A stretch of 64,000 nt of DNA from positions 169,020 to 233,019 of the forward strand of contig BTUO01000007.1 of NCBI GenBank assembly GCA_045862895.1. The letters are read 5' to 3'. The stretch is from Acidobacteriota bacterium (GTDB lineage Bacteria; Acidobacteriota; Thermoanaerobaculia; Multivoradales; JAGPDF01). Below the pieces are notes generated by a model. The model made no database searches, was not told where the DNA came from, and worked only from the letters and a program-made list of their open reading frames with translations. Positions 1-64,000 of this stretch are shown here, in pieces (the first letter of the stretch is position 1; the number at the start of each line of letters is the position of its first letter). The position numbers were made by a program, and so were the translations under genes.

Positions 1-47
1 AGCCAGCTGACCGGCGAGGAGCCCGGATCGCCGGACCGGAGCCGGAG

Positions 48-708
48 CTACATTCGTCTCGGGTCCCCGGAGTAGCCGAGGGCCTTCCAGTCGAGCACCC
101 AGCCGCGACGCCCGTGGCAGTCGTGGCACCGGTAGGCCTGGCTCGCGGGCCGGACGGAGTGGCTGATGCTGAACGTCATGTCACGGGTGACGAGGGTCGC
201 TCGAGGGTAGTCGGTTCGCATCTCGTCCACGGTGACCGTGCCGTCGCCATCGGCGTCGGCCGCCTTGACCTCGGGTACGACGATCACGTCGTCGAGCGGC
301 GAAACCTCGGTCTTGACGAACCAGGTGACGGTGATCGGATTGAACGGGTAGATCTTCGCCCCCGGTGCGTTGCGCCGCTCGGTCACGCCGAGGATCGGCA
401 ACCGGTAGTCCCCCGCCGCGCCGGCGCCCAGGTTGTCGTACCACTTGTAGACCGGCAGGAAGCCGGGATCGCGCTTCACGCTCACCGGCGTGCCCGCCGC
501 GGTGAACACGTTCCACTGCCGGCTGGCGAGAGCCCAACCCGGCCGCGCGCCGGTGCAGCGCGCACCACGTCTCGAGCAGCCTCAGGCCCGTCCCCTGACC
601 GAGCTGTCCGCGGTACGACTGCTCGACGTTGCCGGGAACCAGGTCCTGACCCCAAACGGCGCCGACCAGCGGCAGGCCGGAAAGGAACGAACCGAATCTG
701 GCGGACAT
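48..708 (-). pseudogene. c-type cytochrome resembling the C-terminal part of octaheme tetrathionate reductase-like proteins; split by a frameshift near 545-565
   Basis: Strong RBS (GGGGAGGT) and ATG at 708 give MSARFGSFLSGLPLVGAVWG...ETWCALH. The C-terminal half (KRDPGFLPVYKW...AKIYPF...SHSVRP...CHDCH...LDWKALGYSGDP) is in a different frame (ORF 48..509, open upstream only to the TGA at 582). One intact CxxCH. Confidence 0.55.
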
Positions 709-961
709 GGACACCTCCCCTCGACGGCCGATTCGCGGGAGCGAATCCCATCGATCCGCGGGTCCAAGTAGCAACGGGGGTGCCGCGTCCATTCGCCCCG
801 CGAGCCGCGACGGGCGAATCGACAAGTCGTTGATTCGACGAAAGATCCATCCACCTCGCTGGCTCGTGCCGCGGTCCGGCACGAACCGCCCGGGCGACCT
901 CTCCTGACGACCGTGTCCGTCGCCGCTCAAGCTCCCTGTGCGATTCGCCAGTGCCGTGGGT

Positions 962-999
962 GGAGCGGCCGAAGCCCTCGGGCCCGCGGGAACCGCTCC
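962..999. terminator. GC-rich stem-loop just downstream of the helicase gene (possible terminator or mRNA stabiliser)
   Basis: GGAGCGG (962-968) pairs with CCGCTCC (993-999), with internal hairpins. No U-tract. Confidence 0.3.
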
Positions 1000-1008
1000 G
1001 GCCGAGTC

Positions 1009-3555
1009 TCAGCGGCGGATCCAGAGGGGGGAGAGCAGCGGCTGGTCGACGGCGGTGGCGCCGCGCAGGTCGACGGCGGCGCCGAGACCCCAGTCGTGAT
1101 CCCCCTCCGGATCGAGCAGGGTCTGGACCACCTCCCACTGGCGGTCGCCGGTCGGGGTGATCTTGGTCCACTCGTGGCGGCGCGCTTCCGGCGTATCGAG
1201 CAGGGCCGCGTGCTCGGCGAAGAACGGCGCGAGCTCGGACTCGAGGCGCGCGGCGTCCCACGGCTGCTGCGGGTCGACCGCGATCCGCTCGGCGGCCTCC
1301 TCCCAGTCCTTCTGCGCCAGGGCGTGGACCAGCAGGTGCATCTCCGAGCGCAGCCGCGCGGCCAGCGCGCGCGGACTCTCGACCAGCTCGCGCACCCAGA
1401 TCGCCTCGACGATCCGCTCGCGCTCCTCCTTCTTGCGCACCAGCAGCTCCGGATGGAGCAGGCTCTCCCACTCCTCGAGCAGCGAGGAGTCGGTCAGCTC
1501 GATCAGCGTGCGGAAGAAGGCGACGGCGTCGCGCACCGGGTCGTCCTTGGCGGCGTCCGGGACGTTCTGCTCGAGGGTGCGGTAGAGCTGCGAGAGGTAG
1601 CGCAGCAGCACGCCCTCGCTCCGCTGCAGCTGGTAGAGCCGGACGTAGTCGTCGAACGAGGAGAAGGTCTCCCACATCTCGCGGCCGATCGACTTGGGCG
1701 AGATGTCCTCGCCGCCGACCCACGGATGCAGCCGCGCGAAGGCGTCGAAGTGGCCGGCGAGATAGTCGGCGAGCGGCCGCGGATGGGTCACCGTCTCGAG
1801 CCGCTCCATGCGCTCCTCGTAGGAGAGGCCGTCGGCCTTCATCTCGGCGACCAGGCGCCCCTTCTCGCGGTCGGCCTGCTTACGCAACACGACCACCGGG
1901 TCCTCGAGTACCGATTCGACCACCGTCAGCAGGTCGCCGACGTAGCTCTCCGAGGCGGGCTCGAGCCGCTGCACCATCTCGACCAGGAACAGCGACAGCG
2001 CGTGGTGGAGCGAGAAGTCGAACTGCAGGTCGGGCGCGACCACGATCCATCGGTACTCGGTGCGGGTGTCCTTGCGGGTCTCGAGGATGCCGGCGCGGCC
2101 GAGCGAGCGGATCAGCACGGCGGCGCGCGTCAGGTGGCGCTTCCTCGCCCCCTCCTCGTCGTGGCAGGAGGCGATCAGCTCGCGCAGCGAGGCGAAGTTG
2201 CGGCGCCCGGGGTCGTCGATCTCCTCGTCGCGCTGGAGCAGCTGGAGCACCATGCCGTGGGTGATCCGGAAGCGCGAACGCAGCGTCTCCGGCGGACGCT
2301 CGATCAGCTTGCGGAAGGTCTCCTCGGTCCACACCACCTCGCCCGGCTTCGGCTTGAACGAGGCTCCGCCCTTCTTGCCCTTGCGCTCGGCGACCTTGCG
2401 ATCGACGACGTGCTCGGGCGCCTGCGCCACCACCAGGCCGCGGTCGTCGAACCCCTTGCGGCCGGCGCGGCCGGCGATCTGCTGGAAGTCGCGCACCGCG
2501 AGGATGACGATCTTCTTGCCGTCGAACTTGGCGAGCTTCGAGAACAGCACCGTCCGGATCGGGATGTTGACCCCGACGCCCAAGGTGTCGGTGCCGCAGA
2601 TCACCTTGAGCAACCCCTTCTGCGACAGCTGCTCGACCAGCAGGCGATACTTGGGCAGCAGCCCGGCGTGGTGGAGGCCGACGCCGAACGAGACGTAGCG
2701 CCGGATCTCCTTGCCGTACGGCGTGTCGAAGCGGAAGTCGCCGATCGTCTCGCGGATCGCCTCGCGCTCCTCGCGCGTGGTCATCGGCTGTGAGGTCAGC
2801 GACTGCGCGAGCTCGGCGCAGTCGCGCTGGGTGAAGGAGACGACGTACACCGGCGAGAGCTTGCGGCGCAGCAGCTCGTCGATGGTCTCGTGGAGCGGCG
2901 TCTCGCGCCACTCGAAGTCGAGCGGAACCGGGCGCAGCACCGAGGTCACCCGCGCCACCTCGCGCCCGGTGGCGCGCTCGAGCCGCTCCGAGATCGGCCC
3001 CATGTCGCCCAGCGTCGCCGACATCAGCAGGAAGCGGGTCGCGGGCAGCATCACCAGCGGCACCTGCCAGGCCCAGCCGCGCTCGTCGTCCGAGTAGTAG
3101 TGGAACTCGTCCATCACCACCTCGGGGGCGTCGAGCAGCGGCCCCGAGCGCAGCGCCATGTTGGCCAGCACCTCGGCGGTGCAGCAGAGCACCTTCGCCT
3201 CCGGATTGATCGAGGCGTCGCCGGTCAACATGCCGACCCGTTCGGCGCCCAGCTCGTCGCAGAGCGCGAAGAACTTCTCCGACGCGAGCGCCTTGATCGG
3301 GCTGGTGTAGTACGAGATCCGGCCCTCGGCGAGCGCCTTGAAGTGGAGACCGAGAGCGACCAGCGATTTGCCCGAGCCCGTGGGCGTCGCCAGCACGACG
3401 TGACGCCCCGACCAGATCTCGAGCAGCGCCTCTTCCTGCGCCGGGTAGAGCTGGAACCCCGCCTGCGCGCACCACTCGAGGAATCGGCTGAACAGCTCGT
3501 CGGCCGGAACGGGCGCCTCCGGCAGGAAGTCGGCGAGCGGTCGGTGGGTGCTCAT
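1009..3555 (-). CDS. Ski2/HelY-like DEAD/DEAH-box helicase (DUF3516-type C-terminus)
   Basis: Walker A TPTGSGKS, SPIKALASEK, DEFH, LLMSAT, TDTLGVGVNIP, QIAGRAGRKG. 848 aa. Confidence 0.93.
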   Translation of the reverse strand: MSTHRPLADFLPEAPVPADELFSRFLEWCAQAGFQLYPAQEEALLEIWSGRHVVLATPTGSGKSLVALGLHFKALAEGRISYYTSPIKALASEKFFALCDELGAERVGMLTGDASINPEAKVLCCTAEVLANMALRSGPLLDAPEVVMDEFHYYSDDERGWAWQVPLVMLPATRFLLMSATLGDMGPISERLERATGREVARVTSVLRPVPLDFEWRETPLHETIDELLRRKLSPVYVVSFTQRDCAELAQSLTSQPMTTREEREAIRETIGDFRFDTPYGKEIRRYVSFGVGLHHAGLLPKYRLLVEQLSQKGLLKVICGTDTLGVGVNIPIRTVLFSKLAKFDGKKIVILAVRDFQQIAGRAGRKGFDDRGLVVAQAPEHVVDRKVAERKGKKGGASFKPKPGEVVWTEETFRKLIERPPETLRSRFRITHGMVLQLLQRDEEIDDPGRRNFASLRELIASCHDEEGARKRHLTRAAVLIRSLGRAGILETRKDTRTEYRWIVVAPDLQFDFSLHHALSLFLVEMVQRLEPASESYVGDLLTVVESVLEDPVVVLRKQADREKGRLVAEMKADGLSYEERMERLETVTHPRPLADYLAGHFDAFARLHPWVGGEDISPKSIGREMWETFSSFDDYVRLYQLQRSEGVLLRYLSQLYRTLEQNVPDAAKDDPVRDAVAFFRTLIELTDSSLLEEWESLLHPELLVRKKEERERIVEAIWVRELVESPRALAARLRSEMHLLVHALAQKDWEEAAERIAVDPQQPWDAARLESELAPFFAEHAALLDTPEARRHEWTKITPTGDRQWEVVQTLLDPEGDHDWGLGAAVDLRGATAVDQPLLSPLWIRR

Positions 3556-3591
3556 CCGGCGATTGTGGCACGACGAAGTAGCATCGACGGC
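3556..3591. promoter_or_regulatory. back-to-back -10 elements of two putative leaderless promoters
   Basis: Minus strand: TG-C-CACAAT, 6 nt before the ATG at 3555. Plus strand: TAGCAT (3579-3584), 7 nt before the ATG at 3592. No SD for either gene. Confidence 0.6.
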
Positions 3592-4254
3592 ATGAGAAGA
3601 CTCCTCGCCCTGCTCCCGTCCGTCACTTTCGCCCTCCTGGCCCCGTCCGCGGCACCCGGTGCCAAAGCCGCGCCGATCGACAGCGTCCCGCTGGTCTGGC
3701 GCCCGTCCGCTTCGGCCGCCGTGCCGCCGATCGATGCCGCGCCGTTCGAGAAGGTCCGCATCCGCGTCGCGGCGTTCGCCGACGCGCGCGGCGTCGAGGC
3801 GGGGCAGCTCGGCACGCGCGACGGTTCGGTGCCGGTGACCACCCCCGACGACGTCGCCGAGTTCGCGACCGACCGCTTCCTCGCCGCGCTCGAGGAGGAG
3901 GGGCTCACGGCCGTCGACGACCGCTTTCTCGAGAGGATCGGCGCCGACCTGGTCGAGCGACCCGACGGCGTCGTCACGCGGGTCGCCGGCCGCGTGATCA
4001 CGACGCGGGTCGAGATCGGCAAGGAGCTCGAGACCGAAGTGCAGCTCGAGCTGACGGTGACGGTCGATCCGAAGAAGGACGAGCCCGCGAAGCCGGCGCT
4101 GTTTGTTGGCACCGCCACCGGCCGCTCGGGCCGCAGCGCCCGCTCCTACGAGGTCGGCGACGCCCAGGAGGCGCTCTCCGACGCGCTCGGCGAGGCGATC
4201 GCCCAGCTGCTGCGCACCGAGGCGTTCGTGAAATCGCTGCGAGGCGAGCGCTAG
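3592..4254 (+). CDS. exported hypothetical protein (loosely YajG-like alpha/beta fold)
   Basis: ATG 3592 within ORF 2890..4254. Signal-peptide-like MRRLLALLPSVTFALLAPSAA. Host-like codon usage. 220 aa. Confidence 0.75.
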   Translation: MRRLLALLPSVTFALLAPSAAPGAKAAPIDSVPLVWRPSASAAVPPIDAAPFEKVRIRVAAFADARGVEAGQLGTRDGSVPVTTPDDVAEFATDRFLAALEEEGLTAVDDRFLERIGADLVERPDGVVTRVAGRVITTRVEIGKELETEVQLELTVTVDPKKDEPAKPALFVGTATGRSGRSARSYEVGDAQEALSDALGEAIAQLLRTEAFVKSLRGER

Positions 4255-4277
4255 CCGGGTCGATCAGCGGGCGAGCG

Positions 4278-5393
4278 CTACCGGCCCACCCGCGCCGCGC
4301 CCATCGCCGCCAGGTACTCGCGGTCGAACGCGGCGAGCTGGCTCTCGAGCTCCGAGTAGGGGCCCGGGACGTAGGCTGCCGAGGCGACCCCCTTCTGCGT
4401 GTTGGCGCAGAGCTCCCAGTCCTGGCGATTGGTCAGGTCCCAGAACTCGATCGCCGGCGCCGGATCGAAACCGGGGGCGGCGACCGCGTCCGGATGGAAG
4501 AGCCAGTCGCAGACGATGCGCGTGGTGGTGCGCCCGAGCGGCACGGCGCGGTGAACCAGCACGTAGTCGGGGTGGAGCGACAGGAACATCGACGGAAAGA
4601 CGGTGTAATAGAGGACGTGGCCGCGGTCGGCGTCGGCGAGACCGGGCAGCAGCGGCGCGCAACGGGCGCCGCCCATCGTCATCGAGCCGTCGCGCTCGGT
4701 CATCCACATCGGCCCGCCCAGCACCGCCCCCTCGTCGAGGTCGTTGACCGTGTTGCGGTACGGCGTCAGCTTGTTGAGGTGCGGGTGGACGCCGGGGCAG
4801 TGGTAGCACTCGCTGTAGTTGTGGAAGAACAGCTTCCAGTTGGCCTCGACCGTGTACTCGGTGCGATGGACGCGCGCGAGCTCGGCCATCCGCCAGCGTT
4901 CGAAGCGGCCGGTGAGCGGCGCCATGGCGCGCGCGAACGGCTCGGGGTCGCCGGCCAGCGAGACGAACAGCAGCCCCTCGTGCTCGGCCATCGCGCAGGG
5001 GAGCAGGCCGTGGTCGGCGCGGTCGAAGCCCGCCACGTCCTGCATGCCGGGCGCGGCCCGCAGCGCGCCGTCGAGCCCGTAGGTCCACGCGTGGTACGGG
5101 CACTGGAAGGCGCGCGGCGCCTCGCCCGCCGACTCCCCGCAGATCCGGCTGCCGCGGTGGCGGCAGAGGTTGTGGAAGGCGCGCACCGTGCCGTCGTCGC
5201 CGCGCACCAGGATCACGCTCTCGCCGAGCAGCTCGTGGACGAGGAAGCTCCCGGGCTTCGGCAGCTCCGAGACGTGCCCCGCCGCCAGCCAGCGGCGGCG
5301 GAAGATGCGCTCGCGTTCCTCGGCGAAGATCTCGTCCGAGGTGAAGTACTCGCCGGTGAGGGTGTGCTGTCCGAAGGCGGTGCGCTGCTTCAT
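4278..5393 (-). CDS. Rieske non-heme iron oxygenase alpha subunit (choline monooxygenase/GbcA-like)
   Basis: Rieske ligands CRHRG...CPYH and mononuclear Fe motif NYSECYHCPGVH...QD. Start MKQRTAFGQH at 5393. 371 aa. Confidence 0.92.
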   Translation of the reverse strand: MKQRTAFGQHTLTGEYFTSDEIFAEERERIFRRRWLAAGHVSELPKPGSFLVHELLGESVILVRGDDGTVRAFHNLCRHRGSRICGESAGEAPRAFQCPYHAWTYGLDGALRAAPGMQDVAGFDRADHGLLPCAMAEHEGLLFVSLAGDPEPFARAMAPLTGRFERWRMAELARVHRTEYTVEANWKLFFHNYSECYHCPGVHPHLNKLTPYRNTVNDLDEGAVLGGPMWMTERDGSMTMGGARCAPLLPGLADADRGHVLYYTVFPSMFLSLHPDYVLVHRAVPLGRTTTRIVCDWLFHPDAVAAPGFDPAPAIEFWDLTNRQDWELCANTQKGVASAAYVPGPYSELESQLAAFDREYLAAMGAARVGR

Positions 5394-5422
5394 GGTCGAC
5401 TCCGGAGCGCGCCCGGCGCCCT

Positions 5423-5459
5423 TCGGGGCGCGTCGGCGCTCGCGCCCCGATGCTATGCT
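5423..5459. promoter_or_regulatory. overlapping divergent -10 elements plus a perfect 10-bp inverted repeat (candidate operator or 5' hairpin)
   Basis: TCGGGGCGCG-N8-CGCGCCCCGA at 5423-5450. TAGCAT on minus (5450-5455) and TG-C-TATGCT on plus (5451-5459). Confidence 0.5.
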
Positions 5460-5486
5460 CGCCTCGCTCTTCCGACACCACCCCGC

Positions 5487-6677
5487 ATGCCGATTCCGTC
5501 CCCCTTCCACGAGCGTACCCGCCCGCTGTGCCGGAGCTGGCGCTGGAAGGACTGGGCGGGCTACGCCGCGGTCTGCAGTTACGACACCACCCACGACCGC
5601 GAGTACTTCGCCTTCCGCGAATCGGCCGGCCTGCTCGACGTTTCGCCGCTCTACAAGTACGAGGTGAAGGGCCAGGACGCCGCCGTCGCGCTGTCGCGCA
5701 TGATGGTGCGCGACGTCGGCAGGATCAAGGTCGGCCGCGTCGCCTACTCCTGCTGGTGCGACGACGACGGCAAGGTGGTCGACGACGGTACCGTGGCGCG
5801 GCTCGCCGAGGATCACTTCCGGGTCACCGCCGCCGATCCGACGCTGCACTGGCTGCTGGCGGTCTCGCGCGGCCTCGCGGTCGAAGTCGAGGACTCGAGC
5901 GTCGCGCTCGCCGCGCTCGCGCTGCAGGGGCCGACGTCGCGCGCGATCCTCGCCGCGGCGAGCGACGCCGATCTCTCGGCGCTGCGCTTCTTCGGCGTCA
6001 CGCCCGCCCGCATCGCCGGGATCGACGGCTGGATCACGCGCACCGGTTACACCGGCGACCTCGGCTACGAGGTCTGGGTGGCGCGCGAGCGCGCGCTCGA
6101 GCTCTGGGACGGGTTGATGGCGGCCGGCGCCTCGTTCGGCATCACCCCCGCCGGGCTCGACGCGCTCGACATGGCGAGGGTCGAGGCCGGGTTCATCCTG
6201 CTCGGCGTCGACTACTTCAGCTCGACCAAGGTGGTCCTCGAGTCGCGCAAGTCGACCCCGTTCGAGCTCGGCTTCGACTGGATGGTCGACCTCGACCGCG
6301 GCCCGTTCGTCGGCCGCGCCGCGCTGGCGCGCGAGAAGCGCGACGGCTCGAAGTGGGCGCTGGTCGGTCTCGAAGTCTCCTGGGAGGCGCTCGAGGCGCT
6401 CTACGAGAGCTACGGGCTGCCGCCGTCGCTGCCGGCGCACGCCCGGCGCGACGCGATCCTGGTCTCGGCCGACGGCCGCCAGGTCGGCCAGGCGACCAGC
6501 CACACCTGGTCGCCGCTGCTCAAGCGGTACGTCGCGATCGCCTCGGTGCGCCCGGAGCACGCGGCGGCCGGAACCCGACTCGAGCTCGAGCATACGGTCG
6601 AGTACGAGCGGCGGTCGGTGCCGGCGACGGTGGTGTCGCTGCCGTTCTTCGACCCGGAGAGGAAGAAGAAGCCGTGA
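5487..6677 (+). CDS. aminomethyltransferase family protein (GcvT-like, folate-binding)
   Basis: AGLLDVSPLYKYEVKG, DDGKVVDDGTV, ALQGP, TRTGYTGDLGYE, ARVEAG, PFFDPERK. 396 aa from ATG 5487. Confidence 0.92.
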   Translation: MPIPSPFHERTRPLCRSWRWKDWAGYAAVCSYDTTHDREYFAFRESAGLLDVSPLYKYEVKGQDAAVALSRMMVRDVGRIKVGRVAYSCWCDDDGKVVDDGTVARLAEDHFRVTAADPTLHWLLAVSRGLAVEVEDSSVALAALALQGPTSRAILAAASDADLSALRFFGVTPARIAGIDGWITRTGYTGDLGYEVWVARERALELWDGLMAAGASFGITPAGLDALDMARVEAGFILLGVDYFSSTKVVLESRKSTPFELGFDWMVDLDRGPFVGRAALAREKRDGSKWALVGLEVSWEALEALYESYGLPPSLPAHARRDAILVSADGRQVGQATSHTWSPLLKRYVAIASVRPEHAAAGTRLELEHTVEYERRSVPATVVSLPFFDPERKKKP

Positions 6678-8263
6678 GCACGCGCTGGGACGCGATCGTC
6701 GTCGGCGGCGGCCACAACGGGCTGGTCTGCGCGGCCTATCTCGCCAAGGCCGGCCGCAAGGTCCTGGTGCTCGAGCGCCGCCACCAGGTCGGCGGCGCCA
6801 CCACCACCGAGGAGATCCATCCGGGATTCCGCTACTCGTGCTGCTCGTACGTGGTGTCGCTGCTGCGGCCGTGGATCATCCGCGACCTCGACCTGCCGCG
6901 CCACGGCTACGAGATCCTGCCGCTCGAGTCGACCTTCACGCCGTTCCCCGACGGTCGCTATCTGCTGCGCGACGGCGACCCGGAGCGCACGCGGCGCGCG
7001 ATCGCCGCCTTCTCGCCGCGCGACGCCGAGGTCTACAAGCGCTTCGGTCAGGAGATGGCCGAGCTGGGGCGTCTGGTCAAGCCGCTGATCGACGCGCCGG
7101 CCCCGGACCCGACCTCGTTCGCCCCCGGCGACCTGCTGCAGATCGGCCGCCTCGCCCGTCACCTGCGCGCCCAGGGCGAGAAGCGGCTGATCGGCAATCT
7201 GAAGATGCTGACCGCGAGCGCGGTCGACTTCCTCTCCGAGTGGTTCGAGTGCGAGCAGTTGATCGCGCCGATGTCGGTCTCCGGCATCATCGGCACCTTC
7301 CTGGGCGTGCGCTCGCCGGGCACCGCCTACGTGCTGCTCCACCACTACATGGGGGAGATCGACGGCTCGTACCGCGCCTGGGGGCTGCCCAAGGGGGGCA
7401 CCGGCGCGATCGCGGCCGCGATCGCCTCGGCCGCGCGCGCCGCGGGTGCCGAGATCCGGGTCTCGGCGCCGGTCGCCCGGGTGCGGATGCGTCGCGGTCG
7501 CGCCGACGGGGTCGTGCTCGAGGACGGCACCGAGCTCGACGCCAAGGTGGTGATCTCGGGAGTCGATCCTCACCGCACCTTCCTCGGGCTGGTCGGCGAA
7601 GAGCACCTCGACGGCGAGTTCGCCCGCTCGATCCGGCGCTTCAAGATGCGCGGATCCTCCGGCAAGGTCAACCTCGCGCTCGACGGGCTGCCCGATTTTT
7701 CGTGCCTGCCGGGCGTCGGTCCGCACCTCGCCGGCGACATCACCATCGCGCCGTCGATCGACTACCTCGAGCGCGCCTACGACGACGCCAAGTACGGCGC
7801 CTTCTCGCGGCGCCCGTTCATGGACATCGTGATCCCGTCGCTGACCGATCCGACGGTGGCGCCGCCGGGTCAGCACGTGATGTCGATCTTCGTCCAGTAC
7901 GCGCCCTACCACCTCAAGGAAGGACCGGCCGACTGGGAGAACCAGCGCGAGGCCTTCGGCGACGCGGTGATCGACACGCTCTCGGAGTACGCGCCCAACC
8001 TGAAGAGCCGGATCCTCCATCGCCAGGTGCTGTCGCCCTGGGACCTCGAGAAGGTCTACGGGCTGACCGAAGGCAACATCTTCCACGGCGAGCTCTCGCT
8101 CGAGCAGCTCGCCTTCCTGCGCCCGGCGGCCGGCTGGAGCCGCTATCGCACGCCGGTCGACCGGCTCTGGATGTGCGCCTCGGGGACCCACCCCGGCGGC
8201 GGCATCATGGGCGCCCCGGGCGCCCTCTGCGCGCGGGCGCTGCTCGAGACGAGGACGGTCTAG
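6674..8263 (+). CDS. phytoene desaturase-like FAD-dependent oxidoreductase (PYROXD2-like), copy 1
   Basis: DAIVVGGGHNGLVCAAYLAKAG...LERR, GNIFHGE, GTHPGGGIMGAPG. GTG start overlaps the upstream stop (GTGA). 529 aa. Confidence 0.9.
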   Translation: MSTRWDAIVVGGGHNGLVCAAYLAKAGRKVLVLERRHQVGGATTTEEIHPGFRYSCCSYVVSLLRPWIIRDLDLPRHGYEILPLESTFTPFPDGRYLLRDGDPERTRRAIAAFSPRDAEVYKRFGQEMAELGRLVKPLIDAPAPDPTSFAPGDLLQIGRLARHLRAQGEKRLIGNLKMLTASAVDFLSEWFECEQLIAPMSVSGIIGTFLGVRSPGTAYVLLHHYMGEIDGSYRAWGLPKGGTGAIAAAIASAARAAGAEIRVSAPVARVRMRRGRADGVVLEDGTELDAKVVISGVDPHRTFLGLVGEEHLDGEFARSIRRFKMRGSSGKVNLALDGLPDFSCLPGVGPHLAGDITIAPSIDYLERAYDDAKYGAFSRRPFMDIVIPSLTDPTVAPPGQHVMSIFVQYAPYHLKEGPADWENQREAFGDAVIDTLSEYAPNLKSRILHRQVLSPWDLEKVYGLTEGNIFHGELSLEQLAFLRPAAGWSRYRTPVDRLWMCASGTHPGGGIMGAPGALCARALLETRTV

Positions 8264-8266
8264 ACG

Positions 8267-9859
8267 ATGGCGGCGAAGCGCTTGGACGCGATCGTGATCG
8301 GCGGCGGGCCCAACGGCCTCGCCGCCGCGACGCGCCTGGCGAAGCGCGGTCGCGGGGTGCTCCTGCTCGAGGCGCGGCCGGCGCTCGGCGGGCTCTCCGG
8401 TCGGCTCGAGTTCCACCCCGGCCACGCCGCGCCGGGCGTGCTCCACGACGACGGCCGGCTCTCGGAGCTCGCGGTCGATGCGCTCGGCCTGGCCGGGCAC
8501 GGCCTCGCCTTCCGCGACGCGCCGGCGGTACTGGTCGCCGAGCGCGAGGGGAGCGGGATCCTGCTCGAGCGCGACGACCGCGCCACCGCGGCCCGCCTCG
8601 CCGAGCGTTCGGCGCGCGACGGCGAGGCCTGGATCGCCTACCGCGCGTTCTTCCGGCGCATCGCGCCGTTCGTCGGCGCGCTGATGTCGTCGCCGCCGCC
8701 GCCGCTGTCGCCGACGACGATCGGCGACTGGGCCCGGCTGGCGAAGCGCGGCCTCGGACTCGCGCGACTCGGCCGCCGCGACGGCGTCGAGCTCGCGCGC
8801 GTGGCGCCGATGTGCGTCGCCGACTACCTGAACGAACGCTTCACGATCCCGGCGCTGGTCGAGGCGCTCGCCGGTCCGGCGGTGGCCGGCACCTGGTCGG
8901 GCCCCTGGTCGGCGGGGACGGCGACCCAGTTGATCCTGCACGAGACGGCGCCGGCGCGGCGCATCGTCGGGGGGCCGGCGGCGCTGGTCGCGGCGCTCGA
9001 GCGCGCGGCGCGCGCGGCCGGAGTCGAGATCCGCACCGGCACCGCGGTCGAGCGCATCCGGATCGACGGCGACGGGGTACGCGGCGTCACGCTCGCCGGC
9101 GGCGAGGCGATCGACGCGACGACGGTGGTCGCCACCTGCGACCCGAAGCGCGCGATGCTCGCGCTCGCCCAGCCGGGCACGCTGCCGCTCGCCGCCGAGG
9201 AAGAGTTCCGTCGGATCCGCTCGCGCGGCACCGCCGCCAAGGTCCATCTCGCGCTCGACGGTCCGTTCGAGCTGGCGACCCGACCGGGGGAGCGCCTCGA
9301 AGAGATCCGGATCGGCGGCGGCCACGTCGACGACCTCGAGCGCGCCTTCGACGCCGTCAAGTACCGGCAGGTCTCGACGCGCCCCTGGCTCGACGTCCGC
9401 GTGCCGAGCGTGGACGACCCGTCGCTGGCAGCGGCCGGCGGCGCGACGATCTCGGTACTGGTGAGCTTCGCTCCGCACCAGGTCGAGGGAGGCTGGACCG
9501 ACGAACGTCGCGAGGCGCTCGGCAACGCCGTCGTGGCGCGGCTCGAGGAGCACTCGCCGGGCCTCGGCGCGCGCGTCGTCGGCGGCCAGGTCCTCACCCC
9601 GCAAGACCTCGAGCGCGACTTCCACGTCACCGGCGGCCAGCTCCACCACGTCGAGCCGGCGCTCGACCAGCTCTTCCTGCTGCGCCCGACGCCGGGCGCC
9701 GCCCGCTACGCGACCGCCGTCCCCGGCCTCTACCTCGGCGGCGCCGGCAGCCACGGCGGCGGCGGGGTCGGCTGCGACGCCGGCGTCCTGGCGGCGGAGG
9801 CGGCGCTGAGAACCGGCGCCGGCGGTCGACTCCCGCGGCCGGACTCCTCAGGGCGTTGA
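8267..9859 (+). CDS. phytoene desaturase-like FAD-dependent oxidoreductase, copy 2 (divergent)
   Basis: DAIVIGGGPNGLAAA...LLEAR, GGQLHH, GSHGGGGV. Colinear with copy 1. 530 aa. Confidence 0.88.
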   Translation: MAAKRLDAIVIGGGPNGLAAATRLAKRGRGVLLLEARPALGGLSGRLEFHPGHAAPGVLHDDGRLSELAVDALGLAGHGLAFRDAPAVLVAEREGSGILLERDDRATAARLAERSARDGEAWIAYRAFFRRIAPFVGALMSSPPPPLSPTTIGDWARLAKRGLGLARLGRRDGVELARVAPMCVADYLNERFTIPALVEALAGPAVAGTWSGPWSAGTATQLILHETAPARRIVGGPAALVAALERAARAAGVEIRTGTAVERIRIDGDGVRGVTLAGGEAIDATTVVATCDPKRAMLALAQPGTLPLAAEEEFRRIRSRGTAAKVHLALDGPFELATRPGERLEEIRIGGGHVDDLERAFDAVKYRQVSTRPWLDVRVPSVDDPSLAAAGGATISVLVSFAPHQVEGGWTDERREALGNAVVARLEEHSPGLGARVVGGQVLTPQDLERDFHVTGGQLHHVEPALDQLFLLRPTPGAARYATAVPGLYLGGAGSHGGGGVGCDAGVLAAEAALRTGAGGRLPRPDSSGR

Positions 9860-11637
9860 CTTCCCGGGCGATCGCAGCGGCCGGCCTGATTTTCGCCGTC
9901 GTGCTCGGCGCGGCCTCGTGCTCGCCGCGACCGGTGCGGCTCGAGGAACGGCCGAACATCCTGTTGATCGTCATCGACACGCTGCGCGCCGACCACCTGC
10001 CCTTCCACGGCTACCACCGCGACACCGCACCGCGGTTGAGGAAGCTGCTGGCCGAAGGCGGCGTCGTGTTCGAGAACGCTTACGCACCCGCGGCGTGGAC
10101 AGCTCCATCGGTCGCGGCGATCCAGACCGGCAAGGACCCATCCCGTCTCGTTCCCCGGCACGACCTGCGCGGCTTCTCGATCCCCGGCAACGAGACGACG
10201 ATCGCCGAGCACCTGAGGGAGGCCGGCTACGAAACCGCCGGTTTCGTGGGGAACCTCTTCCTTCACGCCGGCATGGGCTTCGGACAGGGATTCGAGAAGT
10301 ACTGGGTGGTCCCCGGCGGCTACGAGTCGATTCCGAAACCGGCCGAGACGGTCCTCGAACCGGCGATGGCCTGGCTCGAATCCCGTCGCGAGAACCCCGA
10401 GCCTTACTTCCTCTACGTGCACTTCATGGATCCGCACGACCCGTACACGAGCCCGCGGCTCGTCGACGGCAGATCGGAGTACTTTCCGGACTACTCCGGC
10501 CCGATTCGCGGCGAGCACGTCCACCCCCTGAATCAAGGCTCGATGCAACTCTCGGGTGGCCTGGCCGAGGACATTCAGCACCTGCGCGCTCTCTACGACA
10601 GCGAGATCCTGCACGTCGACCAGGCGGCGGCTCGCCTGATCGAAGCCGCCGAAGAGCTCGGCGGGCGCGAGACCGTGGTCGTGCTGCTCTCCGATCACGG
10701 AGAGGAGATTCGCGACCACGGCGGCTGGACGCACGGCCGTACGCTCTACCAGGAGATCGCCCACGTACCGCTGGCGGTTCGTGTCGCCGGCAAGGTCCCG
10801 GGCGGACGGCGCATCGCGGCCAACGTCACCGCGGTCGACGTCGCCCCGACACTGCTGGCAGCGGCGGGCGTGAGCGGGGAGGACCTCGACGGCGTCGACC
10901 TGCTGCCGGCAATCCTCGATCCGCTTGTCGAACCGCCACGCCGTCCGATCTTCATCCGCCACTGGCAGCGCGGTCCCATTCGAGCAGCCCTCGTGGTGGA
11001 CCAGCACAAGACGATGGTGTTCAACCACCGTCAACCCTTCTCCCCGGAACCGGGAGTCGAGGCCAACACGGCGGCCGAGGACCTCCGGCGCCTCCCGCGC
11101 TTCGCGAGCTTCGACCTCGCGGTCGATCCGAGCGAACGCCGGCCGGCGATGCCTTCGGCCGACGACATCGAGACGGTCTATTCCTTCCTCGACCCGACGC
11201 TGGACGGCGTGCGGGTCGTTCTCCGAGGCATCGAGGAGGGCCGGACGGCCTCGGGCACCCTGCGCTTCTCAGCCGCCCCGACGGGAACCCTTCCGCTCTT
11301 CCTCGCGGATGCCGACGAGGTCCGGGTGGTCGGTTCGAGCGTGACCTTCCGCCTGACCGGCGAGGCGCCGCCGAAGGGGTTTCTCGTGCTCGGCGTTCCC
11401 GGCACGCTCGAGGCCGTCGAGCTGGATCCGGGGCTCCCGATCGCCGTCGAAGTCGGCGGCGGCGCGACCTGGAGCGGGCTCCCGGTCGCCGACGGTGCAC
11501 TGCGAAGATCGAGTTGGCCGCGCTGGTCGAATCGCGCGAGCCTTCGGATCTGGAGCCGTGAGAGTCGGGCACTGGCTCCCGAGCGGCCGCTCGACGCCGA
11601 GACCCGGGCCAAGCTCCAGGCGCTCGGGTACTTGTGA
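9856..11637 (+). CDS. sulfatase-like hydrolase/transferase, probable lipoprotein, Thr nucleophile
   Basis: PNILLIVIDTLRADHL, AWTAPSVAAIQTG, YVHFMDPHDPY, LLSDHGEE, HVPL. Lipobox-like LGAASC. TTG start overlapping the upstream TGA is inferred. Confidence 0.85.
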   Translation: MTSRAIAAAGLIFAVVLGAASCSPRPVRLEERPNILLIVIDTLRADHLPFHGYHRDTAPRLRKLLAEGGVVFENAYAPAAWTAPSVAAIQTGKDPSRLVPRHDLRGFSIPGNETTIAEHLREAGYETAGFVGNLFLHAGMGFGQGFEKYWVVPGGYESIPKPAETVLEPAMAWLESRRENPEPYFLYVHFMDPHDPYTSPRLVDGRSEYFPDYSGPIRGEHVHPLNQGSMQLSGGLAEDIQHLRALYDSEILHVDQAAARLIEAAEELGGRETVVVLLSDHGEEIRDHGGWTHGRTLYQEIAHVPLAVRVAGKVPGGRRIAANVTAVDVAPTLLAAAGVSGEDLDGVDLLPAILDPLVEPPRRPIFIRHWQRGPIRAALVVDQHKTMVFNHRQPFSPEPGVEANTAAEDLRRLPRFASFDLAVDPSERRPAMPSADDIETVYSFLDPTLDGVRVVLRGIEEGRTASGTLRFSAAPTGTLPLFLADADEVRVVGSSVTFRLTGEAPPKGFLVLGVPGTLEAVELDPGLPIAVEVGGGATWSGLPVADGALRRSSWPRWSNRASLRIWSRESRALAPERPLDAETRAKLQALGYL

Positions 11638-11669
11638 ATCCGCTGGCCGCGCCGTCGTAGACTTTCACC

Positions 11670-12089
11670 ATGTCCGAGTCCGTTCATCAGCCGACGCCCG
11701 GTGCCGCCGGCGACTCCTTCCAGGTCCTCGGCTACTTCCAGGTCGCGCTCGGATTCATGATCGGGATGGTGTCGCTGCTGCCGGCGCTGATGGTCTGGAT
11801 CGGGCGGTCGGTCGCGGAGCCGGCGTCCGAGGGATACGTCTACACCGAAGGGGCGCGGGCGACCGCGATGGCGGGCACGATCGTCGCCGCCGCCGCGTTG
11901 GTTCTCGGCCTCGCCGCCGCCGCCGCGGTGGTCGTCGGCGGCATCCGCCTGGCGCGCCGTTCGAACTGGCGCTACTGCGTCTTCTCCGCGGCGCTGCTCT
12001 GCCTGTTCGTGCCACTGGGCACCCTGCTCGGCGGCCTCGTCATCGCCCGACTGCTCGACCCGAAGACCCGCCCCCTGTTCTCCTCCTGA
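11670..12089 (+). CDS. small integral membrane hypothetical protein
   Basis: Three to four hydrophobic segments. TAGACT 6 nt before the ATG. 139 aa. Confidence 0.75.
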   Translation: MSESVHQPTPGAAGDSFQVLGYFQVALGFMIGMVSLLPALMVWIGRSVAEPASEGYVYTEGARATAMAGTIVAAAALVLGLAAAAAVVVGGIRLARRSNWRYCVFSAALLCLFVPLGTLLGGLVIARLLDPKTRPLFSS

Positions 12090-12096
12090 CCAGCTC

Positions 12097-13755
12097 CTAG
12101 AGCTGGAGCGTCGGCAGGAAACCCGGCGGCTTGCGCGCGCGGGTGGCGCGTTCGAAGGCGTCGCCGTAGGCGAGCAGCTTCGCGTCGCTCCACGCCGGGC
12201 CGAGGAAGGAGAGGCCCCAGGGCAGGCCGTGGACGTAGCCCGCCGGCACGGTCAGGTGCGGGTAGCCCGAGACCGCGCAGGGGCTCGTCGCCGAGCCGCC
12301 GTAGTGGTCGCCGTTGATCCAGTCGGTCAGGTAGGCCGGGCCCATCGTCGGGCAGACCAGCGCGTCGAGCCGGTGCTGCGCGAGGACGGCGTCGATCCCC
12401 TCGGCGCGGGTCAGCCGGTGGTTCCGGGCGAGCGCTTCGGCGTAGGCCGTTTCGGTCAGCGGCCCTTTGGCCTCGGCGGCCTCGAAGATCTCCTGGCCGA
12501 ACCAGGGCATCTCGCGCGACGCGTTGGCGCGGTTGAACTCGATCAGCGCCGCGAGCGTGCGCGGCTGGCCGCGGTCGGGGACCGACGCGAGGTAGGCGTT
12601 GAGGTCGTGCTTGAACTCGTAGAGCAGGACCTCGTACTCGCTGTCGTCGTACTCCCCCTTGTGCGGGATCTCGGCCGGATCGACCAGCTCGGCGCCCAGC
12701 GACTTCAACGCCGCCAGGATCTCCTCCATCTGCCGGTCGATCTCCGGATGCCAGCCGAAGTAGTTGCGCGCGACGCCCAGTCGCGCGCCGGAGAGCGCGT
12801 CGGGCGCGAACGAGCGCCGCCAGTCCTTTTCGAGGTGATCGACGCTCGGCGCGGTCGCCGGGTCGCGCAGATCGACGCCGACGAGCCCCGAGAGCAGGAT
12901 CGCGACGTCCTCGACCGTGCGCCCCATCGGCCCCGCCGTGTCCTGGCTGTGCGCGATCGGGATGACGCCGGTGCGCGACACCAGGCCGAGCGTCGGCTTC
13001 AGGCCCGCGATGCCGTTCATCGCCGCCGGGCAGGTGATCGAACCGTCGGTCTCGGTGCCGACCGCCGCCGCGCACAGATCGGCCGCCGCCGCCACCCCGG
13101 AGCCCGACGAGGAGCCGCACGGGTTGCGGTCGAGCGCGTAGGGGTTGCGCACCTGGCCGCCGCGACCGCTCCAGCCCGAGCTCGACCGGGTCGAGCGGAA
13201 GTTGGCCCACTCCGAGAGATTCGTCTTCGCCAGCAGCACCGCGCCCGCGGCGCGCAGGCGGTCGACCAGGTGAGCGTCGCTCTCCGGCGTCGAGGGCTCG
13301 AGCGCGAGCGAGCCCGCGGTGGTCTTCATGCGGTCGGCGGTGTCGATGTTGTCCTTGATCACCACCGGAATGCCGTGGAGCGGGCCGCGCACGCGACCGG
13401 CCTTGCGCTCGCGGTCGAGCGCCGCGGCGATCGTCTCGGCCTCGGGGTTCATCTCTCCGATCGCGTTGGTGCGCCCGGCGCCGCGATCGATCGCGTCGAT
13501 GCGACCGGCGTAGAGGCGAACCAGGTCGACCGAGCTCCAGCGCCCGTCCGCGAGCCCGGCGCCGAGCTCGCCGAGCGTGAGCCCGGCCAGCTCGAAGTCG
13601 CCGGCCGCGACCGGAGCGCTCGCCGCGGCGGCCGAGGGGATCGACGCCTCCTCCGCCGCGAGCCCGCGCGTGCCCCCGGCCAGCGCCAGCGCACCGACGC
13701 CCCCCAGGAACCGCCGACGATCCACCCCCGCCTTGCGCGCGTGCTTGTCGTTCAC
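12097..13755 (-). CDS. amidase signature family enzyme with Tat signal
   Basis: GPLHGIPVVIKDNIDT, GSSSGSG, GTETDGSI, GLKPTLGLVSR. DRRRFL twin-Arg leader. GTG start with GAGGAGG SD. Confidence 0.93.
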   Translation of the reverse strand: MNDKHARKAGVDRRRFLGGVGALALAGGTRGLAAEEASIPSAAAASAPVAAGDFELAGLTLGELGAGLADGRWSSVDLVRLYAGRIDAIDRGAGRTNAIGEMNPEAETIAAALDRERKAGRVRGPLHGIPVVIKDNIDTADRMKTTAGSLALEPSTPESDAHLVDRLRAAGAVLLAKTNLSEWANFRSTRSSSGWSGRGGQVRNPYALDRNPCGSSSGSGVAAAADLCAAAVGTETDGSITCPAAMNGIAGLKPTLGLVSRTGVIPIAHSQDTAGPMGRTVEDVAILLSGLVGVDLRDPATAPSVDHLEKDWRRSFAPDALSGARLGVARNYFGWHPEIDRQMEEILAALKSLGAELVDPAEIPHKGEYDDSEYEVLLYEFKHDLNAYLASVPDRGQPRTLAALIEFNRANASREMPWFGQEIFEAAEAKGPLTETAYAEALARNHRLTRAEGIDAVLAQHRLDALVCPTMGPAYLTDWINGDHYGGSATSPCAVSGYPHLTVPAGYVHGLPWGLSFLGPAWSDAKLLAYGDAFERATRARKPPGFLPTLQL

Positions 13756-13836
13756 GGTCCGCCTCCTCGGGTCCGGAATTCGCGTCGATCGTAGCGCGAG
13801 GCGTCGCCGGACGCGTGCTACGGTTCCGCCCTCGCG

Positions 13837-15366
13837 ATGAGCCCTCTGTCCCCGCCACCGGGAGGGTCCGGTCACCGGCTGGCCATCGGTCTGTCCGCGG
13901 TCACCGCCGTCGCGCTGATGCTCGTCGCCACCGACGCGCTCCCGGTCCTGCGGGGCGCGGGCTCGACGGTCTGGACCTGGCACTTCCAACCGCGACTCCC
14001 CGGCCTCTCGTCGCTGCCCGCGCTGGCGCTGGCGGCGCTGCTGGTCGCCGTCGCGACCTCGCGCCTGCCCGAGCGCGCCGCGGCCGCCGGCCGGGCGTCG
14101 CGCGCGGCGTTGCTCGCGGGGATCGTCCTCGCCGGTTGGGGCACGGGCATCGCGCTGCTGGCGCCCGAGCCGGGCGGCGCGCTGCGCACGCTGATCGTCC
14201 GCACGATCGACCCGAAGTTCACCTCGTACCACACCGCCGCGCTCACCGCGATGCCGGAGGGCGCCGTCGCCTTCGTCGATCGCCATCGTGAGCTGCTGCC
14301 GACGCTGCCGCTTCACGCCGCCACCCACCCGCCCGGTCCCGCGCTCTACTATCGAATCTGGCTCGACGCCTTCGCCGCGCGGCCCGCGGCCGCCCGCGCG
14401 GTCGCCCGCTGGGTCGACCTCGACGACGCTCCGGCGCTCGCCGGCCTGCGCCCGGCGCAGTCGCCGGCGTCGATCGCTGCCGCGCTGGTCGGCGCGCTCG
14501 GACTGTTGCTGGCCGGCGCCGCCGCGGCCTGGCCGGTGGCGCGCCTGGTCGAGCGGCTCGCCGGCGACGCGGCGCTCGGCCTGCGCGCCGCCGCGATCTG
14601 GCCGCTGGTGCCGGGGGGCGCTCTGATGGCGCCGGAGTTCGACCAGGCGCTGGCGCTGCCGGTCGCGGCGAGCGCCGCGGCCCTGGCCGCGTCGGCGCTC
14701 GCGCCGGGTCGCCGCGCGGCGCTCGCCGCGGGCGCCCTGGGCGGAGCCTTCGCCGCGACCGCGCTCGCGATCTCCTACGGCGCCGTCGCCTTCCTGGCCG
14801 GCGCGGCGCTGGCCACCGTCGCGCTCGGGGCCACGTCGGCGAACTGGCGCCGGCTGGCCGTCGGGCTCGGTGCGGCGGGGCTCACCGGCGGCGCGCTCTT
14901 CTCCGCGACCGCGCTCCTCGGCCACGAGCCGCTGGGCGCGGCGCTCGACGCGCTCGCCCTGCACGGCAACCGCCACACCTGGCGGCGGCCCTGGGGGACG
15001 TCGGTCGCGCTCGACCTCGCCGACACGCTGCTCTTTCTGGGACCGCCCCTGGTCGCGCTGCTCGCCGCGCGCCTCGCCGCCTGGAACCGCTCGGCCGGCG
15101 CCGCCGGCCTGCGCGGCCTCGACGGCCCGGCGCGCTGGGGCAGCGCCCTCGTCCTCGCCTTCGCGCTGTTTCTGCTCTCGGGAACCGTGCGCGGCGAGGC
15201 GGGGCGGATCTTCGTGCCCTGGATGCCGCTGCTGCTCGGAGCGGCGGTCGCCGCGCCGCCGCGATCAGCCGGCGGGGCGGGGCTCGACCGGGCGGCGCTG
15301 ACGGCGTTGGCGGCGACGCTCGCGGTCTGGACGTGCGCGCTTCGGCACCTGCTTCGCGTCCCCTGA
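13837..15366 (+). CDS. polytopic membrane protein, GT-C-type glycosyltransferase-like
   Basis: Many TM segments and LPLHAATHPPGP motif typical of mannosyltransferase-like GT-C proteins. TG-C-TACGGT -10 upstream. 509 aa. Confidence 0.65.
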   Translation: MSPLSPPPGGSGHRLAIGLSAVTAVALMLVATDALPVLRGAGSTVWTWHFQPRLPGLSSLPALALAALLVAVATSRLPERAAAAGRASRAALLAGIVLAGWGTGIALLAPEPGGALRTLIVRTIDPKFTSYHTAALTAMPEGAVAFVDRHRELLPTLPLHAATHPPGPALYYRIWLDAFAARPAAARAVARWVDLDDAPALAGLRPAQSPASIAAALVGALGLLLAGAAAAWPVARLVERLAGDAALGLRAAAIWPLVPGGALMAPEFDQALALPVAASAAALAASALAPGRRAALAAGALGGAFAATALAISYGAVAFLAGAALATVALGATSANWRRLAVGLGAAGLTGGALFSATALLGHEPLGAALDALALHGNRHTWRRPWGTSVALDLADTLLFLGPPLVALLAARLAAWNRSAGAAGLRGLDGPARWGSALVLAFALFLLSGTVRGEAGRIFVPWMPLLLGAAVAAPPRSAGGAGLDRAALTALAATLAVWTCALRHLLRVP

Positions 15367-16785
15367 GTCGATCTCGACCGGTTCGGGCATCACGATCCGT
15401 CGCGGCTCGCGATTCGCGAACGCCAGCCACTGTGGATCGCGCCAATCCCAGATCCGCTCGGGGGCACGGTCGACCGGGATCGGACGCGCGTTCCAGAGCA
15501 TCCCCTGATGGGAGAGCGCGCCCCCGGCGTGGATCACGACGCCCACCGCCGCGGTCGCGACCAGCGCGCGACGCCAGCGTCGCACCGCCGGCTCCGCGCC
15601 GGCGATCCATGGCAGCACCGCGGCCGCCAGCAGGACGATCCAGAACAGGGCGTCGGTGAAGAGCCGGGGCCCGAACGAGTAGCCCCCCCACCAGTGGCGG
15701 AAGCTGACCACGGTCAGCCAGTGGGCGCCGAGACCGGCCAGCGCCAGGACCGCGAGACCGCCGTCGTGGCTCCGGGCGCGGCGCGCCAGCGCCGCCGCCA
15801 CCAGTACGCCGACGACCGGCAGGTAGACGAGCAGCCCGCGATTGGCCGCCAGCAGCGATCCGTAGATCGACTCGAACGAGAACCCGTCGCCCAGCCGTCC
15901 GGCCGAGTAGTACGGCGGCATCGGCGCGCCGAAGCGCGCCATGCTCCAGGCCACGAAGGGGAGCGCGACCGCGGCGGCTCCGGCACCGAAGCGCAGGGCG
16001 GCGCGCCGATCGCGCGCCAGGATCCAGACCCCGACGGCGGCGACCATCAGCGCCGCGGTCGGGCGACAGATCCAGGCGCCGGCCAGCAGCGCGCCGACGG
16101 CTTCCGCCCGCGCCGGTTCGCCGCGCGCGATCCGGACGATGCCCGGCAGCGCCAGTCCTGCCAGGAACAGGCAGCTTGTTTGCGACCAGAGTGCCTTCGA
16201 AGCGGTCGACCACGCCATCGATCCGAAGGCGAGGCAGAGGCTCGCCGCCAGCGCCGGGCCGCGATCGACGCCGCGCCGCAGCGCCGCGAAGGCAGCGGCG
16301 ACGAAGGCCGCGGTGAACAGCGCCGCCGCGGTGTACTGGAGCTGGCGGTCCCGCTCGATGCGGTAGCCCCCGAGCTCCGGGTCGACCACCGGCCGGCCGG
16401 CGAGATCGGCCGCCGCCGCGAACGGCACGCCGAGCAGGGGCGAACCGACCGGAAACGTGGGCAGCAGCGACCAGGGCCGGCCCCGCCGCCGCGGCTTGCC
16501 GCCCTCGCCGACGATGCGCAAGTGGTACGGATAACGGTGCAGGTAGGGTCCCGGGAAGCGACCGCCCCCGAGCGTGAAGGCACGTTCGGGGACGTGCTCG
16601 CGCACGTCGAGGGTCCCCTTCGACCAGAGCTGGTGCGCGAACAGCATGGTGTAGTTCGAGTCGCTGATGCCGGTCGCGGGCGCGATCAGGTAGACGATCG
16701 CGACCCCCACGAAGACGGCGGCGACCTCGAGGCGGCGTCTCCTGCGGCCGGCGACGGCGTCGGGTGGCGACGGCGCGTCGCTCAC
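15265..16785 (-). CDS. polytopic membrane protein, GT-C/PMT-type glycosyltransferase-like
   Basis: N-terminal TM then SDSNY, WSTASKALWSQT, ICRPT, GGYSFGPRLFTD. GTG start overlaps the pepD stop. Confidence 0.7.
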   Translation of the reverse strand: MSDAPSPPDAVAGRRRRRLEVAAVFVGVAIVYLIAPATGISDSNYTMLFAHQLWSKGTLDVREHVPERAFTLGGGRFPGPYLHRYPYHLRIVGEGGKPRRRGRPWSLLPTFPVGSPLLGVPFAAAADLAGRPVVDPELGGYRIERDRQLQYTAAALFTAAFVAAAFAALRRGVDRGPALAASLCLAFGSMAWSTASKALWSQTSCLFLAGLALPGIVRIARGEPARAEAVGALLAGAWICRPTAALMVAAVGVWILARDRRAALRFGAGAAAVALPFVAWSMARFGAPMPPYYSAGRLGDGFSFESIYGSLLAANRGLLVYLPVVGVLVAAALARRARSHDGGLAVLALAGLGAHWLTVVSFRHWWGGYSFGPRLFTDALFWIVLLAAAVLPWIAGAEPAVRRWRRALVATAAVGVVIHAGGALSHQGMLWNARPIPVDRAPERIWDWRDPQWLAFANREPRRIVMPEPVEIDSGDAKQVPKRARPDRERRRQRRQRRPVEPRPAG

Positions 16786-18248
16786 GCCGGCGCGGCGAGC
16801 TCTTCGAGCGTCGCGGCCAGCAGCTTCCAGAAGCGGCCGACCGAGTCGACGTGGACGCGCTCGTCCGGCGAATGGGGGTGCTCGATCTGCGGCCCGAGCG
16901 AGACCATGTCGCAGCCGGCGAGCTTCGCGCCCAGCACGCCGCACTCGAGCCCGGCGTGGATCGCGAGCACCCGCGGCTCGCTGCCGAGGACGCGCCCGTG
17001 GACCCGCTTCGTCACCGCCAGGACCGGCGAGGCGAGGTCGGGCTTCCAGCCGGGATAGCCCTCGCTCTGGGTCGCCTCGCCGCCGGCGAGCTCGGCGTAG
17101 GCGGCCATGCGCCGCTGCACGGCGCGCAACGCGTTGTCGATCGACGAGCGGTTGCTCATCGAGATGCGCAGCACGCCGGGCTCGGTGCGCACGCGCGCGA
17201 AGTTGGTCGAGGTCTCGACCAGCCCCGCGATCTCGTCGCTCATCCGGAGCACGCCGTGCGGCAGCGCCGCGAGCAGCGCCAGCACGCGCACCGCGGTGAC
17301 GTCGGACCAGACCTCGGGACCGCTCGGCGCGGCGTCCGTGACCGTCGCGGCGAGGCCCGGGTCGACCGCAGCCAGCTCGGACTTCACCTCACCGACGGCG
17401 GCGACGAAGGCCTTCTCGAAGGCGGCGCGGTCCTCGCGCGCCACCCGCACCACGGCTTCGGCCTCGCGCGGGATGGCGTTGGTCAGGTTGCCGCCGGTGA
17501 TCGACTCGATCTCGAACTGAAAGGTCCGCCACAGTGGGTAGAGGGCACGCGCCAGGATCTCGAGCGCGTTGCCGCGCTGCAGGTGGATGTCCACCCCCGA
17601 GTGCCCGCCCTTGAGGCCCGAGACGCGCGCCACCACGGTCGCGCGGCCGTCGACCCCGAACATCGCGTCGAGCGGTATCGCCAGCTCCGAGCCGGCGCCG
17701 CCGGCGCAGCCGACGTAGAGCGCCCCCTCTTCCTCGGTGTCGAGGTTGAGCAGCGTGCGGCCCGAGACCAGCGCCGGGTCGAGCGCGGCGGCGCCGTTCA
17801 AGCCGATCTCCTCCTCGACCGTGAACAGCAGCTCGAGCGGTCCGTGGGCGACGTCGGTCGATTCGGCGAGCGCGAGCATCGCGGCGACGCCGATGCCGTT
17901 GTCGGAGCCGAGCGTGGTACCGGTGGCGTAGAGCCATTCGCCCTCGCGGCGCGGCACGATCGGGTCGCGGTCGAAGTCGTGCTCGACCCCGGCGTTCTTC
18001 TCGCAGACCATGTCGAGGTGGGATTGCAGGACGACGGTCGGCGCCTGCTCGCGGCCGGCCGCGGCGGGGACGGAAACCACGAGATTGCCCGCGTCGTCCT
18101 GACGGACCGCCAGGCCTTTGCCGGCGGCGACCTCGCGGACGTAGGCTCGCATCGCCTCCTCTTTCTTCGAGGGTCGCGGCGTGGCGAGGATGCGGTCGAA
18201 GTGCGCCCAGAGGGCGCGCGGCTCGAGCTCGGAGACGAAGGTGGCCAT
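16782..18248 (-). CDS. pepD: aminoacyl-histidine dipeptidase (M20)
   Basis: LQSHLDMVCEKN, TTLGSDNGIG, FTVEEEIGL, NLDTEEEG, GGHSGVDI, ETSTN, IHAGLECG, HSPDE. 488 aa. Confidence 0.95.
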   Translation of the reverse strand: MATFVSELEPRALWAHFDRILATPRPSKKEEAMRAYVREVAAGKGLAVRQDDAGNLVVSVPAAAGREQAPTVVLQSHLDMVCEKNAGVEHDFDRDPIVPRREGEWLYATGTTLGSDNGIGVAAMLALAESTDVAHGPLELLFTVEEEIGLNGAAALDPALVSGRTLLNLDTEEEGALYVGCAGGAGSELAIPLDAMFGVDGRATVVARVSGLKGGHSGVDIHLQRGNALEILARALYPLWRTFQFEIESITGGNLTNAIPREAEAVVRVAREDRAAFEKAFVAAVGEVKSELAAVDPGLAATVTDAAPSGPEVWSDVTAVRVLALLAALPHGVLRMSDEIAGLVETSTNFARVRTEPGVLRISMSNRSSIDNALRAVQRRMAAYAELAGGEATQSEGYPGWKPDLASPVLAVTKRVHGRVLGSEPRVLAIHAGLECGVLGAKLAGCDMVSLGPQIEHPHSPDERVHVDSVGRFWKLLAATLEELAAPA

Positions 18249-18338
18249 GGCGACATTCTACGCAGCACCCCCGACCGGCCGGAGCCCGGCTCCGACGCCT
18301 GACCCGCGGCGCCGGCGGACGTCGTATCAGGAGACGAG

Positions 18339-19265
18339 ATGAAGGCCCTGACCTGTCCGAAGTGCGGTGCCCCGGTCGAGATCGACGAGACCTCCGGCGC
18401 GGCGTCGTTCCGCTGCGGCTTCTGCGGCTCGACGCTGGCGCCGACGCGGACGCTCTCCGCCGCCGGCGCGCCGGTGGTGATCGACCTGCGCCTCGCCCGC
18501 CGCGCCGGAGCGTCGGCCGCGCGCTGGGTGGCGCTCGTCTTCGCGATCACCATGGCCTTCACCGGCTGGATCGTCTGGACCTCGGTGCGCGCCGCCACCT
18601 CCGGCGTGGGCTCGGCCTTCGGCGAGATCTCGCGGGCGGTCGAGATCGCCGGCGCCCAGGCGAAGACCTGGAAGCTCGCCGACCTCGGTGCGCTCGGCGG
18701 GGGCGGCGGCTGGGTCACGCTCGAGTTGGCGCCGCCGCCGCCAGCGACCGGCGGGTACGCCGCTTTCGACCCGGTCGCGGCCCTGCCCTGGGCCCTGACC
18801 GCGGCCCAGGCGTGGCGCGGCGACGTCGCGCTCGAGCGGATCGACGTCACCCGCCTGCGCGCCGACGGCACGGTCAACGTCGCCGACGACCCCGAGGGCG
18901 AGGTGATGTACCGCTTCCTGAACCCGTCCGGAATCGCCGAGTGGCGGCGCCAGTCGAAACTTTCGACCCGGGCCGAGGCCGACTACGAGTTGTTCGTCAA
19001 GCTCGGCGCCGGGCGGATCACCGCGTTGGTCGTGCGCGGCCGGCCGAGCGACGACGCGGTGCCGGACTATCCGAGCCGGATCCTGCCCACTCGCGACCTG
19101 ATGGACCGCCTCGGCCGCGACGCGCGCTTCGCCGAGCTGCCCTTCCTCTCCGGCTACCTGATCGAGCTCGACGACGAGGGGTGGGTCTGGTACCTGGCGC
19201 CGCTGTCCGGCGGTTCGCTGCCGCGGGCGCGGGCGCGCGACGGCCGGATCTGGCCCTACCGCTGA
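18339..19265 (+). CDS. zinc-ribbon membrane-anchored hypothetical protein
   Basis: CPKC...CGFC at the N-terminus, one TM, then a soluble domain. SD AGGAG. 308 aa. Confidence 0.75.
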   Translation: MKALTCPKCGAPVEIDETSGAASFRCGFCGSTLAPTRTLSAAGAPVVIDLRLARRAGASAARWVALVFAITMAFTGWIVWTSVRAATSGVGSAFGEISRAVEIAGAQAKTWKLADLGALGGGGGWVTLELAPPPPATGGYAAFDPVAALPWALTAAQAWRGDVALERIDVTRLRADGTVNVADDPEGEVMYRFLNPSGIAEWRRQSKLSTRAEADYELFVKLGAGRITALVVRGRPSDDAVPDYPSRILPTRDLMDRLGRDARFAELPFLSGYLIELDDEGWVWYLAPLSGGSLPRARARDGRIWPYR

Positions 19266-19296
19266 GGCCGCGAACGGCGCGCCCGGTGCGTGCCGC

Positions 19297-19983
19297 TCAA
19301 GTGGCCGGCGCCGGGCTCGGCAGGGCGGCGGCCGCGCTGTCGCGGTGGCGATCGACCCACCAGCCCCAGGCGACCAGCAGCCACATCGACTGCGCCACCC
19401 AGGCGACCGCCTCGGAAGAAGGCGGCGGCGGTCCGAACACGCTCGCCAGATAGACCACGATCAGGAACGCGACGAGCGCGCCGAGGCCGACGCTGCCGAT
19501 GCGATCGCGCGCCCGGCTCGAGCGCAGGTAGACCGAGAGACCGACCGCCAGCAGTCCGCCCTCGACCGCCAGCGTCGCCGGCAGGCTGTTCCAGAGCCCG
19601 AGGCCGAGCAGCGGCCCCTCGCCCGGGGCGAGCGGCAGGTCCGGCCGGTGCACGACGAGGTCGACGAACCAGTGCGACAGGATGGTCGCCAGCACCACCA
19701 GGGCGCCCTCGTACCGCCCGGCGCGCACCAGCCGCCAGAGACCGGCAGCGACGAGCCCGAGCACCGACATCGCCAGCAGGCTGTGCGACCAGGGGTAGTG
19801 GACGAAGTCGAGCGGCGTCACCACCGTGGCGCCCGGCTCGACCTCGACTCGCTCGACGCCGGCCAGGACCAGGTTCGGCCAGAGCAGGTCGGCCGCCTGC
19901 GCGGCGGCGAACAAGGTGCCGAGCGAGACCTCGGGTGCCGCCCGCTTGGCCGCGAACGCGACGCCGAAATGGCCGAGGAACAT
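19297..19983 (-). CDS. membrane-bound metal-dependent hydrolase (YdjM-like)
   Basis: MFLGHF, ADLLWP, WSHSL, SHWFVDLVVHRPDLP. 228 aa. Confidence 0.8.
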   Translation of the reverse strand: MFLGHFGVAFAAKRAAPEVSLGTLFAAAQAADLLWPNLVLAGVERVEVEPGATVVTPLDFVHYPWSHSLLAMSVLGLVAAGLWRLVRAGRYEGALVVLATILSHWFVDLVVHRPDLPLAPGEGPLLGLGLWNSLPATLAVEGGLLAVGLSVYLRSSRARDRIGSVGLGALVAFLIVVYLASVFGPPPPSSEAVAWVAQSMWLLVAWGWWVDRHRDSAAAALPSPAPAT

Positions 19984-20033
19984 GGCGGGAGACTACCTCC
20001 CCGCGACGCGGCGGGCGAGCCCGGCCCGCTCGC

Positions 20034-21350
20034 TCAGCGCGGCGCCGGCGGCGGCGAGGTCACCGGCGGCGCCGGCGCGCCCTTCGGCCAGAGCAGCCAG
20101 GCGGCGAGCGGCTGCTTCATCCGGCCCGCGGTCGCCTCGGCCTCGATGCCGGGACCGAGGAAGAGATCGGCCCGCACCGGACCGCGGATCGCCCCCCCGG
20201 TGTCCTGCGCGATGGTCAGCCGCGCCAGCGGAACCTCGCCGGCGCGGTCGAGCTCGGGCGCCGGCGGCAGAGTGCTCTCGAGCCAGACCGGCAGGCCGTA
20301 CGGCAGGAAGCGCGGATCGACCGCGATCGAGTGGCCGGCCGTGAGCTCGACCCCCTCCGCTCCCACCGGGGCGTCGCCCGGCAGCACGCGGAAGAAGACG
20401 TAGGAGCGGTTCTCGTTCATCAGCGCCTCGGCCTCGGCCGGGTGCGAGAGCAACCAGGCGCGGATCGTCTGCAGGGATACCTCCTCGCGGGCGAGCTCGC
20501 CGCGCTCGATCAGGATGCGGCCGATCGGCGTGTAGTCGTGCCCGTTCTGCGCCGCGTATCCGACCCTCACGATCGAGCCGTCGGGCAGCCGCACGCGGCC
20601 CGAGCCCTGGATCTGCAGGAAGAACAGCGCCACCGGGTCGTCGACCCAGAGCATCTCGAGGCCGCGGCCGCCGAGCGCGCCCCGCTCGATCTCGGCGCGG
20701 TCCCAGTAAGGGCGGAAGCGGCCGCCGCGCACCAGGCCGACGATCTTGCGCCCCGCCAGCTCCTTCTTGAAGTCGCCGAGATCGACGACCTGGCGGTCCT
20801 TCGGATCGAGATAGAGCGGGTGGCGGAAGGGTCCGCGCCGGCGGCGGTCACCGGCGAGCTCGGGCTCGTAATAGCCGGTCAGCAGCCCCTCGAGCTTCTC
20901 GCGATTGCCGACCCGCCACGGCTCGAACCACGCTTCGAAGAACGCCCTCGCCGCGTCGTCGTCCGCCGGCGCCACCGTCCTCGCCTGCGCGCAGACCGCG
21001 GCGAGCGACGGCGCGGCCACCGGCCCGAGGTCGCCGCCGCCGTCGCCGGTACCGTCCGCGCAGGAGGCGAGCAGGGCCGCGAGCGCGCGCCCGACGCCGG
21101 AACCCGGCCAGCCGGCGAGCTCGGCGAAAGAAGCGGGCGTCAGGGTGCGCTGGTCTTCGGCGGGCGCCGGTGGCTGCGCCGGCGCCGGCGGCGCGACCTC
21201 GACCGCCGCCGACTCGCGACCGAGCTCGGCGAGCGCCCAGAGGGCGACCGCCAGCGCGGCGAGCGCGACGGCCCCGGCGGCGATCGCCGCCGTGCGCCAG
21301 GGATTGCCGGGACGGGCGAGCGGCGGTCGGTCGGAGGGCGGCGCGATCAA
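20034..21350 (-). CDS. mltA: membrane-bound lytic murein transglycosylase A
   Basis: TGYYEP, FFLQIQGSG, YAAQNG, ENRSYVFF, SIAVD, AQDTGGAIRGPVRADLFLG (3D domain). Confidence 0.93.
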   Translation of the reverse strand: MIAPPSDRPPLARPGNPWRTAAIAAGAVALAALAVALWALAELGRESAAVEVAPPAPAQPPAPAEDQRTLTPASFAELAGWPGSGVGRALAALLASCADGTGDGGGDLGPVAAPSLAAVCAQARTVAPADDDAARAFFEAWFEPWRVGNREKLEGLLTGYYEPELAGDRRRRGPFRHPLYLDPKDRQVVDLGDFKKELAGRKIVGLVRGGRFRPYWDRAEIERGALGGRGLEMLWVDDPVALFFLQIQGSGRVRLPDGSIVRVGYAAQNGHDYTPIGRILIERGELAREEVSLQTIRAWLLSHPAEAEALMNENRSYVFFRVLPGDAPVGAEGVELTAGHSIAVDPRFLPYGLPVWLESTLPPAPELDRAGEVPLARLTIAQDTGGAIRGPVRADLFLGPGIEAEATAGRMKQPLAAWLLWPKGAPAPPVTSPPPAPR

Positions 21351-21357
21351 CTTCCGG

Positions 21358-21894
21358 CTAGAGCTTGAGCACCATCAGGGTCATGTCGTGGGCGTTGCCG
21401 TCCGGATCGGCGCCGTAGCCGGGGATGGCGTACTGCCGGAAGCCGAGCTCGGACAACACCCGGATGGCCTCGGCCTCGAGGTCGGAGATCAGCATGCAGT
21501 TCAGATGCTTCAGGCCGATGCCGCGCGCGGTGTCGATGAAGTGGTTGACCATCAGCGAGCCCAGCCCCACGCCGCGGAAGGACGGGTCGATCATCCACTT
21601 GATGCGGCCGACCAGGCGCAGCGGACCGCGCTCGCGGCGGTGCAGCGTGGCGTCGGCGACGACGCGCCCGCCGTCGAGCGCCAGCAGCGGGAAGACCTTC
21701 TCGTAGTCCAGCTCGCGCCCCCAGCGCTCCACCAGCTTGCGGTCCTCGACCCGGTCCCAGGCGAAGCGGCGGGTTTCCTCCGGAATGCGCAGGAAGAACT
21801 CGTGGAGCGCCGAGACGTCCTTGCGGGTGAACGGGCGCAGCAAGACACGGCGGCCGTCCCGGAGCACGGCCTCCTGGGGAAATCGAAGCGGCAT
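21358..21894 (-). CDS. GNAT family N-acetyltransferase
   Basis: IDPSFRGVGLGS acetyl-CoA motif. Resembles the standalone GNAT domain of acyl-CoA synthetase fusions. 178 aa from ATG 21894. Confidence 0.85.
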   Translation of the reverse strand: MPLRFPQEAVLRDGRRVLLRPFTRKDVSALHEFFLRIPEETRRFAWDRVEDRKLVERWGRELDYEKVFPLLALDGGRVVADATLHRRERGPLRLVGRIKWMIDPSFRGVGLGSLMVNHFIDTARGIGLKHLNCMLISDLEAEAIRVLSELGFRQYAIPGYGADPDGNAHDMTLMVLKL

Positions 21895-21964
21895 CGGAAC
21901 CCTCCGTCGAGGTGAAGAACCTGCGCGTCGGAGCCTACCATCCGGCGCCCGCATCGGACCGCGC

Positions 21965-21994
21965 TTGACGGGCGGTGCGGCCGCCGCCTAATGT
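21965..21994 (+). promoter_or_regulatory. sigma70-type promoter of fkpA
   Basis: TTGACG-N18-TAATGT, then SD AAGGAGG before ATG 22026. Confidence 0.6.
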
Positions 21995-22025
21995 CTCCGC
22001 CTCGCGAACCGAAGGAGGAAACCCC

Positions 22026-22778
22026 ATGCGCTTGTCCGTCGTGCTCGCTTCGATGATTCTCGCCGCCTCGGCGGCGTTCGCCCAGGAACCGCCCGCTCCG
22101 CCGGCGCCGGTCACGCTCAGTGCCGAGGAGGAGCGCGAGGTGCTCTCGACGCTCGGTGCGATGCTCTGGAAGAACCTCCAGACTTTCGATCTGACGGCCG
22201 AGGAGCTCGCGATCGTCCAGCAGGGTCTGTCCGCCGCCGCCGCCGGCACCGCGCCGGAGCCCGACCTCGCCACGATGTCGCCCAGGATCGACGCCTTCCG
22301 CCGCGCCCGCGTCGAGAAGCGGGCGGCCATCGAGAAGGAGCGCGGTCGCGCCTACGTCGACGAGCAGGCGGCGCGCCCCGGCGCGGTGCGCACCGAGTCG
22401 GGCATGGTCTACCTCGAGACCGCCGCCGGCAGCGGCGACGCCCCGACGGCCGAGGACACCGTCAAGGTCCACTATCGCGGCACGCTGGTCGACGGCACCG
22501 AGTTCGACAGCTCCTACAAGCGCGAGCAGCCGGCCGAGTTTCCGCTGGGCCGGGTGATCAAGTGCTGGACCGAGGGGCTGCAGAAGATGAAGCCGGGCGG
22601 CAAGGCGACACTGGTCTGCCCGTCCGACATCGCCTACGGCGACCGCGGCCGCCCGTCGATCCCGGCCGGCGCGACGCTGGTCTTCGAGGTCGAGCTGCTC
22701 GAGGTGAAGAAGAAGCCGGTGGTGACCGGTCCGGTGCCGGTTCCCGCGCCCGCGGCCGAATCCAAGCCGGCCGGCTGA
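22026..22778 (+). CDS. fkpA: FKBP-type peptidyl-prolyl isomerase (FkpA/Mip-like)
   Basis: Signal peptide, FKBP_N helix, VKVHYRGTLVDGTEFDSSY, VIKCWTEGLQKM, AYG, LVFEVELL. Confidence 0.92.
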   Translation: MRLSVVLASMILAASAAFAQEPPAPPAPVTLSAEEEREVLSTLGAMLWKNLQTFDLTAEELAIVQQGLSAAAAGTAPEPDLATMSPRIDAFRRARVEKRAAIEKERGRAYVDEQAARPGAVRTESGMVYLETAAGSGDAPTAEDTVKVHYRGTLVDGTEFDSSYKREQPAEFPLGRVIKCWTEGLQKMKPGGKATLVCPSDIAYGDRGRPSIPAGATLVFEVELLEVKKKPVVTGPVPVPAPAAESKPAG

Positions 22779-22794
22779 CCGGCGCCGAGCTTCG

Positions 22795-24342
22795 ATGAAG
22801 ACGCTCGCCAGCTTCCTCGCCGGCCGGTGGCACCAGGCCGACCGCGACTTCCAGGTGCTCGCCGACCCCTCGACCGAGGAGCCGCTCGCGCGCGCCTCTT
22901 CCGCGGGGGCCGACTTCGCGGCCGCGATCGACTGGGCGCGGCAGGTCGGCGGACCGGCTCTCGCGCGCTTGAGCTTCGGTCAGCGTGGCGAGATCCTCAA
23001 GGCGCTGTCGAAGAAGCTGCGCGAGCACCGCGACGAGCTGCTCGAGCTGTCGAAGGTCAACAACGGCGCCACGGCGTCCGACGGCTCGTTCGACGTCGAC
23101 GGCGCCGGCGGTACGCTCGCCTTCTACGGGGGCCTCGGGGTCACCCTCGGGGACCGCCGCCGGCTGGCCGACGGCGACGGCCTCCAGCTCGGCAAGACCG
23201 AGTCCTTCTGGACCGGTCACGCGCTGGTCCCGCGCCGCGGCGTCGCGCTCCACGTCAACGCCTTCAACTTCCCGGCCTGGGGCTTCGCCGAGAAGTTCGC
23301 GTGCGCATTCCTCGCCGGCACGCCGGTGATCACCAAGCCGGCGACAGCGACCGCGCTGACCGCCCACCGCATGGTCGAGATCGCGCTCGCCAGCGGACTG
23401 CTGCCCGAGGGCTCGCTGCAACTGGTCGTCGGCTCCACCGGCGACCTGCTCGACCGGCTCGGCTCCCAGGACGTCTTCGCCTTCACCGGCAGCGCCGCGA
23501 CGGCGCGCACGCTGCGCGGCCGCGCCAACCTGCTGGCGGCGAGCGTCCGGGTCAACGTCGAAGCCGACAGCCTGAACGCCGCGGTGCTCGCCCCCGGGGT
23601 CGCCCCCGGCTCGGCGCTGTTCGACCTGTTCGTGCGCGACGTCGTGCGCGAGATCACCCAGAAGGCGGGCCAGAAGTGCACCGCCGTGCGCCGGATCCTG
23701 GTGCCGAAGGAGGCGGCAGCCGCGGTCGCCGACGCGCTCGCCGCGCGCCTCGCCCAGGTGGTCACCGGCAACCCGGCCGACACCGAAGTGACGATGGGCC
23801 CGCTCGCCACCGCCGACCAGCTGCGCGACGCCCTCGACGGCGTCGCCGAGCTGCTCGCGACCTGCCAACTCGTAGCAGGTACCGGACGCCGGACCGACGG
23901 TCGCGGCGCGCCGGCCGGCAAGGGGCACTTCCTGGCGCCGACGCTGCTCACCTCCGACGCGCCGCTCGAGCTGACTCCGGTCCACGAGCGCGAGGTCTTC
24001 GCGCCGGTCGCGACCCTGCTCGCGCTCTCCGGCGACGCCGCCGAGGCCGGTCGCGTCGTCGCGCTGGCCGGCGGCACGCTGGTGACCTCGGTCTACGGCG
24101 ACGATCCGGCCTGGCTCGCCGATTTCCTGGCGAGCGCGGGACCGTGGACCGGCCGCGTCTACGTCGGATCGACCGGCTCGGAGGGGTTCGGCTCGGGCGC
24201 CGCGCTGCCCGGCTCGATCCACGGCGGCCCGGGCCGCGCCGGCGGGGGCGAGGAGCTCGGCGGCCTGCGCGGTCTCGCGCCGTACCTGCAGCGGGTCGCG
24301 CTGCAGGGGCATCGCGCGGTGGTCGACAGCCTGCTCGGCTGA
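22795..24342 (+). CDS. aldehyde dehydrogenase, 3,4-dehydroadipyl-CoA semialdehyde dehydrogenase (BoxD) / PaaZ-ALDH-like
   Basis: HVNAFNFPAWG, FTGSA, EADSLN, KAGQKCTAVRR, EVFAPV, HGGPGRAGGGEELGGLR. 515 aa. Confidence 0.88.
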   Translation: MKTLASFLAGRWHQADRDFQVLADPSTEEPLARASSAGADFAAAIDWARQVGGPALARLSFGQRGEILKALSKKLREHRDELLELSKVNNGATASDGSFDVDGAGGTLAFYGGLGVTLGDRRRLADGDGLQLGKTESFWTGHALVPRRGVALHVNAFNFPAWGFAEKFACAFLAGTPVITKPATATALTAHRMVEIALASGLLPEGSLQLVVGSTGDLLDRLGSQDVFAFTGSAATARTLRGRANLLAASVRVNVEADSLNAAVLAPGVAPGSALFDLFVRDVVREITQKAGQKCTAVRRILVPKEAAAAVADALAARLAQVVTGNPADTEVTMGPLATADQLRDALDGVAELLATCQLVAGTGRRTDGRGAPAGKGHFLAPTLLTSDAPLELTPVHEREVFAPVATLLALSGDAAEAGRVVALAGGTLVTSVYGDDPAWLADFLASAGPWTGRVYVGSTGSEGFGSGAALPGSIHGGPGRAGGGEELGGLRGLAPYLQRVALQGHRAVVDSLLG

Positions 24343-24419
24343 ACGGCGGCTTCGCGGAAGCGCAGCGGCCACCGCAGTAGGATGTGCGGCACGCGCCCGT
24401 TCTCGATGGCGATGCCGCG

Positions 24420-27400
24420 ATGACGACGACCCGTTCCGGGTTCCTCTGCTCGAACTGTCGGGTTCCGGTCCCGGTTCCCGAGGCGGCGCTGCGCGACGCG
24501 ACGCTCGCCGTCGTCTGTCCCAACTGCGGCCAGCGCTACCAGCGCCGTCCCTCCGGCGCGACCCGCGCCCCGTCGCCGAGCGCCCCGACCTCCCCGCCGC
24601 GCCCTTCGACCGATTCCGCTCGGACCCCCGAGTCGCGCCCCGGCACGACGCGAGCGTCCGAGCGAGCGCCGACTTCGGCGACGGCGGGGGCGGGCGGGTC
24701 GGACTCCGCGCCGGCGCTCGCCGACGGCGCCCTGGTCGCGGGCCGCTGGCGCATCGTCCGCTTCCTCGCGCGCGGCGGCATGGGCGAGGTCTACGAAGCC
24801 GAGGACGGCGAGCTGCGCGAACGGGTGGCGCTCAAGACCATCCACCCCACGGTCTCGTCGCAGCCCGCCTCGCTCGAGCGCTTCAAGCGCGAGGTCCACC
24901 TCGCCCGCAAGGTCACCCACCCCAACGTCTGCCGGCTGTTCGAGTTCGGCATCCATCCCGCGGCCGACGGCCCGGCCACCGCTTTCCTGACCATGGAGCT
25001 GCTCGAGGGCGAGACGCTGGCCGAGCGCGCCCGGCGCGTCGGCCGGATGCCGGCCGACGTGGTCCTGCCGATCGTGCGGCAGATCGGCGCCGCGCTCGCG
25101 GCGGCCCACGCGGCGGGCGTCGTCCACCGCGACCTCAAGGGGGACAACATCTTCCTGGTGCCGGCGTCGGCCGGCGGCGAGCGCGTCGTCGTGACCGATT
25201 TTGGCATCGCCCGTGGAGGCGCCGACGATCGTTTCGCGCTCACCGCGACATCCATCGGCGGCGGCCTGGGAACACCCGCCTACATGGCACCCGAACAGGT
25301 GACCGGGGAGCCCGCGACCGCCGCCGCCGACCAGTACGCGCTCGGCGTCCTGGTCTTCGAGCTGCTCACCGGCGAGCTGCCTTTCCGCGCCGACACCCCG
25401 CTCGCCACGGCGGCCAAGCGGCTGACCGAAGCGCCGCCGTCGCTCGCCGACCGGCTCCCCGATCTCGATCCGCGCTGGGCCGCGACGGTCGGGCGCGCGC
25501 TCGAGCGCGACCCGCGCGACCGCTTCGCCTCGGTCCAGGATCTGGTCGCCGCGCTCGAGGGGAGTCTGCCGGTCGCCCCGGCGACCGCCGTCGGGTACCG
25601 CGCGCCGGCGTCGGCACCCGCGCGCGAGTCGTCCACCCGCGACCGTCGCCAGCGCTGGCTCGCCGCCCTGCTCGGCGTGGCGCTGGTCGCCGCCAGCGCC
25701 TGGGCGGTGATCCGCCTGCGCTCGCAGCGGGAGCGCACCGCCGCGCTGCGCCCGGTCGCGGCGCGCACCACGGTCGCGGTCGTCGGCCTGCGCAACCTCG
25801 CCGGGCGCGAGGACGCCGCCTGGCTGGGCACGGCGATCGCCGAGATGCTGTCGACCGAGCTCGCCCAGGGGGGAGGGCTGCGCGTGGTCCCGGGCGACGC
25901 CGTCGCGCGCGCGGTCGAGGAGCTCGAGCTCGGCGCGGCCGAGCGCCTCTCCGCGGAGCTCCGCGCCCGGCTGCGTGCCCGGCTCGCGGCCGACTATCTC
26001 GTGCTCGGCGGCTTCACCGCGCTCGCCGAAGGCGACGCGCTCCGCTTCGACCTGCGGCTCGAGCAAGCCGCGACCGGCGAGGCGGTCGAGACGCTCGCCG
26101 AGAGCGGACGATCCTCCGAGCTGTTCGACCTGGTCTCGCGGGCGGGATCGAAGTTGCGGACCCGCCTCGGCGCCGCCGGCGGCGGTGCCGGCCGCTCGCT
26201 GCTGCCGGCATCGCCCGAGGCCGCGCGCCTGTACGCCGAGGGAATCGAGCGCCTGCGCAAGCTCGAACCCGAAGCGGCCCGCGAGCGGCTCGAACGCGCG
26301 GTCGAGCTCGACCCCGGCAACGCTCTCGCCCGCTCCTCGCTCGCCGTCGCCTGGTCGGCGCTCGGCTTCGACGGCCGCGCCGCCGAGGAGGCGCGACGCG
26401 CCTACGAGCTGGCGTCGAGCCTGCCGGAGCCCGAGCGCTGGATCGTCGAGGCGCGCTATTTCGAAAGCGCCGGTCAGTGGCAGCGCGCGGCCGAGGTCTG
26501 GCAGGCGCTGTGGAGCGCGGCGCCGGACAACCTCGACTACGGCCTGCGGCTCGCCGCCTGCCGCACCCAGGCCGGCGAGGTCGAAACCGCGCTCGCCGCG
26601 ATCGGCGCGCTGCGCGCCCTGCCCGAGCCGGACGGCGTCGACCCGCGGCTCGACCTCGCCGAAGCCGCCGCCGCCGCTGCGATGTCCGACTACCGGCGGC
26701 AGGCCGAGGCCGCCCGCCGCGCCGCCGCTCGCGCCGAGGCGGTCGGCGGCAGCCAGCTCGCGGCCCAGGCGCACGCGATGAGCTCCTGGGCGCTGCGCAA
26801 CCTCGGCCGCGGCGACGAGGCGCTCGCCGCCGCCGAGGCGTCGCGCGCGCTGGCGGAGCGCGCCGGCGACCGTGCGGCCGCCGCCGAGGCGATGGCGCTC
26901 GCCGCAGCAGTTTCACTCGACCGCGGCGACCTCGACGCCGCGGCCGACGGCTACGAGCGGGCGCTGGCGACCTCGCGCGAGCTCGGCGACCGGGGCGGCG
27001 CCGCCCGCGCGCTCAACAACCTCGCGGTGGTGCGCAAGGCCCGGGGCGAGCTCGGTGCCGCGCGGCGGCAGTACGAGGAGGCCGAGCAGCTCGCGATCGA
27101 GACCGGCAACCGGCGGGGAGCCGCCTACTCGGCGCAGAACGTCGCCGTGATCCTCGCCGACCTGGGCGAGCTCGACGCCGCGCTCGCGCGGCTCGAGGCG
27201 GCGCGCGCGGTCTTCGCGGAGCTGGCGGATCCGGCGGGGGAGGCCTCGGCGCTGGCGAATCTCGGGGCGGTCCGCCGGCGCCGGGGCGAGCTCGCCGACG
27301 CCCGCCGGCTGCTCGAGGAGTCGCTCGCCCGCCGGCGCGCGCTCGGTCAGCGCGCCGCCGAGGCGGCGACGCTCTCCGCGCTCGGACAGGCCCTCGCCGA

Positions 27401-28109
27401 CGGCGGCGACCTGACCGGCGCCGCCACCCGCTTCGAGGAGGCGCTGGCGATCGCCCGTGAGCTTTCGCAGCGCGGCCCCGAGGCCGCGGCGCTCGCCGGC
27501 CTCGGCGAAGTCGCGGCCGCCCGCGGCGACCTCGCCGCGGCACGCGAGCGGCTGGGCGCCGCCCTCGAGTTGCGTCGCTCGATCGGCGACGCCGCCGGCG
27601 CCGATCGGGCCCGCCTGTCGCTCGCCCGGATGACTCTCGACGCCGATCCGGAAGCATCGACGCGGGAGGCCGAACAGGTCCTGGCCGGCGAGAGTGCCCG
27701 TAGCTGGATCGACGTCGCCGCGAGCGCGCGGATCGTGCTCGCGCGCTCGGCGCTCGCGCGCGACGACCTGAAAGCGGCGAGCGCGGCCCTCGCCCCTCTC
27801 GCGCCTCCGGCCCCGAGCCCCGGGCTCGCGACGAGCCTCGAGCGCCGATTCCTCGAGGCGAGCACCGCACTCGCCGCGGCGAAGGACCCCGTGCAACGCG
27901 CCGCCGCCGCGGCCGACCTCGACCGGATCTCCGGCGAGGCCGCGACCGCGGGGCTGCTCGCGCTCGAGATCGAGGGCCGCCTCGCCGCGGCGGAAGTGCC
28001 GGGAAACCGCGACGCGCACGAGCTCGGCGAAGTCGCCGGCCGAGCGCGCGCCGCCGGCTACCTCCCCCTCGCCCGCCGCGCCGAAGCCGCCAGCGTCCCT
28101 GAGTGCTGA
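24420..28109 (+). CDS. membrane Ser/Thr protein kinase with N-terminal zinc ribbon, TolB-N-like domain and TPR repeats
   Basis: CSNC..CPNC, ARGGMGEV, VALK, HRDLKGDN, DFG, YMAPE, TM, AVVGLRNL...AEML, multiple LNNLA-type TPRs. Confidence 0.9.
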   Translation: MTTTRSGFLCSNCRVPVPVPEAALRDATLAVVCPNCGQRYQRRPSGATRAPSPSAPTSPPRPSTDSARTPESRPGTTRASERAPTSATAGAGGSDSAPALADGALVAGRWRIVRFLARGGMGEVYEAEDGELRERVALKTIHPTVSSQPASLERFKREVHLARKVTHPNVCRLFEFGIHPAADGPATAFLTMELLEGETLAERARRVGRMPADVVLPIVRQIGAALAAAHAAGVVHRDLKGDNIFLVPASAGGERVVVTDFGIARGGADDRFALTATSIGGGLGTPAYMAPEQVTGEPATAAADQYALGVLVFELLTGELPFRADTPLATAAKRLTEAPPSLADRLPDLDPRWAATVGRALERDPRDRFASVQDLVAALEGSLPVAPATAVGYRAPASAPARESSTRDRRQRWLAALLGVALVAASAWAVIRLRSQRERTAALRPVAARTTVAVVGLRNLAGREDAAWLGTAIAEMLSTELAQGGGLRVVPGDAVARAVEELELGAAERLSAELRARLRARLAADYLVLGGFTALAEGDALRFDLRLEQAATGEAVETLAESGRSSELFDLVSRAGSKLRTRLGAAGGGAGRSLLPASPEAARLYAEGIERLRKLEPEAARERLERAVELDPGNALARSSLAVAWSALGFDGRAAEEARRAYELASSLPEPERWIVEARYFESAGQWQRAAEVWQALWSAAPDNLDYGLRLAACRTQAGEVETALAAIGALRALPEPDGVDPRLDLAEAAAAAAMSDYRRQAEAARRAAARAEAVGGSQLAAQAHAMSSWALRNLGRGDEALAAAEASRALAERAGDRAAAAEAMALAAAVSLDRGDLDAAADGYERALATSRELGDRGGAARALNNLAVVRKARGELGAARRQYEEAEQLAIETGNRRGAAYSAQNVAVILADLGELDAALARLEAARAVFAELADPAGEASALANLGAVRRRRGELADARRLLEESLARRRALGQRAAEAATLSALGQALADGGDLTGAATRFEEALAIARELSQRGPEAAALAGLGEVAAARGDLAAARERLGAALELRRSIGDAAGADRARLSLARMTLDADPEASTREAEQVLAGESARSWIDVAASARIVLARSALARDDLKAASAALAPLAPPAPSPGLATSLERRFLEASTALAAAKDPVQRAAAAADLDRISGEAATAGLLALEIEGRLAAAEVPGNRDAHELGEVAGRARAAGYLPLARRAEAASVPEC

Positions 28110-28262
28110 TCGGCGGTCGGCGATCGCTGAGGAGGGATCACGGCCCTCGGATCGGGAGGTGCGTACAATGAGCAGAGTCCGGTCCGGGAGGGGCGCCGCC
28201 GACTCTACCTGCCAGGAGACTCGAGCCGCGTCCGGGGTCCTGGAGCCGGGGAGGCAAGCACC

Positions 28263-30218
28263 ATGGGTATCGCAGGGCCCCGTTTCGTCCTCGCGCTCTG
28301 TCTCATCGCCGCCACTTCCGTCCGGGCCCAGCCCGGCGCCTGCGCGCCCGAGCTGCTGGCCACCGACCGCCGTGGCTCGCCATCGTCGATCTCCCGCCAG
28401 GGCGACGTCCTCTACCTCGGCGCCGGCGCCGCGGTGGTGGTAGTCGACACGACAGATCTTGCGGCGCCGCTCGAGCGGGGCCGGGTCGACCTCGACGAGA
28501 TGGTTCTAGACGTCGCTCACTGGCAGTCCACCGTGGTCGCCCTCGGCCAGCATGGCCTCACGTTCGTCGACGCCAGTGATTCCGAGCACCCCACCGTCAC
28601 CGGTTCCTTCCCATTCCCGGCGGCCTGGATCGTTCGCTCGATCGCGGCGCGCGAGTCGCATGCGTTCGTTCCGGAGGTAAACGGGCTGCGCATCGTGAGC
28701 TTCGTCGATCCGACTGCGCCGGCCGAGGTTGGCTTCTTCCCAGCGGTCTCGACGCGCGACGTCGCCGTGAGCGGTCAGCGGGCCTACCTGCTGAGCGCGG
28801 GGATTCTGCGCGTGGTCAACGTCTCGAATCCCGCGAGTCCCTACCAGGTCGCGTCGTTGCCGGTGGACATTGGCAATGACGACCGGCTGAGCATCGCCGG
28901 CAGCGGCAATCGCCTCGCGGCGTGGGGCAGATGGTCGGATGGCCATTTCACAGGCTCGGCGGCCGAGCTCTTCAGCCTCGCCGATCCAGCGCTGCCGGTG
29001 AAACGAAGCTCCCTCGTCTACGATGACTACGGCTTCGAGTCGCTGGCTTTCGCGTTCGATCGCGTCTACTTCGGAGGGATCATCTACGACGTCGCGTCGC
29101 TCGCGAATCCCGTCGAGGTCGGGACCCTGCTCCCGCTGTTCTGGCCCGTCGACATGGCGATCGCGCCTGATCCCGACCGGCTCTTCGTCGCCGCAGCGGA
29201 TGGGGGGCTCCACGTCGCGGAGATTTCAAGCCCAGGCAACCCGAGTATCGAGGCCAGCATCTACATGCCGAGCGACGCGACAGACGGCTATCTCGCCGGA
29301 ACCATGGCGGTCCTCGTGCGGGAAGACGCGCTCGAGGTCTTCGATCTTTCCGATCCGGCTCACCCCGCTCGGCTGAGCAGCCTCCCAGCCGGCGCGGCCC
29401 AATTCGAGGAGGTCGAGCGGGTCCGCGACCACGCTTACGTCAGATCCGCGCACGACTTGAAGATCGTCGATCTCTCGAATCCCCTCGAGCCGGTCCAGAC
29501 GGGAAGCGTGGGCTACTCCGTCTGGAACGCCCCGGCGTTCGCCGGGGGCGTCGTCGGGTTCGTGGACGATTGTGCGGCGGTCGTTCGCCTGCTCGACGCC
29601 AGCCAACCCGGCGCTCCGCAGTTCTTGAGCGAGATCCCGCTCGATGAGAACTGCTACAAGACCGACTTCGCCATGACTGCGGAGCGCCTCTACGTCTGGG
29701 ACTACGACGGATTCGACGGCGACAGCCGGCTCCGAACCTTCGACCTCTCCGACCCCGCCCAACCGCTCGAGATCGGCGCGGCCGCAGTCGACCCCTGGCA
29801 CTGGTCCCGGAGCGCGGTGCGGGGCCGCTACCTTCTCCTCACCGACGAAGATCGTTTCGGCGTGCTCGATCTGGCTGCGCCCGCGAATCCCATTCCGGCA
29901 GCGAACCTGTCGCTTCCCGGCGGCCACTGGTTCCTGCGCAAGTTGACCGTGTACGGGGGAGTCGCGCTGGTGGCACCGCACTCCTACTCGACGGGCTCGG
30001 ACGACCGGCTCGTGGTCGTCGACGTCTCGAATCCCCCGGCCTCCGCGGTGATCGCCGAGATTGATCCCGCGGGTCGCGGCAACGCGGCTTTCGCGGGTCC
30101 CGGCCTGATCATGGTCGCCGACGGGCCGGCGGGCTATTCGATCTACTCCTCGTGCGTCCCGTTCGCCGACGGCTTCGAGAGCGGCGACGCGTCGGAGTGG
30201 AGTCTCGCCGGCCGGTGA
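28263..30218 (+). CDS. secreted LVIVD-repeat beta-propeller protein with FADGFESG tail (paralog A)
   Basis: Signal peptide. About 13 [VIL]xD[VL]SxPxxP repeats. Ends CVPFADGFESGDASEWSLAGR. 651 aa. Confidence 0.88.
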   Translation: MGIAGPRFVLALCLIAATSVRAQPGACAPELLATDRRGSPSSISRQGDVLYLGAGAAVVVVDTTDLAAPLERGRVDLDEMVLDVAHWQSTVVALGQHGLTFVDASDSEHPTVTGSFPFPAAWIVRSIAARESHAFVPEVNGLRIVSFVDPTAPAEVGFFPAVSTRDVAVSGQRAYLLSAGILRVVNVSNPASPYQVASLPVDIGNDDRLSIAGSGNRLAAWGRWSDGHFTGSAAELFSLADPALPVKRSSLVYDDYGFESLAFAFDRVYFGGIIYDVASLANPVEVGTLLPLFWPVDMAIAPDPDRLFVAAADGGLHVAEISSPGNPSIEASIYMPSDATDGYLAGTMAVLVREDALEVFDLSDPAHPARLSSLPAGAAQFEEVERVRDHAYVRSAHDLKIVDLSNPLEPVQTGSVGYSVWNAPAFAGGVVGFVDDCAAVVRLLDASQPGAPQFLSEIPLDENCYKTDFAMTAERLYVWDYDGFDGDSRLRTFDLSDPAQPLEIGAAAVDPWHWSRSAVRGRYLLLTDEDRFGVLDLAAPANPIPAANLSLPGGHWFLRKLTVYGGVALVAPHSYSTGSDDRLVVVDVSNPPASAVIAEIDPAGRGNAAFAGPGLIMVADGPAGYSIYSSCVPFADGFESGDASEWSLAGR

Positions 30219-30248
30219 CCGGACGGCCGGCGCGGGACCGCTCGCACG

Positions 30249-31883
30249 CTAGGACGAGCGCTCCCGTCGCGGCATGGAAGCGCTCGCGCCGGCCGCGGCG
30301 GGCGTGACGAAGGCGAGCGTCGCGAGCAGCGCGACGACGGGTACCACCAGCGCCCCCTGGCGCGCGTAGCCGAAGAACAGCACGGTCACGGCGAGCTTGC
30401 TCCCGAGATAGAACCACCACGGCGCGAGCGCCGGCCGGCGTCCCGCGCGCCAGGCGCCGGCCACGACGAGCGCGAGGATCACGAACTGCCATAGAATGGC
30501 AACAAGCCCCGGACGGTGCGCGGCGACGTCGACGCGGCGCGGGGCGGCGAGCCCGGCCGGCAGCCCGGTCGGACCGAGGCCGCTCGCGGCCCCTTCCCAG
30601 AAACGGGCGAGCTTGCGCGCCGAGGCGCGAACGAACTGCGCCGGATGGTCGAGGATCCAGCGCCCGCCGACGCGGTAGCCGTCGAGCACCAGCGCCAGGT
30701 GGGGCGGATAGGAGAGCGCGAGCTCGGGCGGCGGCAGCCCGGCCACCAGCTCCGGAGGATAGCGACGCGCGCCGCCCGCCAGCGGCGGCGGCAGCTCGAG
30801 GCGGTGGGTCGAGAAGCGGCCGCCGGTGCCGTCGTCGTGCGCGAGCGCGAAGTTGAGCGGCCCGTAGATCGAGACGAAGAAGCGCTCGGGCAGCGGTCGC
30901 GGCGTCGCGCCGAAAGCCTCCTCGAGCGCGGCGACCTCGGCGGCGCCGACGACGCGGCGGCCGCGGTGCGCCGCGGTCGCCGCCACGAACAGCGCCGCCG
31001 GCCGGCGTGCGAACGCCGGCAGCGCGTCGCGCCAGCGCCGTGCGGATTCGTCCCAGAGCAGATGCGCGGTGCGCGCCTCGACCGCGGCGTAGGCCGCCGC
31101 TTCGGCCGGCGCCAGGACCGGAGGCTCGCGGTTGAGCCGTGCGACGTCGCGCCAGGCGGTGACGTGCCAGGGCAGCAGCGTGGCCGCCGCGGCCGCCGCC
31201 GCGATCGCGACGCGCCCGGCCACCGCCGGCGCCGGGTCGCCCCGACGCAGCCAGCGCCCCACCCACCAGAGCCCGACGAGCCCCGCGAACAGCGCATGCT
31301 CGACCCGGAACAGGCAGGCCACCCCCTGGAGCGCGCCCCACGCCACGAGCCGACCGCGCGCCGGTCGCGCCTCGGAATCGTCCGGCAGGAACAGGAACGA
31401 GGCAGCGACGAGCACCAGGTAGGGCGCTTCGCTGTCGATCGACGTCGCGAGCAGGATCGACGAGGTGGCGAACGCCGCCCCGAGACCGGCCCCGAGCGCC
31501 GCGCGCGCACCGAACGAGCGCCGGATCGCCAGGTAGAAGAGCGCCACGCCGGCCGCGCCCAGCAGGCACCAGACCACGCGCAGCCTTGACGCCTCACCGC
31601 CCAGCCACGCCGCGAGGTAGGCCGTCCCCGGCGGATGGAGCGGCAGGTCGAGCTCGTAGGGGACGCCGGCGCGGATCGCCCGCGCCCAGTCGACCCAGAG
31701 CTGCGAGTCGCCCGGATAGGCCGGGTCGAACGGTGCGGAGCGCTCCCCGGCGATCGCCCAGCGCAGCAGGCGCAGCGCGGCGGCCAGGACGAACAGGACG
31801 CCGGCGACGAGCGCCGCGCGCGGCGCCGCGGACGGCGCCGCTGCCGGTGGGCTCCCGCTCCTCCCGCGCCGTCGTCGAGCCAT
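30249..31883 (-). CDS. GT-C (PMT/ArnT-like) membrane glycosyltransferase
   Basis: YPGDSQLW, HPPGTAY, SEAPY, CLFRVEH, FFGYARQG. Many TMs. ATG 31883. Confidence 0.75.
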   Translation of the reverse strand: MARRRRGRSGSPPAAAPSAAPRAALVAGVLFVLAAALRLLRWAIAGERSAPFDPAYPGDSQLWVDWARAIRAGVPYELDLPLHPPGTAYLAAWLGGEASRLRVVWCLLGAAGVALFYLAIRRSFGARAALGAGLGAAFATSSILLATSIDSEAPYLVLVAASFLFLPDDSEARPARGRLVAWGALQGVACLFRVEHALFAGLVGLWWVGRWLRRGDPAPAVAGRVAIAAAAAAATLLPWHVTAWRDVARLNREPPVLAPAEAAAYAAVEARTAHLLWDESARRWRDALPAFARRPAALFVAATAAHRGRRVVGAAEVAALEEAFGATPRPLPERFFVSIYGPLNFALAHDDGTGGRFSTHRLELPPPLAGGARRYPPELVAGLPPPELALSYPPHLALVLDGYRVGGRWILDHPAQFVRASARKLARFWEGAASGLGPTGLPAGLAAPRRVDVAAHRPGLVAILWQFVILALVVAGAWRAGRRPALAPWWFYLGSKLAVTVLFFGYARQGALVVPVVALLATLAFVTPAAAGASASMPRRERSS

Positions 31884-31951
31884 GGCGGCGGACGCTATCG
31901 CGACGCCGAAGGGGTCGAGACAGCGACACCGCGGGGTGTAACGGACTCCAC

Positions 31952-31981
31952 TTGACAGCGATCGGAGCCTCCTGTTATCCA
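31952..31981 (+). promoter_or_regulatory. putative sigma70 promoter of the metallopeptidase gene
   Basis: Perfect TTGACA at 31952-31957. Weak -10 (TG-T-TATCCA) 17-18 nt downstream. Confidence 0.4.
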
Positions 31982-32092
31982 CCACTCAAAGCCAGAACGG
32001 AACCGCTGACGGACCCCCGGGGACGAAGTGCCGCCACCGGGGCGACGCCTCCACGGGTGTACGGGCAGCGGTCTATGCAGAGGGGGTGTCTG

Positions 32093-35000
32093 ATGCACGG
32101 AACGTCCGTCCGTCGCTCCTGGTTCGTGGCAGTCGTCGCGGCGTTTCTCGTCGCCGCGCCGGCTCTCGCGCTCGATCCGAAGGAGCCCACCAGCTTCCTC
32201 GACCTGCAGCAATTCGTCGCGCCGGAGCTGGTCATCTCCAGCTCGCACCTCGCGCTGGACGAGGCCCTCGCGGAGCTGCCGAACCGTGACGCCTGGGAGG
32301 CGTTCGTCGCCGACCGGCTCGCCGCGGGCGGCGACCTGCTGGTCTTCATCGACCCGAGATCGGGCGGCGCGACCAACCTGCTCGGCGCCTTTCCGCTGAT
32401 TCCGGGCGACGGCGTCGGCAACGACCTGACCCTGGACGGCCTCGCGGCGAAACTGGGCCGCCCGGTCGCCACGGTCGATGCCGCCGCCGTCGGCGACGCG
32501 GTCCGACGTTTCGTCCTCGATCACGCCAAGCTCCTCGGCATCGATCCCGCCGAGCTCGGGCCGGTCACCGCCGTCCGCATGGCGGACGACTACTGGCAGG
32601 CGAGCGCGACCCAGCGGGTCGGCGACGTCGACGTGCGCCACGCCCGCCTCGCCGCCACCATCCGCCACGGCAACCTGGTGACGATCGGCACCGAGACCTG
32701 GGGACGGGTCGGAGCGGTGCCTGCGCCCGCCATCGACGCCGGAAAGGCCCTCGAGACCGGGTTCCAGTTCGCCGGTGGCCGCTCCGCGGCCGACGCGCTG
32801 CTCTCCGAGCCCCGGCTCGAGTGGGTGCCCGTCGCGCCGCAGGAGCACCAGGCGGGCGAGGCGTTCGTCGGGCCGATCGGCAGCGGCTATCGCCACCGCC
32901 TGGCCTGGAGCTTCGTCTTCCAGCGCGAGCCCGAGCTCGCCAACTGGCAGGTGACGATCGACGCCGCCAGCGGCGAAGTGCTGGCGCTCGAGGACGTCAA
33001 CCAGTACGTGCAGCGCTCGGTGACCGGCGGCGTCTACCCGACGACCTCGACCGAGATCTGCCCGACCCCGGGCACCTGCGGCACGATGCAGAGCGGCTGG
33101 CCGATGCCGTACGCCAACACCGGACTCGCCTCGCCGAACAACTTCACCAACGGCGCCGGCGTCTTCGACTGGACCAGCGGCACGGTGACCACCACGCTCT
33201 CCGGCCGCTACTTCCGCATGGCCGACAACTGCGGCTCGATCAGCGCCAGCTCGGGTACCGGCGACGTCGCGATGGGCGGCACCAACGGCCAGCACGACTG
33301 CACCACCCCGGGCAGCGGCGGCGCCGGCAACACGGCGGCCTCGCGCTCGGGCTTCTACGAGCTCAATCGGATCGCCGAGCAGGCGCGCGGCTGGCTGACC
33401 TCGAACAGCTGGCTCAACTCGCAGGTCACCTCGAACATGAATATCAACCAGACCTGCAACGCCTTCTGGAGCCCGGCGGCCGGAACCGTCAACTTCTACC
33501 GGTCGGGCGGCGGCTGCCGGAACACCGGCGAGCTGGCCGGCGTCTTCGACCACGAGTGGGGCCACGGCATGGACGACAACGACTCCGGCGGAGGCCTGTC
33601 GAACTCCTCGGAGGCGTATGCCGACATCGCGGCCATCTACCGGCTCCAGACCTCGTGCATCGGGCACGGCTTCTTCTGGACGGTCAACGACGGCTGCGGC
33701 CAGACGGCCGACGGCACCGGCTTCAACTCGAACGAGGCCCAGACCGGCGCCTCCTACTGCTGCACCGACTGCTCCGGCGTGCGCGACGCCGACTACGCCA
33801 AGCACAGCCCGGCGACGCCGGCCACGGCGCTCGGCTTCGTCTGCGGCCAGTGCCTGTCGAGCAGCGGCCCGTGCGGACGCCAGGTGCACTGCGCCGCGGC
33901 GCCCTCGCGGCAGGCGGCCTGGGACCTGGTCGCCCGCGACCTGACCGCGGCGCCGTTCAACCTCGACAGCCAGAGCGCGTTCCTGGTCGGCACCCGCAAC
34001 TTCTACCTGGGCAGCGGCAACATCGGCACCTGGCACGCCTGCACCTGCGGCTCGTCGTCGTCGGGCTGCGGCTCGACCAACGCCTACATGCAGTGGCTCG
34101 CCGCCGACGACGACAACGGCAACGTCAACGACGGCACGCCGCACATGACCGCGCTGTTCGCGGCCTTCGATCGCCACGGCATCGCCTGCTCGTCGCCCTC
34201 ACCGGTCAACAGCGGCTGCTCGGGCGGTCCGTCGACGGCGCCGACGCTGACGGTGACCCCGGGCAACTTCCAGAACCAGCTCTCCTGGACCGCGGTCTCC
34301 GGCGCCAGCCGCTACTGGGTGATGCGCACCGAAGGGCACGCCGGCTGCAACTTCGGCAAGACCCGCATCGCCGACGTCACCGGCACCAGCTACACCGACA
34401 CCAACGTCGCCAACGGGCGGACCTACTCCTACAACGTGGTGGCGCAGGGATCGAGCTCCTCCTGCTACAGCCGGCTCTCCTCCTGCGTCTCGGCGACGCC
34501 CTCCTCGAGCCCGGACTTCGCGCTCTCCTGCAGCCCGTCGAGCCTGTCGGTCCAGCAGGGACAGAACGGCACTTCGACCTGCACCGTGACCTCCTCCGGC
34601 GGCTTCGCCTCGGCGGTCGACCTGGCCTGCTCGAGCCTGCCTTCGGGTGTCAGTTGCTCCTACTCGCCCGACCCGGTGACCCCGCCGGCCAACGGCTCGG
34701 TCAACAGCACGCTCACCATCTCGGTGGGCGGCAGCACCGCCACCGGCACCCACGCCATCCAGGCCACCGGCACCAGCGGCGCGACCACCCGCACGGCGGC
34801 GCTCAGCCTGACCGTCACCTCGGCACCGACGCCCGACTTCAGCGTCGCGTGCAGCCCGTCGAGTCTGTCGATCCAGCAGGGCTCGAGCGGCGGCAGCACG
34901 TGCACGGTGACTTCGAGCGGCGGCTTCTCGTCGGCCGTCGCCCTCTCCTGCAGCGGCCTGCCGAGCGGCGCCTCGTGCGGCTTCGTCCCGTCGTCGGTCA

Positions 35001-36217
35001 CGCCCCCGGCCAACGGCAGCGCCAACAGCGCGCTGACCGTCACGGTCTCGGGCGCGACCCCGACCGGCACCACGCCGTTCACGGTGGTCGGAACCAGCGG
35101 CGCGACGACGCGCAACGCGTCGATGTCGCTCACCGTCACCGGCACCGGCGGCGGCGACCTGACCGCGGTCTTCGACGCCGCGCGCCAGGCGCCCGCCTGC
35201 ACCACGGTCGGACGCTCCTGCGACACCGGGGCCGCCCTGGTCCTCGGCAGGAACGGCGACGGTCCGGAGCCCAACCAGCCGAACACGATCAACGACTCGT
35301 GCGCGGACGGCACCTCCGGCACCTTCCACGTCGACGAATCGAACGACCGCCTGAAGGTCTCGACCGTCGACGGCAGCAACTTCGCCCCGGGCAAGACGGT
35401 GCGCATCGACGCCACCGTCTGGGCCTGGACCACTCCTTCGGCGGACGCGCTCGACCTGTTCTACGCCGCCGACGGCACCAACCCGAGCTGGACCTTCATC
35501 GGCACGATCGTCCCCACCGTCGCCGGCGCCCAGACGCTGTCGACCACCTACACCCTGCCCTCAGGAGCTCTCCAGGCGGTGCGCGCGCAGTTCCGCTACC
35601 AGAGCACCAACGCGGCCTGCGCCTCCGGCGGCTACAACGATCGCGACGACCTGGTCTTCGCGGTCGACTCGCCGACGCCGACCACGGTCTTCTCGGACAC
35701 CTTCGAGACCGCGCTCGGCTGGACCACCAACCCGAACGCCACCGACACCGCGACCACCGGCCAGTGGGAGCGCGGCGATCCGGAGACCACCACCTCGAGC
35801 GGCACCAAGCAGCTCGGGACCACGGTCTCCGGCGTCAACGACCTGGTCACGGGTCGCCTCGCCGGCTCCTCGGCCGGCGTCCACGACATCGACGGCGGCG
35901 TCACCACCATCCAGTCGCCGGCGATCGTCCTGCCGTCCACGGGAACGCTGTCGCTGTCGTTCAGCTACTACCTGGCCCACGGCAGCAACTCCTCGACCGC
36001 CGACTTCCTGCGCGTCTACGTGGTCGGCTCGACCACCAGCCTGGTCTTCGAGGAGCTCGGCGCCAACAACGACGACGACGCCGTCTGGGCGACCGCGAGC
36101 GCGAACATCAGCTCGTTCGCCGGCCAGACGGTGCGCATCCGCATCGAGGCTGCCGACGCCGCCGGCGCCAGCCTGACCGAGGCGGCCGTCGACGACGTGG
36201 TGATCACCCGGCAGTAG
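32093..36217 (+). CDS. large secreted thermolysin-like (M4/M36-type gluzincin) metallopeptidase with propeptide, Fn3, tandem Ig-like repeats and C-terminal jelly-roll/MAM-like domain
   Basis: Signal peptide, PepSY-like WQVTIDAASGEVL, HEWGH plus EAYAD third ligand, Cys-rich catalytic region, Fn3 (LSWTAVSGA...YNVVA). 1374 aa. Confidence 0.85.
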   Translation: MHGTSVRRSWFVAVVAAFLVAAPALALDPKEPTSFLDLQQFVAPELVISSSHLALDEALAELPNRDAWEAFVADRLAAGGDLLVFIDPRSGGATNLLGAFPLIPGDGVGNDLTLDGLAAKLGRPVATVDAAAVGDAVRRFVLDHAKLLGIDPAELGPVTAVRMADDYWQASATQRVGDVDVRHARLAATIRHGNLVTIGTETWGRVGAVPAPAIDAGKALETGFQFAGGRSAADALLSEPRLEWVPVAPQEHQAGEAFVGPIGSGYRHRLAWSFVFQREPELANWQVTIDAASGEVLALEDVNQYVQRSVTGGVYPTTSTEICPTPGTCGTMQSGWPMPYANTGLASPNNFTNGAGVFDWTSGTVTTTLSGRYFRMADNCGSISASSGTGDVAMGGTNGQHDCTTPGSGGAGNTAASRSGFYELNRIAEQARGWLTSNSWLNSQVTSNMNINQTCNAFWSPAAGTVNFYRSGGGCRNTGELAGVFDHEWGHGMDDNDSGGGLSNSSEAYADIAAIYRLQTSCIGHGFFWTVNDGCGQTADGTGFNSNEAQTGASYCCTDCSGVRDADYAKHSPATPATALGFVCGQCLSSSGPCGRQVHCAAAPSRQAAWDLVARDLTAAPFNLDSQSAFLVGTRNFYLGSGNIGTWHACTCGSSSSGCGSTNAYMQWLAADDDNGNVNDGTPHMTALFAAFDRHGIACSSPSPVNSGCSGGPSTAPTLTVTPGNFQNQLSWTAVSGASRYWVMRTEGHAGCNFGKTRIADVTGTSYTDTNVANGRTYSYNVVAQGSSSSCYSRLSSCVSATPSSSPDFALSCSPSSLSVQQGQNGTSTCTVTSSGGFASAVDLACSSLPSGVSCSYSPDPVTPPANGSVNSTLTISVGGSTATGTHAIQATGTSGATTRTAALSLTVTSAPTPDFSVACSPSSLSIQQGSSGGSTCTVTSSGGFSSAVALSCSGLPSGASCGFVPSSVTPPANGSANSALTVTVSGATPTGTTPFTVVGTSGATTRNASMSLTVTGTGGGDLTAVFDAARQAPACTTVGRSCDTGAALVLGRNGDGPEPNQPNTINDSCADGTSGTFHVDESNDRLKVSTVDGSNFAPGKTVRIDATVWAWTTPSADALDLFYAADGTNPSWTFIGTIVPTVAGAQTLSTTYTLPSGALQAVRAQFRYQSTNAACASGGYNDRDDLVFAVDSPTPTTVFSDTFETALGWTTNPNATDTATTGQWERGDPETTTSSGTKQLGTTVSGVNDLVTGRLAGSSAGVHDIDGGVTTIQSPAIVLPSTGTLSLSFSYYLAHGSNSSTADFLRVYVVGSTTSLVFEELGANNDDDAVWATASANISSFAGQTVRIRIEAADAAGASLTEAAVDDVVITRQ
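34514..35140 (+). repeat. two tandem ~107-aa Ig-like repeats inside the peptidase
   Basis: DFALSCSPSSLSVQQG...LSLTVT at 34514 and DFSVACSPSSLSIQQG...MSLTVT at 34835 (321-nt period). Confidence 0.85.
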
Positions 36218-36237
36218 CCGACCCACGTCCCCGTTCC

Positions 36238-36277
36238 ACGGCCCGGCGGACCCCCGTCCGCCGGGCCGTTTCACGTT
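36238..36277 (+). terminator. intrinsic terminator after the peptidase gene
   Basis: Perfect 14-bp stem ACGGCCCGGCGGAC-CCCC-GTCCGCCGGGCCGT followed by TTCACGTT. Confidence 0.75.
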
Positions 36278-36345
36278 CACGGCGGGCCCGGCCCGGGTCC
36301 CCGGCGGCACGCGGAGTCGCGTGCTACGCTCCCCGCCGTCCGACG

Positions 36346-39267
36346 ATGCAGAAGGCCGGCAAGTACGAGATCGTCCGCAAGATCGGCGCCGGGGGCTTCG
36401 GCGTCGTCTACGAAGGTCGCGACCCGTTCATCAAGCGGCGGGTCGCGATCAAGACGTGCACCACCGAGGACGAGGAGATCCGCCAGCGGTTCTACCGCGA
36501 GGCCGAGATCGCCGGCAATCTTCAGCACAAGAACATCGTCACGATCCACGACTTCGGCATCGAGGAGGGGGTCCCCTACCTCGTCCAGGAGTACCTGACC
36601 GGCGAGGACCTCGAGCACGTCATCGCGCGCGGCGCCCCGATCGCGCTCGAGCGCAAGCTCGACATCCTGATCCAGGTCGCGCACGGCATGGACCACGCCC
36701 ACGCCGCGGGCGTGATCCATCGCGACATCAAGCCGGCCAACGTCCGCCTGCTCGACGACGGCCGGGTCAAGATCCTCGACTTCGGAATCGCCAAGCTCGC
36801 CCACGTCGAGAGTCGGCTGACCAAGGAGGGGATGACGGTCGGCACCGCCGCCTACCTGCCCCCCGAGCAGATCCGTGGCGAGAAGATCGACTTCCGCTCC
36901 GACGTCTTCTCCTTCGGCGTGCTCGCCTACGAGCTGCTGGCGATGGTGCGGCCGTTCGACGGCAAGACCCTGTCGACGCTGCTCTTCCAGATCCTCTCGC
37001 AGGTGCCCAGGCCGCTGGCGGAGGCCTTCCCGGGCGCGCCGCCGCGGCTCGCCGCGCTGGTCGACAGCTGCCTCGACAAGGAGGTCGCGAAGCGCTGCGC
37101 CTCCTTCGCCGAGGTCTCCACCGAGCTCGAGGCGACCCTCGCCGAGCTGCCCGCCGACGACGGCGCCGCGGCGGCCGGGGCCACCCTCATCCTGTCGAAG
37201 CCGGAGGTCGACCCGCGCGCGGCCCTCCAGCCGCTGGTCGAGCAGGTGCGCCGGGCGCTCGCGGCCGGCGACCTGACCACCGCCGAGATCGAGATCGGCC
37301 GGGCGCGCGAGAACTGGGGGAGCCAGGGCCCGGCCGAGGAGATCCTGGCGCCGCTCGGCGCCGAGGTCGCCCGCGAGCGCGAGCGCCGCGACGAGCAGCG
37401 CCGCCGCGAGAGCCGGCTGCGCGAGCTGATCGACACCGCCGCCGCCGAGATGGGCGCGGCGCGCCCCGAACGCGCGGCCGAGCTGGCGCGCCAGGCGCTC
37501 GCCGTCGACGCCGGCTCGGCCGAGGCGCGCAGGCTGCTCGACGAGGCCGAGGCCGCCGTCCGCCTCGCGGCGGAGCGCGAGCGCCTCCGCCGCGAAGCCG
37601 AGGCGCTGGCTCGGGCCGAGGCCGATCGCGCGAAGCGCCACGCCGCGTTCGCCGACGAGATCGACGGGGCGATCGCCCAGGCCGCCTTCGCCCGGGCCGA
37701 GAAGGCGATCGCCCGCGCCGAAGCCGAGCTCGGCGCCGGCGCCTTCGAGGACCGGCGCCGCCGGTTGACCGAGCGGCGCGATGCCGCGCTCGAGGCCGAG
37801 CGACGGGAGGCGGAGCGCCTGCGCCTCGAGCGCGAGGAATCGGAGCGCCGCAAGGCCGCGGAGGACGAGCGCAAGCGCATCGAGCGCGCCGAGGCGGAGC
37901 GCCGGAAGGCCGAAGAAGCCGAGCGCCGGCGTGCCGAAGCGCGCGCCGCGGCCGAGCGGCGCGAGGCCGAGGCCCGCGCCGAGGCCGAGAAGCGCCGGGC
38001 CGAGCAACAGGCCGCCGCCGAGCGCAAGGCGGCCGCGGCGCGAGCCGCCGCCGAGCGCCGCGAGGTCGAGGCGAAAGCGGCCGCCGAGAAGCGCGAGGCC
38101 GAGCGGCAGGCCGCCGCCGAAGCCGCGCGCGAGAAGGCGCTGCGCCAGGCCGCCGCGAAGGTCGAGCAGCGTCTCGCGGCAGGCGACCTGGCACGCGCCC
38201 GGCGCGAGCTCGACAAGGCGCTCGCCGGGCAGGGCGACGCCGCGCCCCTCGCCGCCCTGGCGTCGCGCCTGGCCGCGGCCGAGGCCGAGTCTGCCAGCGA
38301 ACGACAGCGACTCGAGCGCGAGCGAGCCGACCGCGAGCGCGCCGCGGCGCTCGAGGCGACCACCGGCAGCGCCGTGCCCTCCGGCTCCTTCGCCAGCCCG
38401 GGCTCCTCGATGTCGAAGTCGGGGCGGCGGGTCGCGGGGTTGGCCGCGGCGGCCGGCATCGCGGGGGTGGCGCTCGTCTCCTGGCTGGTCTTCGGTCGCG
38501 GCGATCGCTCGCCGACCGAGACCGGGGTCGGTCCTGGCGCCGAAGCCGAAGTCGTGGCCGCGTCGCCCGCCACGGCGCCGGCGGGCTCTTCCCCACTCGC
38601 GACGCAACCCGCGGCGCCGGAGTCGCGGCCGGCCACCGACGCCGCGCCGCCGCCGTCTCCGGCGATCGTCTCGCCCGCGCCCGAAGCGGCGCCGGAGGAG
38701 GCCGATCCGGTCCGTCCCGTCGAGGCGTCGCCGACCCGTCCCGAGCCGTACCTGCCGGCGCCGGCGGTCGACCCGTCGCCGGTCGTCGAGCGCCCCGCGC
38801 CCGTCGCGCCGCCGATCCCGGAGCCGACCGCAACGCGTCCCGAAGCACGCCCCGAACCGGCGCCGCCGATCGAGGAGCGCCCGGAGCCGGCGCCGAGCGC
38901 ACCGGCCGAGGTCCGCCCCGAGCCGGTACCCGCCGCCGACCCGACCGTCGGCGTGCGCGCCGCGCTCGAGCGCTACCGCGCCGCCTACCAGGCGCTCGAC
39001 GCGGCCGCGGTCCAGGCGGCGTGGCCGGGCCTCGACGCCAATGCCCGGCGCCAGATCGCCCGCGCCTTCGAGGGTTACCACTCGATCGCGATGAGCCTCG
39101 AGGACTGCCGCTACGAGGTCGAGGGCGAGCGCGCCACGGCGCGCTGCCGCGTGACCCAGACGATCGACGTCAAGGTCGGCCGCGACCTCGAGTCGACCCA
39201 GGACGTGGTCTTCGGGCTGCGCCGCGCGGGCGCCGGGTGGGTGATCCAGGAGCGCACCGCGCGCTGA
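36346..39267 (+). CDS. membrane Ser/Thr protein kinase with long TolA-like helical region, Pro-rich linker and C-terminal NTF2/SnoaL-like domain
   Basis: IGAGGFGVVY, VAIK, HRDIKPAN, DFG, YLPPEQ. E/R/A/K coiled coil, TM, Pro-rich stalk. TG-C-TACGCT -10 at 36322-36330. Confidence 0.9.
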   Translation: MQKAGKYEIVRKIGAGGFGVVYEGRDPFIKRRVAIKTCTTEDEEIRQRFYREAEIAGNLQHKNIVTIHDFGIEEGVPYLVQEYLTGEDLEHVIARGAPIALERKLDILIQVAHGMDHAHAAGVIHRDIKPANVRLLDDGRVKILDFGIAKLAHVESRLTKEGMTVGTAAYLPPEQIRGEKIDFRSDVFSFGVLAYELLAMVRPFDGKTLSTLLFQILSQVPRPLAEAFPGAPPRLAALVDSCLDKEVAKRCASFAEVSTELEATLAELPADDGAAAAGATLILSKPEVDPRAALQPLVEQVRRALAAGDLTTAEIEIGRARENWGSQGPAEEILAPLGAEVARERERRDEQRRRESRLRELIDTAAAEMGAARPERAAELARQALAVDAGSAEARRLLDEAEAAVRLAAERERLRREAEALARAEADRAKRHAAFADEIDGAIAQAAFARAEKAIARAEAELGAGAFEDRRRRLTERRDAALEAERREAERLRLEREESERRKAAEDERKRIERAEAERRKAEEAERRRAEARAAAERREAEARAEAEKRRAEQQAAAERKAAAARAAAERREVEAKAAAEKREAERQAAAEAAREKALRQAAAKVEQRLAAGDLARARRELDKALAGQGDAAPLAALASRLAAAEAESASERQRLERERADRERAAALEATTGSAVPSGSFASPGSSMSKSGRRVAGLAAAAGIAGVALVSWLVFGRGDRSPTETGVGPGAEAEVVAASPATAPAGSSPLATQPAAPESRPATDAAPPPSPAIVSPAPEAAPEEADPVRPVEASPTRPEPYLPAPAVDPSPVVERPAPVAPPIPEPTATRPEARPEPAPPIEERPEPAPSAPAEVRPEPVPAADPTVGVRAALERYRAAYQALDAAAVQAAWPGLDANARRQIARAFEGYHSIAMSLEDCRYEVEGERATARCRVTQTIDVKVGRDLESTQDVVFGLRRAGAGWVIQERTAR

Positions 39268-39293
39268 GCGCGCGGTGCGGCCCCCCCCTCGCA

Positions 39294-40607
39294 TCAGAAG
39301 CTGTAGTCGATCCCGAACAGCGGGATGATGCCGTCGTCCTGCAGCCCGTCGTCGGACATCGACACGATGGCGTTCAAGCTGATCAGGAAGTTCCCGCCCG
39401 GGTTCCAGCGCACTCCGAACGAGCCGAGCAGCAGGTTCAGGTCGTCCTGCCCGAACTCGAGGTCGGCGACCTGCGCGGTCTCGACCGGCGCGCCGGTCGC
39501 GGTGGTGAACTGGACCGTGCGGTCGACCGACTGGATGGTGCGCGCGTCGCGCAGAACCCGGCCGACGACGTCGGCGGCGAAGGTCAGGCGCGGATGCGCG
39601 GCCCAGTCGAAGCCGGCCGCGTAGTTGATCTCGTCCGGCACGTCGCCGCCCGAAGAGACCGTGTAGCCGAGATTGCCGTGCGGCGAGAAGCTTCCGAACG
39701 TGGTCGAGCCGACCAGCAGCAGCTTGCCCTGGGTGGCGCCGGTGCCCAGCAGGTCCTGCTCGTCGCCGGTGGGCAGCCGCAGGTCGAGTGCCGCCGCCAG
39801 GCCCGAGCCGCCGTCGCCCGCCAGCCGGTACTTGCCGCGCAGCACGACGTCGCCGATCCCCGAGGCGCTCCCTTCCGCGAAGTGGGACTCGGTGGTCGAG
39901 CCGTTGCGGAAGCGGTGGATCGAAGAGGCCTGGCCGGTCGCGAGCCGGTTGATCGAGAGCACCGCCTCGGCCTCGAGCTCGACGTCGAGCACCGGAATCG
40001 CCAGCGACAGGTCGAGCCGGTCGGTGGCGCCGTAGCTGACGAAGAAGACCGCGGTCGAGGTGTCGAGCCGGATCCGCGACGCCGCCTCGATGACGTCGCC
40101 CTCGAAGAAGAGCGAAGTCGTCGACCCGTCGTGGTTGGTGTCCTCGTGGAACAGCGGGAAGGCGATCTCGCCCTCCTCGAGGTCCAGGTCGTCGAGCTTG
40201 TCGTAGCTCGCCTCCTGGTAGCTGAAACCGGTGTTCCACTTGCCGCGGCCGAGCGACTGGGCGCGCTCGGCGTAGATCGGGCCGAACGACTCGGAGGTGC
40301 GGTTGAAGATGCCGAGCGCCGGGTCGTAGGCGTAGGTGAAGCCGCCCGCCGAGGAGCCGAGCGGGAAGGTCGCGAGCTGCGTCGCCAGGCTCTCGTTGAT
40401 CAGCCGGCCCGCGTTGCGCAGCCGGTCCTCCTGGTCGACGAAGTGGGCGGCGTGGCTCGGGAATCCGGGCGGCGGGTCGGCCAGGATGATGCGCTGGTCG
40501 AAAAGACTGGGCAGCAAGCTCGCCAGATCGTCCGCGGCGGCGGGCGCCGCGATCGCGACGAGGGCGAGGACGGCGACGAGACAACGGGCGAACGACGAAA
40601 GGCGCAT
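39294..40607 (-). CDS. outer-membrane beta-barrel protein (MetA-pathway-of-phenol-degradation 'transporter'-like)
   Basis: Signal peptide, GIGDVVLRGKY, LRLPTGDEQDLLGTG, alternating amphipathic strands, C-terminal Phe (GIDYSF). Confidence 0.8.
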   Translation of the reverse strand: MRLSSFARCLVAVLALVAIAAPAAADDLASLLPSLFDQRIILADPPPGFPSHAAHFVDQEDRLRNAGRLINESLATQLATFPLGSSAGGFTYAYDPALGIFNRTSESFGPIYAERAQSLGRGKWNTGFSYQEASYDKLDDLDLEEGEIAFPLFHEDTNHDGSTTSLFFEGDVIEAASRIRLDTSTAVFFVSYGATDRLDLSLAIPVLDVELEAEAVLSINRLATGQASSIHRFRNGSTTESHFAEGSASGIGDVVLRGKYRLAGDGGSGLAAALDLRLPTGDEQDLLGTGATQGKLLLVGSTTFGSFSPHGNLGYTVSSGGDVPDEINYAAGFDWAAHPRLTFAADVVGRVLRDARTIQSVDRTVQFTTATGAPVETAQVADLEFGQDDLNLLLGSFGVRWNPGGNFLISLNAIVSMSDDGLQDDGIIPLFGIDYSF

Positions 40608-40649
40608 GTGCGTCTCCTCCGGACAGCGGGACTCGAGGGCTTCGCGGGC

Positions 40650-40679
40650 ATCCTAGGGAGCCGCGGAAGACGGTGTCAA
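40650..40679 (-). promoter_or_regulatory. sigma70 promoter of the beta-barrel gene
   Basis: TTGACA-N18-TAGGAT on the minus strand. SD GGAGGAG before ATG 40607. Confidence 0.7.
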
Positions 40680-40774
40680 GGCGCGGGCCTTCGGCACCGG
40701 GCTCCGCCCGGCCCCGGTCTCCCCGCCCTCCCGGAGCACCGCGTTTCGCGCGCGGACCGGCCAGGCCGCCGCGG

Positions 40775-41224
40775 TCAGACGCGCAGCCAGTCGGCGCGCC
40801 AGTCGCGCACCGCCCGCTTGATCGAGTCCCCCGTGGCGAGCCGACCGTCCAGGACGGCGCGCACCAGCTCGGGCAGCTCGGCGTCGCTCGCGAAGCGCAG
40901 GGCGACCAGCTGCCGGGTGTCGAGCTCCTCGATGCGCGAGCGCAGCTCTTCGGGCAGGAGCCGAGCGAGGCGCAACCGCTCCTCGAGCCGGATCACCCGG
41001 TTCTGGACGACCAGCGCGTTGATCCGCACGTACCAGGCGAAGATCCCCGCGCAGCCGGCGAGCAGCACGGCGACTGCGCCCAGCAGCGAGGGCCGCAGCA
41101 CGACCTCGACGACCGCGCCGAGGGCGGCGATGGCGAGCAGGACGCAGGCTCCGAGGTACGGCATCGGCAGCCGGCGGACGTGATTCGAGTAGGTTTGCGG
41201 CGGGACGGTCGGCGGCATCGGCAT
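40775..41224 (-). CDS. DUF6526 family membrane protein
   Basis: QTYSNH, QNRVIRLEERLRL, QLVALRFASDAEL, IKRAVRDWRADWLRV. 149 aa. Confidence 0.85.
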   Translation of the reverse strand: MPMPPTVPPQTYSNHVRRLPMPYLGACVLLAIAALGAVVEVVLRPSLLGAVAVLLAGCAGIFAWYVRINALVVQNRVIRLEERLRLARLLPEELRSRIEELDTRQLVALRFASDAELPELVRAVLDGRLATGDSIKRAVRDWRADWLRV

Positions 41225-41295
41225 CTCCTCGCGTCGACGAGCGGATCGACGGCGGGAGACTAGCGCGCCACCGTCTCCGGGCGTCGCGAGCGGAC

Positions 41296-42552
41296 TCAGC
41301 TTCCGAATCGGTCGGGCCGGAAGGGCGCCGGATCGAAGCTCGGCGCCGCGCCCGACATCAGCTCGGCGAGCAGCCGTCCGGTGGCGGGCGCGGTCTTCAA
41401 GCCGGTCATCTGGTGACCGGTCGCGAGCCAGAGATTCTCGGCCGCCGGCGACCGCCCGATCGCCGGCAGGCCGTCGGGCAGCGTCGGGCGCAGTCCGCGC
41501 CAGACCTCGGTCGGCGCGAGCGGCTCGGCGAGGCCGAGCGCGGCGCGCGCGCCGGCGGCGATCGCGGCCACCCGGCTCTCGGTGATCGAGAAGTCGAGGT
41601 CGACCAGCTCGAGGGTGCCGGACAGACGCAGGCGCTCGTCGTGCGGCGTCACCGCGATCTTGCGGTCGGCGAGCTGGTACGCCCGGCGCGGCATGCGCTC
41701 GATCGGCGGCACCAGCAGCGTGTAGCCCTTGGCGCCGAGCATCGGCAGGCGCACGCCGAGCTCGGCCGCGAGCCGGCCCGACCAGGCGCCGGCGGCGATC
41801 ACCACCTCGTCCGCGCGGAAGACACCGCGCGTCGTCTCGAGCTCGGCGACGCGCGAACCCGAGCGCCGGAACTTCCACGCCTCGGCCCCTTCGACGAAGT
41901 GGACCCCGTGCCGGCTCGCCTCCGCAGCGAGCGCCGCGACCGCGAGCGCCGGCTCGCAGTGCCCTTCGTTCGAGTAGAAGTACGCCCCCGCCACCGGCCC
42001 GGCGAGGGCGGGCTCGCGCTCGCGCACCTCGTCGGCCGTCCAGGTCTCGACGACGACGCCGAAGCGGGAGACCAGATCCGCCTTCGAACGGCCGGCGGCG
42101 AAGCTCGCCGGCGACTCGAAGACCTGCAGCAGGCCGGTGTCCCGGAAGCCGAACGAATCCGGTCCGCGGCGCGCGAGCTCGGCCCAGAAATCGACGCTCG
42201 AACGCGAGAGGGAGACCAGCGCCTCGGTGCCGCGCTCGAAGCGGCGGCGCGAGGTGGCCGCCAGGAAGCCGGCCAGCCAGCGCGCGAGGTCGAGACTCCA
42301 GCGCGGCTCGATGTAGAGCGGGCTCGAGGAATCGAACAGCCAGAGCAGCGCCTTGGGGAAGAGCCCGGGCGCCGGCAGCGGCAGCGAGACCGACGGCGTC
42401 AGGAGCCCGGCGTTGCCGGAGGAGCACGCCGCTCCGACCCGGTCGCGCTCGAGCACCGTGACCTCCGCCCCCCGCCGCGCCAGCTCGAGCGCGCAGGCGA
42501 TGCCCACCACGCCGCCACCGACCACCACCACGTCCCGCCCCTCGCTCGCCAC
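41296..42552 (-). CDS. D-amino acid dehydrogenase-like FAD oxidoreductase (DadA/DAO family)
   Basis: VVGGGVVG, CSSGNAG, GAKGY, WRGLRPTLPDGLPAIG, ATGHQMTG. 418 aa. Confidence 0.9.
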   Translation of the reverse strand: MASEGRDVVVVGGGVVGIACALELARRGAEVTVLERDRVGAACSSGNAGLLTPSVSLPLPAPGLFPKALLWLFDSSSPLYIEPRWSLDLARWLAGFLAATSRRRFERGTEALVSLSRSSVDFWAELARRGPDSFGFRDTGLLQVFESPASFAAGRSKADLVSRFGVVVETWTADEVREREPALAGPVAGAYFYSNEGHCEPALAVAALAAEASRHGVHFVEGAEAWKFRRSGSRVAELETTRGVFRADEVVIAAGAWSGRLAAELGVRLPMLGAKGYTLLVPPIERMPRRAYQLADRKIAVTPHDERLRLSGTLELVDLDFSITESRVAAIAAGARAALGLAEPLAPTEVWRGLRPTLPDGLPAIGRSPAAENLWLATGHQMTGLKTAPATGRLLAELMSGAAPSFDPAPFRPDRFGS

Positions 42553-42694
42553 GTCGCACCCCCGCCAGCAAGCCTAGCTTCCGCCTCGGCTTCGACTCCT
42601 GCCCCCGCGGGTAGTCGTGTTCCGCCGGCCCTTGTCAGCTCGGGCGCGGAGGTCCAGAATGACCGGACCGGTCGCCCCTGCCGAGGAGACTCTC

Positions 42695-44665
42695 GTGCCG
42701 AAACTCAGCTTCGCCTGCGCTCTCGCCCTCCTGCTCGGATCCGCCGCGCTCGAAGCGCAGACCTGCGTCCCCCACCTGCTCGGCGCCGACCGCCGCGGAC
42801 CGGCCCAGTCGATCTCGCGGACCGGCTCGACGCTCTACGTCGGCACCGGCGCGGCGCTGCTCGTCGTCGACGTCACCGACCGCGCGAACCCGGTCGAGCG
42901 CGGCTACGTCAATCTGGACGGTATCGTCCGCGACGTCGCCGCCGCCGGCTCGATCGCGGTGGTGCTCGCGGATTCCGGCCTCTTCTTCGTCGACGCTACC
43001 GATCCGGAGGAACCGATGCTCGCGGGCTGGTGGCCGATTCCTGCGCTCTGGTACGTGCGCCACATCGACGCTCGCGGCACGCTCGTCTACCTTCCGGCCG
43101 CCGACGGCCTCCATATCGTCGATTTCACGGATCCGGCGGGCGCCGCTCAGGTCGGCTTCCTCGCTACGCTCGACTCCCGCGACGTCGTGACCCGGAGCCC
43201 GACCCGCGCCTACATCGTCGGCAACGGTTCGCTCCACGCCATCGACATCTCGATTCCCTCGGCACCCACGGTCGTCTCGTCGACCGCCCTCCCCAACGGC
43301 GCCGATGCGGCACTGGCCATCGGTCCCAATGGCGGCCGCCTGGCGGCCTGGCGCAACTACTCTTCTCACCACCCGTGGAGCGACGTCGCGCTCTTCGATC
43401 TCTCCGACGCAGATCAACCGGTCTTTCGATGGGGAACTTCGGGTGAACCGATCTCAGCGCTGACGATCGCAGGCGACCGCGCCTATATCGGGAGCTCGAT
43501 CTACCGCATCTCGAATCCGGCGCAGCCGACTTGGCTCGGTGAGCTTGGAGTCGACGCTCCGAGCAGTCATGCGCCCACCGGCAACCCGGATCTGCTCTAT
43601 GTCGCGGACTCGACCCGGGGAGTCGCGACGATGAACGTCTCCGACGGCGGCTCCGTCGTCGAGGTCGACCTCGTCGCACTGCCGACCGAGACGATCGACG
43701 GCTACGTCGCTGGAGGATCCGCGGTGATCCTGGAACGGAGTGGACTGCGCGTCGCGAACCTGAACGCTCCGGACTTGCTCGAGCCGGTCGGAGACCTCCG
43801 ATTGCCCCAGACCTGGCTCTCGAACATCACGCGGATCTCGACTCACGCCGTCGTCGTCGGGTACTTCGACGACGGACCCAACGTGATGCGTCTCGTCGAC
43901 TTGGCGAATCCGGCCGAGCCGACACTCGGCGTGACGCTGCCCACTCTCGCCGAACGACCTCCGGTCGTCGATCAGAACCTGCTCCTGGCCATGTCCAGAT
44001 GCTCGGGTAGCCGTTCCGTCGCCATCTACGATGTCTCGGAACCTGCGCTGCCGATTCTCGTTACGGAGCTCGAGACCGAATCGGAGTGTCTGTACCCCGA
44101 CCTCGCTGCCGACGGCGACCGACTCTACGTCTGGCGTGAAGTCGATCCCTATCCGATCGGACACTACGTTTTCACAGTGTTCGACATCTCGGTGCCCGAT
44201 GCCCCGGTCGAGCTCGCGAGATCGAGCACCGAGAACCATTGGGGCTCCAGCGTCGCCCGCGGACACAGGCTGGTGCTCACCGAGGACGAGCGGCTCGACG
44301 TGCTCGATCTCGCCGACCCTGCGACGCCCGTCCTCCGCGGTTCGGTGCCTCTGCGAGAATCACGCGGGGTCTCCACCGAGCAGGTCCGCCTGTACGGCAG
44401 CCGCGCCGGGCTTCCGCGACGCGGTCGCGACGCGAACGGCAATCGGGACGATCGTCCGAGCCTCGTCGATATCTCCGATCCTGCGGCACCCTTCGAGTGG
44501 GCGGCGCTCGACACGCCCGGCACCGGCGACAGCATCTTCTTCGGACCCGGAGTCGTCGTCGTGGCCGACGGCGCGGCCGGAATCTCGATCTTCGAGTCCT
44601 GCGTTCCCTTCGCCGACGGCTTCGAGTCGGGCGATACGTCGGAGTGGAGCCTGCTCGAACCGTAG
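42695..44665 (+). CDS. secreted LVIVD-repeat beta-propeller protein with FADGFESG tail (paralog B)
   Basis: GTG start with GAGGAG SD; TTGTCA-N17-CAGAAT upstream. Signal peptide, about 13 LVIVD-like repeats. Ends CVPFADGFESGDTSEWSLLEP. Confidence 0.88.
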   Translation: MPKLSFACALALLLGSAALEAQTCVPHLLGADRRGPAQSISRTGSTLYVGTGAALLVVDVTDRANPVERGYVNLDGIVRDVAAAGSIAVVLADSGLFFVDATDPEEPMLAGWWPIPALWYVRHIDARGTLVYLPAADGLHIVDFTDPAGAAQVGFLATLDSRDVVTRSPTRAYIVGNGSLHAIDISIPSAPTVVSSTALPNGADAALAIGPNGGRLAAWRNYSSHHPWSDVALFDLSDADQPVFRWGTSGEPISALTIAGDRAYIGSSIYRISNPAQPTWLGELGVDAPSSHAPTGNPDLLYVADSTRGVATMNVSDGGSVVEVDLVALPTETIDGYVAGGSAVILERSGLRVANLNAPDLLEPVGDLRLPQTWLSNITRISTHAVVVGYFDDGPNVMRLVDLANPAEPTLGVTLPTLAERPPVVDQNLLLAMSRCSGSRSVAIYDVSEPALPILVTELETESECLYPDLAADGDRLYVWREVDPYPIGHYVFTVFDISVPDAPVELARSSTENHWGSSVARGHRLVLTEDERLDVLDLADPATPVLRGSVPLRESRGVSTEQVRLYGSRAGLPRRGRDANGNRDDRPSLVDISDPAAPFEWAALDTPGTGDSIFFGPGVVVVADGAAGISIFESCVPFADGFESGDTSEWSLLEP

Positions 44666-44675
44666 CCGTTCTTCG

Positions 44676-46307
44676 TCAGAAGTCGAACGCCTCCCACGCG
44701 GCGGTGTCGCCGCTCTCGAAGCCGTCGCCGAAGAGGGCGTCGCGCTCGAAGGCGCCGAGGTCGAGGCCGGTGCCCGCGACGCGCGGGGCGTGGTCGGCGT
44801 CGTAGGCGCCGACCGAGTCGAAGGTCGCGTCGCCGGCGTCGAGCGCCTGCGAGCTCGCCTGCAGATGGAAGTCGCCGGCGCCGGAGGCTTCGAACAGCGG
44901 ATCCGGATCGCCCAGCTCGCCGATCCAGTTGTGCTGGGCGACGCGGTCGAATTCTGGGTCGCCGAGGAGGACCTGGACGTCGTTCGCGGGGCCCGGCCCG
45001 TTGCTCCAGAGGATCGAGTTCTCGAGACGGAGCTCGGCGTCCGTGGACTCCGAGAGCTCGACGCCGACGCCCGCGTGCCCGACCACGGTCAGGTTGCCGG
45101 CGACCAGCGTGCTGCCGGCACCGGATGCCGAGAGGCGGATCCCCTTCGGCGGACCGCCGACCGAGAGCAGGTCGGAGGCGATCAGGGTCGAGCCGTTCGA
45201 GGCCGACAGCAGGCCGACCAACTGCGCGTCGTCGACCCGCGAGAAGCCGTAGGAACGGACGCGGCGGAGGACCAGCGGCGCGGCACCGGTCGATCCGACC
45301 TCGAGCTCGCGGGGCGTGTGGCTCTGCGCCGGGCCGAACAGAGCATCGCCGCCGAGCCGCAGATCCTCGAGCACGACGGATCCGGCCGCGCCGACGCTCG
45401 AGGAGAGGCTGAATCCCGCCGCGCTCACGACGCCGGTCGCTTCGACACCGTTGCCGTCGAGTAGCAGCCGCCGCCCTTCGAATCGCACGGAGTCCGAAAG
45501 CGAGATCCGCATGGCTCCGCCGATCGCGATCGATCCGGGCAACGCCGAGTCCGCCTGGTTGTCGAGAAACGAGACGTTCGACAGGCCGACCACGGTGTTC
45601 TCCTGGGCGATGAGGTCGAGCCCGCCGCCCGCGCACGAGATCCCGACCCCGGGATCGAGCGCGGTCGCGAGATTGTCGAGGAACAGCGTGTCCTCGATCG
45701 AGATCGTCTGACCGGTGCCGCTGTTGAAGATCGAGACCGCGCCGCCGTTGACCGCGCTCGAACCGGTCAGGACCACGTCGCGCAGCGCGAGGCTGGCGCT
45801 CTCGACCCGGATCGCGCCGCCGTGAGCGGGGCTCTCGGCGTGTGCCGAGCCGCCGACGAGGCCGACGTTGCGGACCGCGAGCCGGGCGCCCGCCGTGACC
45901 CGGACGAAACGGTTGGCGCCGAGCAGGTGGATCTCGGCGAAGCCGGCGGCGGGCGCGCCGCGCACGGTGAGATCGATCGCCGCTCCCGTGAGCGTCTCCT
46001 GGCCCTGGTCGAACGCGAAGGGTCCCTCGACCGCGAGCACGATCTCGTCGACCGCGCCGCCGGCGGCGCATTCGTTGACCGCCAGGTCGGTCGCCGCCGC
46101 GCGGATCGCCTCGCGCAGCGAACAGACGCCGTCGACCGCGACCGCGTCCGCGATCGACGTGATCGACCAGCCGGTGGCGTGCGCCGGCGACGCCCCGCCG
46201 AGCAAGGCGACGAGCGCGAGGCCGGCGGACGCCGGCGCGAGAACGCCGGCCGCGGCGAGCGGGTGGATCCGCGAGGACGGCGCGGTACGGACGGACGTGG
46301 ACGACAT
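44676..46307 (-). CDS. secreted CSLREA-domain / beta-helix protein with choice-of-anchor-Q-like segment and FGDGFESG tail
   Basis: DGVCSLREAIRAA, GGAI repeats, GDFHLQASSQALDAG...DLGAFE, tail LFGDGFESGDTAAWEAFDF. Start at 46307 (SD GGAGG) or 46325. Confidence 0.88.
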   Translation of the reverse strand: MSSTSVRTAPSSRIHPLAAAGVLAPASAGLALVALLGGASPAHATGWSITSIADAVAVDGVCSLREAIRAAATDLAVNECAAGGAVDEIVLAVEGPFAFDQGQETLTGAAIDLTVRGAPAAGFAEIHLLGANRFVRVTAGARLAVRNVGLVGGSAHAESPAHGGAIRVESASLALRDVVLTGSSAVNGGAVSIFNSGTGQTISIEDTLFLDNLATALDPGVGISCAGGGLDLIAQENTVVGLSNVSFLDNQADSALPGSIAIGGAMRISLSDSVRFEGRRLLLDGNGVEATGVVSAAGFSLSSSVGAAGSVVLEDLRLGGDALFGPAQSHTPRELEVGSTGAAPLVLRRVRSYGFSRVDDAQLVGLLSASNGSTLIASDLLSVGGPPKGIRLSASGAGSTLVAGNLTVVGHAGVGVELSESTDAELRLENSILWSNGPGPANDVQVLLGDPEFDRVAQHNWIGELGDPDPLFEASGAGDFHLQASSQALDAGDATFDSVGAYDADHAPRVAGTGLDLGAFERDALFGDGFESGDTAAWEAFDF

Positions 46308-46336
46308 CGGACCTCCCGGGAGCATGGTCTCCCTCG

Positions 46337-46366
46337 CTACGCGGGAGGTACGTCGGCGGGGGGACA
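46337..46366 (-). promoter_or_regulatory. candidate ECF-sigma promoter for the CSLREA gene
   Basis: TGTCCC-N17-CGCGTAG on the minus strand. Same architecture as 48108-48137. Confidence 0.5.
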
Positions 46367-46467
46367 GCGCGAGGGGCGGCGGCGGAGGGAGCCCGACCTG
46401 TCCGCGCCGTCGTCCCCGGCGACGACGCGGTCGCGCCCGCCACCGGGGAACGACGTCGGTGACCCGA

Positions 46468-48102
46468 TCAGAAGGCGCCGGCCGACCAGCGCGACGCGAA
46501 GCCGTTCTCGAAACCGTCGCCGAACAGCGAGCCGCGCAGCACGATCTCGGCGCCGGTTCTGGGAGCCTCGCCGGGCACCTGCTCGTCGGGCGCTCCGATC
46601 ACCAGATCGGCGTGACCGTCGCCGTCGAAGTCGCCCGCGGCGAGCGCCCAGCCGAACATCGAGGACTGGTTGAGCGCTCCGGGCAGCCCGCCGACGCCCT
46701 CGAGCACCGTCAGCCGGCGCGAGGTCGTGAGACGCGACGGCGACCCCATCATCGCCGAGACCTGTCCGGCCTCGGCCACCGGCGTGTCCTCGCGTGGCGT
46801 GCCGACCACGAGATCGTCGTAGCCGTCGGCGTCGAAGTCGGCGGCGACCAGGCTGAAGCCGAACAGGTCGTCGGACTCGTCGTGACCGGGGCCGACGAAG
46901 TTGCCCTGCTCCCAGTACTGGGTGCGCGACAGGTCGAAGCGGAAGGGCGAGCCGTAGATCGTGAAGGCGGCGCCGGCGTTGACCAGGACGTTGTTCAGGC
47001 CGAGGTCCTCGAACGGCGCGCCGATCGCCAGATCGTCGTGGCCGTCGCCGTCGAAGTCGCCGGCGGCGAGCTCGAAGCCGAAGGTGTCACCGCTCTCGCT
47101 CAGCCCCCCGATGCTGGTCTCCCACCAGAGGACGTTCTCCGCAAACAGCAGCCCCCACTGGCTGCCGAAGACGACCTGGATCGCCCCTTCGCCGTCCTCG
47201 CCGGGCACGCCGATCGCGAGGTCGTCGTAGCCGTTGGCGTCGAAATCGCCGGTCGCCAGCCCCTCGCCGAAGCGGTCCCCGGGATCGCGCGTGCCGAGCA
47301 GCCCCAGCAGCCCCTGGTACATGTCGTATCCGAGGTAGGGCATCAGGCCACCGACGCCGCCGTGCAGGACGACGACGCTGCCGGCGTCCTCGAAGCCCGA
47401 GCCGGAGACGTAATCGTAGGGGACGCCGACCGCGAGATCGTCGAAGCCGTCGCCGTCGAAGTCGCCGACGGCCAGCGCGCTGCCGAAGCGGTCGAAAGCC
47501 TCCGGAGTGCCGGGAATGTCGAGAGCGGCCTGGCGAAGGAAGTGCTCGCCGACAGTCTGGATCCCCTCCGGCAGCCCGTAGTGGATCGAGACGCCGCCGG
47601 CGTGCTGGGCGCCGGTGTTGTTGCGGGGAACGCCGACGGCGAGGTCGTCGCGACCGTCGCCGTTGAAGTCGCCCGCCGCGAGGCTCAGCCCGAAGACGTC
47701 CTCCGGCTGCGCGGGGTCGGGGCTGCCGACGAACTGCTGGCTGAGCACCGTCGACGCCAACCCGCCAGCCAGCCCCGAGCCGGGTACGCCGAAGCGGACG
47801 ACGACGATGCCGCAGTCGATGCAGCCGCTGCCGACGATGCCGTTGTGGCCGGGGATGCCGGTGGCGAGATCGGCCGCGCCGTCGCCGTTGAAGTCGCCAG
47901 TGGCGAGCGCGAAGCCGAACTGGTCGCCGTGCTCGGGGACGAAGAACAGCAGGTCCTCGTCGCCGAACCACTCGGAGCCGACCGCGGAGAGCCCCACCGC
48001 GAGCGGCTGCCCGGCGGCCGCAGCGGGGGAGGAGAGGGAAGCCAGAGCGGCGATGGCGCCGCCCAGGAGCAGAGGTGCGGAGAGTCGGATGTCGGTTCTC
48101 AT
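46468..48102 (-). CDS. secreted FG-GAP (integrin-alpha-like) 7-repeat propeller protein with FGDGFENG tail
   Basis: Seven FGxxLAxGDFDGDGxDDLAVGxP repeats and a signal peptide. Tail LFGDGFENGFASRWSAGAF. Confidence 0.92.
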   Translation of the reverse strand: MRTDIRLSAPLLLGGAIAALASLSSPAAAAGQPLAVGLSAVGSEWFGDEDLLFFVPEHGDQFGFALATGDFNGDGAADLATGIPGHNGIVGSGCIDCGIVVVRFGVPGSGLAGGLASTVLSQQFVGSPDPAQPEDVFGLSLAAGDFNGDGRDDLAVGVPRNNTGAQHAGGVSIHYGLPEGIQTVGEHFLRQAALDIPGTPEAFDRFGSALAVGDFDGDGFDDLAVGVPYDYVSGSGFEDAGSVVVLHGGVGGLMPYLGYDMYQGLLGLLGTRDPGDRFGEGLATGDFDANGYDDLAIGVPGEDGEGAIQVVFGSQWGLLFAENVLWWETSIGGLSESGDTFGFELAAGDFDGDGHDDLAIGAPFEDLGLNNVLVNAGAAFTIYGSPFRFDLSRTQYWEQGNFVGPGHDESDDLFGFSLVAADFDADGYDDLVVGTPREDTPVAEAGQVSAMMGSPSRLTTSRRLTVLEGVGGLPGALNQSSMFGWALAAGDFDGDGHADLVIGAPDEQVPGEAPRTGAEIVLRGSLFGDGFENGFASRWSAGAF

Positions 48103-48107
48103 GACCA

Positions 48108-48137
48108 CTACGCGCGACGCGCCGACGCCGCGGCTCA
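48108..48137 (-). promoter_or_regulatory. candidate ECF-sigma promoter for the FG-GAP gene (leaderless)
   Basis: TGAGCC-N17-CGCGTAG on the minus strand, ending 5 nt before ATG 48102. Confidence 0.5.
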
Positions 48138-48191
48138 CGGCGTGACCGGCGCCGCGGCGGGCGCGGTCGGCCGGGGGTACACTCGCCGGAC

Positions 48192-48764
48192 ATGTCCCCC
48201 CGGAAAGGGCCGGCCGAGGACGTCACCACCCTGCTGCGCGCCTGGCGCGCCGGCGACGCCGGCGCGCGCGACCTGCTGCTCGAGCGCGTCTACGCCGACC
48301 TCAAGCGGATCGCGGCGGCGCAGATGCGGGGCGAGCGGGTCGGGCACACGCTCGAGCCGACCGCGCTGGTGCACGAGAGCTTCCTGCGCCTGATCGGTCA
48401 GGCCGCGGTCGACTGGCGCGACCGCGCGCACTTCTTCGGACTCGCCGCGGCGATGATGCGCCGCGTCCTGGTCGACCACGCCCGCCGCCGCCTCGCGCGC
48501 AAACGTCGCTCCGACGAACCGCCGCCGATGCTCACCGTCGCCGCTCCGGGGCGGGCGGCGGTCGAGCTGCTCGACCTCGACCGCGCCCTCGAGAAGCTCG
48601 CGAGCGAATCGCCGCGGCCGGCCAAGGTCGTCGAGATGCGCTACTTCGGCGGGCTCGAGATCGAGGAGGTGGCCGCCTGCCTCGAGGTCTCACCGGCCAC
48701 GGTCAAGCGCGACTGGGACTACGCCCGCGCGTGGATCGGCGCCGAGCTGCGTCCCGCGCCGTGA
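48192..48764 (+). CDS. ECF sigma factor, TIGR02999/ECF43 type (kinase-associated)
   Basis: VTTLLRAWRAGD, HTLEPTALVHESFLRL, MRRVLVDHAR, VVEMRYFGGL, TVKRDW. No anti-sigma; overlaps a kinase gene. Confidence 0.93.
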   Translation: MSPRKGPAEDVTTLLRAWRAGDAGARDLLLERVYADLKRIAAAQMRGERVGHTLEPTALVHESFLRLIGQAAVDWRDRAHFFGLAAAMMRRVLVDHARRRLARKRRSDEPPPMLTVAAPGRAAVELLDLDRALEKLASESPRPAKVVEMRYFGGLEIEEVAACLEVSPATVKRDWDYARAWIGAELRPAP

Positions 48765-51463
48765 GTCGCGAGACGCTGCGCGACCTGTTCGAGCGCGCCC
48801 GCGGCCTCGCGGCCGGCGAGCGCGAGCGGCTCCTCGCCGAGGTCGAGCAGGGCGGACATCCGCATGCCGCCGAGCTGCGCCGCCTGCTCGCCGCCGCGGA
48901 GGCCCCCGCTTCCCCGCTCGACGCGGACCCCTTCGGCGTGCTCGAGGACGAGGTCCCGCCGACGCGCATCGGCCCGTTCCGGATCCTCTCCGAGCTCGGA
49001 CGCGGTGGCATGGGCCGCGTCTACCTCGCCGAGCAGACCGGGGACGGCTTCCGGCGCCAGGTCGCGCTCAAGGTCATCGCCAGAGGCGCCCGCGCCGACA
49101 TCGAGCGCCGCGCGCGCGACGAGCAGCGGATCCTCGCCGCGCTCGAGCACCCGGGCATCGCCCGCTTCTACGACGCCGGCCGGACCGCCGACGGCGACTG
49201 GTACCTGGCGCTCGAGTACGTCGAGGGCAGCGACCTGCTCGACCACGTCCGCGCGCAGGCGCTGCCGCTCGCCGACCGGCTCCGCCTGCTGCGCGACGTC
49301 GCCGAGGCGGTCGCCTACGCCCACGCGCGCGGCGTGGTCCATCGCGACCTGAAGCCGGGCAACATCCTGGTTTCGGCCGACGGCCGGCCGCGCCTGCTCG
49401 ACTTCGGCATCGCCAAGCTGGTCGAGCCCGGCCCCGAGCCGGGTCCGAGCGTGACGCGCACCGGGTTCCGCGCGATGACGCCGGCCTACGCGAGCCCCGA
49501 GCAGTTCCGCGGCGAGCCGGTGACGATCGCCTCCGACGTCTTCTCGCTCGGCGTCGTGCTCTACGAGCTGGTGGCGGGTGTGCGACCCTTCGCCCCCCGC
49601 GCCCTCTCGGCGAGCGAGGTCGAGCGCGCGGTCCTCGCCGGCGACCCCGAGCTGCCTTCGACCGTCGCGCGCCGCACCACCACGATCGAGTCGGTCGATC
49701 GCCCGGCGACCGCCGGCCACCGCCGCCGCTGGACGGCCGGGATGCGCCGCGATCTCGACGCCATCTGTCTCAAGGCGCTCGCCAAACGCCCTGCGGATCG
49801 CTACCCGTCGGCGGCCGAGCTCGCCGCCGACCTCTCGGCGCTGCTCGACGGGCGACCGGTGGCGGCGCGTGGCAGCGGCGGGCTCTACCGCCTCTCCCGG
49901 CTCGTCCGGCGCCACCGTGCCGAGCTGACCGCCGCGACGGCGATCGCGGTCGCGATCGGCGCGCTCCTGTTCGCCCTGGCGCCGCGCTCCGGCGGGCGAG
50001 CCGCGAGCGGCACACCGGTCGCGCGCGCGCCGTTCTCCACGCGCGCGGCCGACGCGCTGTCGCTCGACGAGCTGCGGCGGCGATTCGCCGCCGCGCCGGG
50101 CGACGCCGTCGCCGGTGCCCTGCTGGCGACCGCGCTCGCCAGTCGCGGCGAAGGTTCGGAGGCCGCGATCGTGGTCGGGCGGCTGCGCCAGCTCCCCGCG
50201 GCGGCGGACGACCCGATCGTCGACTACGCGGAAGCCGTCGTCGCGACCCACCTCGACGAGCCCCAGCGGGCGCTCGCGCTGTTCGATCGCGCGCTCGGGC
50301 GCGCGGCCGAGGCCGGGCGCCCGGAGCTCATCGCCCGCCTCCGCCTGGGTCGCGCGCGATCGCACTCCGACCTCGGCCAGACCGCCGAGGCGATCCGCGA
50401 CCTCGAGGAGTCGATCGCGGAGGCGCGACGCACGGGCGAGGACTCGACGCTCGCGGTCGCGCTCAACGATCTGGCGGTCGAGCGCTTGATGGCGGGCGAC
50501 TGGTCCGAGGGCGAGCGCCTCCTGGTCGACGCGCTCGAGGCCGCCCGCGCGGTCGACGACCGGCCGCGCATCGGCCTGATCCTGCAGAACCTCGGCGGCC
50601 TGGCTTTCCAGCGCGGCCGGCCCGACCTCGCCGAGGAACGGCTGCGCGAAGCGATCGTGGCCCACGACGCGCTCGGCCGCGAGCGCCACGCCGCGACCAC
50701 CCGCGCCGACCTGTCGCAGGCGGTGCGCGACCAGGGGCGCGCCGGTGAGGCCGAGGGACTGCTCGGGGACGCGGTCTCGGTGTTGCGGCGGATCGGGCAC
50801 GAGACTTCGCTCGCCTACGCGCTCGCGGCGCTCGGCGAGGTCGCCGTCGCCCGCCTCGATCCGGACCAGGCCGAGCGTCTCGCCGCGGAGATCGAAGCGG
50901 GAGCGCGGACCAGCGGCAATCCATCGAGCCTCGGCCTCGCCGAGCGGTTGCGGGCGCTGGCCGCCGCGTCGAAGGGGGACCTCGAATCCGCGCGCGGCCG
51001 ATTCGAGCGCTCGCGCCGCCTGTTCGTCGACAGCGGCAACCTCGACCTCGCCGCCGAAACCGCCGTCGCCCACGCCACCGAAGAGCTCGACGCGGGCCAT
51101 CTCGATCGCGCCGCGGCACTGCTCGAACCCGGCGCTCCGGACTTCGTGGCGGCCCCCGCCGACGGCAACGCCGCGTTCGTCGCCGCGACCCTGCGCGCCC
51201 GGATCGCCGCCGCCTCGGGTCGCGTGGCGGAGGGGAACCGGCAGCTCGAGCCGCTCGGCGACGGCGCGAGCGCGCCGAGCCTCGCGCGACGGATCCACTA
51301 CCGGCGCGCGCGCGCCGCCCTGGCGACGGCGGCGGGGCGCACCGCCGACGCGCGGGCCGATCTCGATGCCGCGCGCTCCGACGCGCTCGCCCTCGACCAC
51401 CGCCGCCTCGCCGCGCGTCTCGAGGCCGACCTCGCGACGGGACGGGTGCGAGGACGGCCCTGA
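48761..51463 (+). CDS. membrane Ser/Thr protein kinase with extracytoplasmic TPR domain, cognate to the ECF sigma
   Basis: GTG overlaps the sigma stop (GTGA). LGRGGMGRVY, VALK, HRDLKPGN, DFG, TPAYASPEQ, TM, TPRs. Confidence 0.92.
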   Translation: MSRETLRDLFERARGLAAGERERLLAEVEQGGHPHAAELRRLLAAAEAPASPLDADPFGVLEDEVPPTRIGPFRILSELGRGGMGRVYLAEQTGDGFRRQVALKVIARGARADIERRARDEQRILAALEHPGIARFYDAGRTADGDWYLALEYVEGSDLLDHVRAQALPLADRLRLLRDVAEAVAYAHARGVVHRDLKPGNILVSADGRPRLLDFGIAKLVEPGPEPGPSVTRTGFRAMTPAYASPEQFRGEPVTIASDVFSLGVVLYELVAGVRPFAPRALSASEVERAVLAGDPELPSTVARRTTTIESVDRPATAGHRRRWTAGMRRDLDAICLKALAKRPADRYPSAAELAADLSALLDGRPVAARGSGGLYRLSRLVRRHRAELTAATAIAVAIGALLFALAPRSGGRAASGTPVARAPFSTRAADALSLDELRRRFAAAPGDAVAGALLATALASRGEGSEAAIVVGRLRQLPAAADDPIVDYAEAVVATHLDEPQRALALFDRALGRAAEAGRPELIARLRLGRARSHSDLGQTAEAIRDLEESIAEARRTGEDSTLAVALNDLAVERLMAGDWSEGERLLVDALEAARAVDDRPRIGLILQNLGGLAFQRGRPDLAEERLREAIVAHDALGRERHAATTRADLSQAVRDQGRAGEAEGLLGDAVSVLRRIGHETSLAYALAALGEVAVARLDPDQAERLAAEIEAGARTSGNPSSLGLAERLRALAAASKGDLESARGRFERSRRLFVDSGNLDLAAETAVAHATEELDAGHLDRAAALLEPGAPDFVAAPADGNAAFVAATLRARIAAASGRVAEGNRQLEPLGDGASAPSLARRIHYRRARAALATAAGRTADARADLDAARSDALALDHRRLAARLEADLATGRVRGRP

Positions 51464-51520
51464 TAGGATCAGAATCGCTGCGGCGGCTCCGGTCGCCCCG
51501 GCTCCCCTGAGACCGAGACC

Positions 51521-53110
51521 ATGAACTCCCTCGCGGCCGAGGCCGCCCGCCGGCGCACGTTCGCCATCATCAGCCACCCGGACGCGGGCAAGACGACGCT
51601 GACCGAAAAGCTCCTGCTGTTCGGCGGCGCCATCCAGCTCGCCGGCGCGGTCAAGGCCCGCGGCGACGCCCGCCGCGCGCGTTCCGACTGGATGAAGGTC
51701 GAGCAGGAGCGCGGCATCTCGGTCACCGCCTCGGTGATGACCTTCGAGTGGGGCGACTGCGTCTTCAACCTGCTCGACACTCCGGGGCACCAGGACTTCT
51801 CCGAGGACACCTACCGGACGCTCACCGCGGTCGATTCCGCGGTGATGGTGATCGACGCCGCCAAGGGCATCGAGACCCAGACCCGCAAGCTGTTCGAGGT
51901 CTGCCGCCTGCGCGACGTGCCGATCGTCACCTTCGTCAACAAGCTCGACCGCGAGGGACGCGATCCGTTCGAGCTGATGGACGAGATCGAGCAGGACCTC
52001 CAGCTCCACGTCACGCCGGCCAACTGGCCGATCGGGATGGGTGCGTCGTTCCGCGGCTGCTACGACCTGCTCGCCGACCGCCTGCTGCTGTTCGATCGCG
52101 GCCAGGGCGCGCGCCGGCCCGATCCGATCGCCTTCCACGGCCTCTCGGACCCCGCGCTCGAGAGCCACCTGCCGCACGGCGCGGTCGAGAAGCTGCGCGA
52201 GGACGCCCACCTCGCCTCCTCGCTGTGCCCGGCCTTCGACCTCGAGGTCTACCGCGAGGGGCACCTGACGCCGGTCTTCTTCGGCTCGGCGCTCCACAAC
52301 TTCGGCGTGCGCGAGCTGATCGAGGCGATCGCCGCGCACGCGCCGTCGCCGCGCCCGCAGAAGACCGCCGAGCGGACGATCGAGCCGACCGAGGAGAAGG
52401 TCGCCGCGTTCGTCTTCAAGATCCAGGCGAACATGGATCCCAAGCACCGCGACCGGATCGCCTTCACCCGCATCTGCTCGGGGCGCTTCGAGCGCGGCCA
52501 ACGCCTGTTCCACCCGCGCTCGGGCAAGTGGATCAACGTCCACACGCCGGTGATGTTCCTCGCCCGCGAGCGCGAGATCGCCGAGGAGGCTTACCCCGGC
52601 GACATCGTCGGCATCCCGAACCACGGCCAGCTCCGGATCGGCGACGCCCTGACCGAGGGCGAGACGCTGCACATCCTCGGCATTCCGTCGTTCGCGCCCG
52701 AGCTGCTGCAGAAGGTGCGCGCCACCGATCCGCTCAAGGCCAAGCACCTCGGCAAGGCGCTCACCCACCTCGCCGAGGAGGGGGCCGCGCAGGTGTTCAA
52801 GACCCGGATCGGCGGCGAGTGGATCGTCGGTGTGGCCGGCGCGCTCCAGTTCGACGTGCTCGCCGACCGCATCCGCACCGAGTACGATCTCTCGGTCGAG
52901 TTCCAGTCGACGACGCTCCACACCGCGCGCTGGCTCGAGGCCGAGGACGCGCGCGAGCTCAAGCGCTTCCTCGAGGCCCACCAGGGCGCGCTCGCCGACG
53001 ACTGGTCCGGATCGCCGGTCTTCCTCGCGGCCAATCCCTACCGGCTGAAGGTCGCCGAGGAGGACTGGCCCAAGGTACGCTTCCTCAAGACCCGCGAGCA
53101 GGCGGCCTGA
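51521..53110 (+). CDS. prfC: peptide chain release factor 3
   Basis: RRTFAIISHPDAGKTTLTEKLLL, DWMKVEQERGISV, DTPGHQDFSEDTYR, NKLD, FKIQANMDPKHRDR. Confidence 0.98.
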   Translation: MNSLAAEAARRRTFAIISHPDAGKTTLTEKLLLFGGAIQLAGAVKARGDARRARSDWMKVEQERGISVTASVMTFEWGDCVFNLLDTPGHQDFSEDTYRTLTAVDSAVMVIDAAKGIETQTRKLFEVCRLRDVPIVTFVNKLDREGRDPFELMDEIEQDLQLHVTPANWPIGMGASFRGCYDLLADRLLLFDRGQGARRPDPIAFHGLSDPALESHLPHGAVEKLREDAHLASSLCPAFDLEVYREGHLTPVFFGSALHNFGVRELIEAIAAHAPSPRPQKTAERTIEPTEEKVAAFVFKIQANMDPKHRDRIAFTRICSGRFERGQRLFHPRSGKWINVHTPVMFLAREREIAEEAYPGDIVGIPNHGQLRIGDALTEGETLHILGIPSFAPELLQKVRATDPLKAKHLGKALTHLAEEGAAQVFKTRIGGEWIVGVAGALQFDVLADRIRTEYDLSVEFQSTTLHTARWLEAEDARELKRFLEAHQGALADDWSGSPVFLAANPYRLKVAEEDWPKVRFLKTREQAA

Positions 53111-53136
53111 ATCCGCCGCGCGGCCGAGGCGCGAGC

Positions 53137-54948
53137 GTGACGAACCCCGAGCCGACCCCTCCGACGTCCCCGCGCCGCCGCTGGCTCGCGACCGCTGCGC
53201 TGTTCGCGCTCTGGCTCGCCGTGGCGCTGGCGGCGACCGCGCTCGCGCGCCGCCAGCTCGATCCGCCCGGCACCGGCATCGACGACGCCAACATCTTCTT
53301 CCGCTACGCGCGCAACCTGGCCCACGGACACGGGCTGGTCTGGAACCCCGGCGGCGAGCGGGTCGAAGGCTTCTCCTCGCCGGCCTGGGTGCTGCTGCTC
53401 GCCGCGGCCGTGCCGCTCGGCGTGCCGATCGAAGCCTGGGCGCGCACGCTTGCCGCGCTCGCCCTGGCCGCCGGGCTCACCGCCTGGTCGCGGCGGCTGC
53501 TCGACGACGCGGGCTCAGGAGGCCGCGCCGCGACCGCGCTCACGCTCGCCGCCGCGGTCGCCTGGATCGCGGCGAATCCGGCGCTGCTGGTCTGGGGGAT
53601 CGCCACCGGCATGGACACCGGCCTGTGGATCGCCGCCGTCCTCGGCGCGGCCGCGGCCGTCGCGCGCTGGGCGAGCGCGGGGCACGGCGCACGCGCCGCC
53701 GCCGTCCTGCTCGCGCTGCTCCCGTTCGTGCGCGTCGAGGGGATCGCGGTCGGCGTCGCGCTGCTGGTCTCCGGGCTCTGGCTCGCGCCCGACGGCGTCG
53801 CACGCTACCTGCGCCGCGCCGCGCCGCTCGCCGGGGCGGCGCTCGGGAGTTTCGTCGTGCTGACGCTGGCGCGGCTCGCCTGGTTCGGCGTTCCGTTGCC
53901 CAACACCTTTTACGCGAAGGTCGAGCTCGATCCGGCCGAGCGGCTCGATCTCACCGCGCGCTACTTCGGCCGCACCGCGCACGACCACCCGCTGCTGCTC
54001 GTGATCCTCGCGGTCGCCGTCGTGGTCGCCGTCGCGGGGGTACGCCGGCTCACCGGCCGGACGCGCCGCGGCGACGCGGCGAGCGGGGCGGCGCTCGTCC
54101 ACCTGTGCGGACCGGCGCTGGTGTTCGCCGCGGCCGGCGCCGATCACTTCCCCGGCAGCCGCTTCCTGCTGCCGTTCTGGCCCGCGGCGCTCGCGATGCT
54201 GCTCGCGCTGCCGCTGCCGGAGGCCGGCAGGCTCGGGCGCAGGGCCGGGGCGGCACTGCGCCCGACCCTGGCGCTCGCCGTCGCCGCTCTCGTCTATGCC
54301 GGCAACGTCGCCTCCTGGTCGCTGCTCGACGCGTTGCCGCTGCTGCGCAACGAGTTCCGACTCGCCGCCGAGGGGCGCAGCGCCGGCCTCTGGCTCAATC
54401 GCCTCTTCCCCGATCCGGACGCCCGGCCCCTGGTCGCCATCGGCCAGGCCGGCGGCCTCCCCTACACCTTCGAGGGGACCTCCTTCGACGTCTGGGGGCT
54501 CAACGACACCGAGGTCGCCCACGACGCGACGCCGCGCGAGGGGCCGCCCGGCCACTCAGCGTTCTCGCGGGGCGTCTTCTTCCGGCGCAACCCGGAACTG
54601 CTCGTCACCGCCTTCTGGTGCCGCGGCGACGCCGCGGCCGACTTCCGCGAGCAGACGATCTTCGCCAGCTACTTCGACGATCTCGGCAAGGATCGGCGCC
54701 TCTGGCGCCGCTACCGCCCGGTGCGGCTCGCCGGCGACCCGATCCCGGAAGGGCACGAGCTGTGCGCCTGGGTCCGCCGCGACTTCCTGCCGCGCTGCGC
54801 GGCGTGCGTCGAACGGGAGCGGCCGTGGGCTCGGCCCGAGTCCGAGCGCCGGCGTCAGATCGAGCCGGAGGCTCCGCGCGCCGAGGGCGCCGCCACGACC
54901 GAGTCGCCCGGCGGCGACGAGGCGAGCGGCCAGCCCTCCCAGGGCTGA
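53137..54948 (+). CDS. GT-C membrane glycosyltransferase (AftA/arabinofuranosyltransferase-like DDAxI family)
   Basis: GIDDANIFFRYARNLAHGHGLVWNPGGERVEGFSSP, GMDT, VRVEG, PNTFYAK, DVWGLND. Confidence 0.8.
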   Translation: MTNPEPTPPTSPRRRWLATAALFALWLAVALAATALARRQLDPPGTGIDDANIFFRYARNLAHGHGLVWNPGGERVEGFSSPAWVLLLAAAVPLGVPIEAWARTLAALALAAGLTAWSRRLLDDAGSGGRAATALTLAAAVAWIAANPALLVWGIATGMDTGLWIAAVLGAAAAVARWASAGHGARAAAVLLALLPFVRVEGIAVGVALLVSGLWLAPDGVARYLRRAAPLAGAALGSFVVLTLARLAWFGVPLPNTFYAKVELDPAERLDLTARYFGRTAHDHPLLLVILAVAVVVAVAGVRRLTGRTRRGDAASGAALVHLCGPALVFAAAGADHFPGSRFLLPFWPAALAMLLALPLPEAGRLGRRAGAALRPTLALAVAALVYAGNVASWSLLDALPLLRNEFRLAAEGRSAGLWLNRLFPDPDARPLVAIGQAGGLPYTFEGTSFDVWGLNDTEVAHDATPREGPPGHSAFSRGVFFRRNPELLVTAFWCRGDAAADFREQTIFASYFDDLGKDRRLWRRYRPVRLAGDPIPEGHELCAWVRRDFLPRCAACVERERPWARPESERRRQIEPEAPRAEGAATTESPGGDEASGQPSQG

Positions 54949-56246
54949 TCGGCGAAGGCGGGGTTGACGGCGCGCGTGCGCGCGATCGCTTCCGCGGCGG
55001 CCGCCTCGTCGCCGGTCTCGGCGAGCGCGCGGGCGAGCTCGCGCCGGGCGATCAGCTTGAGCACGCCGCCGCCCCCCGCCTGCCAGAACTGGCCCACGGC
55101 GTCGACCGCGCGCCAGCGCTCGATCGCCGCCGGCCAGTCGCCGTCGATCGAGAGGCGCTGCCCCTCGAAGAAGGCGATCAGCGTGCCGAGCTCCTCGGCG
55201 GCCTTCGGGAAGTCGGCGCCGACCGACGCCGCCTTCTCGCGCAGAGTGCTCTCGATTTCGAGCGCGAGCTCGCGTCGCCCCGACACCAGCGCCAGGCGGT
55301 GAACCAGGACCTCGGGCTGTCGGTAGACCTCCTCGCACGCCGGATCCGCCGAGCGCCACGGCGCCTCGGCATCTCCGGTGAGGAAGCCGCGGGCGACCGG
55401 CACCATGCAGGCGAGCTTGCGGGCGTGGTCGGCGGCGCAGTCGCGCTGGGCGCGCGCGGCGAGCACGTCGAGGTCGCCGGGTCGGCGGTCGAGCACGGCC
55501 AGGCGCAGCAGGTTGTCGTACGACGCGCAGAAGTCCGGCCGGATCGCCAGCGCCTCCTCGAGCTCGGCGCGGGCCTCGTCGTAGCGCCCGACGAGGACCA
55601 GCAGCTCGCCGAGCGAGTCGTGCGGGTTGGCCTGGTCCGGCGCCACGAACTTGTAGGTTCGGAAGCGCGATTCCGCCTCGGCGAAGCGCCCCTGCGCCAT
55701 CGCGATGTAGCCGAGGTTGTTGTGCGCCAGGACCCAGTTCGGGTCGACCTCGAGCAGGCGCCGGTAGCGCCGCTCGGCGACCTCCCAGTCCTGCCGCACC
55801 CAGGCGTCGGTGGCCGCGGTGATCAGCGCCCACGGGTCGTCCGGGTGGCGGTCGAGGTAGGCCTCGATCCGCGCGGTGCGCCCGATCAGATCGTCGTCGA
55901 GCCGCGCGAAGAGAATGTCGAGCAGGAAGCGCTCGCGCTCGGTCAGCCGCTCGCGATCGGCGACCCGCAGCTCCCCGATCAGACGCTCGCGGACCTGCTT
56001 GTCGGCGTCGGAGTCGACCAGGGCGAGCTTGGCGGCGACGAACTCGGGATCGAGCTCGAGCGCCCGCTCGTACGCGGCGCGGGCGTCGACGAAGTAGAAG
56101 CGCATGTGCGCCTGGCGCCCGCGCTCGTACTCGGCCAGAGCGGCCGGGGAGTCGGTCGTCCAGGTTCGCCGGGTCGCCGCGCGCAGCCAGAACGCGGCGC
56201 CGGCGGCGAGCGCCAGGACCACGGCGATCAGTACGATTCGGCGCAT
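54855..56246 (-). CDS. membrane-anchored or exported TPR protein
   Basis: N-terminal hydrophobic anchor MRRIVLIAVVLALAAG, YERALELDPEF, LEVDPNWVLAHNNLGY, PDQANPHDSLGE. SD AGGAGGAGG. Confidence 0.82.
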   Translation of the reverse strand: MRRIVLIAVVLALAAGAAFWLRAATRRTWTTDSPAALAEYERGRQAHMRFYFVDARAAYERALELDPEFVAAKLALVDSDADKQVRERLIGELRVADRERLTERERFLLDILFARLDDDLIGRTARIEAYLDRHPDDPWALITAATDAWVRQDWEVAERRYRRLLEVDPNWVLAHNNLGYIAMAQGRFAEAESRFRTYKFVAPDQANPHDSLGELLVLVGRYDEARAELEEALAIRPDFCASYDNLLRLAVLDRRPGDLDVLAARAQRDCAADHARKLACMVPVARGFLTGDAEAPWRSADPACEEVYRQPEVLVHRLALVSGRRELALEIESTLREKAASVGADFPKAAEELGTLIAFFEGQRLSIDGDWPAAIERWRAVDAVGQFWQAGGGGVLKLIARRELARALAETGDEAAAAEAIARTRAVNPAFADQPWEGWPLASSPPGDSVVAAPSARGASGSI

Positions 56247-58768
56247 GCAACCTCCTCCTGGTCGCGAGCGATCGCGACCAGCGTGATGTCGTCGTAGGGC
56301 TCGGCCCCCTCGGTGAAGCGGCGCACCGCGTCGAGCACGTGCTCGATCAGGGCTCCCGGCTCGGCCGGCGCGGCCGCCAGCACGCGCGAGAGACGCGCGT
56401 CGCCGAACTGCTCGCCGGCCGGCGAGGTCGCCTCGATCACGCCGTCGGAGTAGCCGAGCACGACTTCTCCCGGCGCGATCGCCGCCTGCCGGACTTCGTA
56501 GCCGCCGTTGAGCAGCGCACCGAGCGGCAGCCGGTGGCCGGCCAACGGCAGCTCGCGCACCGCGCCGTTCGACGAGCGCACCAGCAGCTCGGGCTGGCCG
56601 GCGACGACGTAGTCGATCCCCGCGCCGTCGGCCGAGGCGGCGATCCAGGCGAGCGCCACGAAGCTCTTCTTGCCGCCCAGCCGGTAGAGCCGCTGGTTGG
56701 CGAGCGACAGCAGCGCCGACGGTTCGCGATGGGTGAAGGCGAGGCTCTGCAGCGCCTCGTGCGCGGCCATCATCATCAGCGCGCCCGAGACCGACTTGCC
56801 GGCGACGTCGCCGAAGACCAGCGCTCCGGCGCCGGGGCGCGGGCCGGGCAGCTCGGCGAAGAAGTCGCCGCCGACGTGGCGTGCCGGGCGGCAACGGGCG
56901 GCGACCCGCCAGCCCGGTCCGAGCGAGAGCGTCGCCGGCAGCAGCTCGTTCTGGATGGTCGAGGCGATCTCGAGCTCGCGCTCGAGCTCGGCCTGGCGCG
57001 TGCGCTCCTCGACCAGCAGCGCGGTCTCGAGCGCGAGCGCCGCCTGGCCGAGCAGCAGATCGAGCAGACCGAGCTCCTCGACGTCGAGCGTGAGCTGGCC
57101 GTTGGGCCCGGAGAAGACCGCCAGGCCGAGCCGGCGGCGCGCCGAGGCGAGGTCGCCGACGCGCTCGACACCGGCCGCCACGAGCCGGGAGACGAGCCGT
57201 TCGACGGCGGGCGTTTCGGCCCCGGCCACCGCGAAGCCCGCCAGGTTGGCGAGCCGGCCCTCGGCGGCGAGCCGCCGGTGGAGCTCGGGCGCGTCGGGGA
57301 GCTCTTCGGGGAGCGAGTCCGGCCCGGCGGCGCGCACCAGCCGCTCGCCGCGCAGCAGGTAGAGACCCGCGAAGCGCAGCCCCAGCAACGCCGGCAGGCG
57401 CTCGACCAGGTCGCGCACCACCGAGGCCAGGTCGACCCTCGTGCCCATCGCCGCGGCGAGCTCGCGCATCGCCTCCTGCAGGCGCCGGCGCTCGCCGAAC
57501 AGGGCGCCGTCGACCAGCCGCTGGCTGCGCCGCCGCAGCGGCTCGAACAGCAGGGCGATCGCCAGCGCGAAGACCACCGGAAACCAGGGCGAGGCCGCGA
57601 GCGCCGAGCCGCGGGTCAGCCCGTTGAACAGCACGATGCCGCCGGCGTAGAGCGCTGTGACACCCGCGGTCAGCACCGAGTAGGCGAGGCTGCGGCGCAG
57701 CATGACGCGGATGTCGAGCAGCCCGAAGCGGACGATCGCGACGGCGAAGGTCAGCGGTACCAGTCCGAGCAGCGCGAGCGCCGCCGGCGCCGAGCGGTCG
57801 GAGACCAGGGCCTCGGGAGCCGCCACCGCGGCGATCAGGAACGGCAGCAGCCCCGCCACCGAGCCGATCAGTACGAGCGCCACGCCCCGGCGCTGGCGCG
57901 GGTCGCGCACGCGGCCGAAGCCGGCGGCGAGCACGCCGACGCCGACCGCCATGTAGAGCGCCATCAGCCACCAGCTGGCGGGCGGCGCGCCGCCCAGGCG
58001 GCGCACCTCCTCGCCGCGCCAGAGCGCGTGGACGAGCCCGCCGGCGAAGACCAGCGGCGGCAGCGCGTAGACCGCGGCGAGCAGCGCGTGCCAGCGGCGC
58101 CGGCGGCGATCGAAATCGGCTTCGCCGGGACGCGGCCGCAGCCGCACCGGCTCGGGGAAGACCAGGAAGAAATGGAGGAAGCAGGCCGGCAGGAAGAGCA
58201 GAGCGAAGGTGCCGGTGCCGAGCAGGAAGCGGTCGATCAGCGAGTACGACGGCGGCCGCAGCCGGCAGACCAGGAAGAGCAGGAAGAGCACGCCGACCAG
58301 GTAGAAGATCTGCGCCGGCCGCGCCCGCGGCTGGCGCACCAGGACGAAGGCGCCGACCGCGAAGAACAGGAAGCCGAGCAGCGCCGCGTAGAAGTAGGTC
58401 GGGCTGCCCAGGAAGCGGCGCCCGAGCTCGAGCCGGATCTCCTCGACGCCGGCGTCGCGGCGCACCAGGTAGGGGACGACCTCGCCGATCCGGCGGCGGC
58501 CGAGCAGCTCGGCGGCGTGGGTCGGGGAGCGGACCAGGTCGCGGTCGATGCCGGTGATCCGGTCGCCCGGGCGGATCCCGGCGCGGTCGGCCCCCGACCC
58601 CGCCACGACCTCGCGCACCGTCAGCGACTCCGGCGCGTCGGCCTCCAGGACCACCCCGTCCCACGGTTTGGGCAGGGCGAGGTCGACGATCGCCGAAACG
58701 GCGATCAGGAGCGCGACACCGCCGACGGCGGCGAGCGCGGCGAGGAGGGGGCTGATTCGTCGGGGCAC
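56228..58768 (-). CDS. PDZ-polytopic membrane-GAF-PP2C (SpoIIE) phosphatase
   Basis: PDZ GADRAGIRPGDRI, 7-8 TMs, GAF-like region, ELEIASTIQ, VGGDFF, GDVAGKS, YSDGVIEA, DDITLV. Confidence 0.9.
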   Translation of the reverse strand: MPRRISPLLAALAAVGGVALLIAVSAIVDLALPKPWDGVVLEADAPESLTVREVVAGSGADRAGIRPGDRITGIDRDLVRSPTHAAELLGRRRIGEVVPYLVRRDAGVEEIRLELGRRFLGSPTYFYAALLGFLFFAVGAFVLVRQPRARPAQIFYLVGVLFLLFLVCRLRPPSYSLIDRFLLGTGTFALLFLPACFLHFFLVFPEPVRLRPRPGEADFDRRRRRWHALLAAVYALPPLVFAGGLVHALWRGEEVRRLGGAPPASWWLMALYMAVGVGVLAAGFGRVRDPRQRRGVALVLIGSVAGLLPFLIAAVAAPEALVSDRSAPAALALLGLVPLTFAVAIVRFGLLDIRVMLRRSLAYSVLTAGVTALYAGGIVLFNGLTRGSALAASPWFPVVFALAIALLFEPLRRRSQRLVDGALFGERRRLQEAMRELAAAMGTRVDLASVVRDLVERLPALLGLRFAGLYLLRGERLVRAAGPDSLPEELPDAPELHRRLAAEGRLANLAGFAVAGAETPAVERLVSRLVAAGVERVGDLASARRRLGLAVFSGPNGQLTLDVEELGLLDLLLGQAALALETALLVEERTRQAELERELEIASTIQNELLPATLSLGPGWRVAARCRPARHVGGDFFAELPGPRPGAGALVFGDVAGKSVSGALMMMAAHEALQSLAFTHREPSALLSLANQRLYRLGGKKSFVALAWIAASADGAGIDYVVAGQPELLVRSSNGAVRELPLAGHRLPLGALLNGGYEVRQAAIAPGEVVLGYSDGVIEATSPAGEQFGDARLSRVLAAAPAEPGALIEHVLDAVRRFTEGAEPYDDITLVAIARDQEEVACAESY

Positions 58769-58929
58769 GGGCGCTGGCCGTCCAATGAATGGTACGTGCG
58801 GGCCGGCTCGGGGTTCGCCGCGACACCGGCCGGGGCCATTCTGCAGGAAAGCGGGGGCGGGCGCCTCGCGGCGGAGCGCGCCGTCCGTCCGCCCTCCGGC
58901 CGCGTAGGAGCCGGGGGAGGTCGCCGCCG

Positions 58930-60183
58930 TTGAGGATCGCCGTCGTCGGGGGAGGGATCGCCGGGCTCGTCGCCGCCCGGGAGCTGGCGCGCGCCGGGCA
59001 CGGCGTGACCCTGTTCGAGCGGGAGCGCCGGCCGGGCGGCCACGCCGCGACCGTCGAGGTGGAGGACGCGGGGGTCCGCTTCCCCGTCGACCTCGGCTTC
59101 CTGGTCTACAACGAGCGCAACTACCCGCTGTTCGCCCGGCTGCTCGCCGAGCTCGGCGTCGCCACCGCACCGTCCTCGATGGGCTTCGCGGTCGAAGACC
59201 CGGCGACCGGTTTCCTGCTCTCCGGCGACCGCGCCGGAGCCCTCTTCGCGCGGCGCCGCAACCTGGTCGACCCGCGATTCTGGCGGGTGGCCGCCGGCCA
59301 GCTCGCCTTCGCCCGCGCCGGCCGCCGCGAGCTCGCCGCCGGGCGGCTGCGCCCGCTCGCCGAGCTCGTGCGCGAGGCGCGACTGCCGCGCGACTTCGTC
59401 GAGCTCTACCTGCTGCCGATGGCCGGCGCGATCTGGTCGATGGCGCCCGCCGACGTGCTCGACTTCCCCGCCGCCGCGCTGGTGCGCTTCTTCGACAACC
59501 ACGGGCTGCTGACCCTCCTCGACCGCCCGGCCTGGCGCACCGTCGCCGGCGGCTCGCGCCGCTACGTCGAGGCGCTGGTCGCGACCTCCGGCTTCGCGCT
59601 CGCCGCCGGCGCGCGGGTGACCGCCGTGCGGCGCCCCGCCGGCGGCGGCGTCGAGCTCGCCGTCGACGGCGAGCGCCTCGGCTTCCATCGCCTGGTCCTG
59701 GCGACGCACGCCGACCAGGCCCTCGCGCTGCTCGCCGACCCGACCCCGGTCGAGCGCGAGGTGCTCGGCGCCTTCCGCTACCGCGACAACGAGGTCGTGC
59801 TCCACGACGACGCGTCGTTGCTGCCGCCGCCACGGGCGCGAGCCAGCTGGAACGTCCGCCTCGGCGGCGACGACGCCGGAATCGGCGTCACCTACCTGCT
59901 CAACAAGTTGCAGCCCCTGCCGGTGACGCGCCCCTGGTGCGTGACCCTCAACCGAACCGCCGAGATCGACCCGGCGCGGATCCGCCACCGCACCGTCTTC
60001 GCCCACCCGCAGCTCGACCGCGCCGCGATCGAGGCGCAAGGACGCTGGCGGGAGATCTCGGGACCGCGCGACACCTTCTACGCCGGCGCCGCCTGGCGCT
60101 ACGGCTTCCACGAGGACGGCGCCTGGAGCGGCGTTCGTGCCGCGGCGGCGGCCGACGCGTCCGTTCGCGCCGCCGCCGCGTAG
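58930..60183 (+). CDS. FAD-dependent oxidoreductase (COG2907; UfaD-like fatty-acid desaturase candidate)
   Basis: RIAVVGGGIAGL, GGHAAT, VDLGFLVYNERNYP, FFDNHGLL, SWN, GFHEDG. TTG start with GGGGAGG SD. Confidence 0.88.
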   Translation: MRIAVVGGGIAGLVAARELARAGHGVTLFERERRPGGHAATVEVEDAGVRFPVDLGFLVYNERNYPLFARLLAELGVATAPSSMGFAVEDPATGFLLSGDRAGALFARRRNLVDPRFWRVAAGQLAFARAGRRELAAGRLRPLAELVREARLPRDFVELYLLPMAGAIWSMAPADVLDFPAAALVRFFDNHGLLTLLDRPAWRTVAGGSRRYVEALVATSGFALAAGARVTAVRRPAGGGVELAVDGERLGFHRLVLATHADQALALLADPTPVEREVLGAFRYRDNEVVLHDDASLLPPPRARASWNVRLGGDDAGIGVTYLLNKLQPLPVTRPWCVTLNRTAEIDPARIRHRTVFAHPQLDRAAIEAQGRWREISGPRDTFYAGAAWRYGFHEDGAWSGVRAAAAADASVRAAAA

Positions 60184-60191
60184 CGGCAGTC

Positions 60192-60956
60192 ATGGAGAGC
60201 GCGCTCTACCACGGCACCGTCCGCCATCGCCGCTTCGCGCCGCGATCGCACCGGCTCGCCTATCCGCTCTTCATGGTCTACGTCGATCTCGACGAGCTCG
60301 CGTCCGTGTTCGCCGGCAGCCTGCTGGCCTCGACCCGCGGGCCGGCGCCGCTCTGGTTGCGCCGCCGCGACCACTTCGGCGACCCCGACCGGCCGTGGAG
60401 CGAGGTCGTGCGCGAGGCCGCCGCCGAGCGGCTCGGGCGCCGCTTCGACGGAGCGGTCCGGCTGCTGACGAATCCGCGCACGCTCGGCCTGCGCATGAAC
60501 CCGGTCTCGTTCTTCTACCTCTTCGACCGCTCCGGCGCGCTCGACGCGGTTCTGGCCGAGGTCACCAACACCCCCTGGGACGAGCGCCACCTCTACGCCG
60601 TCGACGCGCGCGACCGCTCCGGCGCGACCGCCGGAGCGGCGATCGACGCCCGCTTCGCCAAGCGCTTCCACGTCTCGCCCTTCCTGCCGATGGACCTCGA
60701 TTACCGGTGGCGGCTCACCGCGCCGGGCGAGCGCCTGGTGGTGCACATGGAGAACCGGCGCGCGGAGCGCAAGCTCTTCGACGCCACGCTGCGACTCGAG
60801 CGCCGAGCGCTCGACCCCGCCAACCTGCGCCGGACCTTCTTCGAGCACCCGGCGATGACCTTCAAGGTGCTGCTATGGATCTATCTCCACGCCCTCTTGC
60901 TGAAGCTCAAGGGGGCCCCGTTCCACCCCCACCCGAAGACCGCGGCCGCGGACTGA
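60192..60956 (+). CDS. DUF1365 protein (UfaO-like)
   Basis: LYHGTVRHRRF, MNPVSFFY, AEVTNTPWDERH, KRFHVSPF, IYLHALLLKLKG. Confidence 0.9.
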   Translation: MESALYHGTVRHRRFAPRSHRLAYPLFMVYVDLDELASVFAGSLLASTRGPAPLWLRRRDHFGDPDRPWSEVVREAAAERLGRRFDGAVRLLTNPRTLGLRMNPVSFFYLFDRSGALDAVLAEVTNTPWDERHLYAVDARDRSGATAGAAIDARFAKRFHVSPFLPMDLDYRWRLTAPGERLVVHMENRRAERKLFDATLRLERRALDPANLRRTFFEHPAMTFKVLLWIYLHALLLKLKGAPFHPHPKTAAAD

Positions 60957-62224
60957 GCCGCGCCCGGTCGGGCGGGACGCGGCGTCCCGGCGCGTTCGAC
61001 CGGTTCGCCCGCCGCGGCGTCGAGGCGCGGCTCGAGCGGATCGGCGACGGCACGCTGCTCCTGCGCCAAGGGCGGACGCTGCGCCGCTTCGGCCGCGAGA
61101 GCACGGACGGGCTCGCCGCCGATCTCGAGGTGCACGAGCCTCGATTCTGGCGGCGGCTGGCCGGCGGCGGTTCGCTCGGCGCCGCCGAGGCCTACCTCGA
61201 CGGCGACTGGGAGAGCCGCGACCTGGTCGCGCTGGTGCGCCTGATGGCGCGCAACCGCGAGGCGCTGGCCGGGATCGACTCCGGGCTCGCCCGCCTCGGA
61301 GCCCTGCCCGCGCGCGCCTGGCACGAGCTGCGCGCCAACAGCCGCCGCGGCAGCCGGCGCAACATCGAGGCGCACTACGACCTCGGCAACGACTTCTTCG
61401 CGCTCTTCCTCGACGGCTCGATGACCTACTCGGCGGCGCTGTTCGAGCGGCCTGGGATGAACCTGGCCGAAGCGCAGCTCGCCAAGATCGACCGGCTCTG
61501 CCGCAAGCTCCAGCTCGGACCCGACGACCACCTGCTCGAGATCGGCACCGGCTGGGGGGCGCTCGCGATCCACGCCGCGACCCGCTACGGCTGCCGGGTG
61601 ACGACCACCACGATCTCGCCCGCGCAGCGCGAGGCGGCGCTGGGCCGCATCGCCGATGCCGGTCTCTCCGGGCGCGTGCGGGTGCTCGCCGCCGACTACC
61701 GCGACCTGCGCGGAACCTGGTCGAAGATCGTCTCGGTCGAGATGATCGAAGCGGTCGGGCACGAGCGGATGGATGGCTACTTCGCCGCCCTCGACCGCCT
61801 GCTCGCCCCCGACGGCCTGGTCGCGCTCCAGGCGATCACCATCGCCGACCGCAACTACGAGGCGGCGCGGCGCGGCGTCGACTTCATCCAGCGCTTCGTC
61901 TTCCCGGGCGGCGCGATCCCGTCGCTGACCTCGCTGTTCACCGCGGCGTCGCGCGCGAGCCGGCTGACCCCCCTCCACGTCGAGGACCTCGGCCTCCACT
62001 ACGCCACGACGCTACGGCTCTGGCGCCACCGCTTCGAGGCCAACCTCGAGCGGGTGCGCGCGCTCGGCTTCGACGAGCGCTTCGTGCGGCTCTGGCGCTA
62101 CTACCTCTGCTACTGCGAAGGGGGGTTCCTCGAGCGCGCCATCGGCGACGCCCAGATCCTGCTCGCCGGCCCCGCCTTCCGCGGCGAGACGGCGCTCGGC
62201 CGGCTCGAGAGCGAGCGCACGTGA
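60953..62224 (+). CDS. cfa: cyclopropane-fatty-acyl-phospholipid synthase family SAM methyltransferase (UfaM/Cfa-like)
   Basis: GAAEAYLDGDW, NIEAHYDLGNDFF, MTYSA, LEIGTGWG, IVSVEMIEAVG, FVFPGG, YYLCYCE. Start uncertain (CTG 60953). Confidence 0.9.
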   Translation: MSRARSGGTRRPGAFDRFARRGVEARLERIGDGTLLLRQGRTLRRFGRESTDGLAADLEVHEPRFWRRLAGGGSLGAAEAYLDGDWESRDLVALVRLMARNREALAGIDSGLARLGALPARAWHELRANSRRGSRRNIEAHYDLGNDFFALFLDGSMTYSAALFERPGMNLAEAQLAKIDRLCRKLQLGPDDHLLEIGTGWGALAIHAATRYGCRVTTTTISPAQREAALGRIADAGLSGRVRVLAADYRDLRGTWSKIVSVEMIEAVGHERMDGYFAALDRLLAPDGLVALQAITIADRNYEAARRGVDFIQRFVFPGGAIPSLTSLFTAASRASRLTPLHVEDLGLHYATTLRLWRHRFEANLERVRALGFDERFVRLWRYYLCYCEGGFLERAIGDAQILLAGPAFRGETALGRLESERT

Positions 62225-62568
62225 AGCGGCTCGCCCTGCGCGGCTGGTTTCTCCTCGTCCTCGCCGTCCTGACCGCGGCGACCGTCGCCGCCAGCCTCGA
62301 CCGCAGCGTGCTGGTCGCCGCCGCCGAGCTCGCCTCCGATCCATGGGGGCTGGCGACGCTCGCCGACGCCTACTTCGCCTTCGTCGCCGTCTGGCTCTGG
62401 ATCGTCTGGCGCGAGCGCGGCTGGGGCCGGCGCCTCGGCTGGCTCGTCGCGATCCTGCTCACCGGCAACTTCGCGATCGCCGTCTACTTCCTGCTCGCCC
62501 TCGCCCGCGCTCGGCGCGACGACCCCCTCGATTCCCTCTTCGGTACGCGCCCGGAGGTCTCCCGATGA
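62221..62568 (+). CDS. DUF1475 family membrane protein
   Basis: PWGLATLADAYFAF...WRE...W...GNFAIAVY. Overlaps both neighbours (GTGA/ATGA). Confidence 0.82.
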   Translation: MKRLALRGWFLLVLAVLTAATVAASLDRSVLVAAAELASDPWGLATLADAYFAFVAVWLWIVWRERGWGRRLGWLVAILLTGNFAIAVYFLLALARARRDDPLDSLFGTRPEVSR

Positions 62569-63611
62569 GCCTCGCCATCGCCACCGCGCTGGTCGACCGT
62601 GGCGTCGTCCCCGACCCGCTGATCCGCTTCGGCATCCGCCGGCTGCTCGCCGGGCGGCTGCGCGACGAGCGCCGTCGCGCGCCGCTCTCGGCCGAGGCGC
62701 GCCTCGCCGAGTGGAAGCTGCGGCAGGCCGCCGCGCCGCTCGCGCCGCTCCCGGACGCCGCCAATCGCCAGCACTACGAGCTGCCGACCGAATTCTTCCG
62801 CCTGGTGCTGGGGCCGCGCCTGAAGTACAGCTCGTGCTGGTGGCCGCACGGCGTCGAGGACCTCGCCCGCGCCGAAGAGGAGATGCTGGCGCTCACCGCC
62901 GAGCGCGCCGGCGTCGCCGACGGCCAGGAGACCCTCGATCTCGGCTCCGGCTGGGGCTCGCTCTCGCTCTGGCTCGCCGAGCGGCTGCCGAACGCGCGCA
63001 TCACGGCGGTGTCGAACTCGGCGCCGCAGGGCTCGTTCCTGCGCGCCGAAGCCGATCGCCGCGGGCTCACCAACGTCCGCCACGTCAAGGCCGACATCAA
63101 CGCCCTCGAGCTCGAGCGCCGCTACGACCGCATCGTCTCGGTCGAGATGTTCGAGCACCTGCGCAACTACGCCGAGCTGTTCGCTCGCCTCGAGCGCTGG
63201 CTCGCTCCCGGCGGCGCGCTGTTCGTCCACGTCTTCTGCCACCGCGAGCTCGCCTACCCGTTCGAGGACCACGGCGCCTCGGACTGGATGGCCCGCCACT
63301 TCTTCAGCGGCGGCGTGATGCCGTCGGCCGACCTGCTCCCCGCCTTCCGCGGCTGCCTCGAGCTCGACCAGCGCTGGCTGATCCCCGGCTTTCACTACGA
63401 ACGCACCGCCGAGGCCTGGCTCGCCAACCTCGACCGGCGACGCGACGAGGCGCTCGACGTCCTCGAACGCGTCCACGGACCCGGCGCGGCTCGCACCTGG
63501 CTCGAGCGTTGGCGGGTCTTCTTCCTGGCCTGTTCCGAGCTGTTCGGCTACCGCGCCGGCAGCGAGTGGCTGGTGGCGCACTACCGCTTCGTCGCCGCCG
63601 CCGGCGAGTGA
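62565..63611 (+). CDS. second Cfa-family SAM methyltransferase (coclaurine N-methyltransferase-like clade)
   Basis: PDPLIRFGIR, NRQHYELP, KYSSCWW, LDLGSGWGS, SVEMFEH, WMARHFFSGG, ELFGY. Confidence 0.88.
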   Translation: MSLAIATALVDRGVVPDPLIRFGIRRLLAGRLRDERRRAPLSAEARLAEWKLRQAAAPLAPLPDAANRQHYELPTEFFRLVLGPRLKYSSCWWPHGVEDLARAEEEMLALTAERAGVADGQETLDLGSGWGSLSLWLAERLPNARITAVSNSAPQGSFLRAEADRRGLTNVRHVKADINALELERRYDRIVSVEMFEHLRNYAELFARLERWLAPGGALFVHVFCHRELAYPFEDHGASDWMARHFFSGGVMPSADLLPAFRGCLELDQRWLIPGFHYERTAEAWLANLDRRRDEALDVLERVHGPGAARTWLERWRVFFLACSELFGYRAGSEWLVAHYRFVAAAGE

Positions 63612-63708
63612 CCCGCACCAGAGTCGCTCGCCGGACTGCGGCGCGCCGACGGGTTTCGCCGAGGGCCGAGACCCACACCCGGGCCGCGCTCGGCGGCGGG
63701 GCGAGGCC

Positions 63709-64000
63709 TCAGGAGCCGGGTGGCGAGGAGAGCGCGGCGACCCCCCCGGCGAGCAGGGCGGCGAGCGCGAAGTAACCGACCGTGATCGCCACGCGCTCAC
63801 CGGCGGAGATCTCGAAGTATCCGGGTGGCTCCGAGCCTTTCGCCCGGAAGACCTGGACGGCGCGGATCGAGCCGAGCACGACGATTGCCCACAGCAGCGG
63901 GTTGGCGGTTCGGATCGCCATCCAGAGCGCGACGGCCAGGCCACCGATCCAGAACCAGCGCGAGATTGCCCCGGCGATGCGGCCGCCGTCGAGCGGCGAG
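63709..64000 (-). CDS. site-2 protease (M50) family protein, C-terminal part (5' end beyond the window)
   Basis: The frame read from 63999 gives SPLDGGRIAGAISRWFW..., matching the PLDGG motif of M50 peptidases, followed by TMs. Confidence 0.75.
   Translation of the reverse strand, partial: SPLDGGRIAGAISRWFWIGGLAVALWMAIRTANPLLWAIVVLGSIRAVQVFRAKGSEPPGYFEISAGERVAITVGYFALAALLAGGVAALSSPPGS

Follow-up and report, generated by a model that had tools for sequence, protein, structure and literature searches.

Two neighbouring sites, upstream of an FG-GAP gene and a CSLREA gene, are best explained as adjoining output promoters of two kinase-controlled ECF43 sigma factors, of which cassette A is complete and cassette B has lost its sigma gene here; we give this reading a probability of about 70%. 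It is supported by sequence conservation, gene linkage, covariation between the -35 elements and the sigma recognition helices, and a gene deletion. Both sites belong to a known kind of system, that of an ECF43 sigma factor with a co-encoded Hanks-type kinase. The source genome is that of an uncultured member of the Thermoanaerobaculia (Acidobacteriota) from sludge or bioreactor samples, and the window referred to below is the whole 64-kb stretch that was analysed.

The locus and its two sites

The features of the locus are collected in Table 1. The FG-GAP protein was recognised by Pfam PF01839 (E=9e-69, 7 stretches), and its start, MR(T/P/N), is conserved at the homologous position in related loci. 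The sigma factor scored 211.2 bits against TIGR02999 (cut-off 126.15) and 188.7 bits against PF07638 (cut-off 21.1). Its sigma2.2 region reads GHTLEPTALVHE, in which by motif inspection, with no formal alignment to EcfP, the Thr is conserved and one acidic residue is kept, as in EcfK, and its recognition helix, SPATVKRDWDY, is of the SPAT type. The kinase co-encoded with it has a single TM segment, at about aa 387-410, and its extracytoplasmic TPR domain is ~490 aa long; the cassette includes no anti-sigma factor, and its neighbour on the other side is the FG-GAP gene. The window contains no ECF gene besides this one, and no type-B sigma (see below). The CSLREA protein is P0001 in public gene calls, with 543 aa and 100% identity.

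Table 1. Coordinates of the features of the locus within the window
Feature	Position	Strand	Description
CSLREA / choice-of-anchor-Q protein gene	44676..46307	-	543 aa from ATG 46307, signal peptide, GDGFESGDTAAW tail
CSLREA transcript leader (predicted)	46308..46336	-	29 nt; SD GGGAGG at 46317-46312; leader and SD conserved in orthologs
Site 2 -10 element	46337..46343	-	CGCGTA(G)
Site 2 -35 element	46361..46366	-	TGTCCC, type-B variant, seen also in L036 and L038
Scar between FG-GAP stop and site 2	46372..46467	-	96 nt; blastn of window against L100 and L094
FG-GAP repeat protein gene	46468..48102	-	544 aa, signal peptide, 7 FG-GAP repeats, C-terminal GDGFENGFASRW tail
Site 1 -10 element	48108..48114	-	CGCGTA(G); hexamer CGCGTA ends 6 nt before A of ATG
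Site 1 -35 element	48132..48137	-	TGAGCC; family consensus G-ATGAGCC
Housekeeping-type -10 TACACT	48178..48183	+	8 nt before the ECF sigma ATG
ECF43-type sigma factor gene (TIGR02999/PF07638)	48192..48764	+	sigma2.2 region HTLEPTALVHE; sigma4.2 recognition helix SPATVKRDWDYARAW
Hanks-type Ser/Thr kinase gene	48761..51463	+	Pkinase and TPR; start overlaps sigma stop by 4 nt

A new search of the window returned both sites on the minus strand where the earlier note had placed them, TGAGCC-N17-CGCGTAG at 48137-48108, ending 5 nt before ATG 48102, and TGTCCC-N17-CGCGTAG at 46366-46337. The -10 element and the spacing are indeed identical in the two, and the sequence downstream of site 1 reads CGCGTA-GTGGTC-ATG. 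The same note had warned that two sites found post hoc in GC-rich DNA are slender evidence, and the statistics of the 64-kb window are weak: the heptamer CGCGTAG is not enriched (14 observed vs 13.6 expected), nor is the bipartite pattern when 2 mismatches are allowed (51 vs 51.6), and the post-hoc bipartite pattern itself was found 2 times with 0.07 expected. The family-generalised pattern TGDBMN-N17-CGCGYAV gave 2 matches vs 1.59 expected anywhere in the window; both lie in sense orientation at most 30 nt upstream of a gene start, where we estimate that ~0.03 would be expected. Since neither the heptamer nor the relaxed motif is enriched, the window by itself cannot decide. This lack of enrichment would suit a chance resemblance of two GC-rich stretches noticed post hoc, as would our estimate that two random GC-rich hexamers share at least 4 of 6 positions ~7% of the time. 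The comparative data refute this explanation, whose probability we regard as negligible: numerous independent genomes preserve both sites, with free spacers and at an unchanged position relative to homologous genes.

The earlier note had also seen no clear TANNNT for either gene. This stands for the sense orientation, where no TAnnnT was found upstream of the FG-GAP gene or the CSLREA gene, but the intergenic region 48103-48191 does hold one on the other strand, the TACACT that serves the sigma gene. A scan of 44500-48900 found no sigma70-like promoter and only two terminator-like matches, both intragenic, and no Rfam RNA family matched within the window.

Conservation of site 1

Site 1 was compared across 80 loci obtained by a sigma-protein scan, and in most of the Thermoanaerobaculia loci among them FG-GAP genes flank the ECF-STK pair, every such locus bearing the motif. 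Motif search upstream of TIGR02999-linked genes, a check that the earlier note had suggested, returned conserved boxes, a free N17 spacer, a fixed position and tight linkage to sigma and kinase cassettes. Sites of the TGAGCC-N17-CGCGTAG type lie upstream of FG-GAP genes in ~30 ECF43/Ser-Thr-kinase cassettes from ~20 Thermoanaerobaculia species, with the full form G-ATGAGCC-N17-CGCGTA[G/C/A] and unrelated spacers, and the hexamer TGAGCC is found at N17 in ~25 of the FG-GAP-upstream sites. The CGT-core -10 noticed at the outset is invariant as CGCGTA in 28/28 training sites; L036-38 and L045 have the variant CGCGCA. On a PWM built without site 1 (training range 15-29 bits), the best-scoring position in the window is site 1, at 22.6 bits. 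In an unbiased metagenome scan, ATGAGCC-N17-CGCGTAG-N4-CATGA was matched 12 times; 9 of the matches are GC-rich, and 8 of these 9 lie beside ECF and/or STK genes. The motif is absent from the ECF43 loci of other classes and phyla. The closest genome (L001) has no CSLREA gene downstream of its FG-GAP gene; the place is taken by a SIMPL gene whose leaderless promoter has TAGAAT. On this comparative evidence we consider the site 1 motif to be a genuine promoter-like element.

It might be objected that the conserved blocks are coding, as an N-terminal extension of the FG-GAP protein, Met-Ser-(x6)-Arg-Val-Val-x-Met, with ATGAGCC/GTGAGCC in frame with ATG 48102. In the window and in most compact loci the upstream ATG/GTG stands 36 nt from the downstream ATG and shares its reading frame, and GTG 48138 was picked by a crude gene caller. 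However, there is an in-frame TGA between the blocks in L016, a 6-nt gap breaks the frame in L017 (first copy) and in L025, and the motif, which usually stands 5 nt before the ATG, is found in L013, L034 and L039 30-100 nt upstream of a leader with its own SD and ATG. Furthermore, all box positions, third-codon positions and a rare GTA codon among them, are invariant, whereas the intervening “codons” are under no constraint, and site 2 is non-coding. A coding origin of the blocks is thus extremely improbable.

Covariation of the recognition helix and the -35 element

Six classes of sigma4.2 helix correspond to six classes of -35 element (Table 2). The mutual information between helix and -35 was 1.78 bits, a value reached in 0 of 20000 shuffles (24 unique combinations, kinship ignored), and the classes are phylogenetic clades. 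Whether the helix has K or R was also associated with hexamer position 6 (p about 0.01). This covariation argues that the linked ECF43 sigma reads the motif, and since the window sigma is of the SPAT type, it would be the cognate factor for site 1. The code is not one-to-one, because TGTCCC and TGGCCC both occur with S[DE]R[TS] sigmas. The same SPAT/TGAGCC pairing occurs in at least two cassettes of several genomes (e.g. L003 and L027; L011 and L024), which means that promoter specificity alone cannot insulate all cassettes, and a single sigma could be shared by the same-pairing cassettes of one genome.

Table 2. Pairing of sigma4.2 helix and -35 element in linked modules
sigma4.2 helix	-35 element	Modules
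SPATVK	TGAGCC	18
..TVR	TGAGC[A/G]	4
ST[PI]T / GPAT	TGAT[CA]C	4
SPTT	TGG[CT]C[CT]	3
SPR[TS]	[AG]TGGCA	2
S[DE]R[TS]	TGTCCC (5), TGGCCC (2) or ATGGCC (1)	8

These data also bear on whether the motifs are read by some other factor, either an alternative sigma common to all FG-GAP genes or a transcription factor, with a purely physical linkage to ECF43. One common regulator would fit the many cassettes per genome with nearly the same motif, and the AAC of typical ECF promoters is missing from the -35. We nevertheless regard such a factor as improbable, since the -35 hexamer and the linked sigma's recognition helix change together across all six classes, and the GC-rich metagenome matches lie so largely beside ECF/STK genes. 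The two boxes, the free 17-nt spacer and the distance from -10 to ATG are moreover those of the sigma70-type leaderless promoters of this organism, which is the geometry of a promoter rather than an operator.

Site 2 and the lost sigma gene

Six other lineages with a CSLREA operon have relatives of site 2. Both TGTCCC and CGCGTAG stay unchanged, and the spacer sequence varies, across the window, L093, L094-96, L097, L098 (alignment A1), L100 and L101; the spacer length is N17 in the orthologs and N16 in L100. The CSLREA gene had been given a start at 46325, which we revise: the start is most likely ATG 46307, which is preceded by the SD and is used by public gene calls, and site 2 is therefore predicted to have a 29-nt leader. 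On the TGAGCC-family PWM site 2 scored 6.5 bits, with a -35 part of -1.1, and ten intragenic positions of the window scored higher. Such a score could have marked site 2 as a chance match, a view overturned by its conservation in the CSLREA orthologs.

In L093, L097, L098, L100 and L101 a type-B ECF43 paralog lies divergently beside the site 2 promoter, and it is absent from the window. By blastn the window and L100 align on either flank of a 651-nt segment, which in L100 carries the type-B ECF43 gene; the window has only 96 nt in its place, with homology resuming ~5-8 nt upstream of TGTCCC. The alignment indicates that the type-B sigma gene has been deleted from the site beside site 2 in the window genome. 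The remaining scar contains a GC-rich hairpin by folding (46409-46454), a possible terminator, and the promoter boxes are intact in both the window and L094 despite the loss of the sigma gene. In its sequence and setting, site 2 fits the role of output promoter for another cassette, B, whose sigma would be an ECF43 paralog with a recognition helix of the S[DEA]R[TS] type.

The earlier note had assigned both sites to the adjacent ECF sigma. This holds well for site 1, where TGAGCC meets a SPAT helix, and poorly for site 2, where TGTCCC is the partner of the S[DEA]R[TS] paralogs. A single adjacent ECF43 sigma that tolerates both TGAGCC and TGTCCC at -35 would account for the shared -10 and spacing, for the adjacent and co-oriented FG-GAP and CSLREA genes, and for the lack of a second ECF gene within the window; if the neighbouring sigma serves them, it would also explain why the boxes in the window and L094 have stayed intact after type-B sigma loss. 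However, the SPATVK sigmas have TGAGCC in 18/18 modules and never TGTCCC, which is always found with S.R.-helix sigmas. The low PWM score of site 2 also stands against a shared sigma, and the helix of the window sigma is without any shift towards the type-B helix. We therefore consider service of both sites by one sigma unlikely, at odds of about one in five. Under the preferred two-cassette reading, the intact state of the site 2 promoter suggests that a type-B ECF43 acting in trans probably still reads it.

Leaderless geometry and the promoter of the sigma-kinase operon

The -10 hexamer of site 1 ends 6 nt before the ATG and there is no SD, so that the geometry bears out the earlier proposal of a leaderless transcript; ~24/28 paralogous sites have the same arrangement. 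Site 2 lies outside this pattern with its 29-nt leader and GGGAGG. Such geometry is normal in this organism: TAnnnT stands 6-8 nt ahead of the ATG in 6/40 window genes vs ~0.5 expected, and almost every Thermoanaerobaculia locus has it at that distance from the ECF start. These sequences support the view that the sigma gene is not autoregulated and has a housekeeping-type promoter of its own.

The idea that the motif is a property of tail-bearing genes was rejected. The two LVIVD tail genes have a sigma70-type TTGTCA-N17-CA[GC]AAT, and gene 28263 has TGcgTACAAT.

RNA-labelled runs were available as assembled contigs with no 5'-end information (X12, X13, X25, X26, X27, X37, X38, X42). Depth was flat or sparse, and contigs span the intergenic regions. 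Position 48116 is the end of one X27 contig, but reads of that run also cover the neighbouring spacer.

A model for the two cassettes

From these comparisons we infer the transcription start, the dependence on sigma, the phosphorylation and the choice of sigma for site 2 as follows. In cassette A, the sigma-kinase operon (48192-51463) would be transcribed constitutively, as a leaderless mRNA, from the housekeeping-type TACACT. The membrane kinase with its periplasmic TPR domain would phosphorylate the sigma at the Thr of the LEPTAL sigma2.2 motif, and this would allow the phosphorylated sigma to bind core RNA polymerase. The holoenzyme would then initiate at TGAGCC-N17-CGCGTA, with the A of ATG 48102 as +1, to produce a leaderless mRNA for the secreted seven-repeat FG-GAP protein. 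Site 2 would drive the CSLREA gene via its leader with SD, and would probably be served by a type-B ECF43 encoded elsewhere, a hypothetical factor; service by the adjacent sigma, or read-through, is less likely.

Comparison with known systems

Canonical ECF promoters, such as those of E. coli sigmaE (GGAACTT-N16-TCAAA) and B. subtilis sigmaW (TGAAAC-N16-CGTA), take their specificity largely from the contact between the -35 element and sigma4.2. Like these, sites 1 and 2 are bipartite with information-rich boxes, a CGT(A) core in the -10 and a rigid spacer of ~16-17 nt; the spacer is free in sequence, its length falls within the 16-18 nt of ECF promoters, and the -35 covaries with the sigma. 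They differ in their -10 block, CGCGTA, and would have a spacer of 19 nt if CGTA were counted as the core. A -35 containing AAC is typical of many, not all, ECF groups, and here the -35 is TGAGCC or TGTCCC.

Leaderless promoters with TAnnnT 6-8 nt before the start codon are common in Actinobacteria and Deinococcus. Site 1 resembles them in its 6-nt distance from -10 hexamer to the A of ATG and its lack of an SD, as do six sigma70-type genes of the window. Unlike them, it has an ECF-type CGCGTA rather than TAnnnT, and site 2, L013, L034 and L039 are leadered with an SD.

The hallmark of ECF43 is co-occurrence with a Hanks kinase (PMC13147305), and the sigma is activated by phosphorylation of a Thr in sigma2.2 (PMC13147305, PMC8999054), where a mostly uncharged motif with a Thr, of the consensus QTTA (QATE in EcfK; PMC13147305), takes the place of DAED. 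EcfP-PknT of Vibrio parahaemolyticus and EcfK-PknS of Xanthomonas citri (PMC13147305, PMC8999054) share with the window a sigma in TIGR02999/PF07638, a gene directly downstream for a membrane Ser/Thr kinase that has an extracytoplasmic domain, the lack of an anti-sigma factor, a Thr at the sigma2.2 position of the canonical DAED, and a sigma that is not autoregulated (predicted for the window). The comparison covered the genes. The outputs differ, being secreted FG-GAP, CSLREA and methyltransferase genes here and polymyxin-resistance or T6SS genes in the other two systems. In addition, the window-type cassette has been amplified, so that one genome can have many paralogs of it that differ in their -35 variants, and its main target mRNA appears to be leaderless. 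In the literature we found no paper linking FG-GAP genes to ECF43, and reviews gave no ECF43 target-promoter motif.

Significance

Target promoters of kinase-activated ECF43 sigmas are known for very few organisms, and Acidobacteria have large unexplained expansions of both ECF sigmas and Ser/Thr kinases. This locus and ~40 related cassettes supply a promoter consensus, a defined family of output genes that encode secreted proteins of the FG-GAP and CSLREA kinds, and a natural table of helix and -35 pairs, which makes sigma-promoter specificity and paralog cross-talk directly testable by reporter swaps. An apparent single motif in one window can mask two regulators, one of them since deleted.

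As a tentative wider reading, which we put forward as speculation, the Thermoanaerobaculia may have amplified a three-part cassette of receptor Ser/Thr kinase, ECF43 sigma and leaderless secreted FG-GAP/CSLREA output into many parallel channels, insulated by a recognition code (sigma4.2 helix residues 2-3 and 6 vs -35 positions 3-4 and 6), with sigma-less cassettes rewired in trans as at site 2. The FG-GAP beta-propeller would perhaps be a ligand or co-receptor of the periplasmic TPR domain, closing a feedback loop. The predicted promoter geometry suggests that leaderless transcription in the Thermoanaerobaculia extends to ECF-dependent genes.

Results

Both motifs were confirmed on the minus strand, at the positions that the earlier note had given them (table of features). 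A gene map was drawn from codon usage and families were assigned with Pfam and NCBIfam; Rfam gave no match in the window. The kinase encoded behind the ECF sigma gene spans the membrane with a single segment, and its extracytoplasmic TPR region is ~490 aa long. EcfP and EcfK are phosphorylated at a Thr in the region where canonical ECFs have DAED (PMC13147305, PMC8999054), and since the window sigma has HTLEPTALVHE at this position, it carries that Thr. Ser/Thr signalling genes are dense in the window. Neither of its two further Hanks-type kinases has an ECF gene adjacent, and one, with TPRs, immediately precedes an LVIVD tail gene.

Features of the window and of related loci (L numbers, from genomes or metagenomes)
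Feature	Coordinates	Strand	Remark
Site 1, TGAGCC-N17-CGCGTAG	48137-48108	-	5 nt between end and ATG 48102
Site 2, TGTCCC-N17-CGCGTAG	46366-46337	-	
CSLREA / choice-of-anchor-Q protein	44676-46307/46325	-	
FG-GAP protein	46468-48102	-	seven repeats, signal peptide
ECF sigma, TIGR02999/PF07638 (ECF43)	48192-48764	+	
Hanks-type Ser/Thr kinase	48761-51463	+	overlaps sigma stop
prfC	51521-53110	+	
Tail genes	28263-30218(+), 42659-44665(+), 44676-46307(-), 46468-48102(-)		
LVIVD sigma70-type promoter	42553-42700(+); L099 3709-3830, 5792-5960(-)		
ECF43-class promoters before SAM-methyltransferase genes	L013 2742-2774, L031 5878-5910	-	
Genes with TAnnnT 6-8 nt before ATG	starts 3592(+), 11670(+), 18248(-), 19983(-), 31883(-), 48192(+)		
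Two further Hanks-type kinases and a PDZ-GAF-SpoIIE (PP2C) phosphatase	24384-28109(+), 36346-39267(+), 56228-58768(-)		
No confident ORF in the codon-usage map	15367-16781, 54949-56227		~1.3-1.4 kb each
TGTCCC promoter, 29-nt leader and N-terminal M[SP]xT[SP]VR[ST]AP, ahead of CSLREA	44676-46366; L094; L098 735-2330; L100		
The same unit, ahead of a second FG-GAP gene fused upstream of CSLREA	L093 830-4026, L097 867-4060		

Considered within the window alone, the two motifs are weak evidence. CGCGTAG occurs 14 times (13.6 expected), the bipartite pattern with two mismatches permitted 51 times (51.6 expected), and the pattern generalised from the wider family twice (1.59 expected); the sole notable point is that both matches immediately precede a gene start and are in the sense orientation. 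Neither the heptamer nor the relaxed pattern is enriched in the window. Both sites are conserved across related loci.

A genome scan with the window sigma protein gave 80 loci, the closest all from Thermoanaerobaculia MAGs; in L001 the sigma is 80% identical and the locus syntenic, prfC included. Most Thermoanaerobaculia loci have an FG-GAP gene, placed divergently from the ECF-STK pair, between sigma and kinase, or convergently behind the kinase, and G-ATGAGCC-N17-CGCGTA[G/C/A] precedes every one, with one copy per gene in the tandem arrays of L017, L022 and L027. CGCGTA and TG.GC hardly vary among the 28 sites, whose spacers are unrelated. On a PWM of the TGAGCC family built without the window (training range 15-29 bits), site 1 scores 22.6 bits and the next-best match in the window, which is intragenic, 17.4. 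An unbiased metagenome scan for ATGAGCC-N17-CGCGTAG-N4-CATGA returned 12 stretches, nine of them GC-rich; eight of these nine adjoin ECF and/or STK genes, and the ninth (L092) lies upstream of an FG-GAP gene with no ECF within 4.4 kb. No comparable motif was found at ECF43 loci of other Acidobacteriota classes, Gemmatimonadota or Xanthomonadales. Site 1 is a conserved predicted promoter and very probably the target of the adjacent sigma.

Since the ATG or GTG at the ATGAGCC box frequently shares its reading frame with the true start codon downstream, a coding reading of the site 1 blocks was tested, and rejected on four counts: an in-frame TGA in L016; a 6-nt gap before the ATG in L017 (first copy) and L025; a motif 30-100 nt upstream of the SD in L013, L034 and L039; and boxes invariant at all positions, including a rare GTA codon, with the 'codons' between them free.

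At site 1 the end of the CGCGTA hexamer lies 6 nt from the A of the ATG. The geometry is that of a leaderless gene: TAnnnT lies at the same distance from the predicted starts of six sigma70-type window genes (~0.5 expected by chance). These six, out of 40 genes predicted, combine a TAnnnT 6-8 nt ahead of the ATG with the lack of an SD, and leaderless mRNAs appear common in this genome. Since TACACT stands 8 nt ahead of the sigma gene's own ATG, and a TAnnnT is found 6-8 nt from the ECF start in nearly all related loci, the sigma-kinase operon appears to be constitutively transcribed, leaderless and not autoregulated, which would fit post-translational control by the kinase. RNA-labelled runs covering the locus consisted of contigs of flat or sparse depth spanning the intergenic regions.

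Site 2 scores only 6.5 bits on the TGAGCC PWM. CSLREA orthologs (73-88% identity) were taken together with their contigs, and CTGTCCC and CGCGTAG are invariant, with a variable spacer, in the window, L093, L094-96, L097 and L098 (alignment A1) and also in L100 and L101. Downstream of the -10 come a moderately conserved 29-nt leader, SD GGGAGG and an ATG, which places the true CSLREA start at 46307, matching the public gene call P0001 (543 aa). Site 2, too, is a predicted conserved promoter, a variant differing from site 1. It heads CSLREA directly in L098, L100 and L101; in L093 and L097 promoter and leader head a different FG-GAP gene overlapping CSLREA by 4 nt. The comparison indicates that one gene is inserted or removed behind a fixed promoter-leader-N-terminus module.

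For each linked ECF, the first residues of the sigma4.2 recognition helix were set in a table beside the -35 of its linked promoter.

Recognition helix of the linked ECF and -35 of the linked promoter
Helix start	-35	Modules
SPATVK	TGAGCC	18, including the window
SP[AV]TVR / SSATVR	TGAGC[A/G]	4
ST[PI]T / GPAT	TGAT[CA]C	4
SPTT	TGG[CT]C[CT]	3
SPR[TS]	[AG]TGGCA	2
S[DE]R[TS]	TGTCCC (5), TGGCCC (2) or ATGGCC (1)	8

L101, found later, pairs SART with TGTCCC. Mutual information was 1.78 bits over 24 unique combinations, with 0 of 20000 permutations as high, and K/R was associated with position 6 (p ~0.01); relatedness is uncorrected in both, so that they are not true probabilities. Of the computational evidence, this covariation argues most strongly that the motif is read by the linked ECF43 sigma. 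By this pairing, the adjacent sigma, whose helix is SPATVKRDWDY, would read site 1, as proposed, but site 2, for which the same sigma had been proposed, would fall to a type-B paralog whose helix reads S[DEA]R[TS].

Such a type-B gene (193-200 aa) stands divergently beside the TGTCCC promoter in L093, L097, L098, L100 and L101, its own -10 (TAGACT/TAAACT) a few nt from the -35 of that promoter. L100 is colinear with the window: its positions 1-369 are an FG-GAP 3' end 89% identical to window 46836-46468, both encoding the common ...GDGFENGFASRWSAGAF tail, and from 1021 onward it matches the window from 46371 onward. Between these parts L100 has 651 nt with the type-B gene, the window 96 nt including a GC-rich hairpin, and L094, at the corresponding place, just 9 nt. 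Homology resumes ~5-8 nt before TGTCCC is reached, which left the promoter complete. On this evidence site 2 is a putative sister promoter, and the gene for its cognate sigma has been lost from this locus by deletion. Relative to L094, the FG-GAP 3' part (window 46900-46451) is 97.6% identical and the promoter with part of CSLREA (46374-45901) only 82%, a mosaic junction that suggests recent recombination at the scar.

Discussion

The window and L094 have each kept both site 2 boxes intact, despite spacers differing at about half of positions, so the promoter is probably still in use. It would most simply be served by a type-B ECF43 encoded elsewhere, and single genomes do hold both sigma types (L009 and L036; L022 and L034). 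Less probably, the adjacent sigma serves it instead, or the CSLREA gene is reached by read-through past the hairpin. In L093, L097, L098 and L100 the 3' neighbour of the type-B gene is convergent, with no kinase directly downstream; L101, where a kinase follows, is the exception. Type-B sigmas lacking such a kinase may rely on one from another locus, e.g. that of the SPAT-type sigma-kinase operon.

Four secreted window proteins (two LVIVD, one CSLREA, one FG-GAP) share the tail F[AG]DGFE[SN]G..(S/A).W, no further than ~10 residues from the C-terminus, and the tail itself matched no Pfam or NCBIfam model; in L083 (3676-4635) the tail motif (FTDGFEVGRVCRWS) is internal. The idea that the promoter motif belongs to tail-bearing genes did not survive. 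Both LVIVD tail genes have sigma70-type promoters, TGcgTACAAT at gene 28263 and TTGTCA-N17-CA[GC]AAT at the other, the latter conserved at both copies in L099. In the window the apparent ATG 42659 overlaps this -10 (CAGAATG), which makes GTG 42695, preceded by SD GAGGAG, the probable true start. The promoter class is also found outside FG-GAP genes, before a non-FG-GAP secreted protein gene (L083) and SAM-methyltransferase genes (L013, L031), where TGACCC or TGGTCC-N17-CGCGTA adjoins SPTT-helix sigmas. SAM-methyltransferase genes are thus a predicted second recurrent output class besides FG-GAP genes.

We regard both sites as predicted ECF43-class promoters. ECF-dependent promoters and ECF43-kinase signalling are already known as a class; we found no literature linking FG-GAP genes with ECF43. 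Of moderate specialist interest are the predicted leaderless ECF-dependent target and the natural table of helix/-35 specificity across amplified cassettes.
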